Of a stretch of DNA of 33,288 nucleotides, positions 1-33,288 are shown piece after piece. The stretch covers positions 5,022-38,309 of the forward strand of contig CAZWYZ010000002.1 in the NCBI GenBank assembly GCA_964638785.1, given 5' to 3'. A program made the translations under genes and the position numbers. Each line of letters begins with the position of its first letter. Position 1 is the first letter of the stretch. This DNA is from an uncultured Pseudomonadales bacterium (lineage in GTDB: Bacteria; Patescibacteriota; Microgenomatia; UBA1400; UBA12028). The notes beneath the pieces are model-generated. The model did not search any database and had not been told where the DNA came from. It was given only the letters and a program-made list of their open reading frames with translations.

Positions 1-2
1 AC

Positions 3-260
3 GTGTCATTCCGCGAGTTTTCGGTTTTCTTTCATGATGAGTTAAAGACGTTTTGGTCTGAAGTTACTTCAATTCCTCTCACTCAGTTCAATAAATCATA
101 CAGAAAAACAAACACTGGTAAGACGAAAAAAGCAGGTTATCAGGGCTGTGCCAGCATTTATTACTATGATGCAAAAATTGCGAAAGAGCTAACAGCCCTA
201 TATAATGCACTTTACCCCTGGGCATTGAAAGTCAATCTCCGTCCAGGACCAAATACATAG
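3..260 (+). CDS. C-terminal fragment of a LAGLIDADG-type homing-endonuclease-like protein (5' end outside the window)
   Basis: The ORF runs in from the window edge. The segment FWSEVTSIPLTQFNKSYRKT...GCASIYYYDAKIAKEL resembles LAGLIDADG_3-type repeats as I recall them; no search was done. The stop TAG at 258-260 overlaps the first 2 nt of the tRNA. Confidence 0.35.
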   Translation: MSFREFSVFFHDELKTFWSEVTSIPLTQFNKSYRKTNTGKTKKAGYQGCASIYYYDAKIAKELTALYNALYPWALKVNLRPGPNT

Positions 261-329
261 GGCTATGATGAAATGGTATCATTCCGGTCTCCAAAACCGT
301 ATTTCCAGGTTCGAATCCTGGTAGCCCTG
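259..329 (+). tRNA. trnW: tRNA-Trp (anticodon CCA)
   Basis: Manual cloverleaf. Acceptor AGGGCTA (259-265) pairs with TAGCCCT (322-328). D stem ATGA/TCAT. Anticodon stem CGGT/ACCG with loop CTCCAAA (anticodon 291-293). T arm CCAGG-TTCGAAT-CCTGG (305-321). Discriminator G329. CCA is not encoded. Confidence 0.85.
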
Positions 330-346
330 CAAACAGGCTCGAACCT
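307..346 (+). repeat. Junction J0: array-proximal att-like site made of the tRNA T-loop/acceptor 3' half plus the right box
   Basis: AGGTTCGA (307-314) is the exact reverse complement of TCGAACCT (339-346). An inner CCTG (317-320) pairs with CAGG (334-337). The layout matches the cassette junction repeats. Confidence 0.6.
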
Positions 347-420
347 AAATAATAGATTGCAATATCAATCTAATAGTGGTCGATTTTTGTCTCTATTCCT
401 TCCGTCCTTCTTTTGTTTGA

Positions 421-426
421 TATACT
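421..426 (+). promoter_or_regulatory. -10 hexamer TATACT, 6 nt upstream of ATG 433 (leaderless layout)
   Basis: tTGaTATACT followed by cttgtc and ATG; no SD. Confidence 0.5.
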
Positions 427-432
427 CTTGTC

Positions 433-876
433 ATGGCAAAGGAACAAATGGAAGACAAGTATCAAAGCGGAACATTAAAGGAATATAAACACTGGGTTCT
501 GACTGTTAGCTTCAGACAGACTACGTTAGGAAGTTACATTATCCTAGCCAAGCGACCGATGGAACGCATTACAGAACTATCTGATGATGAGCTTCTAGAA
601 TTACGGCTAGCCATGTCAGAAATGGAAAGAGTTCTACTACAAGCTGATGGTTTCAAGCCTGATCGGTTTAACTATCTTCAACTGGGAAACTCGCTTCATC
701 AACTTCATTTTCATGGTGTTCCAAGATATGCATCGCCTAGATTTTATGCTGAAAAGGAATGGATAGATCACCGATACGGAACAACCCCTCTTATTGTCTC
801 GAAGAGCGAAGAGTCTGAAGAGAGTCTTGTACGTCAAATACGAGATGCATTGAAGCCATTATTTGAAAGTATATAG
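433..876 (+). CDS. HIT (histidine triad) family hydrolase, cassette 1
   Basis: Contains the histidine-triad-like motif LHQLHFHGVPRY and has a HIT-sized fold length (147 aa). The stop TAG is the first 3 nt of TAGGTTC in J1. Confidence 0.7.
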   Translation: MAKEQMEDKYQSGTLKEYKHWVLTVSFRQTTLGSYIILAKRPMERITELSDDELLELRLAMSEMERVLLQADGFKPDRFNYLQLGNSLHQLHFHGVPRYASPRFYAEKEWIDHRYGTTPLIVSKSEESEESLVRQIRDALKPLFESI

Positions 877-919
877 GTTCTGACATCCTCCATGAGTCCC
901 TGCAAATAGGCTCGAACCT
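875..919 (+). repeat. Junction J1 (left box plus right box, short type)
   Basis: Sequence AGGTTCTGACATCCTCCATGAGTCCCTGCAAATAGGCTCGAACCT. Its 3' two thirds are nearly identical to the tRNA 3' end and flank (CCCTGCAAACAGGCTCGAACCT). Confidence 0.8.
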
Positions 920-992
920 TAATAATAGGTGAGCAAATCAATCCAAAATTAGTGATTTTTTACTCCATTCCTTCCGTCCTTGATTAGTTTGA

Positions 993-998
993 TATACT
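993..998 (+). promoter_or_regulatory. -10 hexamer TATACT, 7 nt upstream of ATG 1006
   Basis: tTGaTATACT followed by ttgaact and ATG; no SD. Confidence 0.5.
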
Positions 999-1005
999 TT
1001 GAACT

Positions 1006-1344
1006 ATGCGTTCAGAACTATTTCCACGTCAGCTTGACTCCGAAGGAAATCTCGGCCGGGCGAAAGATATATGTGTCGTTGCAGCAGAAAGAACATTTAA
1101 AGAGAGGTGGGGTAAAGATACGAATCCCATGATTGTGCAAATGATTATCTTTGGAGCACTTCAGGATCACTGGTATTATCGTTCTGATCAGTGGGTTGAT
1201 CAGCCATATTCTTTGCCTGCGATGTTTACACAGCCATATAGGGGAGACCCACAGTTTGCGTATCCGTGGTTGTATGGAGAAGGCACATTTCAAAGGGATG
1301 ATGAGTTAACAGAATTAATGGTTGAAGAACTCTCAACCAAATAG
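1006..1344 (+). CDS. hypothetical protein, cassette 2 (paralog of 7560..7904)
   Basis: Shares the blocks ERWGKDTNPMIVQM, DHWYYRSDQW and QPY with the 7560 ORF. The stop TAG lies in J2. Confidence 0.65.
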   Translation: MRSELFPRQLDSEGNLGRAKDICVVAAERTFKERWGKDTNPMIVQMIIFGALQDHWYYRSDQWVDQPYSLPAMFTQPYRGDPQFAYPWLYGEGTFQRDDELTELMVEELSTK

Positions 1345-1450
1345 GTTCTGACGTCCTCTACTAAGCCCTGCTTCACTGTTTCTGACACATTTCCCCTCAA
1401 GAAAAACAGGTTCGAGCCTTGGATAGACACAAGGAATTTGTTCGAACCTA
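1343..1450 (+). repeat. Junction J2 (108-nt composite type: left box, spacer, second T-arm-like module)
   Basis: A diverged left box AGGTTCTGACGTCCTCTACTAAGCCCTGC is followed by AGGTTCGAGCCTTGGATAGACACAAGGAATTTGTTCGAACCTA, which is identical to the same block in J6. Confidence 0.8.
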
Positions 1451-1453
1451 AGC

Positions 1454-1459
1454 TATAAT
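1454..1459 (+). promoter_or_regulatory. -10 hexamer TATAAT, 6 nt upstream of ATG 1466
   Basis: TATAAT followed by gagcga and ATG; no SD. Confidence 0.5.
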
Positions 1460-1465
1460 GAGCGA

Positions 1466-2203
1466 ATGGAAAAGGAAAAACTTTCCCCAGTAGAACAAAC
1501 GGCAATTCGTGCATCTGAAATCTTCAAAAAACTTCCTTTGGCATACAAGAGACTGATAATGTTTGCAGACTGGCTTATGGTGCTGGATGGAATGAAAGCA
1601 GCGACTGATTACGCATTCTTGGGTAACACTTGGGATGAGAATGAGTTCCAAATCTTCAAGCAAACGCTAGAGTCAGCAGGGATTAAAGTGTCGGATGTTC
1701 ACACGCGATATTTCAAAGATAATATTCCGTTTAGGAGTGGACACATCTATAACCCGCGAGCATTGGCAGCTCAGACTGCTCACTCTGAGATGATCCCTCC
1801 ATTCGATGTATCATCAACTTTTGATGAATATGAGCATATGCTAAAAGAAAGTGGAGTGCCCGACGGGATAATATACGGGAAACTCTATTCATTTCCCGAG
1901 TCTGCTATCAAAGATTATCTGAAAGGTAGTGGACATGAACTCACGGATACTAATAGAGTTGGTCTAGGGCAGGGCAATGAAAGTTACTGGGCATACTCAC
2001 CTTTACAGGATGATGTCATTGAGAGAGAGAAGGCTAGTGAGATTTTTCTTTCTAAAATTGAGCAGAATCCATTAATGAAACGAATTTATGAAAGTGAGGA
2101 GCTGAAAGCTTCTGACAAAGAATGGAGCCGAAGACTATCTAAGCTTACAAAACAAACTCTAATTCAGCGACTCGGAACAAAGCTTCGTTCACTAAGAAGA
2201 TAG
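1466..2203 (+). CDS. hypothetical protein (245 aa), cassette 3
   Basis: Long ORF with the promoter-ATG layout; no family recognised. The stop TAG lies in J3. Confidence 0.6.
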   Translation: MEKEKLSPVEQTAIRASEIFKKLPLAYKRLIMFADWLMVLDGMKAATDYAFLGNTWDENEFQIFKQTLESAGIKVSDVHTRYFKDNIPFRSGHIYNPRALAAQTAHSEMIPPFDVSSTFDEYEHMLKESGVPDGIIYGKLYSFPESAIKDYLKGSGHELTDTNRVGLGQGNESYWAYSPLQDDVIEREKASEIFLSKIEQNPLMKRIYESEELKASDKEWSRRLSKLTKQTLIQRLGTKLRSLRR

Positions 2204-2284
2204 GTTCGAACATCCTCCACGAGTCCCTGCAAATGGATTTTCCTCGAGTGAAAAAATAGGGGCACAAGGAAGGCTCGAACCTAA
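2202..2284 (+). repeat. Junction J3 (83-nt type with central CTCGAG)
   Basis: Perfect left box AGGTTCGAACATCCTCCACGAGTCCCTGCAAAT and right box GGCTCGAACCTAA. It differs from J4 at about 5 of 83 positions by eye. Confidence 0.85.
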
Positions 2285-2286
2285 TA

Positions 2287-2292
2287 TATACT
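2287..2292 (+). promoter_or_regulatory. -10 hexamer TATACT, 6 nt upstream of ATG 2299
   Basis: TATACT followed by ttagga and ATG. Confidence 0.5.
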
Positions 2293-2298
2293 TTAGGA

Positions 2299-2817
2299 AT
2301 GCTTACCCCTGCTCATATTGCTTCTTCATATCTCCTAAGTCAGGTTCCTTGTTTGTTCGGTCAACCTCTCAGTTCTTACGATGTCACCACTGTGATTTTA
2401 GCAGGGAACGTGCTTGATTTGGATTTCCTACTTGGATACTTGCGAAATAAAAAAGGTGACGATCACCATAATTTCGTCACACATACACCGTTATTTGTTT
2501 TTGTTGTTTGGACTATTTGTTTGCTACTCTTTCCACACATATTCAGTTCACTTTTATGGATGTTGATATTTGTTTCTGCAATGATACATCTGGGTCTAGA
2601 TGATATTGGATACTGGTTTTGCAGGTTCGAGTGGCAAAAGATTAGCAAGTATCCTCAAATAAACTGGCTATATCCTTTCGCTCCGTTTCAATCTAGAAAA
2701 TATCACGGGACAAATCGGTCATTGCTCAAAGACTATTTCCAAAAGGCAAGAGTGAATGTGTTTCTGGAGGTGACTTTGATATTTTCAGCAATTGTAGTAT
2801 TTTTGACTATTAGGTAG
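2299..2817 (+). CDS. membrane-bound metal-dependent hydrolase (YdjM/DUF457-like), cassette 4
   Basis: Several hydrophobic segments. His/Asp motifs occur in the YdjM order: N-terminal H, DLD, HHNFVTHT, HLGLDD. The stop TAG lies in J4. Confidence 0.5.
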   Translation: MLTPAHIASSYLLSQVPCLFGQPLSSYDVTTVILAGNVLDLDFLLGYLRNKKGDDHHNFVTHTPLFVFVVWTICLLLFPHIFSSLLWMLIFVSAMIHLGLDDIGYWFCRFEWQKISKYPQINWLYPFAPFQSRKYHGTNRSLLKDYFQKARVNVFLEVTLIFSAIVVFLTIR

Positions 2818-2898
2818 GTTCGAACATCCTCCACGAGTCCCTGCAAATGGATTTACCTCGAGTAGAAAAATAGGGACTCAAGGAAGGCTCGAACCTAA
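2816..2898 (+). repeat. Junction J4 (83-nt type)
   Basis: Perfect left and right boxes. The internal arms GAGTCCCT and AGGGACTC are complementary, and the centre is CCTCGAG. Confidence 0.85.
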
Positions 2899-2914
2899 AC
2901 CAAGATGCAATTGA

Positions 2915-2920
2915 TATAAT
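2915..2920 (+). promoter_or_regulatory. -10 hexamer TATAAT, 6 nt upstream of ATG 2927
   Basis: tTGaTATAAT followed by ctcccg and ATG. Confidence 0.5.
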
Positions 2921-2926
2921 CTCCCG

Positions 2927-3595
2927 ATGATTAGAAGTGAAAAGTGGCTCCCCGCAACAATTGCTCGCTTCACTGAGAATTATTTATTTAGTGGAAGTTA
3001 CCAGTGTACATTCGATGAAACAAAAGAGAATCAAATGATTCTGATCCCAGGGATGGGCGCATCAGTGTCTCAACTCTTCCGACTTGTTGATTCTTTACGA
3101 GCAGATGCTGATTTCCAATCCTACGGAATTACAGCCGTACAGCTGGGTTTGAGTCTGGGTGCTTTTAAAGATACCTTATCAAATCTCGAATCCAAACTGG
3201 AATCAAAGGTTTTTTCAAATACAGCAATAAAGCAGGTTGTTCTTTATGGGCATAGTCATGGTGGGCGTTTTGCTTGCCAACTCGCAACAGATTTGCAGAC
3301 AAATCATCCAGGCATAAGTTTGAAAGTTATCACTGGTGGAACTCCAGTAGTAGAAAGGCCTTCATCCTTTAAAAATTGGCTACTTTCACTTTCCTTTAGA
3401 GAATGGCCATCTATCGAGCAACCTCAGATAAACGAATATTATTCACTCTATTCCAACTCTGATGAAATTGTTGATGAAGATGATGCCAGAAGAGGATCAA
3501 AAGCAACTTTAGTAGAACTACAAGACTTTTCTCATAGTGATTTTATAAACCCAGAGAAAATAATGCCTGTATTAAAAGATCTTTGCATCAAATAG
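2927..3595 (+). CDS. alpha/beta-hydrolase fold esterase/lipase-like protein, cassette 5
   Basis: Contains a nucleophile elbow GHSHGG (GxSxG) in a 222-aa protein. The stop TAG lies in J5. Confidence 0.6.
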   Translation: MIRSEKWLPATIARFTENYLFSGSYQCTFDETKENQMILIPGMGASVSQLFRLVDSLRADADFQSYGITAVQLGLSLGAFKDTLSNLESKLESKVFSNTAIKQVVLYGHSHGGRFACQLATDLQTNHPGISLKVITGGTPVVERPSSFKNWLLSLSFREWPSIEQPQINEYYSLYSNSDEIVDEDDARRGSKATLVELQDFSHSDFINPEKIMPVLKDLCIK

Positions 3596-3652
3596 GTTCG
3601 AACATCCTCCACGAGTCCCCGCAAATTTTAATAGATTGGTATATCAATCTAA
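3594..3652 (+). repeat. Junction J5 (left box plus AGATTG-N6-CAATCT mini-hairpin; no right box)
   Basis: Left box AGGTTCGAACATCCTCCACGAGTCCCCGCAAAT is followed by AATAGATTGGTATATCAATCTAA. The same hairpin follows the tRNA at 354-371. Confidence 0.8.
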
Positions 3653-3706
3653 AAATACATCTAAGTCACACACATCCCTTCTGCACCTCTTTTTTCTACT
3701 TAGCGT

Positions 3707-3712
3707 TATAAT
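3707..3712 (+). promoter_or_regulatory. -10 hexamer TATAAT, 6 nt upstream of ATG 3719
   Basis: TATAAT followed by tgctga and ATG. Confidence 0.5.
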
Positions 3713-3718
3713 TGCTGA

Positions 3719-4237
3719 ATGCCAAAAGAAATCTACATATTACGTCACGCTGAGAAAGACGATCTAGGAACATTAACTGATAAAGGGAGACAACAAGCCA
3801 CTGAGCTTCGAGACAGACTTCCACAGTTTTCAAACGTAATTTCTTCTGAATCCAAAAGAGCCCAGGAAACTGCAACTCTTGTGACTGGCAAAGAACCAAA
3901 AGTAGATCCAAGAGCAGGGTTTTATATGGCTCACCCTGAAAAGAGTGATGAGTTAAACAGGATAGCTAAAGAAAAAGGAATACCATTTCTAGAAGCGGTT
4001 GTATTGCTAAACGATTCAGAAGTTCTAGCTGGTATAGATGATAAAGCAGGTCAGTTAAATGACTTGGTAAAAGAATTACTTGAAACTTTACCAGATGGAG
4101 CAAAAGCTATTATTATTTCTCATGACTTAAGTATCAGCCCAGCGATGCAGAAAAGGGGAGTTCCTCTTGAATCAATCCCATTCTTAAGCGGATACATCAT
4201 TGATGAAGAGGGGAAGATCTCCACTTTCACCCCATAG
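3719..4237 (+). CDS. histidine phosphatase (phosphoglycerate-mutase-like) family protein, cassette 6
   Basis: N-terminal IYILRHAEK (RHG-type motif) and a later ISHD histidine. It has its own TAG, 27 nt upstream of J6. Confidence 0.7.
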   Translation: MPKEIYILRHAEKDDLGTLTDKGRQQATELRDRLPQFSNVISSESKRAQETATLVTGKEPKVDPRAGFYMAHPEKSDELNRIAKEKGIPFLEAVVLLNDSEVLAGIDDKAGQLNDLVKELLETLPDGAKAIIISHDLSISPAMQKRGVPLESIPFLSGYIIDEEGKISTFTP

Positions 4238-4264
4238 TAAGAGAAGTATTTTTCATTGTTAAAT

Positions 4265-4372
4265 AGGTTCGAACATCCTCCACGAGTCCCTGCTTCACAG
4301 TTTTTGACTTTTCTTCCCTCAAGCAAAAGAGGTTCGAGCCTTGGATAGACACAAGGAATTTGTTCGAACCTA
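4265..4372 (+). repeat. Junction J6 (108-nt composite type, sister of J2)
   Basis: The left box is near consensus (AGGTTCGAACATCCTCCACGAGTCCCTGC, then TTCAC in place of AAAT). It is followed by the 43-nt block AGGTTCGAGCCTTGGATAGACACAAGGAATTTGTTCGAACCTA, identical to J2. Confidence 0.85.
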
Positions 4373-4375
4373 CGG

Positions 4376-4381
4376 TATAAT
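4376..4381 (+). promoter_or_regulatory. -10 hexamer TATAAT, 6 nt upstream of ATG 4388
   Basis: CTACGGTATAAT followed by ctatac and ATG. Confidence 0.5.
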
Positions 4382-4387
4382 CTATAC

Positions 4388-4939
4388 ATGAGCACAAGCT
4401 TTTTGTTTATCCTTGAAAAAAACTTATCCTCCATACAAAAAGAGCAAATCGGGAAATTCAATGAAGAATCATTTGGAGATGTTTCACTGGAAGAAAAAGA
4501 AGAGAACTTCATTGCAAAACCATTTGCAAGACTTATCGCCTATCTAGATGGGATTCCAGTTGGGACACTGCAACTATTCAAACGAGAGAACAGGTTTGCT
4601 AGTAAGAGTTTTATGCTTGGTGGTATCGGAGGTGTTTGCGTGACAGAAAAGCATCGGAAGAAGGGAATAGGCAAGGAGCTTATACAGAAAGCATTAGAAA
4701 TACTTCGCAATGAGCACTGTGATGTAGCTTGTTTGAATGTGGATTCAAAGAAACTTGCATTTAAGCTCTATGAAAAGGTTGGTTTTGTACTTATGGATAG
4801 AGACGCTTCATTTGAAAACAGTAAAGGAGAAATCATTTACGAGCCCGGTACGATGTTTGCCCCTGTACTTTCCCAGAGCATTTTTGCTCTTATTATGCAA
4901 AGTAGTGAGACTTTTCACTACGGTGTTGGGTATTGGTAA
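4388..4939 (+). CDS. GNAT family N-acetyltransferase, cassette 7
   Basis: Acetyl-CoA motif A: VCVTEKHRKKGIGKELIQKA. The C-terminal YEKVGF is typical of GNATs. Confidence 0.75.
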   Translation: MSTSFLFILEKNLSSIQKEQIGKFNEESFGDVSLEEKEENFIAKPFARLIAYLDGIPVGTLQLFKRENRFASKSFMLGGIGGVCVTEKHRKKGIGKELIQKALEILRNEHCDVACLNVDSKKLAFKLYEKVGFVLMDRDASFENSKGEIIYEPGTMFAPVLSQSIFALIMQSSETFHYGVGYW

Positions 4940-4942
4940 GAT

Positions 4943-4975
4943 AGGTTCGAACATCTTCCACGAATCCATGCAAAT
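4943..4975 (+). repeat. Junction J7 (left box only, 4 substitutions)
   Basis: Sequence AGGTTCGAACATCTTCCACGAATCCATGCAAAT, 3 nt after the TAA stop. Confidence 0.75.
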
Positions 4976-5010
4976 AAGCTTCACTCTAATACTTTGTTTT
5001 GATTCTACGG

Positions 5011-5016
5011 TATAAT
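5011..5016 (+). promoter_or_regulatory. -10 hexamer TATAAT, 6 nt upstream of ATG 5023
   Basis: CTACGGTATAAT followed by tttgca and ATG. The 12-nt block is the same as upstream of 4388. Confidence 0.5.
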
Positions 5017-5022
5017 TTTGCA

Positions 5023-5619
5023 ATGAATAAAGACTCTGACCAACGACTGCTTCACGATGTTGATTCTCAGGCTGAAAAAGAATTAGAGCAAATACGGAAA
5101 GCTGTACCTGAATCTGAAATTCTTAAGATTGGCGAAAATCCAGAACAGTACACTATAAAAGTCTCCTTGCCACACATGTGTAGTATTACTGGAATTCTGG
5201 TCTACCCTACTTCAATCTCCAATGAGAGTAATTTGTATGTCAATATGTTCAATTTACCTGAAGAATTTCAGCAAAAAGGAATAGGGCAAAGACTTTTACG
5301 GTCGCTTGTCGTTTGTGCAAAAACATATGGAGCGACTACGCTTAGCGGAAACGTAACAAGTAAGTCAGCTCTCAAAACTCGTGCTAGAGTCTTTGGACAA
5401 GATAAACTTACTTATTACTCTCGGACTGGATTAGGGAAAAAGGGCGATGAAATAGATAGATCCTATGATGAAATACTCACAAAGCTACCAAATTCGATCA
5501 TTGAAGATGGTGAAGAGGTTGATTTCAGTTGCTTTGTAGATGTGGATTTAAATGGAGTAGATACCCTAGGCTGGGAATTGCCTATTCCTAAAAAAGATGA
5601 TGAGGAGAAGCAGACGTAA
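5023..5619 (+). CDS. GNAT-like protein (weak), cassette 8
   Basis: Start moved from the TTG at 4999 to the ATG at 5023 to fit the -10 layout. QQKGIGQRLLRSL resembles GNAT motif A; otherwise unrecognised. Confidence 0.4.
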   Translation: MNKDSDQRLLHDVDSQAEKELEQIRKAVPESEILKIGENPEQYTIKVSLPHMCSITGILVYPTSISNESNLYVNMFNLPEEFQQKGIGQRLLRSLVVCAKTYGATTLSGNVTSKSALKTRARVFGQDKLTYYSRTGLGKKGDEIDRSYDEILTKLPNSIIEDGEEVDFSCFVDVDLNGVDTLGWELPIPKKDDEEKQT

Positions 5620-5623
5620 GCAA

Positions 5624-5659
5624 GGAGGTTCAAACATCCTCCACGAGTCTTTGCATCAG
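5624..5659 (+). repeat. Junction J8 (left box variant with a full T-arm-like stem)
   Basis: GGAGG-TTCAAACAT-CCTCC is followed by ACGAGTCTTTGCATCAG. The 5-bp stem is 5624-5628 with 5638-5642. Confidence 0.7.
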
Positions 5660-5688
5660 TTTTCATTTGCAATGCTAGTTGAGAGAAT

Positions 5689-6261
5689 CTAGAGTATTCC
5701 TTTTTCTGTCAGATCCTCAAGTAAATGAGGATACTTCAACTCTATATAAGCTTTTGCTTTATTGTGCGCAGGTTTCTGCTCAAGTCCCAGTTCAATTGAA
5801 AAGCGACGTATGTCTTCTTTTGCAGTTTCTAAATTTGTATCTGCAGAATATTCGATTTCACAGACGCTATACCCAAAATCGGTGATGTCTACATCAACCG
5901 TGAATGAATCTCTTTGAAATGTATATCGAGTTGTTTTCATTTGAATGGAAGGTAAGAGATTTGATTTAATCCAGTTGGACAAGACTGCATCCTTTGGCAC
6001 ATCAAGAAAAGCCTTTATTTCTTCTTCAGTTGTAAGTTCTAAATATACCTCCAACTGCTTGCCTCGTTCTTCAGGCTTTCTATATTTTAGTTCAAACGAA
6101 CCATTTCGCTCGCGAACCCAAGTGTCATTCCTAAGATACCTGAAATCTATTGTGTCAAAGTATGTTTCCACTAGTTCTTTTACTTTTACCTGTAGAAGTT
6201 TTTGCTGAAGCGAGGGGAGAAGCATCTGAGAAAAAGGGAATTGCTGTTCAACTTCTATCAT
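5689..6261 (-). CDS. CYTH domain protein (thiamine-triphosphatase-like), cassette 9, inverted orientation
   Basis: MIEVEQQF (EXEXK-type start), YFDT, DVDITDFGYSVCEIEY and KAKAYIELKYPHLL parallel the mammalian ThTPase/CYTH motifs. Start set at M49 of the tracked ORF so that it does not read through J9. Confidence 0.75.
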   Translation of the reverse strand: MIEVEQQFPFSQMLLPSLQQKLLQVKVKELVETYFDTIDFRYLRNDTWVRERNGSFELKYRKPEERGKQLEVYLELTTEEEIKAFLDVPKDAVLSNWIKSNLLPSIQMKTTRYTFQRDSFTVDVDITDFGYSVCEIEYSADTNLETAKEDIRRFSIELGLEQKPAHNKAKAYIELKYPHLLEDLTEKGIL

Positions 6262-6267
6262 ATCGAT

Positions 6268-6273
6268 AGTATA
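6268..6273 (-). promoter_or_regulatory. -10 hexamer TATACT (minus strand), 6 nt upstream of ATG 6261
   Basis: The minus strand reads TATACT, atcgat, ATG. Confidence 0.5.
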
Positions 6274-6289
6274 GCAATCTTCAGGAAGC

Positions 6290-6342
6290 AGGTTGGAACA
6301 TCCTTCACGAGTCCTCGTATCAACTTTTAAGCTCGAAAAATA
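6290..6342 (+). repeat. Junction J9 (diverged left box plus degenerate right box)
   Basis: AGGTTGGAACATCCTTCACGAGTCCTCG is followed by AAGCTCGAAAAATA. It is in plus orientation although the preceding gene is on the minus strand. Confidence 0.65.
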
Positions 6343-6374
6343 CTTCGAAAATGGCTTTTTATAGCGACTGACAT

Positions 6375-6380
6375 TACAAT
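6375..6380 (+). promoter_or_regulatory. -10 hexamer TACAAT, 7 nt upstream of ATG 6388
   Basis: TACAAT followed by tgtctgt and ATG. Confidence 0.45.
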
Positions 6381-6387
6381 TGTCTGT

Positions 6388-7317
6388 ATGGATAAAGACA
6401 TGCAAGGTGTGGAATTTCCTTCAGAAGCACATCGAAATCTCTCCGATCATTTAGATGAAATAGAAGTTCATGAAGAGAATCTTCAAGAAGTACAAGAATT
6501 GACTGATCTTTTTTTTGACCAGTTAATTGAAGTTAGTTACACTGAGTCAAACACAAGAAGTGGGACGATTGCCTGGGATCAAGATAAATTGGATATGGTT
6601 GAGTATCTAGCGAATATAGCTGGTGAAGTTTGGGAAATAGGTGGGCCAACTGAAGAATATACCATGATTGATCAGGCTCGAATTAAGAACACGTTTAGAG
6701 TAGTGAATATTCCACCAGCACCTGGACTCAATACATATAGAGAAATTCCAACACAGGTTTCTGTCCTTGCTGATGGTTCTCAATTGCCCATTGGCGATAA
6801 GATTTTAGCAGGTCTACTAATAAGTAATTTCAGCGGAGAGAGAAATGCACTAATACAAGAGGTGTCTAGAGTCTTAAAAACAGATGGCCTCCTTGTTTGG
6901 CAAGGTGGGAAGCCAGAGGATTTAGCCATGATGTTGACGAAGGGATTTGTCCTACAGTCTTTCAAGCTGACTATAGTCGATCAAAGTGAAAAGCCAGACT
7001 CAAAAAAAACAGGTCAACAGTTGGTATGGTCTGGAGTTTTTAAAAAGACAGACAAAGAAATTTCCAGTTCAGACGTTGTCCCACTGTTCGTAAACATTAT
7101 AAAGAATTCAAAAAAGGAAGAAATCGCTTTCGAAATTCCTAACTTTGATCCCAGTACGGGACGATCTCTAACAACTGATGCTGAAAGGGTAGAGGTAATT
7201 AAAAATTTGTATTGGACCATTGGGGTGAAAGTCCCTGATGAAGATGCAGATGGTAAGTTGCTTACTCCAGAAGAAAAGATGAAGTATTTAAAGGAAAAGT
7301 ATTCCACATCTACATAA
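6388..7317 (+). CDS. hypothetical protein with a possible class I methyltransferase-like core, cassette 10
   Basis: VWEIGGP ... LPIGDKILAGLLISN ... LIQEVSRVLKTDGLLVWQGG resembles SAM-MTase motifs I, II and post-III; the match is weak. Confidence 0.4.
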   Translation: MDKDMQGVEFPSEAHRNLSDHLDEIEVHEENLQEVQELTDLFFDQLIEVSYTESNTRSGTIAWDQDKLDMVEYLANIAGEVWEIGGPTEEYTMIDQARIKNTFRVVNIPPAPGLNTYREIPTQVSVLADGSQLPIGDKILAGLLISNFSGERNALIQEVSRVLKTDGLLVWQGGKPEDLAMMLTKGFVLQSFKLTIVDQSEKPDSKKTGQQLVWSGVFKKTDKEISSSDVVPLFVNIIKNSKKEEIAFEIPNFDPSTGRSLTTDAERVEVIKNLYWTIGVKVPDEDADGKLLTPEEKMKYLKEKYSTST

Positions 7318-7332
7318 TTTAATCATTGCTGA

Positions 7333-7515
7333 GTGGAGGGGGAGGTTCCCGCTGCTGTATTGTTTATGGTTGTCAAAGATGGAGCAGAGATTCGCGTCAT
7401 CCCTGAGTGGGAAGTAAGCTACTGGCAAGCTTTCTATAGCGCCCCAGATACAGTTACATCAGTAGCTTTAAAAGATTTTTATAAAAAAGCGAACACTCAA
7501 AAAAACAAGTTCTAA
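7333..7515 (+). CDS. small hypothetical ORF (60 aa, GTG start); doubtful
   Basis: Only ORF-level evidence. It is preceded by a GGAGGG-rich stretch and has no -10/ATG layout. Its stop TAA lies inside the J10 remnant. Confidence 0.2.
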   Translation: MEGEVPAAVLFMVVKDGAEIRVIPEWEVSYWQAFYSAPDTVTSVALKDFYKKANTQKNKF

Positions 7516-7538
7516 TTTCTGCTCCTGAGCCCAGAAAC
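7509..7538 (+). repeat. Junction J10: degenerate copy of the genuine tRNA-Trp 3' end (tRNA-type, not cassette-type)
   Basis: GTTCTAAT-ttctgc-TCCTGAGCCCAGAAAC compares with the tRNA GTTCGAATCCTGGTAGCCCTGCAAAC. It matches the tRNA version (TCCTG..AGCCC..AAAC) better than the cassette consensus. Confidence 0.5.
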
Positions 7539-7547
7539 CACTTTTGA

Positions 7548-7553
7548 TAAAAT
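7548..7553 (+). promoter_or_regulatory. -10 hexamer TAAAAT with TG extension, 6 nt upstream of ATG 7560
   Basis: tTGaTAAAAT followed by atccaa and ATG. Confidence 0.45.
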
Positions 7554-7559
7554 ATCCAA

Positions 7560-7904
7560 ATGTTTAATGAACAAAGACCTCGATTGATTGTTGATGGACA
7601 CCTAGAAGAAATACTTGGGACGTGTTCCGATGAAGCAGAGAAAACTTTTAGGAATAGATGGGGTCAAGATACAAATCCTCGTATTGTTCAGATGGTTCAT
7701 CAAGGACAGCCCATCGATCACTGGTACTACAGATCTGATCAGTGGATTTCGCAGCCATATGCTTGGCCTGCAATCTTTCTCCAACCGTACGTGGGTTCCA
7801 CCACTGAAATTGGAGCGATTAAATATGGTGAGAGGAGTTACATTTATGGCGATAATGAAAAATTGTCAACAGAAATTCTAATAGAAGAATTAAGATCAAA
7901 GTAG
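7560..7904 (+). CDS. hypothetical protein, cassette 11 (paralog of 1006..1344)
   Basis: Contains the blocks NRWGQDTNPRIVQM, DHWYYRSDQW and QPY. The stop TAG lies in J11. Confidence 0.65.
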   Translation: MFNEQRPRLIVDGHLEEILGTCSDEAEKTFRNRWGQDTNPRIVQMVHQGQPIDHWYYRSDQWISQPYAWPAIFLQPYVGSTTEIGAIKYGERSYIYGDNEKLSTEILIEELRSK

Positions 7905-7935
7905 GAAAGCACATCTTTCACGAGTCCCTGTAAAT
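7903..7935 (+). repeat. Junction J11 (left box, 5' third degenerate)
   Basis: AGGAAAGCACATCTTTCACGAGTCCCTGTAAAT, followed by GGATCATCCACGAGTGG, which resembles the J3/J4 centre. Confidence 0.65.
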
Positions 7936-7986
7936 GGATCATCCACGAGTGGTAAAAGAGAACAGAATGAAAATACGAGTCTACGA

Positions 7987-7992
7987 TATAAT
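7987..7992 (+). promoter_or_regulatory. -10 hexamer TATAAT, 6 nt upstream of ATG 7999
   Basis: TATAAT followed by cagtgg and ATG. Confidence 0.5.
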
Positions 7993-7998
7993 CAGTGG

Positions 7999-8688
7999 AT
8001 GGAAATAAATACATCTCTTCTATCAGATCCGTTCTATAAGAAGTCAGAATCAGAAAATAACGGTTTAGCGCTCATTGATAACTCAGTCCTGTCGATCTAT
8101 TGCCCAGGTATCAGTACAGGAGGGTTTGCAGAGATTAGTATGGCACTTGCTGAGCCACGAAGGCGAATTGTGGCAACAACCTTAGATGAAAAAGGGATTT
8201 TAGAAACGCAGAAATTGTTGGAAAAGTATACGGTTCAGTCACAGATTACTCTAAAAATTGAGGATGTGTCAAAACCACTCCCATATGAGAACGAGTACTT
8301 CGATTTCATCTACGCTCGTTTAGTCTTACACTATTTAGCAAATACTGAGTTACAAAATGCTCTTCAGGAACTGTACAGAATTTTAAAAACAGGGAATACG
8401 CTATTTGTTGTTGTTCGATCATTTGATTGGGAAAGCGAAGTCCCCGAAAGCACTCATGATGTTGAAACAGGAATGACCAGTTACCCGGAATATGATGATG
8501 CGGGGAAGGTACGTAAGTATGTTTCTCGTAATTTGCACTCGGAAGAAACTATAAAGGATCATTTGGTTAAAGCAGGATTCAAAATAAAATCACTTAGAAC
8601 ATTTGAAGAGACAATCTACGGAGGTTACCTTCGCATCAGACCAAATGAGAAGCCATCATCTCTCATTGAGGTGGTAGCTGAAAAATAG
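7999..8688 (+). CDS. class I SAM-dependent methyltransferase, cassette 12
   Basis: Rossmann-type motifs: IYCPGISTGG, an acidic residue after beta2, FDFIYARLVLHYL, and LQELYRILKTGNTLFVVV. The stop TAG lies in J12. Confidence 0.75.
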   Translation: MEINTSLLSDPFYKKSESENNGLALIDNSVLSIYCPGISTGGFAEISMALAEPRRRIVATTLDEKGILETQKLLEKYTVQSQITLKIEDVSKPLPYENEYFDFIYARLVLHYLANTELQNALQELYRILKTGNTLFVVVRSFDWESEVPESTHDVETGMTSYPEYDDAGKVRKYVSRNLHSEETIKDHLVKAGFKIKSLRTFEETIYGGYLRIRPNEKPSSLIEVVAEK

Positions 8689-8715
8689 ATCGTGACAACC
8701 CTCACCAGCACCTGC
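8687..8715 (+). repeat. Junction J12 (most degenerate left box)
   Basis: AGATCGTGACAACCCTCACCAGCACCTGC keeps the spacing and about half the consensus positions. It is followed by AGTTTGATATACTTTGAA, which is identical to the block upstream of cassette 2. Confidence 0.45.
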
Positions 8716-8733
8716 TTATTCAAATCAGTTTGA

Positions 8734-8739
8734 TATACT
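8734..8739 (+). promoter_or_regulatory. -10 hexamer TATACT, 6 nt upstream of ATG 8746
   Basis: tTGaTATACT followed by ttgaaa and ATG. Confidence 0.5.
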
Positions 8740-8745
8740 TTGAAA

Positions 8746-9327
8746 ATGCCATCAATCTATCTTCTTCGACACTGTGAATACGAAAACCCACGAAATATTT
8801 TGCCGGGACGATTACCACTAGAGTTATCTGAATCCGGAAAAATTCGAGCAGGACAACTTGCCAGTACTTTTGAAGGAAAGAATATTTCGCGTATCTACAG
8901 CAGTGCTGTCGAGCGATGCAAACAGACAGCAGAGATAGTATCAAAAGGAACTATCCCTGTGCTATACGATCAAAGACTATTGGAAACACTTTCTGCATAC
9001 CAGGGATTCTGGGGGGAAAATAAAACGGAGGATGGATTTCATTTCTTTATTCATCGATCAGAATTGGGGGGAGAAAGTTTGGTGGATATTCAGGTCAGGA
9101 TGAAATCTTTTTGGGAGGAAATTACTCAAGAACTAAAAGATAATATCATTATCTGCAGTCATGGTGATCCATTGCAGGTATTGTATTCAACAATTCATGG
9201 GATGAACTTGGTCGATGATAATGACATTGAAGAAAATATTCCAGGTTGGCTTGAAAAGGGTGAGTTTTTTGAAATCTCCTGGCATGAAGGAAAAATTGTT
9301 TCGACCTCTTCGCCTAAAACGGCATAA
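8746..9327 (+). CDS. histidine phosphatase family protein, cassette 13
   Basis: IYLLRHCE (RHG-type motif) and ICSHGDPL. Start moved from the TTG at 8740 to the ATG at 8746 to fit the -10 layout. Confidence 0.7.
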   Translation: MPSIYLLRHCEYENPRNILPGRLPLELSESGKIRAGQLASTFEGKNISRIYSSAVERCKQTAEIVSKGTIPVLYDQRLLETLSAYQGFWGENKTEDGFHFFIHRSELGGESLVDIQVRMKSFWEEITQELKDNIIICSHGDPLQVLYSTIHGMNLVDDNDIEENIPGWLEKGEFFEISWHEGKIVSTSSPKTA

Positions 9328-9347
9328 AACCGACTACATACACGAAT

Positions 9348-9971
9348 CTACTGCTCTGGTTTTTCATCAGTCTCAGCATCCTGAATATCCAAATGTTTCC
9401 GACAAAAGTCTAGATATACTTTCTTATTTTCTCCCGGCAGAATGCGAAGGTCATAGCTGCTTTGGGAGACGAGCACGATTGCATTTTGTTTTAGACCTTC
9501 GATCAAGGCATCTACACGCACTGTATAGACAACAGGATCTCTTCTCGGTGTTAGTTTCAGGAAGTTAATAACCTCGGGTCTTGCAAGGGATCCATTCGCC
9601 CCTCCATCGAGCACGAAGGTCGATAATTCATGAGGTGAATAGTCTGAACTAATGCTCATACCCATATTTTCTTGCCAGGTATTCCGTGTTCCACCTCTAT
9701 ACCATGTTAAATCTGGTTTGAGTTCGTTGAGCTTTGTTAAGATATCTATCTGGCCATTTTCGAGATGCCGCATCTCACTCACCACGCCGTCAATGTGATA
9801 ATGTCGCTGTATTGCGTAGAGCAGCCATTTTTCCGCTCCATTCTTCTGTGCGTAGGAAAGTGCATACTCTTTCAACTGATCTACGAGGTTTTCATACTCT
9901 TCCTCTGAAACTTCGAACCTGCTTGGTGTAGATTCCTGCCTGCTCATGTCTGTCGTTTGATTCTCCGGCAT
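9348..9971 (-). CDS. hypothetical protein (207 aa), possibly the last, inverted cassette
   Basis: Long ORF, low GC like the array, with the leaderless -10 layout. No family recognised. Confidence 0.55.
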   Translation of the reverse strand: MPENQTTDMSRQESTPSRFEVSEEEYENLVDQLKEYALSYAQKNGAEKWLLYAIQRHYHIDGVVSEMRHLENGQIDILTKLNELKPDLTWYRGGTRNTWQENMGMSISSDYSPHELSTFVLDGGANGSLARPEVINFLKLTPRRDPVVYTVRVDALIEGLKQNAIVLVSQSSYDLRILPGENKKVYLDFCRKHLDIQDAETDEKPEQ

Positions 9972-9977
9972 AGTTAC

Positions 9978-9983
9978 AGTGTA
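9978..9983 (-). promoter_or_regulatory. -10 hexamer TACACT (minus strand), 6 nt upstream of ATG 9971
   Basis: The minus strand reads TACACT, gtaact, ATG. Confidence 0.4.
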
Positions 9984-10088
9984 TCAGATCTTTTTGAACA
10001 TGATTGATCAGGACAATATGTGTAAAATTAAGCTGACTAATACGCATATTTGCAGGGTGAGTCCTAGGATATAAAAAGGCCTATAATA

Positions 10089-10117
10089 TTGACAAAAGAG
10101 CCTCGTTTTGGTATACT
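10089..10117 (+). promoter_or_regulatory. near-consensus sigma70-type promoter TTGACA-17-TATACT
   Basis: TTGACA at 10089-10094, a 17-nt spacer ending in TGG, and TATACT at 10112-10117. It lies about 60 nt upstream of ATG 10177. The leader contains the small hairpin AGGAG-tttcg-CTCCT (10139-10153). Confidence 0.6.
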
Positions 10118-10176
10118 TTCCCACGCTCTTCAATCTCGAGGAGTTTCGCTCCTTAACACCTTTTTGAGGGACAGAA

Positions 10177-10620
10177 ATGTCAACACAAGCGTTTTTCACG
10201 TCTCGTTGGTCTCGCCAGATGCGTTTCGAAATGTTGCCCACTTGGGCTAAGAAGCAGCTTGAAATACAGTTGCGTGAGGATTCAGGCACTCTGTATGACA
10301 ATACAGACCAATATTGCTTGAAGTTCGGGGCTCAGAAATACGTCATTCCTATGTTCGCCTGCGAATCAATAATTGATTCAGAGGGAGTGCATGTGGGATA
10401 CGATACGCAGGTTCAACTCATCGTCATTGATGGTGGGAAGACCTACTGGCTGTATGCGTCGAACGAAGAATTGATCACGTCGTACTACTTCTCGCGAAGT
10501 GGAAAAACACTGATCGTTCATCTCTTCGACTGGATTGAAAAAGAATCACGGACAGTGGTTCTAGATGCCGATGGGAATACATGCAATGCGCCGAGAATGC
10601 GCAGATACAGCGCTCGCTAG
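10177..10620 (+). CDS. hypothetical protein (147 aa)
   Basis: ORF downstream of the strong promoter, with a GAGGGA SD-like element 5 nt upstream. No family recognised. Confidence 0.5.
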   Translation: MSTQAFFTSRWSRQMRFEMLPTWAKKQLEIQLREDSGTLYDNTDQYCLKFGAQKYVIPMFACESIIDSEGVHVGYDTQVQLIVIDGGKTYWLYASNEELITSYYFSRSGKTLIVHLFDWIEKESRTVVLDADGNTCNAPRMRRYSAR

Positions 10621-10761
10621 AAGCAGAAGCCTGTTTATGACTGATGTTGTCTTGTTGAAATAGCCTCTCAAAATTGTAACCAACGCAAGTTGGTAGTGTA
10701 AGGTAAATGTTATGCGATCCAGATTCGTCTGTGAACACAGTACTTTAAATGCGAAAAAATA

Positions 10762-10800
10762 AGCCCTCGGCGTCACACAATGACACGGGGGCTTTTCTCT
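10762..10800 (+). terminator. putative intrinsic terminator
   Basis: Imperfect GC-rich hairpin AGCCCTCGGCGTCA-cacaa-TGACACGGGGGCT followed by TTTTCTCTT. Confidence 0.45.
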
Positions 10801-10900
10801 TGATCGAAGAAACGGAACAATTTCTCTACTATTTTCTTTCTTTCCCAATTCTTATCGATTCACTATAAACTCACCGCTTCGTTTATGAGAGAATAATGGC

Positions 10901-11593
10901 ATGCACACTCAACCAACGAATCGCGTCAGTCTCTTTATTGTCATCATTGGTCTTCTCATCATCGGTGCAGCCGCAACCAGAGCATTTTTCTCGTGGCAAG
11001 AAAACGCTACTCGACCGGGAACGCAGGCGCCAGCACAACCCACACCTGATGAAGGAGTTGCGTGTACGATGGATGCGCGCATCTGTCCTGATGGGAGTGC
11101 CGTCGGACGAAGTGGCCCCAACTGTGAGTTTGATCCGTGTCCAAGTGAAGGTGATTTTGAATCCCAAGGTGATCAAGCTGGATGGGTGACACATACTGTT
11201 CCAGCACTCAAACTCACCTTTAAAGCTCCTCCTACAATAGAAGTAACATCTGATGTGCAAAACAATGACAAGGGTGAGCTATCGACGGTGACACTGTATA
11301 TCCAAAAAGGGACGGGCTCGACGCAAACGTACTATCAACTCTACGGAATCTACCAAACAGGTATCCCGTATACAGCCCAAACACTGCAAGCACATACTGA
11401 AGAGCTGCAGCCAGGGTCCACAGAGACGACCGTTTCTGGATATCCAGCAGTTGAGGGTCAGATCAAAGGTCAACGCAATCGATTCGTAACGTATATCTTC
11501 ACAGAGCAGGGAAGACTCAGTTTGTTTACATCTGAACCCACAGAGGAAAATCGGAAACTATCAGAGCAGATCATCTCCACATTTACATTCTAA
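10901..11593 (+). CDS. membrane-anchored/secreted hypothetical protein with a Cys-rich CPDGS...GPNCEF..CP motif
   Basis: N-terminal TM segment VSLFIVIIGLLIIGAAA, a Pro/Thr/Gln linker, and the four-Cys motif CTMDARICPDGSAVGRSGPNCEFDPCP. Confidence 0.6.
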   Translation: MHTQPTNRVSLFIVIIGLLIIGAAATRAFFSWQENATRPGTQAPAQPTPDEGVACTMDARICPDGSAVGRSGPNCEFDPCPSEGDFESQGDQAGWVTHTVPALKLTFKAPPTIEVTSDVQNNDKGELSTVTLYIQKGTGSTQTYYQLYGIYQTGIPYTAQTLQAHTEELQPGSTETTVSGYPAVEGQIKGQRNRFVTYIFTEQGRLSLFTSEPTEENRKLSEQIISTFTF

Positions 11594-11658
11594 AGACCCA
11601 GATATTCTCGATGCTCCTGTGAATTGCCTTTTTCCCTCTGATTTGAGATAGTGAGCAG

Positions 11659-12684
11659 ATGGAAAATACGCAAGCAAACTTTTCAAGACTGTTCCCCTCG
11701 AACACAGCTATTCTCATTATTGTGCTGTTTTTTATTGCCCTGGCTGGGTCGTGGTATTTTTACACACAACAAACAGCGCTTGAAATGCCCAAGCAAGAGA
11801 TCGCAATTACTCAAACACAACCAACGCCAACTCCACAAGCAAGTAGTGAGCCAACAGCAGTCCCAATTGCAAAAATAAGTCAGGGTACAAACGGAAGCAC
11901 TACGCTCATCGTCGAGCCCAATCCTGGAACAACATACAAAAAATTCTCTCTGACAATCCCAAAAAATTGGATCGTCGGTGAAGACCAACCTGACGCTCGG
12001 CTCACCCTCTCAAGTGGGGACTACAAAATAAAAATATCGCAAGTCAAAACAGATGGTGGACTCTGTGTTTTTCCGGACACAAATGGCAGCGAGATTCCAG
12101 CCGGTTCTCAAAATGTGCCAGAACAGAAATATACCCAATTACAATTCAAGCAGGGTAAGTTCCGCCGAGTCCCACTTCAAAACATGCAATCCGATGATTC
12201 AACACAGCTGTATAAAGTGTGTGAAAATACAGAAGCAGTCGGAGGTATCTATAAGCTGCCCGCAGGTGCCGGAGCGATTCAATATAGTGTACCTGCCACG
12301 GCATCAGCCACACTACTTCAATCAATGGATAGAATTCTGGCAACAATCAACTACTGTGATGTGATTGCCTGTCCGGAGGTGGTAAGTACCACGACTGATG
12401 AAAGAATGACCGGAATGATTACGGAGGCAGACACAAGCTGCTTTGCAGATGGTATTTGCAAGATTAAGCTCAATGAGATGTGGGTGATTTTGGAAACGGG
12501 TGGACGGATGGTGATGAACCCACCTCAACAGAGTGGAATCCTTTTATCCGAAGATGGCATCACACCTACTTCAATTGGAGATATGAGTGTTGGAAAAATG
12601 GTGGAAGTATTTGCGGGTCGAGTCGATAGTTCAACGCTCACACTAGCAGGGAAGAAAGAGTACTACGTCAAACTGTTGAAGTAA
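11659..12684 (+). CDS. membrane-anchored/secreted hypothetical protein (341 aa)
   Basis: N-terminal TM segment AILIIVLFFIALAGSWYF and a Thr/Pro/Gln-rich linker. No family recognised. Confidence 0.6.
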   Translation: MENTQANFSRLFPSNTAILIIVLFFIALAGSWYFYTQQTALEMPKQEIAITQTQPTPTPQASSEPTAVPIAKISQGTNGSTTLIVEPNPGTTYKKFSLTIPKNWIVGEDQPDARLTLSSGDYKIKISQVKTDGGLCVFPDTNGSEIPAGSQNVPEQKYTQLQFKQGKFRRVPLQNMQSDDSTQLYKVCENTEAVGGIYKLPAGAGAIQYSVPATASATLLQSMDRILATINYCDVIACPEVVSTTTDERMTGMITEADTSCFADGICKIKLNEMWVILETGGRMVMNPPQQSGILLSEDGITPTSIGDMSVGKMVEVFAGRVDSSTLTLAGKKEYYVKLLK

Positions 12685-13225
12685 GCCAGTCTTTTTTCAG
12701 CATGCTAAAGACCGTGTTGTCAAGAAATTCACCGTTTACCAGCTCAGCCTGTCGAAGTGTCCCTTCTTTCTTAAACCAGAGCCGTCGCGGGATCGCCAGA
12801 CTCTTCTCATTTTCCGGGCAGCAGCGAATCTCAACTCTATTCAGCTCAAGCGTTGTGAAGCAGTAGGTCGTGAGCGCTTTCACCGCATTTGTCATCAGTC
12901 CTTTTCCGACAAAGCGAGTTCCCAGCCAGTATCCAATGCTTGTTTTTTTATGTACACGATTGAGCTCATGCAGTCCAATGCATCCGGCTAGCGAGTCATG
13001 ATACCAAATACCAAGTTCACACCCTTCATTTTTTTCTCGTTCTTCTATTGACCTGCGAATAAAATCCTCAGAGTCAGCGACGGTACTCACTTGTGGAACC
13101 CACGATAACCACTGCTGCAGATGCGCACGATTGCCATCAACGAGTGAAAACAAATCGGCTGCCTCTGTGAGTTGCCAACTGCGTAGTGTGAGTCCATCAC
13201 GAACGGAAATATCAATGCTGTCCAT
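12668..13225 (-). CDS. GNAT acetyltransferase, RimJ/RimL (ribosomal-protein acetyltransferase) type
   Basis: SIGYWLGTRFVGKGLMTNAVKALTTYCF, LNRVEIRCCPENEKSLAIPRRLWFKKEGTLR and the overall length are typical of Acetyltransf_3. Confidence 0.8.
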   Translation of the reverse strand: MDSIDISVRDGLTLRSWQLTEAADLFSLVDGNRAHLQQWLSWVPQVSTVADSEDFIRRSIEEREKNEGCELGIWYHDSLAGCIGLHELNRVHKKTSIGYWLGTRFVGKGLMTNAVKALTTYCFTTLELNRVEIRCCPENEKSLAIPRRLWFKKEGTLRQAELVNGEFLDNTVFSMLKKDWLTSTV

Positions 13226-13231
13226 GACCTG

Positions 13232-13237
13232 AGTATA
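13232..13237 (-). promoter_or_regulatory. -10 hexamer TATACT (minus strand), 6 nt upstream of ATG 13225
   Basis: The minus strand reads TATACT, caggtc, ATG. This is the leaderless layout in a non-cassette gene. Confidence 0.45.
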
Positions 13238-13250
13238 CAGCGCCTCAACG

Positions 13251-14750
13251 CTATTTTTTTAGGGAAAGGTGACGTGCAATCTCACCGACACGTGCAGGAC
13301 CTTCATAGATCATGCCAGTTATCATCTGCACAAGATCTGCACCCAGTTCAATTTTTGTCGCTGCATCCTCTGGAGTAAAGATGCCGCCTGTGCCAATAAT
13401 GGTGAATCGTTGTTTAAAAAGCTTCTTTGTCAGTTTGATATAGGTGTTGGAGCGATGCCACGTTGGCTTCCCACTTAAGTTTCCATGGGATTTTTCCCAT
13501 AGTTCTCGATCAGATGGATGCACGTCAGGGTTCTTTTTATCCTTCGTTAAGTTCCCAAAAATAACTCCTGCTATTGTGTGCCCATCAGCAGTACGCAGGA
13601 GGGCAACCGTTTCTTTCTCGGAGAGATCAATCGGCATCTTCAAATAGATTGGTCTTTTTATTTTCAATGTGTCCACCGCCGTCAATAACGCTTCCAGCTC
13701 TTTTGGAGTCTTGAATGAAAATGGATTAGTTACATTTGGGCAACTGATATTGAGTTCGTAGTAGGCATGTTTGCCTTTACTTTTCTCAAAGAGTCGAAAT
13801 GATTCCATGATGTCAATGATCTGTAGTTTTTGTGATGCAAATAAAGTGTTTGTGCTCCCAATACTAATTCCTGTTGGAATATCGAACTGAAGTGATGCAA
13901 GCTTTGCACACATTTTTGCAGCGCCAACATTCTTAAATCCTTTATTCACCAGTAATGCTTTCGATCGTGGGAACCGACCAAGTCGCGGTGGTGTGTTCCC
14001 ATCGTATGCTTGGTATGTAATCGTTCCAATTGTTTCAAAGCCAAACCCGAGTGAGGAGACAATTCCTGTGAGTGAGCCGGTATAGTCAAAACCAGCCGAC
14101 AGACCAACGCGAGTAGGAAAGGTAATTCCATCAATCGTCACGCCCTTTGCAGGAGATTTTGGGAAAAATGCCAGCGCAGTGAGTCTCTTCGTCAGTCCGA
14201 AACTGCCTAAAAGACTCCCAGTTTGTGTGAGTCGGTTATGCACAAACTCTGCATCAAAAAGGAAAAAGATTGGTTTGATGATCAGAACATACACACTATG
14301 GAAGGTGCGTGTAAACCAGTTGGATCCTGGCATAAGCTCCTTTCTTGACCAACAGAGTGCAAGTGAGGAGACAAAAATGAGGAGGCAACAGAGCGCAGAA
14401 ACAAGGCAATACAAACACCATGCCTGTAATAACACTCCCATCATGAATACCAAGTACAAGGAAAACAAAAAGCCACAGAATGCAACCGCACGCACGAGAT
14501 CTTCATGGTCTTCTTGTAGAAATGCGATTGCCCCAATGATGAGGATGACTGTGTAGTAGAAGATTCCAATCGCTGAGAGTGGAACTGGTCCAATCCGTGA
14601 CAGTGGGCTATTTAATACGGTTCCACAATCAAAGGGAGGGCGACAGGCTGGTTGGTTGCCACGAAGCTCTGTGTATGTGAGATACGACGCATCGACAATA
14701 CCGATGAATGCAACACACACAATGAGGAGCCCAAAGATTTTTTTTCGCAT
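13251..14750 (-). CDS. pyrD: fusion protein: N-terminal VKOR (vitamin K epoxide reductase family) 4-TM domain plus dihydroorotate dehydrogenase (PyrD-like)
   Basis: VKOR hallmarks: loop C-x6-C (ACRPPFDCG), a conserved Ser region, and CLYC (CXXC) at the start of TM4. DHODH hallmarks: LFDAEFVHN, GLSAGFDYTG, PRLGRF, NKGFKNVG, ELNISCPN, GNLSGKP, IIGTGGI and the YEGP tail. Confidence 0.8.
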   Translation of the reverse strand: MRKKIFGLLIVCVAFIGIVDASYLTYTELRGNQPACRPPFDCGTVLNSPLSRIGPVPLSAIGIFYYTVILIIGAIAFLQEDHEDLVRAVAFCGFLFSLYLVFMMGVLLQAWCLYCLVSALCCLLIFVSSLALCWSRKELMPGSNWFTRTFHSVYVLIIKPIFFLFDAEFVHNRLTQTGSLLGSFGLTKRLTALAFFPKSPAKGVTIDGITFPTRVGLSAGFDYTGSLTGIVSSLGFGFETIGTITYQAYDGNTPPRLGRFPRSKALLVNKGFKNVGAAKMCAKLASLQFDIPTGISIGSTNTLFASQKLQIIDIMESFRLFEKSKGKHAYYELNISCPNVTNPFSFKTPKELEALLTAVDTLKIKRPIYLKMPIDLSEKETVALLRTADGHTIAGVIFGNLTKDKKNPDVHPSDRELWEKSHGNLSGKPTWHRSNTYIKLTKKLFKQRFTIIGTGGIFTPEDAATKIELGADLVQMITGMIYEGPARVGEIARHLSLKK

Positions 14751-14776
14751 GAATCAAGATTATACGTTGCTTGTGA

Positions 14777-15466
14777 TTATAGGACTGTGATCTCTCTCAC
14801 ACTCTCTGCTAGGGTCATCAGCTCTGAGACAGAGTGGATGGTAATGTGCTTTTGTTCGACGGAGATGACTCCTTGTCGTTTCAGCAGACTCAGCTCTCGC
14901 GTAATCGTCTCGCGAGATAAACCGGTGCTATCTGCAAGTTGTTGATGGGTGAATGAAATTGAGATCACTGGGGAATTTGCATCAGTCTTTGGAAACCGAG
15001 CCAGAAACGTGAGTATCGTCTGCGCCACGATTGCGGTCGCATCACGTTGCATAAGCTTCTCTGTCTTCACAAGCATTCCATGCAAACCTTTCAGTAGTCG
15101 TTTGGTGATGTCAAAGGAGATGTCTGCATCCGATTTCACCCACTTGATAACGGCATCGACCGGAGCTTTAAATCCTGTGCAATCTTCAAGAGCTATGAAT
15201 GCATATTGATTTGGAATGTCTGTCAGTGAGTCCATGAGAGGAAAGAAGCTACCAGGTTTGTAATAGTTCAAGGTCAACTCTTGCCCTTTGAGAGTTGTCT
15301 TTATTTGTTCCACAACGCCCGTTTCAAGAAAGTAGATAAAGCTGGGTCGCTCATCTGGTCGAATGAGAACACCACCTGGTGCCTCATGAAAAGGAGTGTG
15401 GGTAGAAAAGAATGCACGGATCTTGTGAGACTCGTCACTGTTAGATTCAGAGTGAGTATGTAGCAT
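14777..15466 (-). CDS. Crp/Fnr family transcriptional regulator
   Basis: cNMP-binding-like beta-roll (GGVLIRPDERPSFIYFLETGVV) and a C-terminal HTH (THQQLADSTGLSRETITRELSLLKRQGVI). Start set at MLHTHSE (15466), which has a TATACT 8 nt upstream. Confidence 0.75.
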   Translation of the reverse strand: MLHTHSESNSDESHKIRAFFSTHTPFHEAPGGVLIRPDERPSFIYFLETGVVEQIKTTLKGQELTLNYYKPGSFFPLMDSLTDIPNQYAFIALEDCTGFKAPVDAVIKWVKSDADISFDITKRLLKGLHGMLVKTEKLMQRDATAIVAQTILTFLARFPKTDANSPVISISFTHQQLADSTGLSRETITRELSLLKRQGVISVEQKHITIHSVSELMTLAESVREITVL

Positions 15467-15517
15467 GTCCACATAGTATAGTAGATATATGCAAGTTTTT
15501 CTTGAAAGGGAGTATGT

Positions 15518-16438
15518 ATGAGTGCAAACAAGCGAAGAGTAGGGATTGTTGGCCTGGGGAAAGTAGGTATTACAGCTGCGTATGCAGTGCTCTTGCGACA
15601 CACTGCCGATGAACTTGTCCTCATCTCACGTTCGCAAGAGAAGAGTGAAGGGGAGAAGCTTGACTTGGAACATGGATTGCCATTTTTGGATGCAGTCACC
15701 ATTACTGCCTCGGAAGACTACAAAGCTCTTGAAAACTGTGACGTTGTCGTGGTGACTGCGGGTGCAGCCCAAAAACCAGGACAAAGTCGATTGGATCTTG
15801 TTGAAGAAAATAAGAAAGTGATGGATGAACTGGCAGTGCAGATGAAACCACACGTTCAAAATAGTGTCGTGGTGGTGGTCAGTAACCCTGTCGATGTTCT
15901 TACCTATAGACTTGCGCAGGCACTTGAACTCCCAAAAGGGAGAGTTTTTGGAACGGGGACAATGCTTGATACAGCACGATTTCGATTCCACCTTGCTGAG
16001 TTTTTAAACGTCAATCCGCGTAGTGTCCATGCATACATTTTAGGGGAACATGGGGATAGCTCATTTCCTGCGATGGCATCAGCGACAGTAGGCGGGCAAC
16101 CACTCGAACTGTTTCCGGAGTTTTCTTTTTCACAGGCACAAGACGCGTTCACCAAAGCACGTGATGCTGCAGCGAAAATCATTAGTGCAAAAGGGGCAAC
16201 CTACTATGCAATCGGTGTGGTCATCACAAAGGTAGTCGGAACAATTTTGCAAGATAAAAAATCAGTTCTTCCTGTCTCCATTCCAATTACGGAGTACCAT
16301 GGGCAGTCAAACGTCTCTGTCAGTGTTCCGTGTATCGTGGGGAGAAATGGTGTCGAACAGATTCTCAAAATCGGGCTCTCGCCAGAAGAAAAGCTGGCAT
16401 TCGAGAAATCCTGCTCAGTGATCAGGCAATTCATCTAA
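15518..16438 (+). CDS. ldh: L-lactate dehydrogenase
   Basis: GIVGLGKVG NAD-binding motif, TAGAAQKPGQSRLDL (Gln rather than Arg at the substrate-specificity position favours LDH over MDH), SNPVD, GTMLDTARF and GEHGDS. Confidence 0.85.
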   Translation: MSANKRRVGIVGLGKVGITAAYAVLLRHTADELVLISRSQEKSEGEKLDLEHGLPFLDAVTITASEDYKALENCDVVVVTAGAAQKPGQSRLDLVEENKKVMDELAVQMKPHVQNSVVVVVSNPVDVLTYRLAQALELPKGRVFGTGTMLDTARFRFHLAEFLNVNPRSVHAYILGEHGDSSFPAMASATVGGQPLELFPEFSFSQAQDAFTKARDAAAKIISAKGATYYAIGVVITKVVGTILQDKKSVLPVSIPITEYHGQSNVSVSVPCIVGRNGVEQILKIGLSPEEKLAFEKSCSVIRQFI

Positions 16439-16467
16439 TCAATGCAAAGAAATAAAACCTACTCTGT

Positions 16468-16490
16468 CTCCACTTCCACTTGCAGTGGAG
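16468..16490 (+). terminator. hairpin downstream of ldh (weak terminator candidate)
   Basis: CTCCACT-tccacttgc-AGTGGAG forms a perfect 7-bp stem, but no clear T-tract follows. Confidence 0.3.
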
Positions 16491-16502
16491 TGTTCTGCGC
16501 TG

Positions 16503-16524
16503 TATATTCAGAATATTGAATATA
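16503..16524. promoter_or_regulatory. 8-6-8 palindrome TATATTCA-gaatat-TGAATATA, candidate ArsR/SmtB operator
   Basis: Perfect inverted repeat 17 nt upstream of the ArsR-family gene start, in an AT-rich promoter region. Confidence 0.45.
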
Positions 16525-16540
16525 TAAACCTGCTTGTCGT

Positions 16541-17008
16541 ATGAAAAACATCTTTATCCTTGAATCGCAGATCTATGCCACGCTTGCACATCCAAAGCGA
16601 TTGGAGATATTGCATCTACTTTCCCATGACTCGTTAACAGTCAACGAGATAGTGCAAATGACAGGGGTCGCGCAAGCAAATGTGTCACAACATCTCACAC
16701 TTCTCAAGAAACTCAAACTTGTACATGTAGAAAAGCACGCGCAGTCACGAGTGTACACATTAGCGAGCCCCACAGCAGCCAAGATTTTTGATGCAGCTCG
16801 CTCCGTCTTACTTGAACGCTACGGGGTAAGCGAGCTTGATACGCTGAGTAAACTGCATCTTCACATTGATCCGATCTGTGGAATGGAAGTCACATCGAAG
16901 AGTGCTGCTTCGTCAGTGCTCCATGATCACCATCGGTATTATTTCTGCGGCTTTGGATGCGAAAAACAGTTTAAAAAACAACACCACCACAAGGAGCAGC
17001 ATGTCTAA
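16541..17008 (+). CDS. ArsR/SmtB family metalloregulator with a C-terminal YHS/TRASH metal-binding domain
   Basis: wHTH segment LAHPKRLEILHLL...VNEIVQMTGVAQANVSQHLTLLKKLKLV. C-terminal DPICGMEV...YYFCGFGCEKQF and a His-rich tail HHHKEQH. Confidence 0.8.
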   Translation: MKNIFILESQIYATLAHPKRLEILHLLSHDSLTVNEIVQMTGVAQANVSQHLTLLKKLKLVHVEKHAQSRVYTLASPTAAKIFDAARSVLLERYGVSELDTLSKLHLHIDPICGMEVTSKSAASSVLHDHHRYYFCGFGCEKQFKKQHHHKEQHV

Positions 17009-17348
17009 ATACCTTACATTTTCACTTATTATCGTTGCCTTTGTCATCGGAATTGTCGGTGGATATGGACTATCCGCATACGGTGATCCAGACAGTGATC
17101 GAATGACTCAGGTAACCACTGAATCCAAACTATCGAAATCGAATGCAATGGACGATGAGATGACCTCGTATACCGATCAACGCTATGTAAACGAGATGAT
17201 CATGCATCATGAGGATGCAGTGACGATGTCTGCAAATGTCCTCAAACATACATCACGCAAAGAAGTTCGAACGCTGGCAACAGAGATCGTTGAAACCCAA
17301 ACTGCTGAAATTGTTCAAATGAAACAATGGCTAGAAGAGTGGAAGTAA
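17001..17348 (+). CDS. DUF305 family protein (membrane-anchored, metal-homeostasis associated)
   Basis: AAGGAG SD upstream of ATG 17001, which overlaps the arsR stop. N-terminal TM segment, then DQRYVNEMIMHHEDAVTMS...LATEIVETQTAEIVQMKQWL, typical of DUF305. Confidence 0.7.
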   Translation: MSKYLTFSLIIVAFVIGIVGGYGLSAYGDPDSDRMTQVTTESKLSKSNAMDDEMTSYTDQRYVNEMIMHHEDAVTMSANVLKHTSRKEVRTLATEIVETQTAEIVQMKQWLEEWK

Positions 17349-17353
17349 TAGTT

Positions 17354-19708
17354 ATGCCAACAACCCAGATCCTCCCAGTTACTGGAATGCACTGTACATC
17401 ATGTGCCAATATCATCACCAGAAAGTTGCAAAAACTTCCTGGAGTCAGCACTGTGAGTGTGAATGTTGGGACTGAAAAGGCGACGGTGTGCTACGAACCC
17501 GAACAAGTCAGTATCCAAGCAATGAATACAGAGATCGGAAAGCTTGGCTATAGTCTTGAGGAAAAGATTGAAACACACCCAAGAACAAGTGAACTTAGTA
17601 TGCCTGATGGATCGTCGATGCATGGGAAAAAGCATCATGAAGGAATGGATCATTCAGAACATTTAGGCTTAAACCAGAGTAAAGAAAAAAAACTGCTCGA
17701 ACTTGAAAAACAAAAGAATCTTGTGGAGCTGACACTGCCTATCTCGCTTCTGATGTTCGTCATTACCTTTTGGGATATTGCTGTCTCACTCACTTCCCGA
17801 ATGCCAAAAAACCCAGTTCCAATGCCAGTGTTTAATTTCCTCTTACTTGCCATTTCAGTTCCTATTTTATTTGGACCGAGTGGACGAATTTTTCTCTTGG
17901 GGGTTCTTCGATTCATTCGATACAGGGTGGCCAATATGGACACCTTAGTTGGAATCGGAACACTGTCCGCATTCTTTTATAGTAGTTTTGTCACTCTTTT
18001 TCCTTCTGTTGCCACTCGTTTTGGTTTTCCACTCCATACGTATTTTGATGTTGCAATCGTCATCATCGGTTTCATCCTCTTTGGAAAATATCTGGAAGCA
18101 AAAAGTAAGTTCAAAACTGGAGCAGCCATTGAGAAGCTGCTTGGGCTTCAAGCAAAAATAGCCACCGTGCTTCGCAACAACACAGAAATACAGATACCAA
18201 TTGATCAGCTCGTGGTTGGTGATGTCTTTCTTGTACGTCCTGGCGATAAGGTGGCAGTCGATGGAGTTATCATCGAAGGCCAATCCACAGTGGATGAAGC
18301 GATGGTCACCGGAGAAAGTCTTCCTGTTGAAAAGAAAATCCATGATCTTGTCATTGGTGGAACAATCAACAAGCATGGAGTACTGCATGTTCGTGCAACG
18401 AAAGTTGGTGATGACACCATGCTCGCGCAGATTATTTCCTTGGTCGATCGAGCCCAAGGATCGAAGGCTCCAATTGAAGCGATGGCAGATACAGTTTCGT
18501 CATTTTTTGTGCCTGTCGTTCTCGCTCTTGCTCTGCTCGTGTTTGCAATTTGGATTTTATGTGGATTGATCGGCCTCTTGCCAATGGCACAGGCGTTCAC
18601 ACTGGCTTTTTCATCCATGATCGGTATTTTAATCATAGCGTGCCCCTGTGCACTAGGGCTTGCAACTCCAACAGCAATTATCGTCGGAACAGGGAAAGGC
18701 GCTGCAAAAGGAATTCTTGTCAAAGATGCAGGAAGCTTAGAAACACTGCACAAGGTTGATACTATTGTGTTTGATAAGACTGGAACCCTTACCAAAGGGG
18801 AGCCAGAAGTAACAGATATCGTAGCTATCGATACCAGTAGTGAAACTGAAGTCATTCAAATGGCTGTCAGTTTAGAAAAGAACTCGACACATCCATTAGG
18901 GCAAGCGATTCTCTCGTATGCAGCAAGGAAAAAAATTCAAGCAAGAAAAGTGGAGCGCTTTCAGAGTGTTGAAGGCAAAGGGCTCAAAGCAATTGTTGAT
19001 ACGACAGATGTGTTGATAGGCAACAGTCTTCTGCTTTCGGATGAAGGAGTGTCTCTCTCTCACGATGCTGAATTCTCGCATTTATCGAAGATGGGAAAAA
19101 CAGTCATGTATATTGCAAGGAATGGCAAGATGATTGGTCTTATCGCCATTGCAGATACCGTCAAACCAGAATCAAAGAAAGTCATTGCGCAGTTGCATGC
19201 ACTCAACATTTCTGTCGCGATGATCACCGGTGACCATCAGGATGTTGCCGATAGTATTGCTCGAGAGCTTGGGATCGATACCGTCTATGCGCAGGTACTA
19301 CCAAAAGACAAGGCCAGCAAAGTCGAAAAACTGCAAGCACAAGGGCACACGGTCGCAATGGTCGGTGATGGCATTAATGATGCTCCAGCACTGGCAACCG
19401 CTGATGTCGGTGTAGCAATGGGGACGGGTACAGATGTGGCAATCGAGAGTGCTGACATAACGCTGTTAGCTGGAAACCTGGAAAAGCTTGTGAGTAGTAT
19501 TCGACTGTCGCGACAAACATTTACTGTCATCAAGCAAAATTTGTTTTGGGCTTTTGGATATAATGTGATTGGGATACCGATTGCAGCAGGAATCCTGTAC
19601 CCATTTTTTGGGATAACACTTTCACCGGTATTTGCTGGAGCAGCAATGGCGCTCTCATCGGTCTCTGTCGTCATGAACTCGCTACGCTTACAAAGGATGC
19701 AGCTATGA
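17354..19708 (+). CDS. copA: copper-translocating P1B-type ATPase
   Basis: N-terminal HMA domain GMHCTSCA, TM CPC motif (IIACPCALGLATP), DKTGTLT, HP, GDGINDAP. Start taken at MPTTQ (17354); the tracked ORF starts at 17327. Confidence 0.9.
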   Translation: MPTTQILPVTGMHCTSCANIITRKLQKLPGVSTVSVNVGTEKATVCYEPEQVSIQAMNTEIGKLGYSLEEKIETHPRTSELSMPDGSSMHGKKHHEGMDHSEHLGLNQSKEKKLLELEKQKNLVELTLPISLLMFVITFWDIAVSLTSRMPKNPVPMPVFNFLLLAISVPILFGPSGRIFLLGVLRFIRYRVANMDTLVGIGTLSAFFYSSFVTLFPSVATRFGFPLHTYFDVAIVIIGFILFGKYLEAKSKFKTGAAIEKLLGLQAKIATVLRNNTEIQIPIDQLVVGDVFLVRPGDKVAVDGVIIEGQSTVDEAMVTGESLPVEKKIHDLVIGGTINKHGVLHVRATKVGDDTMLAQIISLVDRAQGSKAPIEAMADTVSSFFVPVVLALALLVFAIWILCGLIGLLPMAQAFTLAFSSMIGILIIACPCALGLATPTAIIVGTGKGAAKGILVKDAGSLETLHKVDTIVFDKTGTLTKGEPEVTDIVAIDTSSETEVIQMAVSLEKNSTHPLGQAILSYAARKKIQARKVERFQSVEGKGLKAIVDTTDVLIGNSLLLSDEGVSLSHDAEFSHLSKMGKTVMYIARNGKMIGLIAIADTVKPESKKVIAQLHALNISVAMITGDHQDVADSIARELGIDTVYAQVLPKDKASKVEKLQAQGHTVAMVGDGINDAPALATADVGVAMGTGTDVAIESADITLLAGNLEKLVSSIRLSRQTFTVIKQNLFWAFGYNVIGIPIAAGILYPFFGITLSPVFAGAAMALSSVSVVMNSLRLQRMQL

Positions 19709-20760
19709 ATCTCTGGTCAATATTTCTCATAGGATTAACAACGGGTGGACTCTCTTGTCTTGCAGTGCAGGGCGGGTTTTTAGCAAGTATCATTGCCAAT
19801 CAAAAAGATAAAGAATTAAAAGACACGAGTGATGAATCGCGTGGTCGTTTATTCGGGACAAAAGAATGGTTACCACTGGTGTCATTCTTGACTGCAAAGT
19901 TGCTTTCCCACACAATCCTCGGGTTCCTGCTTGGAGTGGTTGGATCCACGCTCACGTTAAGTGATGGTGCACGGCTGACATTTCAAGCATTGGCTGCATT
20001 GTTTATGTTTGCAACGGCAATGAATCTCCTGAATGTGCATCCCATCTTTCGATACATTGTTTTTGTCCCGCCAAAATTCATAACGAGAAGAGTACGAGCA
20101 CTGCGAACGAACAGTTCACTCTTCGCACCTTTCCTCTTGGGTTTGTTTACCGTCTTCATTCCATGTGGAGTTACTCAAGCAATGGAAGTGCAGGCAATTG
20201 CGCTTGGAAATCCCATTGGATCTGCGGCACTCATGTTTGCATTTGTCCTCGGGACATTTCCACTGTTTAGTATCTTGGGACTCGCAATGGCGAAATTCTC
20301 AGAAGCACTAACACAGAAGTTTTTGCGATTTGCAGCATTCGCATTGATTGCGATGTCACTGTATAGCATCAATGGTGTATTGGAGGTTCTGAATGCGCCA
20401 GTAACTGCACGCACCATTCAATCGGGATGGATCTCTTTTTGGACGCCTGATACGCAAAAGAAAAAAAATCAACCAGCGATCCCAGTTCGAAACGGTGTCC
20501 AAGAAGTAGTGATCGACATCCAAAACAATGGATACAGTCCGAGCTTTATTCAAGTACAAAAGAATGTACCGGTAAAACTTACGTTGCAGGCAGGCAAAGT
20601 CTATAGTTGTGCAGTCGATTTCCGCTTACAAGCGTTTGGAATAAAACAGTTTATGGAACCAAACACCACAAAAACGTATGAGTTCACCCCAACACAAACA
20701 GGACGATTCTCGTATACCTGTGGTATGGGAATGTATACGGGTGTATTGGAAGTACTCTAA
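19705..20760 (+). CDS. polytopic membrane protein (DsbD_2/TauE-like) fused to a C-terminal cupredoxin-like domain
   Basis: GGLSCLAVQGG and IPCGVTQA Cys motifs lie in TM helices. The C-terminal beta domain ends in YTCGMGMYTGVLEVL. Its ATG overlaps the copA TGA (ATGA). Confidence 0.6.
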   Translation: MNLWSIFLIGLTTGGLSCLAVQGGFLASIIANQKDKELKDTSDESRGRLFGTKEWLPLVSFLTAKLLSHTILGFLLGVVGSTLTLSDGARLTFQALAALFMFATAMNLLNVHPIFRYIVFVPPKFITRRVRALRTNSSLFAPFLLGLFTVFIPCGVTQAMEVQAIALGNPIGSAALMFAFVLGTFPLFSILGLAMAKFSEALTQKFLRFAAFALIAMSLYSINGVLEVLNAPVTARTIQSGWISFWTPDTQKKKNQPAIPVRNGVQEVVIDIQNNGYSPSFIQVQKNVPVKLTLQAGKVYSCAVDFRLQAFGIKQFMEPNTTKTYEFTPTQTGRFSYTCGMGMYTGVLEVL

Positions 20761-20774
20761 AGGAGAAAGTAGCT

Positions 20775-21026
20775 ATGATCAATCCATTCTCAAAACCACA
20801 TGAGTCATCAAAAACCACAACGATTGCAGAGTTTTCAATCTCTGGAATGCACTGTACCAGTTGTGCCCTGAATATCGATGGAGCACTTGAAGATCTCCCA
20901 GGAGTTGTGTCGGCTACAACGAACTATGCACGCTCGAGAACAAAAGTAGAGTTTGATGAAACCAAAGTAACTGCGCAGCTCCTACAACAAACTATTGAAA
21001 AAGAAGGGTACCAAGTCACTCCTTAA
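20775..21026 (+). CDS. copZ: heavy-metal-associated (HMA) copper chaperone
   Basis: GMHCTSCA motif in a ferredoxin-like fold of about 65 aa after a short N-terminal extension. AAGGAG SD upstream. Confidence 0.8.
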   Translation: MINPFSKPHESSKTTTIAEFSISGMHCTSCALNIDGALEDLPGVVSATTNYARSRTKVEFDETKVTAQLLQQTIEKEGYQVTP

Positions 21027-21241
21027 TTGTTTTTCTGAAACCGAGGCATGGTGACGCCATCGATAGTCACATCTTCCAAAAACATTGCAAGTGGTCTGAC
21101 CCACATACTCGCCATCTCATTTGGATATAAGCTGACGTAGACCACGAGATCTTCATGCGTTTCACTGTGTTTTGCAACACCAATAACTAGGTACGAATTC
21201 CCTTTATAGTGTGTGTATGTTCCAAGTTCAAGTGTGCGCAT
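21023..21241 (-). CDS. DUF1653 family protein
   Basis: YTHYKGNSYLVIGVAKHSETHEDLVVY...WVRPLAMFLEDV...PRF matches the DUF1653 pattern. Start set at MRTLELG (21241), which has an AAGGAG SD 7 nt upstream. Confidence 0.7.
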   Translation of the reverse strand: MRTLELGTYTHYKGNSYLVIGVAKHSETHEDLVVYVSLYPNEMASMWVRPLAMFLEDVTIDGVTMPRFQKNN

Positions 21242-21316
21242 ACGGAGGCTCCTTTTGTATGAGAATATAGCAGACAAGAGGCGAAAATATGGTAGAGTAA
21301 ATTGTATATGTATTTG

Positions 21317-21526
21317 ATGTCACGTCGATCACTACTTCGCGGAGGGCTGTATCACATAAGCCTACTCTTTGTTACGTTCACCACATTCAATTGGGGATTT
21401 CGCGAGCTCTCTGGTGTTGATATTGCAGGACGCATCTTTCAAGGTGCTCAGATTCCACCGCAGGCAGTCGCTATTGCACTGTGTGCTGGTGCAGTGATGG
21501 TCTTATGGAATAACTGGGTGGACTAG
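21317..21526 (+). CDS. DUF378 family small membrane protein
   Basis: Contains FNWGF (the NWG motif) and two hydrophobic helices. The start is uncertain (TTG 21302, ATG 21308 or ATG 21317). Confidence 0.5.
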   Translation: MSRRSLLRGGLYHISLLFVTFTTFNWGFRELSGVDIAGRIFQGAQIPPQAVAIALCAGAVMVLWNNWVD

Positions 21527-21534
21527 CGAGAACT

Positions 21535-22500
21535 TTACGCTGCTTGACGCAACTCTTCGACGAGTGCAGGAAAGAAATTATCAACTGAGATCTTCCCAGC
21601 AGCTGCATCGTTGAGTCCCACATAGACACAGATTCGTTGTTGATCTGCGCTGATCTCAAATCCTCCTGAAAAAATAATGTGACCCAACTCTTCATTCTTT
21701 TCTTGGTCGCAATCAAAGTCATCAGCCTTCACGATAATTTTTACTGAAGAACACCTATTTGTTGTCGGATCATAGACAAAGATCATGGCATCATACTGTC
21801 TGACTCGTTTTCCACCAATCTCTACCCATCGTCCAACGTGGCCTAAAACCCATACCATTCCATCGACTTCGATTGCGTGGTTTGCTCCAACCCATTCATT
21901 TTCTGGAATGTGAAGTGGGAGGATGGGGGCATTGTGGACTACATCTGAGTCATAGTGTGAAAGGCCAGGAAAGAGTGACACAGAAATTCTCCCCCCAGCA
22001 GCCTCAACGCGATGCTGTCGCTGTGGTCTGCCAAAGACCAAGAGTCTTCCGTCATGGAGTCCCAGGAGTCGAATATCTTTCATCTCATCAGGGCCTCGTC
22101 CCTGTGGTGTGGGATGCAGATTACTATCAAGCGTGTAAAAAACTGTCCAGTATTTTTGTGCAAACTGCTTACCATTCTGATCCACTGCCCACTGCACGTA
22201 GATACCTGACAAGATGACTAGTCCATCCACTACTGAGATAGCTGGATCTTGAAGGGAAGGCAGGGAGAGTTCTATTGGCAACCATGTCCCATCTTTGAGT
22301 AGGCGAAAAGCAAAAATGCGTGAGTCGTCCTCTCTTTTCCGTTGCTCAACTCGCCCAAAGATGTAGGTTTCGCCTGCAATAGAAACAGGTACCGTAATGT
22401 TGTACACATCATGATCGGGAACCCGTAATGCAAGCAGCTCGCCTTTTTTTGCTCGCTGGCTCAAGGCTTGTGCGGATTCCTCAAGGTGTACGGTTTCCAT
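21535..22500 (-). CDS. hypothetical protein (321 aa), repetitive beta-strand-rich, possibly a beta-propeller
   Basis: Long ORF with coding-like composition. No family confidently recognised. Confidence 0.55.
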   Translation of the reverse strand: METVHLEESAQALSQRAKKGELLALRVPDHDVYNITVPVSIAGETYIFGRVEQRKREDDSRIFAFRLLKDGTWLPIELSLPSLQDPAISVVDGLVILSGIYVQWAVDQNGKQFAQKYWTVFYTLDSNLHPTPQGRGPDEMKDIRLLGLHDGRLLVFGRPQRQHRVEAAGGRISVSLFPGLSHYDSDVVHNAPILPLHIPENEWVGANHAIEVDGMVWVLGHVGRWVEIGGKRVRQYDAMIFVYDPTTNRCSSVKIIVKADDFDCDQEKNEELGHIIFSGGFEISADQQRICVYVGLNDAAAGKISVDNFFPALVEELRQAA

Positions 22501-22585
22501 TGTCGCAGTATAGACTCTATTTGCAGATTTACTCCAGGAATAGTATTATCAGGACCTTGTAGCTATAGTCTGAAAGGAGAACACC

Positions 22586-22803
22586 AGCGATTTTCATTTT
22601 TACGAGCGTGTGGTCCCTTCAATTGTAGAGAAGGGAAAACGAGGAGAGGGGTCGTGATAGCAAACGACAATCGGACAGTCAAAGTAAATATCTCTGACAA
22701 GTATCTGCGGAAACCCTCCGGTGCGACTTTGCATCGTCAGAAAAGAATCAAAACTTCATGGTAACGTGGAGCACCAAAGTTCTTGTTCACAAAAGTAAAT
22801 CGC
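22586..22803 (+). ncRNA. candidate glmS ribozyme-like leader element (unverified)
   Basis: TATAGT -10 at 22564-22569, then A/GCG at 22586. Hairpin TCCCTTC/GAAGGGA (22614-22636) abuts ACGAGG (22639-22644). GGAGAGGG can pair with CCCTCC (22714-22719), which is preceded by GCGGAAA. These resemble the GACGAGGAUGGAGG...GGCGGAUGCCUCC core of the ribozyme as recalled from B. subtilis. Confidence 0.3.
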
Positions 22804-22943
22804 TTCCAAACTTTTCTATCCACTCTCAGAGTGCATTTTTCTCTCAAGCATTGAGCAGAGGGCGTTGTCTTGGCTAATCCAAACAATTGCTTCTCCACGC
22901 TTCTTGCATGAGTCTATCAACCATTTTTTAAAAGGAGAAACGT

Positions 22944-24695
22944 ATGTGTGGAATCTTTGCATGTATACAAAACGAGCTGGTGGCAGCTCAAATAACTTTA
23001 GAAGCTTTGAAAAAACTTGAATATCGAGGCTATGACAGCTGGGGAGTCGCATGGCTTGCTGATCAAAAACTCAGTGTAGAAAAAGAGATCGGAAAAATTG
23101 GTGCCGCCAAACTTGACGATCAGGTACACGCCTTGATGGCGATTGGACACACTCGGTGGGCAACACATGGAGGTGTGACGCGCAACAACGCACATCCACA
23201 TCTTTCATGTGATGGACGGTTTGCCATCGTGCATAACGGAATTGTGGACAATTTCTTGAGTTTGAAAAAAGAACTCATTGCGAAAGGGCATCGCTTTCAT
23301 TCTCAGACAGACACGGAAGTAATTGTGCACCTCGTTGAAGAGATCTCAAAAGAAAAGTCTTTTGTTGAAGCAGTGACTGAAGCATTCCGTCGCTTAGAGG
23401 GAATGAATGCGTGCGTCATCATGGACACCGAGACGCATTCAATAATTGCTGTAAAAAATGGATCTCCACTCATCGTTGGAATAGGTCCAACGGGAGAATG
23501 GTACCTTGCCAGTGACGCAGTTGCGATTGCTCCACACACGAAAACTATTGCATCAATGAATGACAATGAGCTTGTTCATTTTGGTCCTGAGGGACTCACA
23601 GTTGTTGATGTTCGCGATGGAAGAAAAAAAGAAGTTGTCTGGGAACAGCTTTCGTATGACGTATCGGCAGTGACGGTGGGAGAATATCCCCATTTCATGA
23701 TCAAAGAAATCGGGGAGCAGCCAGCGGTTGCACATCGCATACTCTCGCAAGTTAGCACTCTCGATATTTTTCCCCAAATTAGCGGGAAGCGATGCTGGCT
23801 TGTCGGATGTGGAAGCGCCGGGTTTGCATCATTTTTTGGGCAGTACGTATTCACACAAGCAGGCATTGATGCACGCTACGTCGCAGGCAGTGAGTTTGGA
23901 TCACAGATTCATCTCGTTCGAAATGACGATGTCGTACTCTTTGTTTCACAAAGTGGAGAAACCATCGATCTCATTGAGCAAGCAATCGTGCTCCAGAAAC
24001 GACGTGTTCCCATACTAGCGATAGTCAATCGCGAGGGAAGCACACTAGCACGGCTTTCGACAAGCGTGGTGTTACTGCAGGCTGGACCTGAACAGTGTGT
24101 TTTAGCAACAAAATCGTTTACAGCTCAAGCCCTCGTCCTGATGCAACTTGCGAGTACCAATAGGGAGCAGACACAGGAGCAGATACGCAAAGCAATCGCG
24201 CGTATTGAGAAACTCCTCACAGCTGAATATAGACACACCGTGATCAGCCCAATTGCAAAGACACTTGCGCAGCACAAGAACCTCTTCGTGATCGGTCGTG
24301 GAAGCTCGTATCCACTCGCATTGGAAGTCGCTTTGAAAATAAAAGAAGTTACCTATGTCCATGCAGAAGGAATTGCGGCAGGAGAGCTCAAACATGGCAC
24401 AATCGCCCTTATAGAGCCCGGTACGCCGTGCATTGTTCTGGCACCGACAGATGAACACTCTGCTGCTATTCTCTCCAATACAATGGAGTTACGTGCCAGA
24501 GGGGCATATGTCATAGGGATTGCAGAAAAAAACCAAGAGTATTTTGATGCGCACATAGAAATTTCTGATTGTGAAACCGCAAGTGGAATTGCTGCAGTTG
24601 TATCAATGCAGCTTGTTGCATATGAAATGGCAGTACTGATGGGTCGTGATCCGGATAAACCACGCAACTTAGCAAAGTCAGTAACTGTGAAGTAA
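22944..24695 (+). CDS. glmS: glutamine--fructose-6-phosphate aminotransferase
   Basis: MCGI N-terminal nucleophile, two SIS domains, C-terminal KPRNLAKSVTVK. AAGGAG SD upstream. Confidence 0.92.
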   Translation: MCGIFACIQNELVAAQITLEALKKLEYRGYDSWGVAWLADQKLSVEKEIGKIGAAKLDDQVHALMAIGHTRWATHGGVTRNNAHPHLSCDGRFAIVHNGIVDNFLSLKKELIAKGHRFHSQTDTEVIVHLVEEISKEKSFVEAVTEAFRRLEGMNACVIMDTETHSIIAVKNGSPLIVGIGPTGEWYLASDAVAIAPHTKTIASMNDNELVHFGPEGLTVVDVRDGRKKEVVWEQLSYDVSAVTVGEYPHFMIKEIGEQPAVAHRILSQVSTLDIFPQISGKRCWLVGCGSAGFASFFGQYVFTQAGIDARYVAGSEFGSQIHLVRNDDVVLFVSQSGETIDLIEQAIVLQKRRVPILAIVNREGSTLARLSTSVVLLQAGPEQCVLATKSFTAQALVLMQLASTNREQTQEQIRKAIARIEKLLTAEYRHTVISPIAKTLAQHKNLFVIGRGSSYPLALEVALKIKEVTYVHAEGIAAGELKHGTIALIEPGTPCIVLAPTDEHSAAILSNTMELRARGAYVIGIAEKNQEYFDAHIEISDCETASGIAAVVSMQLVAYEMAVLMGRDPDKPRNLAKSVTVK

Positions 24696-24720
24696 TGTGA
24701 TGTATACTCAGCGTGAAACT

Positions 24721-25224
24721 ATGAAAAAAGATCGGTTAACACCGGTTGGTGAATCTGAAATTGTACGCCTACTGGGCGAGAAGAAGTTTGATCGTCGAAC
24801 TTTCGGAAAAGGGCTCGTCGCTGTACTTGGATCTCTTGCCGGCGCAACAATTGCGGAACTGGGTTTCGATATACTTCCAAAGTTAGTTCACAATCTTGTG
24901 CTGACGTCACATGAAGAGCATTTGCTCTATGCAAAGATATTCAATCAAACCACACGATTTGGAATAGGAATGTATCCTGATTTTGGTGTCCGTGGACAGG
25001 ATGCAATCCAAGATGCTTTTCATCTCGGAAAAAAAGAAGACGTGGTGCAGATTGGGTCGTTTGCGTTGCTTGAAGATATGGCGACTCCATCCGTGATGCT
25101 TGCACATGGAAAAAGACTCAAAGCGATCGAGGATTCTGGACAAATACCGCAACTTTCACTCGGAACAGGTGCATTCTTTCAGCCTCATCCTTTTGATGAC
25201 CGACACCTTGATACTCAAAATTAA
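24721..25224 (+). CDS. hypothetical protein with an N-terminal RR-x-F-x-K plus hydrophobic segment (signal/anchor-like)
   Basis: DRRTFGKGLVAVLGSLAGATIA. The start is uncertain (GTG 24697, ATG 24700 or ATG 24721). TATACT at 24702-24707 favours 24721. Confidence 0.45.
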   Translation: MKKDRLTPVGESEIVRLLGEKKFDRRTFGKGLVAVLGSLAGATIAELGFDILPKLVHNLVLTSHEEHLLYAKIFNQTTRFGIGMYPDFGVRGQDAIQDAFHLGKKEDVVQIGSFALLEDMATPSVMLAHGKRLKAIEDSGQIPQLSLGTGAFFQPHPFDDRHLDTQN

Positions 25225-25341
25225 ATTTTTGATCTGTGGTTTGATTTTATATATAAAAATACATCTGGAATAGTACATATTCGTTTTCTCTTTGAAGCGA
25301 ACTTATATAAAGGAGATATTGCGTATCGTAATGATGGCAGC

Positions 25342-25848
25342 ATGTCGCAAGAGAAACACCAAGCATATTTTAAAACCATTTTTGAGTACTTCTCATCTCA
25401 AATTCGCCAGCACAACGAAGCAAGTCAGCGACTCTTTTTGGATCTGTCTTTTTCAGCAGCTGGGGCAGGCATTGCAGAATATTTCCCTCAATGTGATGTT
25501 CGTGCAGCTGGCATAGATGTCTACAGCGATATCTATGGACGGTACGCACTGTGGAGTTTGTATGAACATATCTTTGACACACAACGCACACTGCTGAAGA
25601 ACTATATTCTGGTCGATGCACTCACGAAAGTAAAAAAACACTTTGGTGAAAACACGCGTGTGGTTCTCCATGAAATTGGTGCAACGACTGAAGACCTCGA
25701 CTGGTTTAAATCAGCACTTCTTTTATTCCTCGCTGCCGGAGGTGAAGAAATTATGTATTTTGGAATTAATAAAACTGAGACTGAACAACGTGACTTTACG
25801 CTCACACCTGCAGTAATAGATATTATGAAAACGATGGTTTCACTATGA
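25342..25848 (+). CDS. hypothetical protein (168 aa)
   Basis: ORF only, with AATGAT 6 nt upstream of the ATG. No family recognised. Confidence 0.45.
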   Translation: MSQEKHQAYFKTIFEYFSSQIRQHNEASQRLFLDLSFSAAGAGIAEYFPQCDVRAAGIDVYSDIYGRYALWSLYEHIFDTQRTLLKNYILVDALTKVKKHFGENTRVVLHEIGATTEDLDWFKSALLLFLAAGGEEIMYFGINKTETEQRDFTLTPAVIDIMKTMVSL

Positions 25849-28556
25849 GTTTTCGTGCCTCATCAGCAACGATCACACTCGATGCGATTGCGATGCACAG
25901 CAGCCACTGTGAGAGAGTCAGAGGAGTTGTGTGTAAGAGTTTTTGAAAGATCGGCGTATACATGGAAACCAGCTGCAATACGATCACAATCCCGGTTGCA
26001 TAGACAAGCGGCATATTTCCAAAGAGGGAAAGTTTCGTGAGTGAGAGGGAACGGCTTCGGCAGTTCCACGCATGAAACCATTGGTATGCTGCCAGTGTCG
26101 TCAATGTCATCGTTGATGCAATCGCGGCACCGACACCTGTATATTGGGAAAAGATATAGACTGTTCCTGCTGCCATACACAATCCAGAAACAACGGTACG
26201 GATAATCATCCCTTTATCAACTAATGCAGTCGATGCTTTGCTCCAATTGGTGCGCAAAATATTTTTTTCATGGGGTTCAAATGACAGCGCAACATCTAAT
26301 AATCTGAGCGGCACTAATGGGCGACGCAAATCCTAAAAGAAGTGCTCCAAAGAGTGTAAAAGCTTCTCCAGCACTGGATGACAATAAGTACACAATCACA
26401 TTCTTAATTGTTAAATACAAAGCCCGACCTTCTTCAATTGCAGCGGTAATACTTTTAAAATTATCATCAAGTAAAACGATATCAGATGCATCTTTTGCCA
26501 CCTCAGTTCCTTTGATCCCCATCGCAATTCCAAGATCAGCGGCGACTAAACTGGCAGCATCATTCACTCCGTCCCCAGTCATAGCAACAGTCTCACCATT
26601 CTCGCGCAGTGCTTGAATGATCTTTAATTTATGTTCCGGAGTAACTCGTGCAAATACAGTCACTTTTTGCGACGATTTCGTATGCAAGTGGGAAGCAAGC
26701 TGCGTTACACTCAGCTGCTCAATCTCATCACCAGTCATACTCTTGTCACCATCTTGGAAAATCCCAACTTTTTTCGCAATGGCTTTTGCTGTCTCCACGT
26801 GATCACCCGTGATCATCATGATTGTCAGCCCAGCTTCTCGTGCATGAGCGACTGCATCATTCACACCAGCCTGGAGGCTATCTTGCATCCCTACAAGTCC
26901 AACAAACTCGTAGGAGGACACAGATGCGAAGACACGATTTGAGAGATCTGTTGGCTTCTGGGAATAGGTATGTGTTGCTATCGCAATGACACGTAACCCA
27001 TTCCGTTGCATCTCATGCATCGCAAGTTCGACTTCATGTCTTTTTTTCTCAGGCATTGTACTGAGCTTGAGGATTACATCAGCCGCACCGATTCGTGCAA
27101 TTCGATATGTACCTTTGGTATCCACGAGTAAGTGTGATGAGTATTTATCATGGTAATCAAATGGAATGAAGGAAAGTCGCTGCATGGATGCAAGAGTAGG
27201 ATCAAATTTTTTTGCAGCAATCACACCTGCAATCTCCGTTGGGTCACCAACCGGAATATTTTTGCCTTCAAAATGGCGAATATACCCAGTTGTGGATGAC
27301 GCAACAATTGATAGTAAAGTAGCTAATTCAGTGTGCGCATCACGTTGAATTTTTTCTCCCTCAACCATGAAGTCACCATCATCCGAAAATCCTTGACCAG
27401 ACACATCATAGTGTTTGCCATTCGCAAGCAAAATGTGTTGCACGGAGAGCTCATTGAGCGTGATTGTTCCTGTCTTATCCACCGCAATAATGCTAGCGCT
27501 CCCTAATGCTTCGACGGCTTGCAATCGTTTGACCAACACATTGCGTTTACTCATGCGACCAACGCTTGTGGCCAGTACCAATGTCAAAATGACAGGGAGT
27601 CCTTCTGGAATCAGTGCCACAGTCATTGAAACTGCAGTCGTGAGCGACTCGACAAGATCAAGACCTTTCACAACACTAATTGCAAAGAAAAGAACGACGG
27701 CTGCGATCACGCAGAGAACGATCCCTCGTGCAAGTCTTTTTATTTTTCGTGCAAGGGGAACATCGGTGTCTAATGACGAGATTGTTGTCGCAAGTGACCC
27801 AATAACAGTGTGTGCACCAGTGGTTGTCACAATGGCTTTTCCGACACCAGTTGCAATCGTTGTGCCCTTAAAAATCATGTTTACTTGATCAGAAACAACT
27901 GCTTGCAGCGACTTGATTGGCTCGATTTGCTTATCAACAGGCACTGATTCACCAGTCAATGCTGACTCATCACTGCGTAGTGATTCGACTGAAAAGAGTC
28001 GTGCATCTGCAGGGATCTTCTCACCTTCTCGCACAATAATGATGTCGCCTGGAACAAGTTCACTATCTGGAATTTCTTCTTCTTTTCCATCTCGAATAAC
28101 GTGGGCAACTGTCGTAGCAAGTTTTTTCAAACCGGCTAATGTCGATTGTGAACGATACTCTTGAAATGTTCCTATCGATGCATTAAACAAAAGAACGATA
28201 GCGATAACGATGCTGTCTGAAATCCCGTGAATAAAATAGATGAGCACTGCACAGAGCACCAATACATAGACTAATGGGCTGGTAAATTGTGAGAAGAATA
28301 AAGCCAGCAGTGTCGGCGCTGGAACTTCAGGTACGACGTTGGGTCCATACTGTTGCTGTCTGCGTTCAAGCTCATCATGGTCTAGTCCTCCTTCTTGTGT
28401 GTGAAGCGTTGAAAATACATCCTGCGATGTCAATGTATGCCAGTTTGAAGTAGGGGAAGGTGTAGTCACAATGTACAGTTTATCAGAAGTGAGCTGGAAG
28501 CGGAATGAAAACAGGCGTTTTCTTTTTGTATTCTTCCCAGTCTGCTCGGCCTTCAT
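25823..28556 (-). pseudogene. P2A-type (Ca2+/SERCA-like) cation-transporting P-type ATPase, split by a frameshift near 26277-26329
   Basis: ORF 26277..28556 carries PEGLP, DKTGTIT, MITGDH and TGDGVNDA and then stops after ISAAQII. ORF 25823..26329, in another frame, continues with LDVALSFEPHEKNIL plus the last TM helices. The usual LWxNLxxD TM6 segment is missing. The N-terminal start is probably the GTG at 28469. Confidence 0.6.
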
Positions 28557-29256
28557 ATTTCTTCTCCAAGAGTGGAACTCCTGAAACGAAGCGGATGGTT
28601 GCAGTAATCACCGCAGCGCCGAGGAAACCAATGAAACCATACGGTACTTGCGATGCGATAAGGGCAATTGACCACCACATCAAGCTTTCACCAAAGTAAT
28701 TCGGGTGACGCGTATATTTCCACAAGCCAGTTTGCAAAATCTTACCTTTGTTCTCAGGATTCTTTTTAAAAGCAGCAAGTTGCGCATCGCCGACCGATTC
28801 AAAGAAAAAGCCAATACACCATCCCAAAAAACCAAAAACATCAACCCATCCCAATGAGGAGTCTTGTGAAAAAAGCATTGTGAGCTGAATAGGGAGGCTG
28901 ACAACAAGTAGAAAGCAAGCTTGCAGAAGGAAAACTTGGAGAAACGATTTGATCCACGCATGTTGTCCCCACGCGTCTCGCCAAGCTTTGTATCGATAGT
29001 CTTCACCTTTCCCTCTGTTTCGACGAAAGATATGGATGGCAAGTCGCGATCCCCAAATGAGCACAAGGGTCATAATGAGAAACGCACGAGGGGTATAGGC
29101 CTGGTGTACAACCATTGCAACAGTGCCAATCAAGATAAAGCCTAATCCCCAGGCAACATCAGCAACGGAGTTATCCGTTCGAATGAGGGCGATAATATAC
29201 ATGCACAAAAAGAAGAGAAGAAGGACAAGTGGTGGCAATAAAAAAGAAGGTAACAT
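28483..29256 (-). CDS. DUF1295 / steroid 5-alpha-reductase-like membrane protein
   Basis: Polytopic protein with DYRYKAW, GLWKYTRHPNYFGESLMWW, typical of DUF1295. Confidence 0.75.
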   Translation of the reverse strand: MLPSFLLPPLVLLLFFLCMYIIALIRTDNSVADVAWGLGFILIGTVAMVVHQAYTPRAFLIMTLVLIWGSRLAIHIFRRNRGKGEDYRYKAWRDAWGQHAWIKSFLQVFLLQACFLLVVSLPIQLTMLFSQDSSLGWVDVFGFLGWCIGFFFESVGDAQLAAFKKNPENKGKILQTGLWKYTRHPNYFGESLMWWSIALIASQVPYGFIGFLGAAVITATIRFVSGVPLLEKKYEGRADWEEYKKKTPVFIPLPAHF

Positions 29257-29297
29257 CGGGATGTATTGTCAGTATAGCAAACGCACAGACGCTTTGT

Positions 29298-29303
29298 TAC
29301 GAT
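29298..29303 (+). promoter_or_regulatory. -10 hexamer TACGAT, 6 nt upstream of ATG 29310
   Basis: TACGAT followed by gaatac and ATG. This is the leaderless layout in a core gene. Confidence 0.4.
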
Positions 29304-29309
29304 GAATAC

Positions 29310-31073
29310 ATGGCAAAAGAATCTGTACAAAAAACCCACACACTTCTTGACGAGTTTTCCTCAACTGCAATCGCTGGAAATGATATTTTATCGAGCTGTT
29401 TATACGTCTGTGGCATCGCCATTTTATTTGCAGGGGTCTATGCGCCGCTCATTTTTCTCTTGATTGGTTCCGTTCTGTGGCTCTATAAACACGTCTATAC
29501 GGAAGTCGTGGAAGCACTGCCACTCAATGGTGGGGCATATAACTGTCTCCTCAATGCAACCGTGAAACCACTTGCCGCAGTTGCTGGAGTCATGACAACT
29601 CTCTCCTATGTTGCAACAACAGTGATTTCTGCGAAGACCGCAGCTGCTTATCTTCATACAGTCATCGAGAAAGTACCAGTTTTGCCTACAACGGCAGGAA
29701 TCATCATCTTTTTTGCAGTTCTCGTTATCTTAGGAGTGAAGGATAGTGCCAAGGTTGCAAAAGCTATATTTCTCTTCCATATCTTTGTCCTTACCTTATT
29801 TGTATGCGTGGGATTACTGATTATCACCAACACTGGCTTTGGATTCATCCCTGAAAGTCTCGCGCGTACGCAACAGATGTTTCAAGAGCAGGGGATGTGG
29901 AGACTATTATTCTTTGCATTTGCAGCCTCATTACTTGGAGTCTCAGGATTTGAAAGTAGTGCAAACTTTGTTGAAGAGCAACAAAATGGTGTCTTTCGCA
30001 AAACTTTAAAAAACATGCTCATTGGAGTTGTCATCTTCAACCCTCTCATTTCCTTTGTCGTTTTAAGCTCGCTTCCACTGGAAACTATCGCTACTGTCAA
30101 AGACTTTGTGCTGGCAGATAGTGCAATGCAAATCGGAGGAACTGCCTTAAAATATTTAGTTGTCACCGATGCCTTCTTGGTACTTTCTGGTGCAGTGTTG
30201 GCAAGCTTTGTCGGCGCATCAGGTCTGCTGTATCGTATGACGCTCGATCACTGTTTCCCAAGCACAATTCTTTTACCGAAGCTGAAAAAAAGAAATCAAA
30301 ATACGACGCGGATCATCATTGCTTTCGCATTACTCTGCCTCTCAATTTTGGCAATGACGCAAGGAGAACTACTGTCGCTCGCAGGTGTGTACACAATTAG
30401 CTTCCTGGGTGTCATGACATTGTTTGCAATTGGGAATGTTATTTTGCGAACCAATCGTCCCGATCTTAAACGAACGTATAAATCACCTCTGATTTATGCA
30501 GTCATCGCGGCATTGGCAACCATTGCTGGAATTGTCGGTAATATCCTCATCGATCCACTGAACCTGACATTCTTTTTGCTCTACTTTATCCCTGTGATGA
30601 CACTTGTGTTGTGCATGATCTATAGAGACTATTTATTAGAGTGGGTCCTCGCGATTGTACAGGATATTCCATTTTTGGCAGTTCGAGTCGAGCCGTGGTT
30701 TCATCATGTCATCAGGCCACGCATTATTCTCTTCGCACACCACCCACATAAGCTCTTCCGCGCCCTGCAGTACATTCAGCGCAATGAGACGAGTCGAAAT
30801 ATCACCGTCGTTTTCTGTAAAGAGGAGAGTGATAATGCACAAATTCTTTTCGAGAAGTTCACACGCTATATTCAAACATTTAAAGAAGCGCATGTGTTTG
30901 AGAATATTCAAATTGATCTAGTTGTTGAAAACCAACAAGAGTTTGGTCCAGATCTTGTGAAAACCTATGCCTCCCGATACAAGATTCAGCGTAATAACAT
31001 CTTCATTGGATCAATTCATGATACGCATGAATTCTCGTTCGAGTCATTAGGTGGCGTACGAATCATCCAGTAA
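29310..31073 (+). CDS. APC-superfamily permease with a C-terminal cytoplasmic domain of about 150 aa
   Basis: About 12 hydrophobic helices and an N-terminal SSTAIAGNDILSSCLY motif. The architecture is reminiscent of KimA-type transporters (inference). Start set at MAKES (29310). Confidence 0.7.
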   Translation: MAKESVQKTHTLLDEFSSTAIAGNDILSSCLYVCGIAILFAGVYAPLIFLLIGSVLWLYKHVYTEVVEALPLNGGAYNCLLNATVKPLAAVAGVMTTLSYVATTVISAKTAAAYLHTVIEKVPVLPTTAGIIIFFAVLVILGVKDSAKVAKAIFLFHIFVLTLFVCVGLLIITNTGFGFIPESLARTQQMFQEQGMWRLLFFAFAASLLGVSGFESSANFVEEQQNGVFRKTLKNMLIGVVIFNPLISFVVLSSLPLETIATVKDFVLADSAMQIGGTALKYLVVTDAFLVLSGAVLASFVGASGLLYRMTLDHCFPSTILLPKLKKRNQNTTRIIIAFALLCLSILAMTQGELLSLAGVYTISFLGVMTLFAIGNVILRTNRPDLKRTYKSPLIYAVIAALATIAGIVGNILIDPLNLTFFLLYFIPVMTLVLCMIYRDYLLEWVLAIVQDIPFLAVRVEPWFHHVIRPRIILFAHHPHKLFRALQYIQRNETSRNITVVFCKEESDNAQILFEKFTRYIQTFKEAHVFENIQIDLVVENQQEFGPDLVKTYASRYKIQRNNIFIGSIHDTHEFSFESLGGVRIIQ

Positions 31074-31117
31074 GAATGTCAAAGAACTGCGGGATGAATA
31101 GTGGAGATAAAACGTAC

Positions 31118-31738
31118 CTAGAGCAGTACGCGTAAGATTGCTGATACTACCGGTGAGATTAAGCTACTCACTGCAGATCGTCCATTAAACGGCATGATCA
31201 AAAATAGCAAGATTATTGTTCCATATTGATGTAATACCTGATCCCATTCATGTGCGAGATCTTTTGGAGCCAGTCCAATGAGGATTTTTCCTCCATCAAG
31301 TGGATGAATAGGAATGAGGTTGAATATTGCTAATCCCACATTAGTCGAGATGACGAGCGCGATCACCGAATCCAGAATTGTATTGGCTGGAATGACAAAA
31401 TGGAGGATAAGTGCAAGGAGAAGGGCCAAGAGAATATTACTTGCAGGTCCAGCGGCGGCAATAAGTGCAGAATCCCGCTTGGGGTATTTTAAATTGTAGG
31501 GATCAAACTGCACAGGCTTTCCCCATCCAAATCCAATAAACACAATTGCTAATGTTCCCAACGGATCTAAGTGTGCCAACGGATTCAGTGTCACTCGACC
31601 TTGTAATCGTGGGGTTGGGTCGCCAAGTCTCTCGGCAATAAATGCATGGGCAAACTCGTGGATGGTAAGCGACACGACCAAAGCACCACCAACAAGCAGA
31701 AAGAGGAGAGGATCGCTCAAGAGAAGTTGAAATAGCAT
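31118..31738 (-). CDS. site-2 protease family (peptidase M50) membrane metalloprotease
   Basis: HEFAHA (HExxH) in TM1 and NLIPIHPLDGGKI (the LDG motif). Start set at MLFQLL (31738), which has TATTAT 6 nt upstream. Confidence 0.8.
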   Translation of the reverse strand: MLFQLLLSDPLLFLLVGGALVVSLTIHEFAHAFIAERLGDPTPRLQGRVTLNPLAHLDPLGTLAIVFIGFGWGKPVQFDPYNLKYPKRDSALIAAAGPASNILLALLLALILHFVIPANTILDSVIALVISTNVGLAIFNLIPIHPLDGGKILIGLAPKDLAHEWDQVLHQYGTIILLFLIMPFNGRSAVSSLISPVVSAILRVLL

Positions 31739-31744
31739 GTGGCT

Positions 31745-31750
31745 ATAATA
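31745..31750 (-). promoter_or_regulatory. -10 hexamer TATTAT (minus strand), 6 nt upstream of ATG 31738
   Basis: The minus strand reads TATTAT, agccac, ATG. Confidence 0.4.
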
Positions 31751-31842
31751 CCATTGTCGGCTCTCTTTATGGATACAAAGAATTATACTTGAATTCTCCT
31801 TCACTCGAGAAGCAGGGCAGAGAAATGAGTTTCATTTGGGGC

Positions 31843-31871
31843 TTACGTCTTGAGTAAAACTTTGGTATACT
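31843..31871 (+). promoter_or_regulatory. promoter TTACGT-17-TATACT upstream of rpmB
   Basis: -35 at 31843-31848, a 17-nt spacer ending in TGG, -10 at 31866-31871, and the ATG 9 nt further downstream. Confidence 0.5.
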
Positions 31872-31880
31872 ACCCCTTCT

Positions 31881-32081
31881 ATGGCAACATCTTGTTTTTT
31901 CTGTCAAAAAAGTGCAAATCATGGAAACAACGTTTCCCACGCAAAGAATCGCACCAAAAGACTTCGTAAACCAAACTTACACGCAAAAAACCTCATGATC
32001 GATGGGGTGCGACGCAAAGTGTCAGTGTGTTCACGCTGCTTGAGTAAACTCAAGGTTCCAGCTGCTGCTGCAACAGTTTAA
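31881..32081 (+). CDS. rpmB: 50S ribosomal protein L28
   Basis: C..C...GNNVSHA.NRTKR...PNLH pattern in a 66-aa protein. Confidence 0.9.
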   Translation: MATSCFFCQKSANHGNNVSHAKNRTKRLRKPNLHAKNLMIDGVRRKVSVCSRCLSKLKVPAAAATV

Positions 32082-32085
32082 TTTC

Positions 32086-33018
32086 TCAGGCTGAGTTATA
32101 TTTCTTTGGAGTCTCCCCCTCGACTTGAACGTCATCTAGGAGTAGCTTTTCGCCATCAAGATGGAATGAAAGAAGCTTCATTCTTTTTTGCGTCCCTTTT
32201 TCCTCAATACGTGTCCAGAGTCCTGGCCATGGTGAAAAACCTCGCCAGAGATCGTAGAGTGCTTGGCCAGTAGTTTCTTTCGAGTACGATGACAGGAAGG
32301 GAATAGACTGCCCAACGAGCACATCATCAACGGAAGGAGCCTGGAGGATACGCTCAAGGGTCTCAAACGGTATAAAACCATCATCCCGTGTGAGCATTCG
32401 AGCAGTCGGAGTAGGAGACTTATCTGGTTGTGGTGACTCATGCGCATTCGAACAATAGTCTGAAAGAATTGATGCGAGTTGCTTCGTTACCAGTGAGAAG
32501 GCATGGGTGTAGTAGTCGGGTGTGGTCCATGATGCAGGTACATCAAACGGGATGGAGGTTAAAATCGGGCCATGATCAAGCAGTGCATCCATTTTCATGA
32601 CGGTCACAGCTGATTTCTTTTCCCCAAATGCAAGCGCAAACTGTCCGGGGCTACTTCCACGATACTTGGGTAATTCAGATGGATGAATATTGACAGGTGC
32701 AATGGATGGAAAATCTAACAGCCATTGCGGGACAATATAGCCAAAATCGACGACAAGCAACAGTGCTGGTGCCTGAAACGTTTCACGTATCTTCTGTTGA
32801 AGTGCGGCATCAATCTTTTTTTCTATCAAGAGAGAGGGGATCGACCGCTTCTCCGCCCATACGTGGAGAGGGTTTTTGGTCAACACTTGTTTGCGACCAA
32901 TGAGTTTTGGAGCAGGAGTAATTACACCTGTGAGTGTAAACCTTGAATCTTCTTCAAGTGCTTGTGCACACTGGAGAGTGCGCTCTGTTGATCCGGCGAC
33001 TATGACTGAGTAGTTCAT
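32086..33018 (-). CDS. fmt: methionyl-tRNA formyltransferase
   Basis: VNIHPSELPKYRGSSPGQ (formyltransferase motif), the N-terminal Rossmann segment VIVAGS, and a position downstream of def. Start set at MNYSV (33018). Confidence 0.85.
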   Translation of the reverse strand: MNYSVIVAGSTERTLQCAQALEEDSRFTLTGVITPAPKLIGRKQVLTKNPLHVWAEKRSIPSLLIEKKIDAALQQKIRETFQAPALLLVVDFGYIVPQWLLDFPSIAPVNIHPSELPKYRGSSPGQFALAFGEKKSAVTVMKMDALLDHGPILTSIPFDVPASWTTPDYYTHAFSLVTKQLASILSDYCSNAHESPQPDKSPTPTARMLTRDDGFIPFETLERILQAPSVDDVLVGQSIPFLSSYSKETTGQALYDLWRGFSPWPGLWTRIEEKGTQKRMKLLSFHLDGEKLLLDDVQVEGETPKKYNSA

Positions 33019-33019
33019 G

Positions 33020-33288
33020 TTAAAACACTTTGACAATATCTTTCGAAACCTCTTTCATCTTTTTGCCCACGAACTCATAGATTGGCAAGTCCATTTTCAA
33101 TGAGTAGTCCGTAAAGAGCACTCCTTGCAAATGGTCATACTCATGCTGGATTACACGGGCATCAAAATCGGAATACTTCTCAACTATTTTCTTCCCACCT
33201 TCAACAGTCTCAAGCGTGGAATACTCAATCTTTACCCATTCCCATCGCGGAACTGGACCGTAGATTCCGGGGATAGATAAACAACCTT
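33020..33288 (-). CDS. def: peptide deformylase (C-terminal part; 5' end outside the window)
   Basis: Manual translation of the minus strand gives GCLSIPG ... QHEYDHLQGVLF (deformylase motifs 2 and 3). The stop TAA is at 33020-33022, 1 nt from the fmt start. Confidence 0.85.
   Translation of the reverse strand, partial: GCLSIPGIYGPVPRWEWVKIEYSTLETVEGGKKIVEKYSDFDARVIQHEYDHLQGVLFTDYSLKMDLPIYEFVGKKMKEVSKDIVKVF

Follow-up and report, generated by a model that had tools for sequence, protein, structure and literature searches.

A tRNA-Trp-anchored array of single-gene units in Patescibacteria that looks like an undescribed integron-like gene-capture site

Sedentary chromosomal integrons, tRNA- or tmRNA-seeded islands, pdif modules and REP/BIME repeats are the described systems closest to the locus reported here. 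In integrons, it is the structure of attC sites, more than their sequence, that is conserved. The dif-like sites consist of two inverted 11-bp arms and a 6-bp spacer, and they alternate in orientation within pdif modules. The ssrA islands of Dehalococcoides are reportedly tandem islands seeded at a tRNA or tmRNA gene, and streptococci are said to show CIME accretion with ICEs and IMEs at tRNA-type sites. Tandem tRNA-seeded islands are also formed by the tycheposons of Prochlorococcus (bioRxiv 10.1101/2020.12.28.424599). The array analysed here, which is anchored at a tRNA-Trp gene, looks like an undescribed integron-like gene-capture site; no earlier description of such a system was found in the literature.

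The array lies in an uncultured CPR/Patescibacteria genome, in a stretch of 33,288 nt that was analysed as a whole (hereafter the window), and comprises 14 small ORFs between 259 and ~10076, downstream of tRNA-Trp. Twelve of them are on the + strand, which is that of the tRNA, so that a preliminary description of this DNA, with 13 ORFs and 11 on the tRNA strand, is corrected; its observation of repeat-separated single-gene units behind tRNA-Trp was confirmed. Units uniformly hold one ORF and measure 0.4–1.2 kb. The GC content of the array is ~0.39 vs 0.42–0.48 (mostly 0.43–0.47) elsewhere in the window, no GC-skew switch was found at its location, and its right end at ~10076 is the point where homology to a related locus (L041) restarts. 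Assembly breaks fall at the array edge.

The units are separated by a 29-nt box, GGTTCGAACATCCTCCACGAGTCCCTGCA, with 10 clear direct copies starting at 876, 1344, 2203, 2817, 3595, 4266, 4944, 5627, 6291 and 7904; at three mismatches or fewer, seven copies were observed vs 0 expected from shuffles. A degenerate copy (8689–8717), an inverted one (10043–10072) and possible collapsed remnants add to these, and the "12 copies" of one repeat family counted earlier are thus revised to 10 clear boxes accompanied by remnants instead of 12 equivalent members. Since TA directly precedes the box in nine of the 10 clear copies, the resulting TAG serves as stop codon for the ORF before it, and the box usually starts at the G of that codon. 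The box is non-palindromic, its conserved segment ends sharply at either edge, and it is devoid of the dyad symmetry seen in simple tyrosine-recombinase or Xer core sites. Strong copies are all on one strand within every locus, and box scores drop the farther a copy lies from the tRNA (rho -0.60, p 0.065), a trend also seen in loci L024 and L004.

The cassettes follow one another on the + strand unless stated otherwise. Cassette 1 (414..904) has a -10 hexamer TATACT at 421–426, a HIT-family ORF at 433–876 and box J1 at 876–904. Two ORFs without an assigned function follow, one of 112 aa (1006–1344; cassette 2, 988..1372, box J2 1344–1372) and one of 245 aa (1466–2203; cassette 3, 1453..2231, box J3 2203–2231). 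Cassette 4 (2287..2845) encodes a YdjM-like membrane protein (2299–2817; box J4 2817–2845), cassette 5 (2914..3623) a lipase-3-like alpha/beta hydrolase (2927–3595; box J5 3595–3623), cassette 6 (3706..4294) a histidine phosphatase (3719–4237; box J6 4266–4294), cassette 7 (4375..4972) a GNAT acetyltransferase (4388–4939; box J7 4944–4972) and cassette 8 (5010..5655) a weakly GNAT-like 198-aa ORF (5023–5619; box J8 5627–5655). An inverted cassette comes next (5656..6290, - strand), with a CYTH-domain ORF (5689–~6264), its own TATACT ahead of the ATG on the - strand and, beyond the ORF stop, a possible collapsed inverted box at ~5660–5680, CATTGCAAAT. Behind it are box J9 (6291..6319, degenerate, 23 bits) and cassette 10 (6375..7360), a 309-aa, faintly methyltransferase-like ORF (6388–7317) followed near 7346 by a possible collapsed box, GGTTC-CCGCTGC, read by eye. 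Cassette 11 (7547..7932) carries a 114-aa ORF (7560–7904) and box J10 (7904–7932, 18 bits); this ORF and that at 1006–1344 are paralogues with 48.6% amino acid identity. Cassette 12 (7986..8717) combines a SAM methyltransferase (7999–8688) with the degenerate box at 8689–8717, and cassette 13 (8733..9327) has a histidine phosphatase (8746–9327) and no recognisable box behind it. The last unit (9348..10076, - strand) is inverted, with a 207-aa ORF (9348–9971) of no assigned function, its own -10 and, ahead of the ORF in the minus-strand sense, the inverted box remnant at 10043–10072.

A TANNNT hexamer starting at -12/-13 from the ATG was found for 13 of the 14 array ORFs vs 3 of the 16 flank genes, in agreement with the earlier statement that each unit has its own promoter, and a Shine-Dalgarno sequence is absent in all 14. 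With the hexamer at 12–13 nt and no Shine-Dalgarno sequence, the array units look like leaderless single-gene transcription units. Promoter modules of ~100 nt are common to unrelated ORFs, which a simple model of promoter, ORF and box moving as one piece does not predict. In low-GC lineages, an intrinsic-terminator hairpin and then the next -10 hexamer directly follow the box.

A second element, the right box, serves as an inverted hairpin partner and is specific to the lineage of the window; no conserved hairpin partner for the box was found in other lineages. Its first copy, AGGCTCGAACC (335..345, + strand), is nearly palindromic and pairs with the sequence GGTTCGA in the T-loop of the tRNA, and further copies are at ~908–918, 1408–1417, 1440–1449, 2271–2281, 2885–2895, 4330–4339 and 4362–4371. 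Folding beyond that of shuffles was limited to junctions J0, J4 and J6 (J3 weakly), whose imperfect hairpins of 42–111 nt have complementary ends, the long one of J4 spanning 2815–2901. The view of the array as integron-like and non-canonical is supported in part; attC-like folding, as first proposed for the repeats, is not general.

The tRNA-Trp(CCA) gene itself occupies 259..330 on the + strand (ARAGORN; Rfam 60.8 bits), and its T-loop-to-3′-end segment GGTTCGAATCCTGGTAGCCCTGCAAAC (308–334, + strand) sits where a box would and is the proposed entry site. Local alignment of the box with the tRNA 3′ half scored 21 vs 11.7 ± 2.1 for shuffles, a score reached by 7 of 2000. The likeness, which combines the generic T-loop GGTTCGAA and the tRNA-Trp-specific CCCTGCAAA, is real as first noted, if modest, and the alignment has three gaps (2, 3 and 1 nt). 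Stronger than this is the match running past the tRNA end that had been noticed for J1: the ~100 nt after the tRNA (325–426) and after J1 (898–998) are 77–87% identical. Together with this flank homology, the recurrent tRNA-Trp linkage and orphan 3′-half-like sites argue for the tRNA 3′ end as the entry site. In the sibling L001, the box shows no likeness to the local tRNA beyond CCCTGC. The bases behind CCCTGC in the boxes track the local tRNA (CAAA vs CCA) in four of seven lineages. Orphan, uninterrupted tRNA-Trp 3′-half-like sites stand at the array starts of L038, L006 and L032; that of L038, GGTTCGAATCCTGTCGCCCCTGCAAAC, directly follows tRNA-Asp and, as counted by eye, shares 25 of 29 positions with the 3′ end of the tRNA in the window.

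The box is not confined to this genome: two related MAGs contain it, as do 36 metagenome contigs, with a GC content of 0.27–0.51; the three matching GTDB contigs are two relatives and one chance match (L002), and no match was found in viral contigs, phages or plasmids. The box lies downstream of tRNA-Trp, in the same orientation, in at least 10 further loci (L001, L004, L015, L016, L024, L027, L029, L031, L036 and L039), and arrays adjoin tRNA-Trp in at least seven lineages with very different tRNA-Trp sequences. In L004, some intervals between boxes are larger and multi-gene, with P450, NUDIX and purA, a BrnT/CopG toxin-antitoxin pair and a DUF4143 ATPase.

The arrays differ between relatives while their flank is shared. 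The window, L041 and L003+L001 have GNAT and DHODH-VKOR genes in common on the right, and L041 additionally matches the window there in Crp, LDH, ArsR and a P-type ATPase. The array measures ~10 kb in the window, ~3.6 kb in L041 and ~4.7 kb in L003+L001, and its gene content is mostly different. The HIT and 3-dmu-9_3-mt cassettes reappear at other positions in relatives, and the order of shared cassettes differs. Cassettes common to relatives have higher identity than most core flank genes: the HIT cassette, with a different left neighbour in L041, shares 91.8% amino acid identity between window and L041 (flanks 55–88%), and the 3-dmu-9_3-mt cassette 85.8% vs 72–74% for the flanks. Strain pairs show the same variability. 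L016 and L027 (98.6% identical) differ by a 720-nt, one-ORF indel with an end exactly at the box 3′ end and by a deletion between two CCCTGCC motifs; L024 and L031 (100% identical) by a 90-nt mini-unit indel directly after ...CCTG|CAGTAA; L008 and L013 (99.3% identical downstream) by a different upstream cassette with its breakpoint at the box; and L006 and L032 by a 4-kb insertion with three boxes. Gene order is thus not invariant (an invariant order would have spoken against a cassette array), and strain indels end at the box or its CCTGC core. Breakpoints are not uniform, some being at GGYTCGAAC motifs (e.g. the L041 box deletion after HIT) and others just 5′ of the -10 hexamer; such variety is also compatible with recombination, homologous or illegitimate, between short repeats.

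The search for mobility genes covered the window, where the preliminary description had seen no integrase, the 8 kb upstream of the sibling tRNA and ~45 loci; it yielded neither a tyrosine or serine recombinase nor IS200-type TnpA nor any other recurrent family. The recombinase queries were entered by hand and the Pfam batch scan of the loci lists recurrent families only, so singleton mobility genes could be missed. With no recombinase in the ~45 loci and no excision or insertion intermediate seen, site-specific recombination at the 3′ end of tRNA-Trp is a step that we infer. Our confidence is a little above even that this is a hypervariable chromosomal cassette array, seeded at the 3′ end of tRNA-Trp, whose units are moved by recombination at the boxes. 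Each unit would be a minimal expression module, with a -10 hexamer 6 nt ahead of the ATG, which implies a leaderless mRNA, then one ORF and the 29-nt box, and DNA recombination at the boxes would cause units to be gained, lost, inverted and reshuffled. Most likely, a cassette, whether excised or incoming, would recombine through its box with the 3′ end of tRNA-Trp in a conservative, site-specific reaction, the putative core common to both being (C)CCTGC(A/C). New units would enter beside the tRNA while older ones decay distally, and the catalyst may be a recombinase whose gene belongs to a helper element or to another part of the genome.

A different explanation, possible if distinctly less probable, is that the box is primarily a 3′-UTR RNA element, a protein-binding site or part of a stop/start architecture, and that turnover is a by-product of homologous or microhomology-mediated recombination that acts between the many boxes and promoter modules of near-identical sequence, is favoured by natural uptake of DNA and needs no dedicated recombinase. 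The missing recombinase fits this, as does the position of the box, which always falls within the 3′ part of co-oriented ORFs that is transcribed; in low-GC lineages it stands directly ahead of a terminator hairpin and the next -10. Further points in its favour are the breakpoints at GGYTCGAAC repeats and the -10 hexamer, the collapsed boxes, which resemble deletions between short direct repeats, the promoter modules on unrelated ORFs, and boxes that are near-identical within one array as if from gene conversion. However, it leaves unexplained why arrays neighbour tRNA-Trp in at least seven lineages with very different tRNA-Trp, why the 3′ terminus of tRNA-Trp forms the end of the box, and why uninterrupted tRNA-Trp 3′ halves stand at array starts. 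A conserved RNA pairing partner is absent, the sharp conservation edges are those expected for a recognition site, and 29 nt is at the lower limit for efficient RecA recombination, which also counts against a by-product.

It is improbable that the array is the eroded residue of successive tRNA-targeting elements (tycheposon-, ICE/IME- or prophage-like) that integrated serially at tRNA-Trp and then shed their integrases and most of their genes, so that att scars separate the leftover cargo. Tandem integration at a tRNA, accompanied by partial repeats of the tRNA and by degenerate remnants, is a well-documented process (bioRxiv 10.1101/2020.12.28.424599), and the multi-gene intervals of L004 would suit it; yet random erosion would not yield uniform one-ORF units with a precise -10 and a box-fused stop, integrase fragments are absent from all loci searched, and the internal repeats do not copy the local tRNA 3′ half but form a distinct box conserved across lineages whatever the local tRNA sequence. 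Very improbable is a canonical integron array without integrase (CALIN, an attC cluster) whose attC sites merely look unusual. The arrangement as co-oriented single ORFs, a cargo of the kind usual in chromosomal integrons (GNATs, methyltransferases, small hydrolases and the L004 toxin-antitoxin pair), the stop codons inside the repeat and the imperfect hairpins of J0, J4 and J6 speak for it; but the motifs R″ RYYYAAC and R′ GTTRRRY are lacking, as the preliminary description had also judged, TTCGAAC and GTTCGAA failing at two positions each, the hairpin partner is missing at most junctions and in all other lineages, sequence is conserved here instead of the structure that attC sites conserve, cassettes have their own promoters, and intI was not found in the window or the loci searched. 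Just as hard to credit is a dispersed REP/MITE-like repeat that is dense here by chance. The box is indeed short, conserved and intergenic, and the 656-kb contig Ga0209099_1000001 has three box loci (L006, L025, L037) that may or may not adjoin; against this, the remaining 23 kb of the window (10.1–33.3 kb) contain no copy, exact-pattern matches in sibling contigs of 326 kb and 504 kb are confined to the array beside tRNA-Trp, so the genome-wide scatter that would have undone the cassette reading did not appear, and the box is non-palindromic, occurs in one orientation and has a fixed place with respect to stop codons.

Set beside known systems, the locus shares with REP/BIME and their RAYT transposases short conserved repeats just behind stop codons, whereas REPs are palindromic and genome-wide and the boxes are non-palindromic, one-strand and array-confined. 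With pdif modules and IMEX, which use host Xer recombinases, it shares small integrase-less modules, sites of ~28 nt and, on our reading, a recombinase encoded elsewhere; it differs in that the box is without the symmetry of dif-like sites, its copies are direct and the array does not lie at a GC-skew switch. The tRNA/tmRNA-seeded islands likewise insert at a tRNA 3′ end, push older insertions outward, have tRNA-3′-related repeats between units and include integrase-less units that could be moved in trans, a pattern that would apply here. Those islands, however, are multi-kb units with present or recent integrase and replication genes, one to few per site, and their repeats copy the local tRNA segment, whereas here at least 10 one-gene units stand without remnants of an integrase, and the box, although set apart from the local tRNA half by indels, is conserved from lineage to lineage. 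Unlike chromosomal integrons (e.g. the superintegron of Vibrio and its VCR repeats), the array has a tRNA gene as its anchor and no adjacent integrase, shows a 29-nt non-palindromic conserved sequence across lineages of GC 0.27–0.51 in place of structure-defined attC, and appears to have its own -10 and leaderless start per cassette in place of dependence on the Pc promoter. Like them, it is a long, mostly co-oriented array of single ORFs with one repeat family that is near-identical within the array and often contains the stop codon, its cargo consists of small enzymes, GNATs, methyltransferases, toxin-antitoxin pairs and unassigned ORFs, its cassette content varies among close relatives with conserved flanks, and the site at its proximal end (attI in integrons, the tRNA 3′ end in this array) is unlike the cassette-borne site.

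The tRNA-Trp(CCA) gene at 259-330 on the plus strand, on which ARAGORN and Rfam agree, is followed up to about position 10076 by an array of 14 small ORFs (112-309 aa), of which 12 lie on the same strand as the tRNA. The preliminary description had the array right and the counts slightly low (about 13 cassettes, 11 on the tRNA strand). Its list of single-gene cargo (GNAT, methyltransferase, phosphatase, HIT, CYTH and hydrolase) agrees with the Pfam families, which are HIT, a YdjM-like membrane protein, an alpha/beta hydrolase, two histidine phosphatases, a GNAT plus one weak GNAT-like ORF, an inverted CYTH gene and a SAM methyltransferase; the other array ORFs have no Pfam family match. Units end in a 29-nt direct repeat, here called the box, with the core GGTTCGAACATCCTCCACGAGTCCCTGCA. 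Its ten clear copies (J1-J10) start at 876, 1344, 2203, 2817, 3595, 4266, 4944, 5627, 6291 and 7904 on the plus strand, with a degenerate copy at 8689-8717, an inverted remnant at 10043-10072 and two array junctions that resemble boxes collapsed through internal deletion. This is the one repeat family originally reported, its twelve copies now being ten clear ones and these remnants. With up to 3 mismatches, seven copies are found in the window and none in shuffled sequence, and the other 23 kb of the window (10.1-33.3 kb) holds no copy. That flank carries ordinary chromosomal genes (DHODH-VKOR, Crp, LDH, a copper ATPase cluster, glmS with its ribozyme and others), and GC content is about 0.39 in the array and 0.42-0.48 elsewhere in the window, mostly 0.43-0.47.

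TA directly precedes nine of the ten clear copies, so that the stop codon of the upstream ORF is TAG, with its G supplied by the box. At the other end of the genes, a TANNNT hexamer (TATAAT or TATACT, in many cases after a TG) begins 12-13 nt 5' of the ATG in 13 of the 14 array ORFs, exactly at -12 in eleven, compared with 3 of 16 flank genes; in the remaining array ORF, the inverted CYTH gene, TATACT lies a few bases 5' of the ATG. A Shine-Dalgarno sequence precedes 7 of the 16 flank genes and none of the 14 array ORFs. Since the hexamer lies so near the ATG and the Shine-Dalgarno sequence is absent, each unit, judging from sequence, looks as though it were transcribed on its own into a leaderless mRNA, which bears out the suggestion of one promoter per unit and makes it more precise. 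Homologues of the 112-aa cassette family in L042, L044 and L045 lack flanking boxes, which marks the cargo as ordinary genes.

The resemblance of the box to the 3' half of the tRNA, on which the preliminary description was built, stands in part. Aligned from the T-loop to the tRNA 3' end, with three gaps (2, 3 and 1 nt), the two score 21, whereas shuffled sequences score 11.7 +/- 2.1 and 7 of 2000 attain 21. The GGTTCGAA portion of the match also fits other tRNAs, the Trp-specific portion being CCCTGCAAA, and what the repeats have in common with the local tRNA is limited to the T-loop motif and the CCCTGC(A/C) terminus, with indels setting the two apart. The decisive feature linking tRNA and box within the window is the homology of their flanks. 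The match said to continue past the tRNA end at J1 extends over ~100 nt 3' of both, at 77-87% identity and up to the following ATG (repeat families D6, D8 and D11), and thus the tRNA 3' end occupies the place of a box.

In the window lineage, many boxes and the tRNA are followed by a near-palindromic right box, GG(C/T)TCGAACC, which can pair with GGTTCGA in the left part. Compared with shuffles, single-strand folding is strong at the tRNA 3'-end junction J0 (z -5.2), at J4 (z -4.2) and at J6 (z -3.6), weak at J3 and no better at the other junctions, and in other lineages the left arm has an inverted partner no more often than the control does. The imperfect hairpins ascribed to the junctions in general are therefore retained for these four, weakly for J3, and not for the remaining junctions or other lineages. 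The boxes show a trend of decay with distance from the tRNA (rho -0.60, p 0.065). Variation falls mostly at positions 1, 7, 10, 13, 19 and 22, that is at every third base, a pattern in part imposed by the search. On the minus strand the box translates to LQGLVEDVRT(Y), near-invariant over about 60 distinct copies from the window and L001-L040, with codon switches of the synonymous type (Leu CTN/TTR, Arg AGA/CGA). A protein-coding reading was set aside, as LQGLVEDVRT lies in no long ORF and the period of three comes partly from the search pattern. The box was also rejected as a canonical sigma-70 promoter or intrinsic terminator, for which consensus scans were not enriched over shuffles. Rfam matched neither the boxes nor the orphan tRNA-like sites described below, its only matches being tRNAs and a glmS ribozyme.

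Among GTDB species representatives, a degenerate pattern scan matched three contigs. Two come from relatives of the window organism (326 and 504 kb) and match the box only in the array beside tRNA-Trp; the third match, to a GC-rich Thermoanaerobaculaceae contig, arose by chance. Among metagenome contigs the scan gave 36 loci with GC contents of 0.27-0.51, and no viral contig, phage or plasmid matched. Many loci hold several boxes, each 3' of a small co-oriented ORF (six within 3.4 kb in L010), and L006, L025 and L037 lie on one 656-kb contig. An upstream, co-oriented tRNA-Trp is present at L015, L016, L024, L027, L029, L031, L036 and L039 as well as in the window and the relatives' contigs L001 and L004; these genes are very different in sequence and always have CCCTGC or CCTGCCA at their 3' ends. 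In L038 the array is opened, directly after a tRNA-Asp, by an uninterrupted site like a tRNA-Trp 3' half, GGTTCGAATCCTGTCGCCCCTGCAAAC (5708-5736), identical by eye in 25 of 29 positions to the 3' end of the window tRNA. Variants of it stand at the array start in L006 (about 4400, minus strand) and L032 (about 7695-7720), and at none of these three orphan sites was a tRNA-Trp 5' half detectable. With the orphan sites and the cassette boxes there are two kinds of site, a tRNA-like one at the array start and a distinct, longer box on the cassettes, with the common end (C)CCTGC(A/C).

Other sequence features were seen around these sites. A second box type, GGTTCCGA(G/T)..CGTC(C/T)CATCG(CCCCTGCAAAC), occurs in low-GC lineages (L038 at 6157, 6535 and 7076; also L037, L006 and L026) and in some cases is fused to a canonical box, about 32 nt upstream of it. 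Short GC-rich palindromes such as CCTGCCTGCCGGCAGGCAGG and TGCAGGCGGGCCTGCA abut CCTGC cores downstream of tRNA-Trp (L027 at 2540-2560 and 2605-2625; L024, in reverse complement, just after the tRNA; L001 at 400-436) and may be footprints of hairpin intermediates or tiny palindromic insertions. The window tRNA-Trp (259-330) differs end to end from those of L001 (436-507) and L004 (222-293), which are similar to each other, and its upstream ORF shares 60% identity with the L004 counterpart; going by these comparisons, the window gene may have been replaced. For an ORF at 3-260, upstream of the tRNA, neither Pfam nor PDB gave a match, and the homologue search returned the ORF itself alone.

Gene order was examined for the invariance that had been named as the case against cassettes, and it is not invariant. 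The window, L041 and a sibling joined from L003 and L001 have a common right flank and different arrays: about 10 kb with 14 ORFs in the window; about 3.6 kb with a box, Nramp, HIT, 3-dmu-9_3-mt and a 198-aa ORF in L041; and about 4.7 kb with GIY-YIG, a 124-aa ORF, RibD_C, a 266-aa ORF, 3-dmu-9_3-mt and an inverted 256-aa ORF in the sibling. The HIT cassette adjoins the tRNA in the window and comes after Nramp in L041, and the 3-dmu cassette has neighbors in L041 unlike those in the sibling. HIT is 91.8% identical in amino acids compared with 55-88% for the flanks, and 3-dmu-9_3-mt 85.8% compared with 72-74%, a margin that is not large given an LDH flank at 87.6%. Cassettes common to relatives are closer than most core flank genes, in keeping with exchange between lineages. 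The first cassette after tRNA-Trp in the sibling encodes an 81-aa stand-alone GIY-YIG nuclease-domain protein (L001 80-322, minus strand). It may be no more than cargo, but at no other array entry was a nuclease-like gene seen.

Near-identical strain pairs place the breakpoints more sharply, at the box or its CCTGC core, a comparison that had been proposed as a check on cassette-level presence and absence. L016 and L027 are 98.6% identical, and a 720-nt one-ORF unit that ends exactly at the box 3' end is present in L016 only; compared with L027, L016 also has a deletion between the CCCCTGCC of its tRNA and a downstream TCCCTGCC. In L008 and L013 the sequence that follows a box is 99.3% identical, and the sequence before it is unrelated. 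L024 and L031 are 100% identical over 3.4 kb apart from a 90-nt mini-unit, with a -10 hexamer and a degenerate box end, inserted right after ...CCTG|CAGTAA, and L006 has a 4-kb insertion with three boxes relative to L032. A search with the DHODH-VKOR flank found further relatives, the closest of which (L046 and L047) end at the array edge. Related assemblies break off inside a box (L041 1-30) or no more than about 270 nt from the array edge (L046 and L047 ends), which suggests that this locus has repeats or strain heterogeneity in the sampled populations.

The flank bears on the identity of the host. The best named homologues of its DHODH-VKOR protein come from Candidatus Woesebacteria, Cerribacteria, Pacebacteria and 'Patescibacteria group' bacteria, which indicates that the window comes from a CPR bacterium, and the ENA label 'Pseudomonadales' on sibling MAGs is doubtful. 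This protein, a dihydroorotate dehydrogenase with a fused N-terminal VKOR domain (13251-14750, minus strand), has its fusion in nearly 2000 database proteins, the few source-named ones being from Patescibacteria. A glmS ribozyme/riboswitch (Rfam RF00234, 54 bits; 22594-22796, plus strand) lies 5' of glmS (22944-24695). A P-type cation ATPase comes as two overlapping ORFs, one of 759 aa (26277-28556, minus strand) and one of 168 aa (25823-26329, minus strand) with the C-terminal domain in a different frame; this is either a frameshift, a sequencing error or a pseudogene.

About 45 loci yielded no recombinase. In the window (~5 kb of the 38,309-nt source contig lies outside), Pfam scans covered every large ORF and found none, in line with the initial remark that no integrase is in view, and Pfam found none within 8 kb upstream of the tRNA in the sibling contig L001. 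A Pfam batch scan of 122 ORFs had no recombinase family among the recurrent families listed. A phmmer search of 1252 ORFs, drawn from all loci, with IntI1, XerD, Hin and IS608 TnpA produced no credible match, the lone hit (E = 0.003, L039) being in a non-genic frame.

We regard it as somewhat probable that the arrays arise by site-specific recombination between a cassette box and the tRNA-Trp 3' end. The crossover would lie in or beside the CCCTGC core common to both and would be made by a recombinase acting from elsewhere in the genome, such that each cassette would carry along the left portion of its own box, with the tRNA left intact. Such a model fits the existence of two site types, breakpoints that fall at the core, the trend towards decayed boxes away from the tRNA and the bases 3' of CCCTGC in the boxes, which track the local tRNA in 4 of 7 lineages. 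Turnover could instead proceed by homologous or microhomology recombination between repeats that have another primary role, with no dedicated enzyme. This explanation is kept alive by the failure to find a recombinase, the asymmetry of the box site, breakpoints that fall at GGYTCGAAC motifs or at the -10 hexamer and 100-nt promoter modules common to unrelated ORFs; all in all, we consider it unlikely.

If site-specific recombination is the correct reading, its wider implication, which we put forward tentatively and as something short of probable, is an unrecognized gene-capture system of Patescibacteria, parallel to integrons and otherwise built, in which an asymmetric 29-nt site and the tRNA-Trp 3' end would be joined by an unlinked, possibly new or guided recombinase and leaderless one-gene cassettes would be exchanged between lineages. 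CPR/Patescibacteria have tiny genomes and few recognized mobile elements, and thus their acquisition of accessory genes is poorly understood. A compact cassette array spread across many lineages would, if true, provide a concrete route of gene flux in a large part of the bacterial tree; its site is defined by sequence, its place in the chromosome is fixed and its leaderless promoters are built in. It would also be a second answer, independently built, to what integrons achieve. With the invariant 29-nt box as a simple handle, cassettes could be mined from metagenomes, by PCR or in silico, and the recombinase hunted by phylogenetic profiling. An enzyme that recognizes an asymmetric site of ~29 nt could also be of interest as a genome-engineering tool.

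Integrons have an adjacent tyrosine recombinase gene, intI, with attI, and mostly promoterless cassettes under a common Pc promoter; their attC sites carry the cores RYYYAAC (R'') and GTTRRRY (R') and fold into imperfect hairpins of variable sequence and conserved structure. The co-oriented array of single ORFs, with content that differs between relatives, is found here too. The array was rejected as an integron since no intI was found, cassettes have their own promoters, hairpins are a minority and both core motifs are absent by sequence, the last being a misfit already pointed out in the preliminary description. Nor is attC-like folding a general feature, as it is confined to a few junctions of the window lineage. 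Sites of the dif/pdif/IMEX type are 28 bp long, with two inverted 11-bp arms around a 6-bp center; the box is not a dif- or Xer-type site because its consensus has no dyad symmetry and the array no GC-skew switch. REP and MITE elements have many intergenic copies genome-wide and are palindromic or have terminal inverted repeats. A box scattered in this way, which had been set down as a refuting case, is not found: there are 0 copies in the window from 10.1 to 33.3 kb, and the 326- and 504-kb sibling contigs match only within the array.

Tandem tRNA-targeting elements (tycheposons, ICE/IME/CIME) lie directly 3' of a tRNA and are bounded by direct repeats of its 3' segment, and their units carry an integrase or its remnants with mobility or replication genes. 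Pfam and phmmer found none of these genes or remnants in the units of the array. The tandem ssrA islands of Dehalococcoides, of the tRNA-seeded type, and the accretion of streptococcal CIMEs are reportedly comparable. Tycheposons (bioRxiv 10.1101/2020.12.28.424599) are tRNA-seeded, like the array. The array differs from all three in having single-gene units, in that no integrase remnants were found and in repeats that appear not to be copies of the local tRNA. The literature searched, with incomplete coverage, contained no prior description of such arrays. We class the array as integron-like or tRNA-seeded cassette accretion, and it could be categorically new if a dedicated enzyme with unusual site recognition exists.

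Follow-up and report, generated by a model that had tools for sequence, protein, structure and literature searches.

We show that the 3′ end of a tRNA-Trp gene and the sequence directly behind it form a 40-bp dyad-symmetric site (positions 307–346), that a cassette array follows it whose units are joined at the motif CCCTGC, and that arrays of this kind lie behind tRNA-Trp in several families of the Microgenomates. We suggest that 307–346 is an attachment site, acting as double-stranded DNA, at which cassettes dock through a serine integrase supplied in trans; as a whole we judge this reading to fall just short of probable, and the class of the enzyme would follow from the spacing of sequence motifs. 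In the proposed mechanism the T loop and acceptor 3′ strand of the tRNA would provide the left half-site, CC at 326–327 the centre and 328–346 the right half. Each cassette has three parts, namely a promoter-bearing leader, a single ORF and a left box of 30 nt, and cassettes are joined at the core; the left box imitates the 3′ half of the tRNA, except that its T-loop hexamer is set 5 bp further out. Both the right box and the mini-hairpin behind the tRNA simultaneously belong to the first cassette's leader module, which is 103 nt long.

The window, i.e. the whole stretch of 33,288 nucleotides that was analysed, corresponds to contig C2:5022–38309 of an assembly of 0.96 Mb (126 contigs, 43% G+C, completeness ~90%), the relatives of which are named Woesebacteria, Pacebacteria and Patescibacteria, placing them in the Microgenomates (Candidate Phyla Radiation). 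Its tRNA-Trp gene (Table 1) is intact and is the only tRNA-Trp gene of the assembly; CCA is not encoded, and the trailer reads CAAA. The array behind it holds about a dozen single-gene units, up to ~9.3–10 kb, with products that include HIT, YdjM-like, lipase-like, histidine phosphatase, GNAT, CYTH and methyltransferase proteins. Repeats that begin at the stop codon (TAGGTTCGAACATCCTCCACGAGTCCCTGC, the left box) lie between one unit and the next, and the left box of junction J1 provides the TAG stop of the HIT ORF. Within this genome the left-box family is confined to this array; no recombinase domain was found in the 13 array ORFs, and in Rfam the tRNA is the sole match in the array, with nothing further in the array of genome G243 either. 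On the upstream side, tRNA-Trp has a conserved neighbour in four genomes, an opposite-strand protein of 436–478 aa with a weak match to DUF6938. A LAGLIDADG reading of the ORF abutting the tRNA (L001 4575–5281; window 3–260) was rejected, as it has no Pfam support and two N runs interrupt the ORF.

Table 1. Features of the tRNA-Trp attachment region and of the cassette junctions, in window coordinates
Feature	Position	Strand	Evidence
tRNA-Trp(CCA)	259–329	+	ARAGORN; Rfam RF00005, 60.8 bits
Left (B-type) half-site: T-loop box AGGTTCGAA (307–315) and TCCTGGTAGC	307–325	+	Geometry table; sequence
Common core CCCTGC	325–330	+	Insertions, homology ends, conservation limit, dyad centre
Type-1 leader module of the first (HIT) cassette	325–427	+	nhmmer E 1.5e-27; alignment of module copies
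Right (B′-type) half-site: TGCAAACAGG and right box CTCGAACCT (338–346)	328–346	+	Geometry; conserved block
Mini-hairpin AGATTG-N6-CAATCT, leader-module element	354–371	+	Sequence, DNA fold, module alignment
First cassette ORF, HIT family	433–876	+	Pfam PF01230; ORF list
J1: P-type left box (874–903), then type-1 module	874–999	+	Junction comparison, nhmmer, geometry
J3: TTCGAA at 16–21 left, CTCGAG (2243–2248) at 16–21 right	2201–2282	+	Geometry; DNA fold
J4: architecture as J3; CC 2840–2841, CTCGAG 2857–2862	2815–2896	+	Duplex z −8.05; DNA fold; geometry
J5: left box without right box, then second mini-hairpin (3633–3650)	3593–3650	+	Sequence, DNA fold, geometry
J6: composite junction, ends pair (TAGGTTCGAACA/TGTTCGAACCTA)	4264–4371	+	DNA fold; duplex z −5.8

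The inverted repeat seen at the 3′ end of tRNA-Trp is real and specific. An earlier sequence-only reading of this DNA had placed AGGTTCGA at 307–314 and its exact reverse complement TCGAACCT at 339–346, with CCTG (317–320) and CAGG (334–337) pairing inside these arms, had located AGATTG-N6-CAATCT behind them and again in J5, and had noted the same end pair in J3 and J4; all of this holds in the sequence, the end pair lying at 2202–2209/2275–2282 in J3 and at 2816–2823/2889–2896 in J4, and we find it in J6 too (4265–4272/4364–4371). AGGTTCGA occurs 16 times in the window, with 0.84 occurrences expected. The duplex energy between the last 31 nt of tRNA-Trp and the next 110 nt lies at z −4.2 to −5.2; the corresponding values are −1.3 or weaker for the remaining 31 testable tRNAs of the genome (32 in all), and between −2.4 and +0.9 across 21 related tRNA-Trp genes. 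Among 13 array-bearing tRNA-Trp loci, the one in this window is the only one with significant complementarity between 3′ end and flank. Since AGGTTCGAACCT is a 12-bp palindrome in its own right, the right box AGGCTCGAACCT (335–346) can equally be read as a direct or as an inverted repeat of the T arm AGGTTCGAATCCT (307–319), and MAFFT lines the right box up with the beginnings of the cassette left boxes.

The sequence-only reading had taken the T arm, acceptor 3′ strand and flank for an attC-like hairpin, folded on single-stranded DNA and acting as a recombination substrate equivalent to attI. Both strands of 305–348 do fold stably as single-stranded DNA with their ends paired (+ strand, −11.5 kcal/mol, z −5.6; − strand, −9.9 kcal/mol, z −3.9), stable hairpins with paired ends are also predicted for J3, J4 and J6 (J1 folds weakly, and J5 is without a right arm), the spacing of the arms is variable (24 to 91 nt) in a manner reminiscent of attC, and the flank is missing from relatives without arrays. 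When 81 junctions were scored for pairing of their first 30 nt with the following 120 nt (DNA parameters, dinucleotide shuffles), however, complementarity between left box and flank reached z < −3 in only four, three of them in this window (J4, −8.05; J6, −5.8; J3, −3.3; and one in G012), the median being +0.44. Moreover, the six module copies contain no compensatory changes in the proposed stems, every arm change being one-sided and pair-breaking (GGTTCTGA in J1 and G001, CTCAAACC in G002, AGTCTCG in G001), and the hairpin is present at a single one of the 13 array-bearing tRNA-Trp loci, the right box being absent at those of other lineages. The left box lacks an R″/L″ consensus, the point of insertion lies inside the proposed stem-loop rather than at its right end, and no integron integrase was detected, only Xer-like tyrosine recombinases that score below the IntI cut-off. 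In the G243 array no repeat inverted to the left box was found, despite terminator-like hairpins. Across 107 distinct junctions conservation stops abruptly at CCCTGCA(A), the right side carrying no information. The site is defined by sequence and not by structure, a conserved fold being absent; the single-strand foldability of 305–348 is best taken as a by-product of its dyad symmetry, and attC-like folding as the basis of recombination is, in our estimation, improbable.

We also considered that the flank might act at the RNA level, as a terminator, as a 3′ processing signal or as a trailer that regulates folding of the tRNA. The predicted minimum-energy RNA fold of tRNA plus trailer does pair the trailer with the T arm; over 259–350 this fold reaches −24.3 kcal/mol and is not a cloverleaf, the tRNA alone reaching −21.9. 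Such an alternative fold would compete with the cloverleaf instead of helping it, no T run stands behind the hairpin, and the module is also found after cassette left boxes far from tRNAs. According to the sequence-only reading, the same flank behind tRNA-Trp in relatives without cassettes would mark it as a terminator or processing signal; since the TCGAACCT/AGGCTCGAACCT flank is carried behind tRNA-Trp by none of the 21 relatives compared, it is not a general signal of this kind, and a function in RNA appears to us highly improbable.

Comparisons between genomes show where units enter. CCCTGC is common to the tRNA end and every cassette left box, and the left boxes can be aligned to the tRNA over its T loop and acceptor 3′ strand, sharing CCCTGCAAA with it. 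In G002 and G005 a GIY-YIG cassette lies between the tRNA end ...CCCTGC and AAAYAGGCTCRAACC, two sequences that are contiguous in this window; the inserted unit is closed by a left box in G002 and, in G005, by a 17-nt near-copy of the tRNA tail. In at least five lineages the module type found after the tRNA CCCTGC is the same as that found after the left boxes of that lineage: type-1 in this window, AAAAAGAGCTATGTATGGCTCTTTTT in G180 and L067, AGYGATATAGTTTGATAT in L069 and G172, CTACTTAAATCTGACTTTCGG in L072 and AGTAATATATTTTGATAT in G274. All-against-all BLAST of the arrays identified ~8 cassette families common to different genomes, and in these the homology ends at CCCTGC +0 to +10, having covered the leader, the ORF and the left box (for example, the histidine-phosphatase cassette at window 3724–4303, 70% identical to its counterpart in G005). 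Leaders move with the downstream ORF, and between congeners the cassette content turns over completely. Considering the limits of homology together with the G002 and G005 insertions, we conclude that the unit is leader plus ORF plus left box, with its joint at CCCTGC, which is the insertion point; exchange at or beyond 339–348, as proposed in the sequence-only reading, does not agree with these data, as CCCTGC, where the insertions lie and the homology stops, is to the left of the right box. Symmetry alone would put the exact crossover dinucleotide at CC 326–327. Logan contigs from the source samples, which are wastewater, contain one alternative continuation after CCCTGCAA (2232), so that within the community more than one sequence adjoins the left box on its right; excision or circle joints were not found in the public data of the source samples, which are short Logan contigs (~5x) breaking at repeats.

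The product of the tRNA-adjacent cassette in G002 (L019 1618–1869, minus strand) and G005 (L013 ~1180–1475) is a small GIY-YIG nuclease (Pfam E 7e-18). At the start of contig C2, an HNH endonuclease ORF (L001 37–528) begins inside or directly after tRNA-Thr and represents another nuclease gene adjoining a tRNA.

To the right of the core, the sequence behind the tRNA belongs to a leader module of 103 nt (type-1), a second copy of which was detected with an nhmmer profile at 898–999; elsewhere there is one copy each in G002 and G005, two and a compact one in G001, and an inverted one in G180. The order within the module is core, right box, mini-hairpin, tRNA-Trp tail remnant and extended −10. 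The remnant (ATTCCTTCCGTCCTT, 395–409) is of the type of the G002/G005 tRNA-Trp 3′ end, pointing to an origin of the module behind the other tRNA-Trp allele, and the extended −10 (TGATATACT, 418–426) lies six nt ahead of the ATG at 433. Two tRNA-Trp alleles occur within one genus, G000 and G001 having a T stem CCAGG/CCTGG and an acceptor ending ...GTAGCCCTGC, and G002 a T stem GAAGG/CCTTC and an acceptor ending ...CCGCCCCTGC. The right-half block of the site is kept in the six leader-module copies, with one substitution in each of three, and no block of the module other than the promoter is conserved as well as the right box. Right box and mini-hairpin had been regarded as fixed parts of the tRNA site, a view we cannot maintain as both belong to a module that also follows cassette left boxes. 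The conservation claimed for the mini-hairpin applies to its 3′ arm (TCAATCYAAAA), which is kept across families, and not to its 5′ arm, which is often missing.

The geometry of the site bears on the type of recombination. The dyad centre of 307–346 falls within CCCTGC, at CC 326–327; counted outward from there, TTCGAA occupies positions 11–16 of the left half and CTCGAA, its mirror, positions 11–16 of the right half. In the left boxes TTCGAA lies at 16–21 from the centre, 5 bp further out than in the tRNA, because 14 nt and not 9 separate the hexamer from CCCTGC. J3, which has a distal right box at 2272–2282, shows a symmetric, attP-like arrangement, the right part of J4 is an imperfect reverse complement of the entire left box, and J1, with its T-loop hexamer mutated to TTCTGA and CTCGAA at 11–16 on the right, has an attR-like hybrid geometry of 16–21 and 11–16. 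The same +5 shift is found in an independent family, in G243, where ten boxes read GTTCGAG-N11-CGGGGGAGC and tRNA-Asn reads GTTCGAA-N6-CGGGGGAGC. Over 107 junctions, YTCGAR on the right begins at position 16 or 17 in six and at 11 or 12 in two, the background being 0.18 per position, and this enrichment favours the scheme. In serine integrases the zinc-ribbon motif lies at 11–19 in attB half-sites and at 16–24 in attP half-sites (PMC3783163). Both the 5-bp shift between attB and attP and the dyad symmetry about a central dinucleotide are present here, and under this spacing rule the tRNA site would have the geometry of attB, J3 and J4 that of attP, and J1 that of attR, which points most readily to a serine integrase that acts in trans and recombines double-stranded DNA conservatively. 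Each entire junction of J3 and J4 is in addition an imperfect palindrome of ~80 nt centred on CTCGAG, and TTTTT(A/C)CTCGAG is seen at the same offset after left boxes of G001, G012, G180, G243 and L055, as well as in Logan contigs from the source sample.

Some properties of the arrays do not fit this scheme. Canonical serine integrases need two half-sites, and recognisable pairs of half-sites are not found in every functional site here: across the 107 junctions there is no conserved right half-site, the right hexamer being present at the expected offsets in 8 (<10%). Nor do canonical serine integrases take attL or attR as substrates, which leaves repeated insertion at one tRNA, and attP-like sites within the array, unexplained. 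The right box, moreover, occurs in leader modules away from tRNAs, and could be a relic or a regulatory element.

In an alternative reading the tRNA end and CCCTGC are the dock, and the right box and mini-hairpin are mere parts of the first cassette's leader with no role in recombination, being either a relic of the start of a left box or a regulatory, promoter-proximal element; exchange may then be homologous recombination after DNA uptake, with no dedicated recombinase. In agreement, the module follows left boxes as well as tRNA-like remnants and is inverted in G180, the right box is missing in most arrays, no recombinase gene is linked to any array, and J1 of G000 and of G002 are 86% identical over left box and module with different flanking ORFs on both sides. 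Such an origin does not, however, account for mirror spacing that is exact both at the tRNA (11–16) and at J3 and J4 (16–21), for the enrichment of the hexamer at precisely those offsets, for a right box that is conserved better than any module block apart from the promoter, or for a 30-nt left box conserved across families far beyond the needs of homologous exchange. We regard this alternative as rather unlikely.

Returning to the serine integrase, we searched for a gene that might encode it. Large serine recombinases are present in 7 of 10 array genomes, at other tRNAs; of the 19 such genes, at least 13 lie antisense to a tRNA gene and reach into its 3′ end (Lys, Asn, Ser, Pro, Met, Val, Glu or His). 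No such gene adjoins any tRNA-Trp array, and none was found in this assembly (~90% complete), in G274 or in G172. In the metagenome contig L080, the 3′ coding end of a large serine recombinase gene lies antisense over an L(Trp) box, and this gene is 46% identical to the tRNA-Asn-linked one of G243. Among the loci L096–L114 (G243, G002, G012, G141, G005 and G180), the last codons of the recombinase are the antisense of the tRNA T arm and acceptor in at least 13 of 19 cases, at eight tRNA species, and the C-termini include ...WDSNP.. and ...LLPR. As for tyrosine recombinases, this genome has a single one, an Xer-like protein on contig C8 that scores 100 bits with TIGR02249 (cut-off 265); an integron integrase (IntI) was found neither in this genome nor beside the arrays of nine others, and Xer-like enzymes are the sole recombinase type present in all 10 array genomes examined. 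A left-box-like motif 1.7 kb from the Xer-like gene in G180 and G172 lacks CCCTGC and is separated from it by two genes, which we ascribe to synteny. Two further candidates were discarded, reverse transcriptase (for RNA-mediated cassette formation) being absent from 8 of the 10 array genomes and the IS200/IS605 Y1 transposase from 5 of the 10.

With up to one mismatch allowed, the left box is found in 39 of 286 genomes of the order (the reversed control pattern gave one match) and also in 19 genome contigs and 34 metagenome contigs. Arrays directly behind tRNA-Trp were identified in seven genomes of three families (G000, G002 and G005 of this family; G243, G180 and G141 of a second; G274 of a third) and in nine further metagenome contigs, and none of the left-box arrays found is headed by any other tRNA. 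The proposal of the sequence-only reading that the tRNA-Trp 3′ end is the array-proximal docking site is borne out in that the tRNA, wherever one is present, is always tRNA-Trp; given this distribution we take the tRNA-Trp 3′ end as the docking point of the system. The tRNA-Trp-anchored cassette array is widespread in the Microgenomates (Patescibacteria). Both pattern matches in viral contigs lie within coding regions and were discounted as chance.

Several other arrangements were seen in these genomes. In G001, two convergent arrays lie away from any tRNA (C1:98–112 kb, L023), and one of their cassettes, as is also seen in chromosomal integrons, pairs a YafQ-like toxin with a ribbon-helix-helix partner. 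An ORF-less unit of ~190 nt occurs within tRNA-Trp arrays of G243 (L027) and also at L053/L090 and L071/L086; it comprises a terminator hairpin, a GC-rich core whose 5′ and 3′ ends pair, and a stretch that nearly copies the final 21 nt of tRNA-Trp. In G243 it lies at L027 5184–5375 and again at 6916, 8648, 10208 and ~11797, as part of a 1732-bp tandemly repeated segment, and has no Rfam match. A second array type in G243 (C1:388–416 kb, L115–L124) has ten boxes TAGTTCGAGTAACRACCTGTCGGGGGAGC that mimic the tRNA-Asn 3′ end, and these L(Asn) boxes are followed by leader-module types as in the Trp arrays. A tRNA-Asn anchor was sought at the head of this array, and none lies within 8 kb; covariation of the right box (ACTCGAAC in Asn arrays) with left-box type was likewise set aside, as it is inseparable from lineage differences.

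Finally, considering what such a system might do, we suggest that it is possible, although on balance doubtful, that in the ultra-small Patescibacteria integron-like gene capture has been built on a serine-integrase chassis, with the T-loop box as a universal handle, the last bases of the tRNA (Trp; Asn in G243) as an address and the 5-bp shift as a spacing code, 307–346 then being a complete, regenerated attB. Such a site may accept the next promoter-bearing one-gene cassette with the help of a recombinase encoded elsewhere, and the spacing code may distinguish the chromosomal docking half-site from that of a cassette. If so, there would be a handle on how accessory genes are acquired and shuffled in genomes of ~1 Mb with almost no classical mobile elements, and a simple spacing rule would predict which sequences recombine. 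Three defined candidate substrates are at hand, namely the 40-bp attB (307–346), the attP of ~50 bp (J3, J4) and the hybrid (J1). It would also be the first cassette-array system to rely on mimicry of a tRNA and, probably, on a recombinase of the serine and not the tyrosine type, and short sequence-defined sites with programmable tRNA-tail addresses would be of interest to genome engineers.

In the literature searched we found no description of a tRNA-Trp cassette-array system, and it is apparently undescribed; its features are nevertheless shared, in part, with four known kinds of system. Large serine integrases (e.g. those of LI/A118, Bxb1 and phiC31, and SCCmec Ccr) use attB sites of ~40 bp and attP sites of ~50 bp, and cut the strands with a stagger at the central dinucleotide before their subunits rotate. 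The likeness lies in dyad-symmetric double-stranded sites around a central dinucleotide, in an outer motif that is 5 bp nearer the centre in the host-type site (11–16) than in the element-type site (16–21), and in the tRNA 3′ ends that such recombinases target in the array genomes. The arrays differ in that no integrase gene is found in the element or, so far, in this genome, that the units are single genes of 0.4–1 kb stacked a dozen deep, that most junctions are without a recognisable right half-site, and that insertion at one site is repeated, whereas canonical serine integrases are strictly directional.

With integrons, in particular sedentary chromosomal integrons and CALINs, the system shares cassettes of one gene each, all pointing the same way behind a fixed site, recombination sites that overlap the stop codon and are homogeneous within a genome, toxin–antitoxin cassettes (in G001) and a cassette content that turns over completely between congeners. 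Every integron cassette, however, ends in an imperfect palindrome that folds (R″-L″...L′-R′), with the crossover at the right-hand core R′ (G/TT) and an attC that moves with the upstream ORF; here the site is sequence-defined, with no conserved hairpin, exchange takes place where the conserved block ends, each cassette carries its own promoter, and the array docks at a tRNA gene with no IntI.

Accretion at tRNA genes (CIMEs, tycheposon islands and Islander-type islands) is similar in that each successive insertion is flanked by direct repeats of the tRNA 3′ end, as the units here are, the tRNA remaining intact; the G005 GIY-YIG unit and the 190-nt unit of G243 even end in a near-exact copy of the tRNA tail. 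The common repeat, in contrast, is a re-spaced mimic that is unable to restore the tRNA, one repeat is conserved across families, and the units are single genes with no mobility functions and no integrase in the element. Lastly, like the Xer-dependent pdif modules of Acinetobacter plasmids, the arrays consist of small gene modules bounded by short recombinase sites, with the enzyme presumably encoded elsewhere, but their sites are in direct orientation, are not dif-like and are derived from a tRNA.

Follow-up and report, generated by a model that had tools for sequence, protein, structure and literature searches.

Structure of the array

In the 33-kb window (the whole stretch of DNA analyzed, 33,288 nt), a tRNA-Trp gene heads an array of about a dozen cassettes, most of them containing a single gene (Table 1). 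A 30-nt box, AGGTTCGAACATCCTCCACGAGTCCCTGCA, is present in ten copies plus a degenerate one, all on the plus strand and between positions 874 and 8716. The copies were located by a mismatch scan plus a sequence model; the ten start at 875, 1343, 2202, 2816, 3594, 4265, 4943, 5626, 6290 and 7903, with E-values from 3e-12 to 6e-7, and the degenerate one at 8686 was recognized in the alignment. By the same scan and model the box is absent from the remaining ~24 kb of the window, and no other sequence of the window scored better than E ~0.3, except for reverse-strand matches to the right arms described below. An independent assembly, a Logan contig (L007, run ERR8482628), is 100% identical to the window from 82 to 1437, so the locus is not an assembly artefact. 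Circular forms, empty sites and strain polymorphisms were not observed; the only second assembly is the identical L007.

The GC content of the cassettes is 0.37 to 0.43, against 0.41 to 0.48 elsewhere in the window. Their cargo comprises HIT, GNAT, methyltransferase, phosphatase and hydrolase genes, to which the array of another genome (L002) adds toxin-antitoxin pairs, and it is of the sort typical for cassette arrays. No recombinase or integrase gene was found in the window, in the 7.5 kb upstream of the tRNA in a second genome (L001) or in 8 kb of L002, and there are no integrase fragments among the ORFs.

Table 1. Features of the array (J, junction; c and g, ORFs).
Feature	Position	Strand	Remarks
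tRNA-Trp (CCA)	259..330	+	ARAGORN; Rfam tRNA 60.8 bits; array anchor
J0 right part, type A leader	331..432	+	follows tRNA, precedes c1
J0 right arm GCTCGAACCTA	337-347	+	
J0 palindrome TAGATTG-N6-CAATCTA	353-372	+	
J0 block ATTCCTTCCGTCC	within 331..432	+	in type A leader
J0 extended -10 TGATATACT	418-426	+	6 nt ahead of c1 ATG
c1, HIT-family protein	433..876	+	stop is box TAG 874-876
J1	874..1005	+	left box 874-904 (TAG + box); right arm 910-920; type A leader; -10 993-998
c2, unknown family, invariant HWYYRS motif	1006..1344	+	stop is box TAG
J2, type B	1342..1465	+	variant left box 1342-1372; right arm 1440-1450; -10 1454-1459
J2 internal T-arm-like AGGTTCGAGCCT	1408-1419	+	
c3, function not assigned	1466..2203	+	stop is box TAG
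J3, type C	2201..2298	+	left box 2201-2231; right arm 2273-2283; -10 2287-2292
c4, YdjM-like membrane protein	2299..2817	+	stop is box TAG
J4, type C	2815..2926	+	left box 2815-2845; right arm 2887-2897; -10 2915-2920
c5, alpha/beta hydrolase or lipase-like	2927..3595	+	stop is box TAG
J5	3593..3718	+	left box 3593-3623; no right arm; type A palindrome 3632-3651; -10 3707-3712
c6, histidine phosphatase family	3719..4237	+	stop TAG 4235-4237, 27 nt before box TAG (4264)
J6, type B	4264..4387	+	left box 4264-4294; right arm 4362-4372; -10 4376-4381
c7, GNAT acetyltransferase	4388..4939	+	TAA 4937-4939, 2 nt before box TAG (4942, out of frame)
J7, truncated type B	4942..5022	+	left box 4942-4972; -10 5011-5016
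J7 degenerate right arm GATTCTA	5001-5007	+	
c8, weak acetyltransferase PHROG match	5023..5619	+	TAA 5617-5619, 5 nt before box
J8	5625..5691	+	left box 5625-5655, begins GAGG
J8 degenerate right arm GAATCTA	5685-5691	+	its CTA is the TAG stop of reverse ORF c9
c9, CYTH domain, reversed	5689..6261	-	own -10 at 6268-6273
J9	6289..6387	+	left box 6289-6319, begins CAGG; -10 TACAAT 6375-6380
Unit without internal boxes (c10, doubtful small ORF, c12)	6388..7904	+	
c10	6388-7317	+	in box-free unit
Doubtful small ORF	7333-7515	+	in box-free unit
c12, c2 paralogue (47% identity)	7560-7904	+	in box-free unit; stop is box TAG
J12, truncated type C	7902..7998	+	left box 7902-7932; arm remnant GAGTCTA 7977-7983; -10 7987-7992
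c13, SAM-dependent methyltransferase	7999..8688	+	stop is TAG of degenerate box
J13	8686..8745	+	strongly degenerate left box 8686-8716; type A promoter end AGTTTGATATACTTTGAA; -10 8734-8739
c14, histidine phosphatase family	8746..9327	+	last clear cassette ORF
Possible decayed distal cassette	9344..9975	-	weak evidence
g15	9348-9971	-	stops on CTA of arm-like CGAATCTA (9343-9350); weak evidence
Type B right-part relic	9956-9975		in possible decayed distal cassette

In J0, the 3' part of tRNA-Trp, AGGTTCGAATCCTGGTAGCCCTGCA, stands where the left box would be, and it matches the box consensus at 24 of 30 aligned bases with two 2-nt gaps (hand alignment). Judging from this alignment, the box is a diverged copy of the tRNA-Trp 3' end, i.e., a tRNA 3'-end mimic; its two indels relative to the resident tRNA 3' end make it unlike the classical tRNA att repeats. 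Both the tRNA-Trp start of the array and this mimicry were overlooked in the preliminary description of the locus, and they change the most likely nature of the structure.

In six junctions a right arm, GYTCGAACCTA, pairs with the left box; the resulting hairpins are imperfect, and each half of the palindrome TAGGTTCGAACCTA forms one of their ends. The length of these palindromes is 45, 81-84 or 107-111 nt, and the hairpins of J0, J4 and J6 have z-scores of -3.6 to -5.4. The J0 hairpin, to which the tRNA T-arm contributes, has -11.5 kcal/mol (z -5.4), and the best of the set is that of J4, with DNA folds of -15.2 kcal/mol on the plus and -17.4 on the minus strand (z -3.9 and -5.2). Half of the junctions lack the right arm and have the left box only. 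From J3 to J12 the box score drops steadily with distance, from 43.3 to 27.2 bits, a gradient that needs J1 and J2 (variant box) to be left out, since with both included rho is -0.32 and not significant. The last box is hardly recognizable, and right arms are missing distally.

Leaders and composite junctions

Shared sequence upstream of unrelated genes, as reported in the preliminary description, was recovered. The spacers ahead of c1 and c2 are 77% identical between 325-388 and 898-961 and 87% identical between 382-426 and 954-998 (83% overall, across ~100 nt); AGTTTGATATACTTTGAA is identical ahead of c2 (ATG 1006) and of the ORF at 8746, and CTACGGTATAAT ahead of c7 and c8. The type A leader, roughly 100 nt long, stands before three unrelated ORFs, J3 and J4 are 93% identical to each other, and J6 is about 85-88% identical to J2.

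For the promoter supposed to be shared by these spacers, a -10 hexamer 6-7 nt before the ATG was confirmed, but no full two-hexamer promoter is enriched, a generic sigma-70 scan (-35 plus -10) returning 21 sites against 21.5 expected. The motif TAnnnT lies 6-7 nt ahead of the ATG, without a Shine-Dalgarno sequence, in 13 of 14 cassette ORFs and in 4 of 22 other genes of the window (Fisher P = 1.5e-5), a placement that suggests a leaderless style of transcription. In J2, J3, J6, J7 and J12 the -10 begins exactly 3 nt past the arm, which puts the ATG 15 nt beyond the module in these five junctions. The -10 located 6 nt before the ATG is also found in those 4 ordinary genes, however, and this promoter style is thus the host's rather than an invention of the repeat.

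Nor is the junction a single element apart from the genes, as had been proposed. It is composite: exactly behind CCCTGC, which is the tRNA 3' end, the universal left box passes into a leader of type A, B or C, and all three types diverge straight after these bases. Left-box variants and leader types assort independently, across genomes too: the J2 box, followed by a type B leader, is 28/29 identical by hand count to the box at 3485 of L002 (97% by BLAST over a 33-nt spanning segment), which is followed by type A, and the J6 box is 29/30 identical to those of J3 and J4 (hand count), yet its leader is of type B. This fits a box that would be the 3' end of the upstream cassette and a leader that, with its promoter, would be the 5' end of the downstream one. 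The stop and the promoter ascribed to the junction element are indeed built into the units, but they appear to travel with the cassettes.

The preliminary description ascribed stop, hairpin and promoter to the junction element. On this view the junction would be an autonomous adaptor, with ORFs swapped between fixed adaptors, e.g., by homologous recombination in the flanking modules. Modules of the same type do surround unrelated ORFs (J0/J1 around c1, J3/J4 around c4, J6/J7 around c7), the stop and the -10 lie at constant offsets from the module ends, and the recurrence of the type A leader points the same way. However, adjacent same-type pairs flanking one cassette are not above chance (3 observed against ~2 expected, by our own estimate), and the independent assortment of left boxes and right parts, with a sharp breakpoint, indicates that the module is not passed on as a whole. 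In addition, the leader of the c2 orthologue in another genome (L006), TTGATATACTTTG, is similar, and a remnant of the box is kept there, with no upstream module. We regard such an adaptor as very doubtful.

It is also quite improbable that the locus is an atypical true integron or a CALIN (an attC cluster lacking integrase), in which an IntI-type integrase encoded beyond the window would recombine the hairpin junctions as attC sites in folded single-strand form, crossing over at the right arm. The attC sites have an R box, an L box and a variable terminal structure (PMC2727003), and the junction palindromes, of differing lengths, resemble them in their conserved inverted ends and variable middle. 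Other points in favor are the single-ORF, co-oriented units, the toxin-antitoxin pairs of L002 and the inner 7-mers of J2 and J6 (TTCGAAC/GTTCGAA), which retain the AAC...GTT triplets. The ends, however, match RYYYAAC/GTTRRRY at 5 of 7 positions at best, four right arms have GCT where GTT is expected, and the mosaic breakpoint falls after CCCTGC rather than at the right arm. The anchor is a tRNA gene and not an attI beside intI, and no intI was found adjacent to the arrays of the window, L001 and L002. The cassettes also bear their own promoters, unlike integron cassettes, which typically have none (PMC5027507).

Stop codons and C-termini

As previously described, seven plus-strand ORFs (c1 to c5, c12 and c13) stop on the TAG that opens the box, and the remaining three that precede a box (c6, c7 and c8) stop 27, 2 and 5 nt upstream. 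If the frame were random, in-frame use of the TAG in at least 7 of 9 cases would have P <= 0.008; this is an upper bound, since an open frame all the way to the box is required as well. The TAG is intrinsic to the repeat: of 21 boxes taken from five genomes, 17 have the T ahead of AGG, among them boxes reached by no ORF, and the conserved A in the ...CCTA of the right arm is the mirror image of this T. TAG ends 9 of 14 cassette ORFs against 4 of 22 other genes of the window, and TGA none of the 14. Mirror-image donation of the stop to a reverse ORF is clear in L002 (4890-5633, minus strand), with weaker arm-like matches for c9 and g15 of the window.

Homologues were checked for extension past the TAG, and those of the c1 and c2 families end alike. 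The 11 c2 homologues end -1 to +8 aa relative to the c2 end, and 87 HIT representatives have a median C-terminal overhang of -1 aa, 67 of them being within +/-5 aa. Since these proteins end at the matching position, the genes were not truncated by the box.

Boxes in other genomes

The canonical box was found in only four contigs of the public collections. It is 29-30/30 identical in L001, L002 and L003, where the flanking genes are unrelated, and in the first two it adjoins tRNA-Trp although the tRNA sequences differ from that of the window; despite divergence of the tRNA-Trp genes and the proteins, the box is 100% identical between genomes. Weaker boxes are located downstream of tRNA-Trp in L013 (E 6e-7), L012 and L010, one isolated box remaining in each. 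Leader types A and C were found again in other genomes. No cassette is common to two arrays, the c2 family being the one partial case: its orthologue in L006 has a degenerate box only, and no box accompanies its homologues in L004 and L008.

Extragenic palindromes (REP/RAYT-like) or non-autonomous transposable elements (MITE) in an ordinary gene cluster, inserted at TA and often inside stop codons, would account for the terminal inverted repeats TAGGTTCGAAC/GTTCGAACCTA, which are perfect and carry TA at either end, for the CCTAA at 4 of 6 right flanks, expected from TA duplication in a TAA stop, and for discrete modules 85-93% identical between unrelated genes. They would not account for a first copy that is the tRNA gene itself, for the common orientation relative to the tRNA of at least 16 boxes in three genomes, for the lack of boxes in the other 24 kb of the window or for the half of the junctions without a right arm, and no transposase or RAYT gene was found. 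We consider this origin highly improbable.

The array could also be the wreck of ordinary tRNA-integrating islands, comparable to the accretion of CIME or tycheposon type, in which larger elements with an integrase entered tRNA-Trp time and again and each shrank to a single gene, leaving the boxes as att repeats without a dedicated cassette system. Documented islands seeded by tRNAs contain decayed elements as well as scattered partial copies of the tRNA (tycheposon preprint 10.1101/2020.12.28.424599; CIME definition in PMC5704250), and the missing integrase, the distal decay of the boxes and the relatives with one isolated box (L010, L012, L013) agree with such a history. Still, random decay does not explain why 7 of 10 ORFs end exactly on the site, untruncated, or why the distance between right arm and -10 is constant at 3 nt. 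Nor does it explain that genomes share conserved right arms and leader types and that their boxes are 100% identical in spite of the diverged tRNA-Trp genes and proteins. The ORFs also include no remains of an integrase, and we regard the island wreck as unlikely.

Proposed origin of the array

We find it moderately probable that the locus arose by serial site-specific accretion of self-promoted, integrase-less cassettes at the tRNA-Trp 3' end; it looks like integron-style gene capture of a kind not described before. The array would run from ~259 to 9330, possibly to ~9975, small mobile cassettes having been inserted successively at that end. Each would have a 5' part, a type A, B or C leader that starts right after CCCTGC and usually holds the right arm and a -10 hexamer 6-7 nt before the ATG, a middle with one ORF (rarely two or three, rarely reversed), and a 3' part, the 30-nt left box TAGGTTCGAACATCCTCCACGAGTCCCTGC. 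Circularization of a cassette would join box to leader and form an imperfect hairpin or palindromic site with the halves of TAGGTTCGAACCTA as outer ends. A site-specific recombinase encoded elsewhere and acting in trans would then recombine this site with the tRNA-Trp 3' end, whose T-arm resembles the box; the core common to both sites is CCCTGCAAA. The tRNA would be kept intact and the array would grow from its proximal side, older cassettes being shifted to distal positions and their sites decaying there.

The site has TAG as its outermost bases on either strand, so that ORFs filling a cassette would end on it. The host probably transcribes many genes leaderless from a -10 near the ATG, so that ~15 nt between site and ATG would be enough for independent expression of a cassette. 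The hairpin may serve as a terminator or insulator between the units.

Anatomy of the array

Fourteen short ORFs (c1 to c14, numbered from the tRNA gene) lie between an intact tRNA-Trp gene and position ~9330, 13 of them on the plus strand, in units of about 0.5-0.8 kb that mostly hold a single gene. They encode a HIT protein (c1), a YdjM-like membrane protein, an alpha/beta hydrolase, a GNAT acetyltransferase, a methyltransferase, two histidine phosphatases, a CYTH protein (the reversed ORF) and two paralogues of one unknown family (c2 and c12), while several products are of unknown function. The cassettes have a GC content of 0.37-0.43 vs 0.41-0.48 for the other window genes. Beyond the array, the window holds ordinary chromosomal sequence, with DHODH, LDH, a copper cluster, glmS with its ribozyme, P-type ATPases and Fmt. 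A 1.3-kb contig assembled independently from run ERR8482628 is 100% identical to positions 82-1437, so the array structure is not an assembly artefact.

A left box of 30 nt, AGGTTCGAACATCCTCCACGAGTCCCTGCA, lies between the cassette ORFs. A mismatch scan found ten copies with 0-8 mismatches, all on the plus strand between 875 and 7932, and zero elsewhere in the 33 kb. A sequence-only model of the box, trained on 16 copies, recovered these ten at E = 3e-12 to 6e-7 and nothing comparable in the other 24 kb of the window; the alignment revealed an eleventh, badly degenerate box at 8686. The junctions are named J0 (the tRNA-Trp 3' end in box position, before c1), J1 (after c1) and so on to J13, and the leaders that follow the boxes are of types A, B and C (see table).

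Coordinates of the features described in the text and membership of the junction types (window positions unless a contig is named; L001, L002 and L009-L014 are comparison contigs from other uncultured genomes)
Feature	Position	Strand	Remarks
tRNA-Trp(CCA)	259-330	+	ARAGORN; Rfam tRNA 60.8 bits
ORF 5' of tRNA-Trp	3-260	+	85 aa, complete or C-terminal fragment
End of homologous ORF	L002 1-221
c2	1006-1344		Unknown family of ~112 aa
c12	7560-7904		Same family
Possible extension of the array	9344-9975
g15	9348-9971	-	Possible decayed distal cassette
Segment like a type B leader end	9956-9975
Type A junctions	J0, J1		Parts in J5, J13
Type B junctions	J2, J6		~88% identical; truncated copy J7
Type C junctions	J3, J4		93% identical; truncated copy J12
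Inverted repeat in type A leaders	353-372; 3632-3651; L002 ~3523-3545		TAGATTG-N6-CAATCTA
ATTCCTTCCGTCC block in type A leaders	395-410; 966-981
Reverse ORF ending on a right arm	L002 4890-5633	-
GIY-YIG gene	L001 71-322	-
GIY-YIG gene	L009 4572-4823
GIY-YIG gene	L010 1787-2038
GIY-YIG gene	L011 10001-10258
GIY-YIG gene	L012 2700-2951
GIY-YIG gene	L013 10001-10372
GIY-YIG gene	L014 868-1239
VKOR-DHODH fusion	13251-14750	-	VKOR, residues 9-129; DHODH, residues 204-495
glmS ribozyme	22594-22796		Rfam RF00234, 54 bits
glmS	22944-24695
P-type cation ATPase	25823-28556	-	Overlapping ORFs 26277-28556 and 25823-26329

The array may reach further than c14. The reverse ORF g15 has a -10 placed 6 nt ahead of its ATG, its stop is the CTA of CGAATCTA, and the segment 9956-9975 is 85% identical to the end of the type B leader preceding c8. 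On the other side of the array, the TAG of the ORF 5' of tRNA-Trp overlaps the first bases of the tRNA gene, and a homologous ORF ends at the same place in L002. The protein encoded by the window ORF had no match in Pfam (E up to 10), PHROGs or PDB; it may resemble LAGLIDADG-type proteins, an identity that we do not claim.

The box, the tRNA-Trp 3' end and the palindrome

The 3' part of tRNA-Trp (AGGTTCGAA-TCCTGG-TAGCCCTGCAAAC) can be aligned with the box with two 2-nt gaps, exact identity being limited to CCCTGCAAA and AGGTTCGAA. The locus thus has the border feature of tRNA-integrating islands, an intact tRNA gene and ten direct tRNA-3'-end-like boxes, with a likeness that is partial (24/30 positions). 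With Rfam at a permissive threshold over 1-9400, tRNA-Trp alone was found; none of the boxes was recognised as part of a tRNA. The right arm and leader after tRNA-Trp are the same as those after the first box, so that J0 consists of the tRNA end plus a cassette leader. If the two were joined by recombination, the crossover point would lie within CCCTGCAAA.

The right arm, GYTCGAACCTA, is found in six junctions (J0-J4 and J6), 5-75 nt past the box, and the left and right ends are the two halves of a 14-bp palindrome, TAGGTTCGAACCTA. In single-stranded form, the arm-bearing junctions adopt imperfect hairpin structures, 45, 81-84 or 107-111 nt long; the folds of J0, J4 and J6 beat shuffled controls (z from -3.6 to -5.4), those of J1, J2 and J3 being weaker.

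Short palindromes with TA-ended inverted repeats, located at gene ends and able to contribute promoters, are typical of MITEs such as Correia, which are dispersed genome-wide in both orientations. Inverted repeats are present here too, and a TA duplication would be indistinguishable from the palindrome itself. Nevertheless, a MITE or REP origin of the repeats is unlikely, since the copies in the window are uniformly oriented and restricted to this one locus, starting from a tRNA gene, and, unlike REP/BIME elements with their RAYT, they have zero copies in the 24 kb of ordinary window genes.

Two further details concern the type A leaders. They contain a perfect 7-bp inverted repeat, present in two genomes, whose 6-nt loop is variable; it may form a hairpin or be bound by a protein. 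Moreover, their block ATTCCTTCCGTCC matches 12 of 13 bases of the tRNA-Trp 3' end of L001 and L002 (GATTCCTTCCGCCCCTGC), and it may have been left behind by a second attachment site of the tRNA-Trp type.

Composite junctions

The preliminary description had reported sequence shared downstream of the repeats by unrelated genes, and we found the same: the segments after the tRNA and after c1 are ~83% identical over ~100 nt, AGTTTGATATACTTTGAA is identical ahead of c2 and ahead of the ORF at 8746, and CTACGGTATAAT is identical ahead of c7 and c8. The three leader types part from one another immediately after CCCTGC. The box of J2 (variant TTCTGACGTCCTCTACTAAGC) differs from that of J6 at 7/30 positions and both are followed by type B, while the J6 box has 29/30 identity to the boxes of type C junctions. 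The J2 variant has a 28/29 match in L002, where it stands before a type A leader. Types A and C are also present in L001 and L002 beside unrelated genes.

Halves that assort independently and are joined at the end of a tRNA gene are the product that a site-specific crossover at this point would be expected to leave. On this reading, the box would close the upstream cassette at its 3' end, while the leader, with its right arm and promoter, would open the downstream one at its 5' end. Duplication of whole modules, as suggested by junctions of the same type flanking single cassettes, was considered and rejected since their frequency is not above chance. A type C junction gave no BLAST match in plasmids or phages.

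Stop codons and C-termini

Seven cassette ORFs (ends at 876, 1344, 2203, 2817, 3595, 7904 and 8688) stop, as originally proposed, on a TAG whose AG opens the box, and the other three ORFs ahead of a box stop 2-27 nt before it. Of the 9 TAG-bearing boxes, 7 are used in frame, and chance would give 7 or more with P <= 0.008, even at a generous 1/3 for each. TAG is the stop codon of 9/14 cassettes vs 4/22 other window genes, and no cassette (0/14) uses TGA. The T preceding AGG is present in 17 of 21 boxes from five genomes, and as it is kept even in boxes that follow a reverse gene or no ORF, it belongs to the repeat. The TAG of the box follows from the palindrome, where it mirrors the conserved CCTA of the right arm. 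Accordingly placed stops exist on the other strand: in L002, the stop of a reverse ORF is the CTA of GAACCTA, and in the window GAATCTA supplies the stop of c9 (5689) and of g15 (9348), two weaker cases with a 6/9 to 8/9 match to the arm.

The stop shared with the repeat had been attributed to co-adaptation, as opposed to truncation of the genes by repeat insertion, and the homologues speak against truncation, since those of c1 and c2 do not consistently extend past the TAG. For c1, the median C-terminal overhang is -1 residue among 87 library representatives, counted as those aligning to within 11 residues of the c1 end, and 67/87 are within +/-5. Eleven c2 homologues end from 1 residue before to 8 residues after the end of c2, and its paralogue c12 also stops on a box TAG. 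Judged from these alignments, the box abuts the natural C-terminus and does not truncate the genes.

The c2 family has the invariant motifs HWYYRS...QP...Q.Y.G...YG and, besides its two copies in the array, is found outside any array in other uncultured genomes (L004, L006 and L008). In GCA_041742135.1, its gene is just upstream of dnaG and a sigma-70-family gene.

Expression signals

A TAnnnT hexamer ending 6-7 nt before the ATG, with no Shine-Dalgarno sequence, precedes 13/14 cassette ORFs vs 4/22 other genes (Fisher P = 1.5e-5). These hexamers are TATAAT, TATACT, TACAAT or TAAAAT; TGn stands ahead of five of them. The distance from the (C/T)CTA of the right arm to the start of the hexamer is exactly 3 nt in J2, J3, J6, J7 and J12, which puts the ATG 15 nt after the module. 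A generic -35/-10 sigma-70 scan showed no enrichment, so the "promoter block" of the preliminary description is a -10-only signal; a terminator scan showed no enrichment either. TAnnnT close to the ATG is the layout known for leaderless mRNAs in several bacterial phyla, and the cassette ORFs are probably expressed as such.

The same description regarded stop, hairpin and promoter as a plug-in unit. What holds is that stop and promoter stand at fixed offsets from the site; both appear to be carried by the cassettes, not by a separate junction element.

Several ordinary genes between 9348 and 33036 (g15, the GNAT gene at 13225, the VKOR-DHODH fusion and DUF1861) also have a TAnnnT 6-8 nt before the ATG, and LDH, HMA and GlmS have clear Shine-Dalgarno sequences. 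With both start styles in one window, the host seems to mix leaderless and leadered genes.

Recombinase genes and polarity of the array

Domain searches of every ORF in the 33-kb window revealed neither Phage_integrase nor any other recombinase domain, and no Y1 transposase domain. Recombinase genes were likewise not found in L001, where 7.5 kb upstream of the tRNA was covered, in L002 or in the other related arrays.

From J3 to J12, the box scores fall without exception (43.3, 42.9, 42.8, 41.5, 37.0, 34.7, 31.1 and 27.2 bits), until the last box is barely detectable, and the right arms, whole near the tRNA, become degenerate or disappear with distance from it. J1 and J2 have a distinct box variant with lower scores, and the trend is not significant once they are included. 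This decay is suggestive, and only suggestive, of cassettes that enter beside the tRNA and grow older with distance from it.

Related loci and carrier lineage

Exact-match scans, which miss diverged arrays, found the box in two genome contigs (L001 and L002) and one soil-metagenome contig, with 0 hits in viral contigs, plasmids and phages. In L001 and L002, the boxes adjoin a tRNA-Trp gene whose sequence differs from that of the window except for the final CCCTGC. L002 has at least 5 boxes in the same orientation, with a P450, a NUDIX protein, a BrnT/BrnA-like pair, an AAA/DUF4143 protein and several reverse ORFs as cargo. The first gene after the tRNA in L001 encodes a GIY-YIG nuclease and stops on the box TAG. 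Six synteny relatives found through this nuclease (L009-L014) have tRNA-Trp beside the GIY-YIG gene and at most one recognisable weak box, seen in L013 (E 6e-7), L012 and L010. Among the loci of c2 homologues, boxes are missing from L004 and L008, and L006 has a single degenerate one. When the cassette proteins were compared with all the comparison loci, no common cargo was found but the c2 family.

A small stand-alone GIY-YIG gene is thus directly beside tRNA-Trp in seven related loci (see table); the one in L010 takes its stop from the TAG of a box into which 20 nt have been inserted.

One of the synteny relatives is named "Actinobacteria bacterium RBG_13_35_12", and Patescibacteria names are given to other GIY-YIG homologues. 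The label of L001 and L002 is "uncultured Pseudomonadales bacterium", and their content is unlike that order: an LPXTG anchor, a GC content of 37-47%, leaderless-style starts and, in L001, a tRNA-Tyr/Thr...tRNA-Trp neighbourhood. This label may be wrong, and the record names point to more than one lineage for the carriers.

Comparison with known systems

Integrons are the best-studied platform for stockpiling single-gene cassettes, and the array is integron-like in its mostly single-ORF, co-oriented cassettes, in ORFs that fill the cassettes and abut the site, in separators that are variable-length imperfect palindromes with conserved inverted ends, and in a typical cargo that combines small accessory enzymes with toxin-antitoxin pairs; in both, the older sites, which are distal, have degenerated. 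On the other hand, no intI is seen beside the array in the window, L001 or L002. attC sites end in R'' (RYYYAAC) and R' (GTTRRRY) and fold into a hairpin that has an unpaired spacer, extrahelical bases and a variable terminal structure. The imperfect hairpins of the array have conserved inverted ends and a variable middle, and the two heptamers are unmatched: TTCGAAC/GTTCGAA agrees with them at 5/7 positions, and four right arms have GCT. Unlike integrons, the array is anchored on a tRNA gene whose 3' end is copied by the site, and the breakpoint seems to fall where the left arm ends on its inner side (after CCCTGC) instead of within the right arm. Finally, integron cassettes are promoterless and depend on a common Pc, whereas a predicted -10 of their own in nearly all cassette ORFs suggests that those described here are not.

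The pdif (Xer) modules of Acinetobacter plasmids are small, with one to three genes, and have short recombination sites and a recombinase encoded elsewhere. Their 28-bp XerC/XerD sites alternate in orientation, while the sites described here are tRNA-like, in one orientation, and chromosomal beside a tRNA gene.

Elements and islands that target tRNA genes share with the array the intact proximal tRNA, the direct tRNA-3'-end-like repeats delimiting successive units, and a model in which new units are added next to the tRNA and the distal ones decay. The locus could be a decayed island of this kind, built by accretion of large elements. CIMEs are units that keep attL and attR, lack integration and transfer genes, and stand in tandem at the 3' end of the target gene (PMC5704250); the box-bounded units without recombination genes fit this anatomy. 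CIMEs derive from a decayed ICE or IME and are mobilised in cis by the integrase of a related element; no parent element of the cassette units was found. The anatomy also recalls accretion of the tycheposon type at a tRNA gene, although the tycheposon islands of Prochlorococcus (10.1101/2020.12.28.424599) have seven tRNA/tmRNA targets without tRNA-Trp among them. Tycheposons bring a tyrosine recombinase of their own type and a replication module, and no recombinase, primase or helicase genes are present here. Against a decayed island of either type, the array is far more regular and compact than the decay of large elements would produce. Its units are single genes, not multi-kb elements; its repeat is not an exact tRNA copy, having two indels, and is paired with an inverted right arm into hairpins; and stop codon and promoter are at fixed offsets from the site. 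An element-encoded integrase next to the att site, typical of tRNA-integrating islands, was found neither in the window nor in the related loci; CIMEs lack integrases as well. If the locus were merely a decayed tRNA island, it would still be a tidy example of tRNA-gene accretion in an uncultured lineage.

By a modest margin of belief, we favour an accretion array anchored on tRNA-Trp, made of self-promoted, integrase-less cassettes that would be recombined by an enzyme encoded elsewhere. We are more doubtful about a further proposal, which we put forward tentatively: that this is a form of gene capture analogous to the integron and distinct from it, in a little-known uncultured lineage, with the tRNA gene acting as attI, a tRNA-mimic palindrome as site, a TAG on either strand, leaderless self-expression and a recombinase in trans. 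If true, it would be a second, mechanistically separate solution, meaning that cassette-style gene capture evolved more than once, and it would point to a new pair of recombinase and site. Its distinguishing marks would be the tRNA anchor, the tRNA-mimic site, a promoter per cassette and a site that itself contains the stop codon. The compact unit (site, 3 nt, -10, 6 nt, ATG ... TAG, site) would tie cassette design to leaderless translation, and it gives a definite example in which to study how ORFs are turned into cassettes, which is still an open question for integrons. A full-text literature search found no earlier description of such an array, which is weak evidence of novelty.

Other features of the window

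Outside the array, two overlapping ORFs together make up the P-type cation ATPase, the smaller carrying the Cation_ATPase_C domain. The split may reflect a frameshift, a pseudogene or an error in the sequence. A single ORF fuses VKOR to dihydroorotate dehydrogenase, and the glmS ribozyme is located upstream of its gene.
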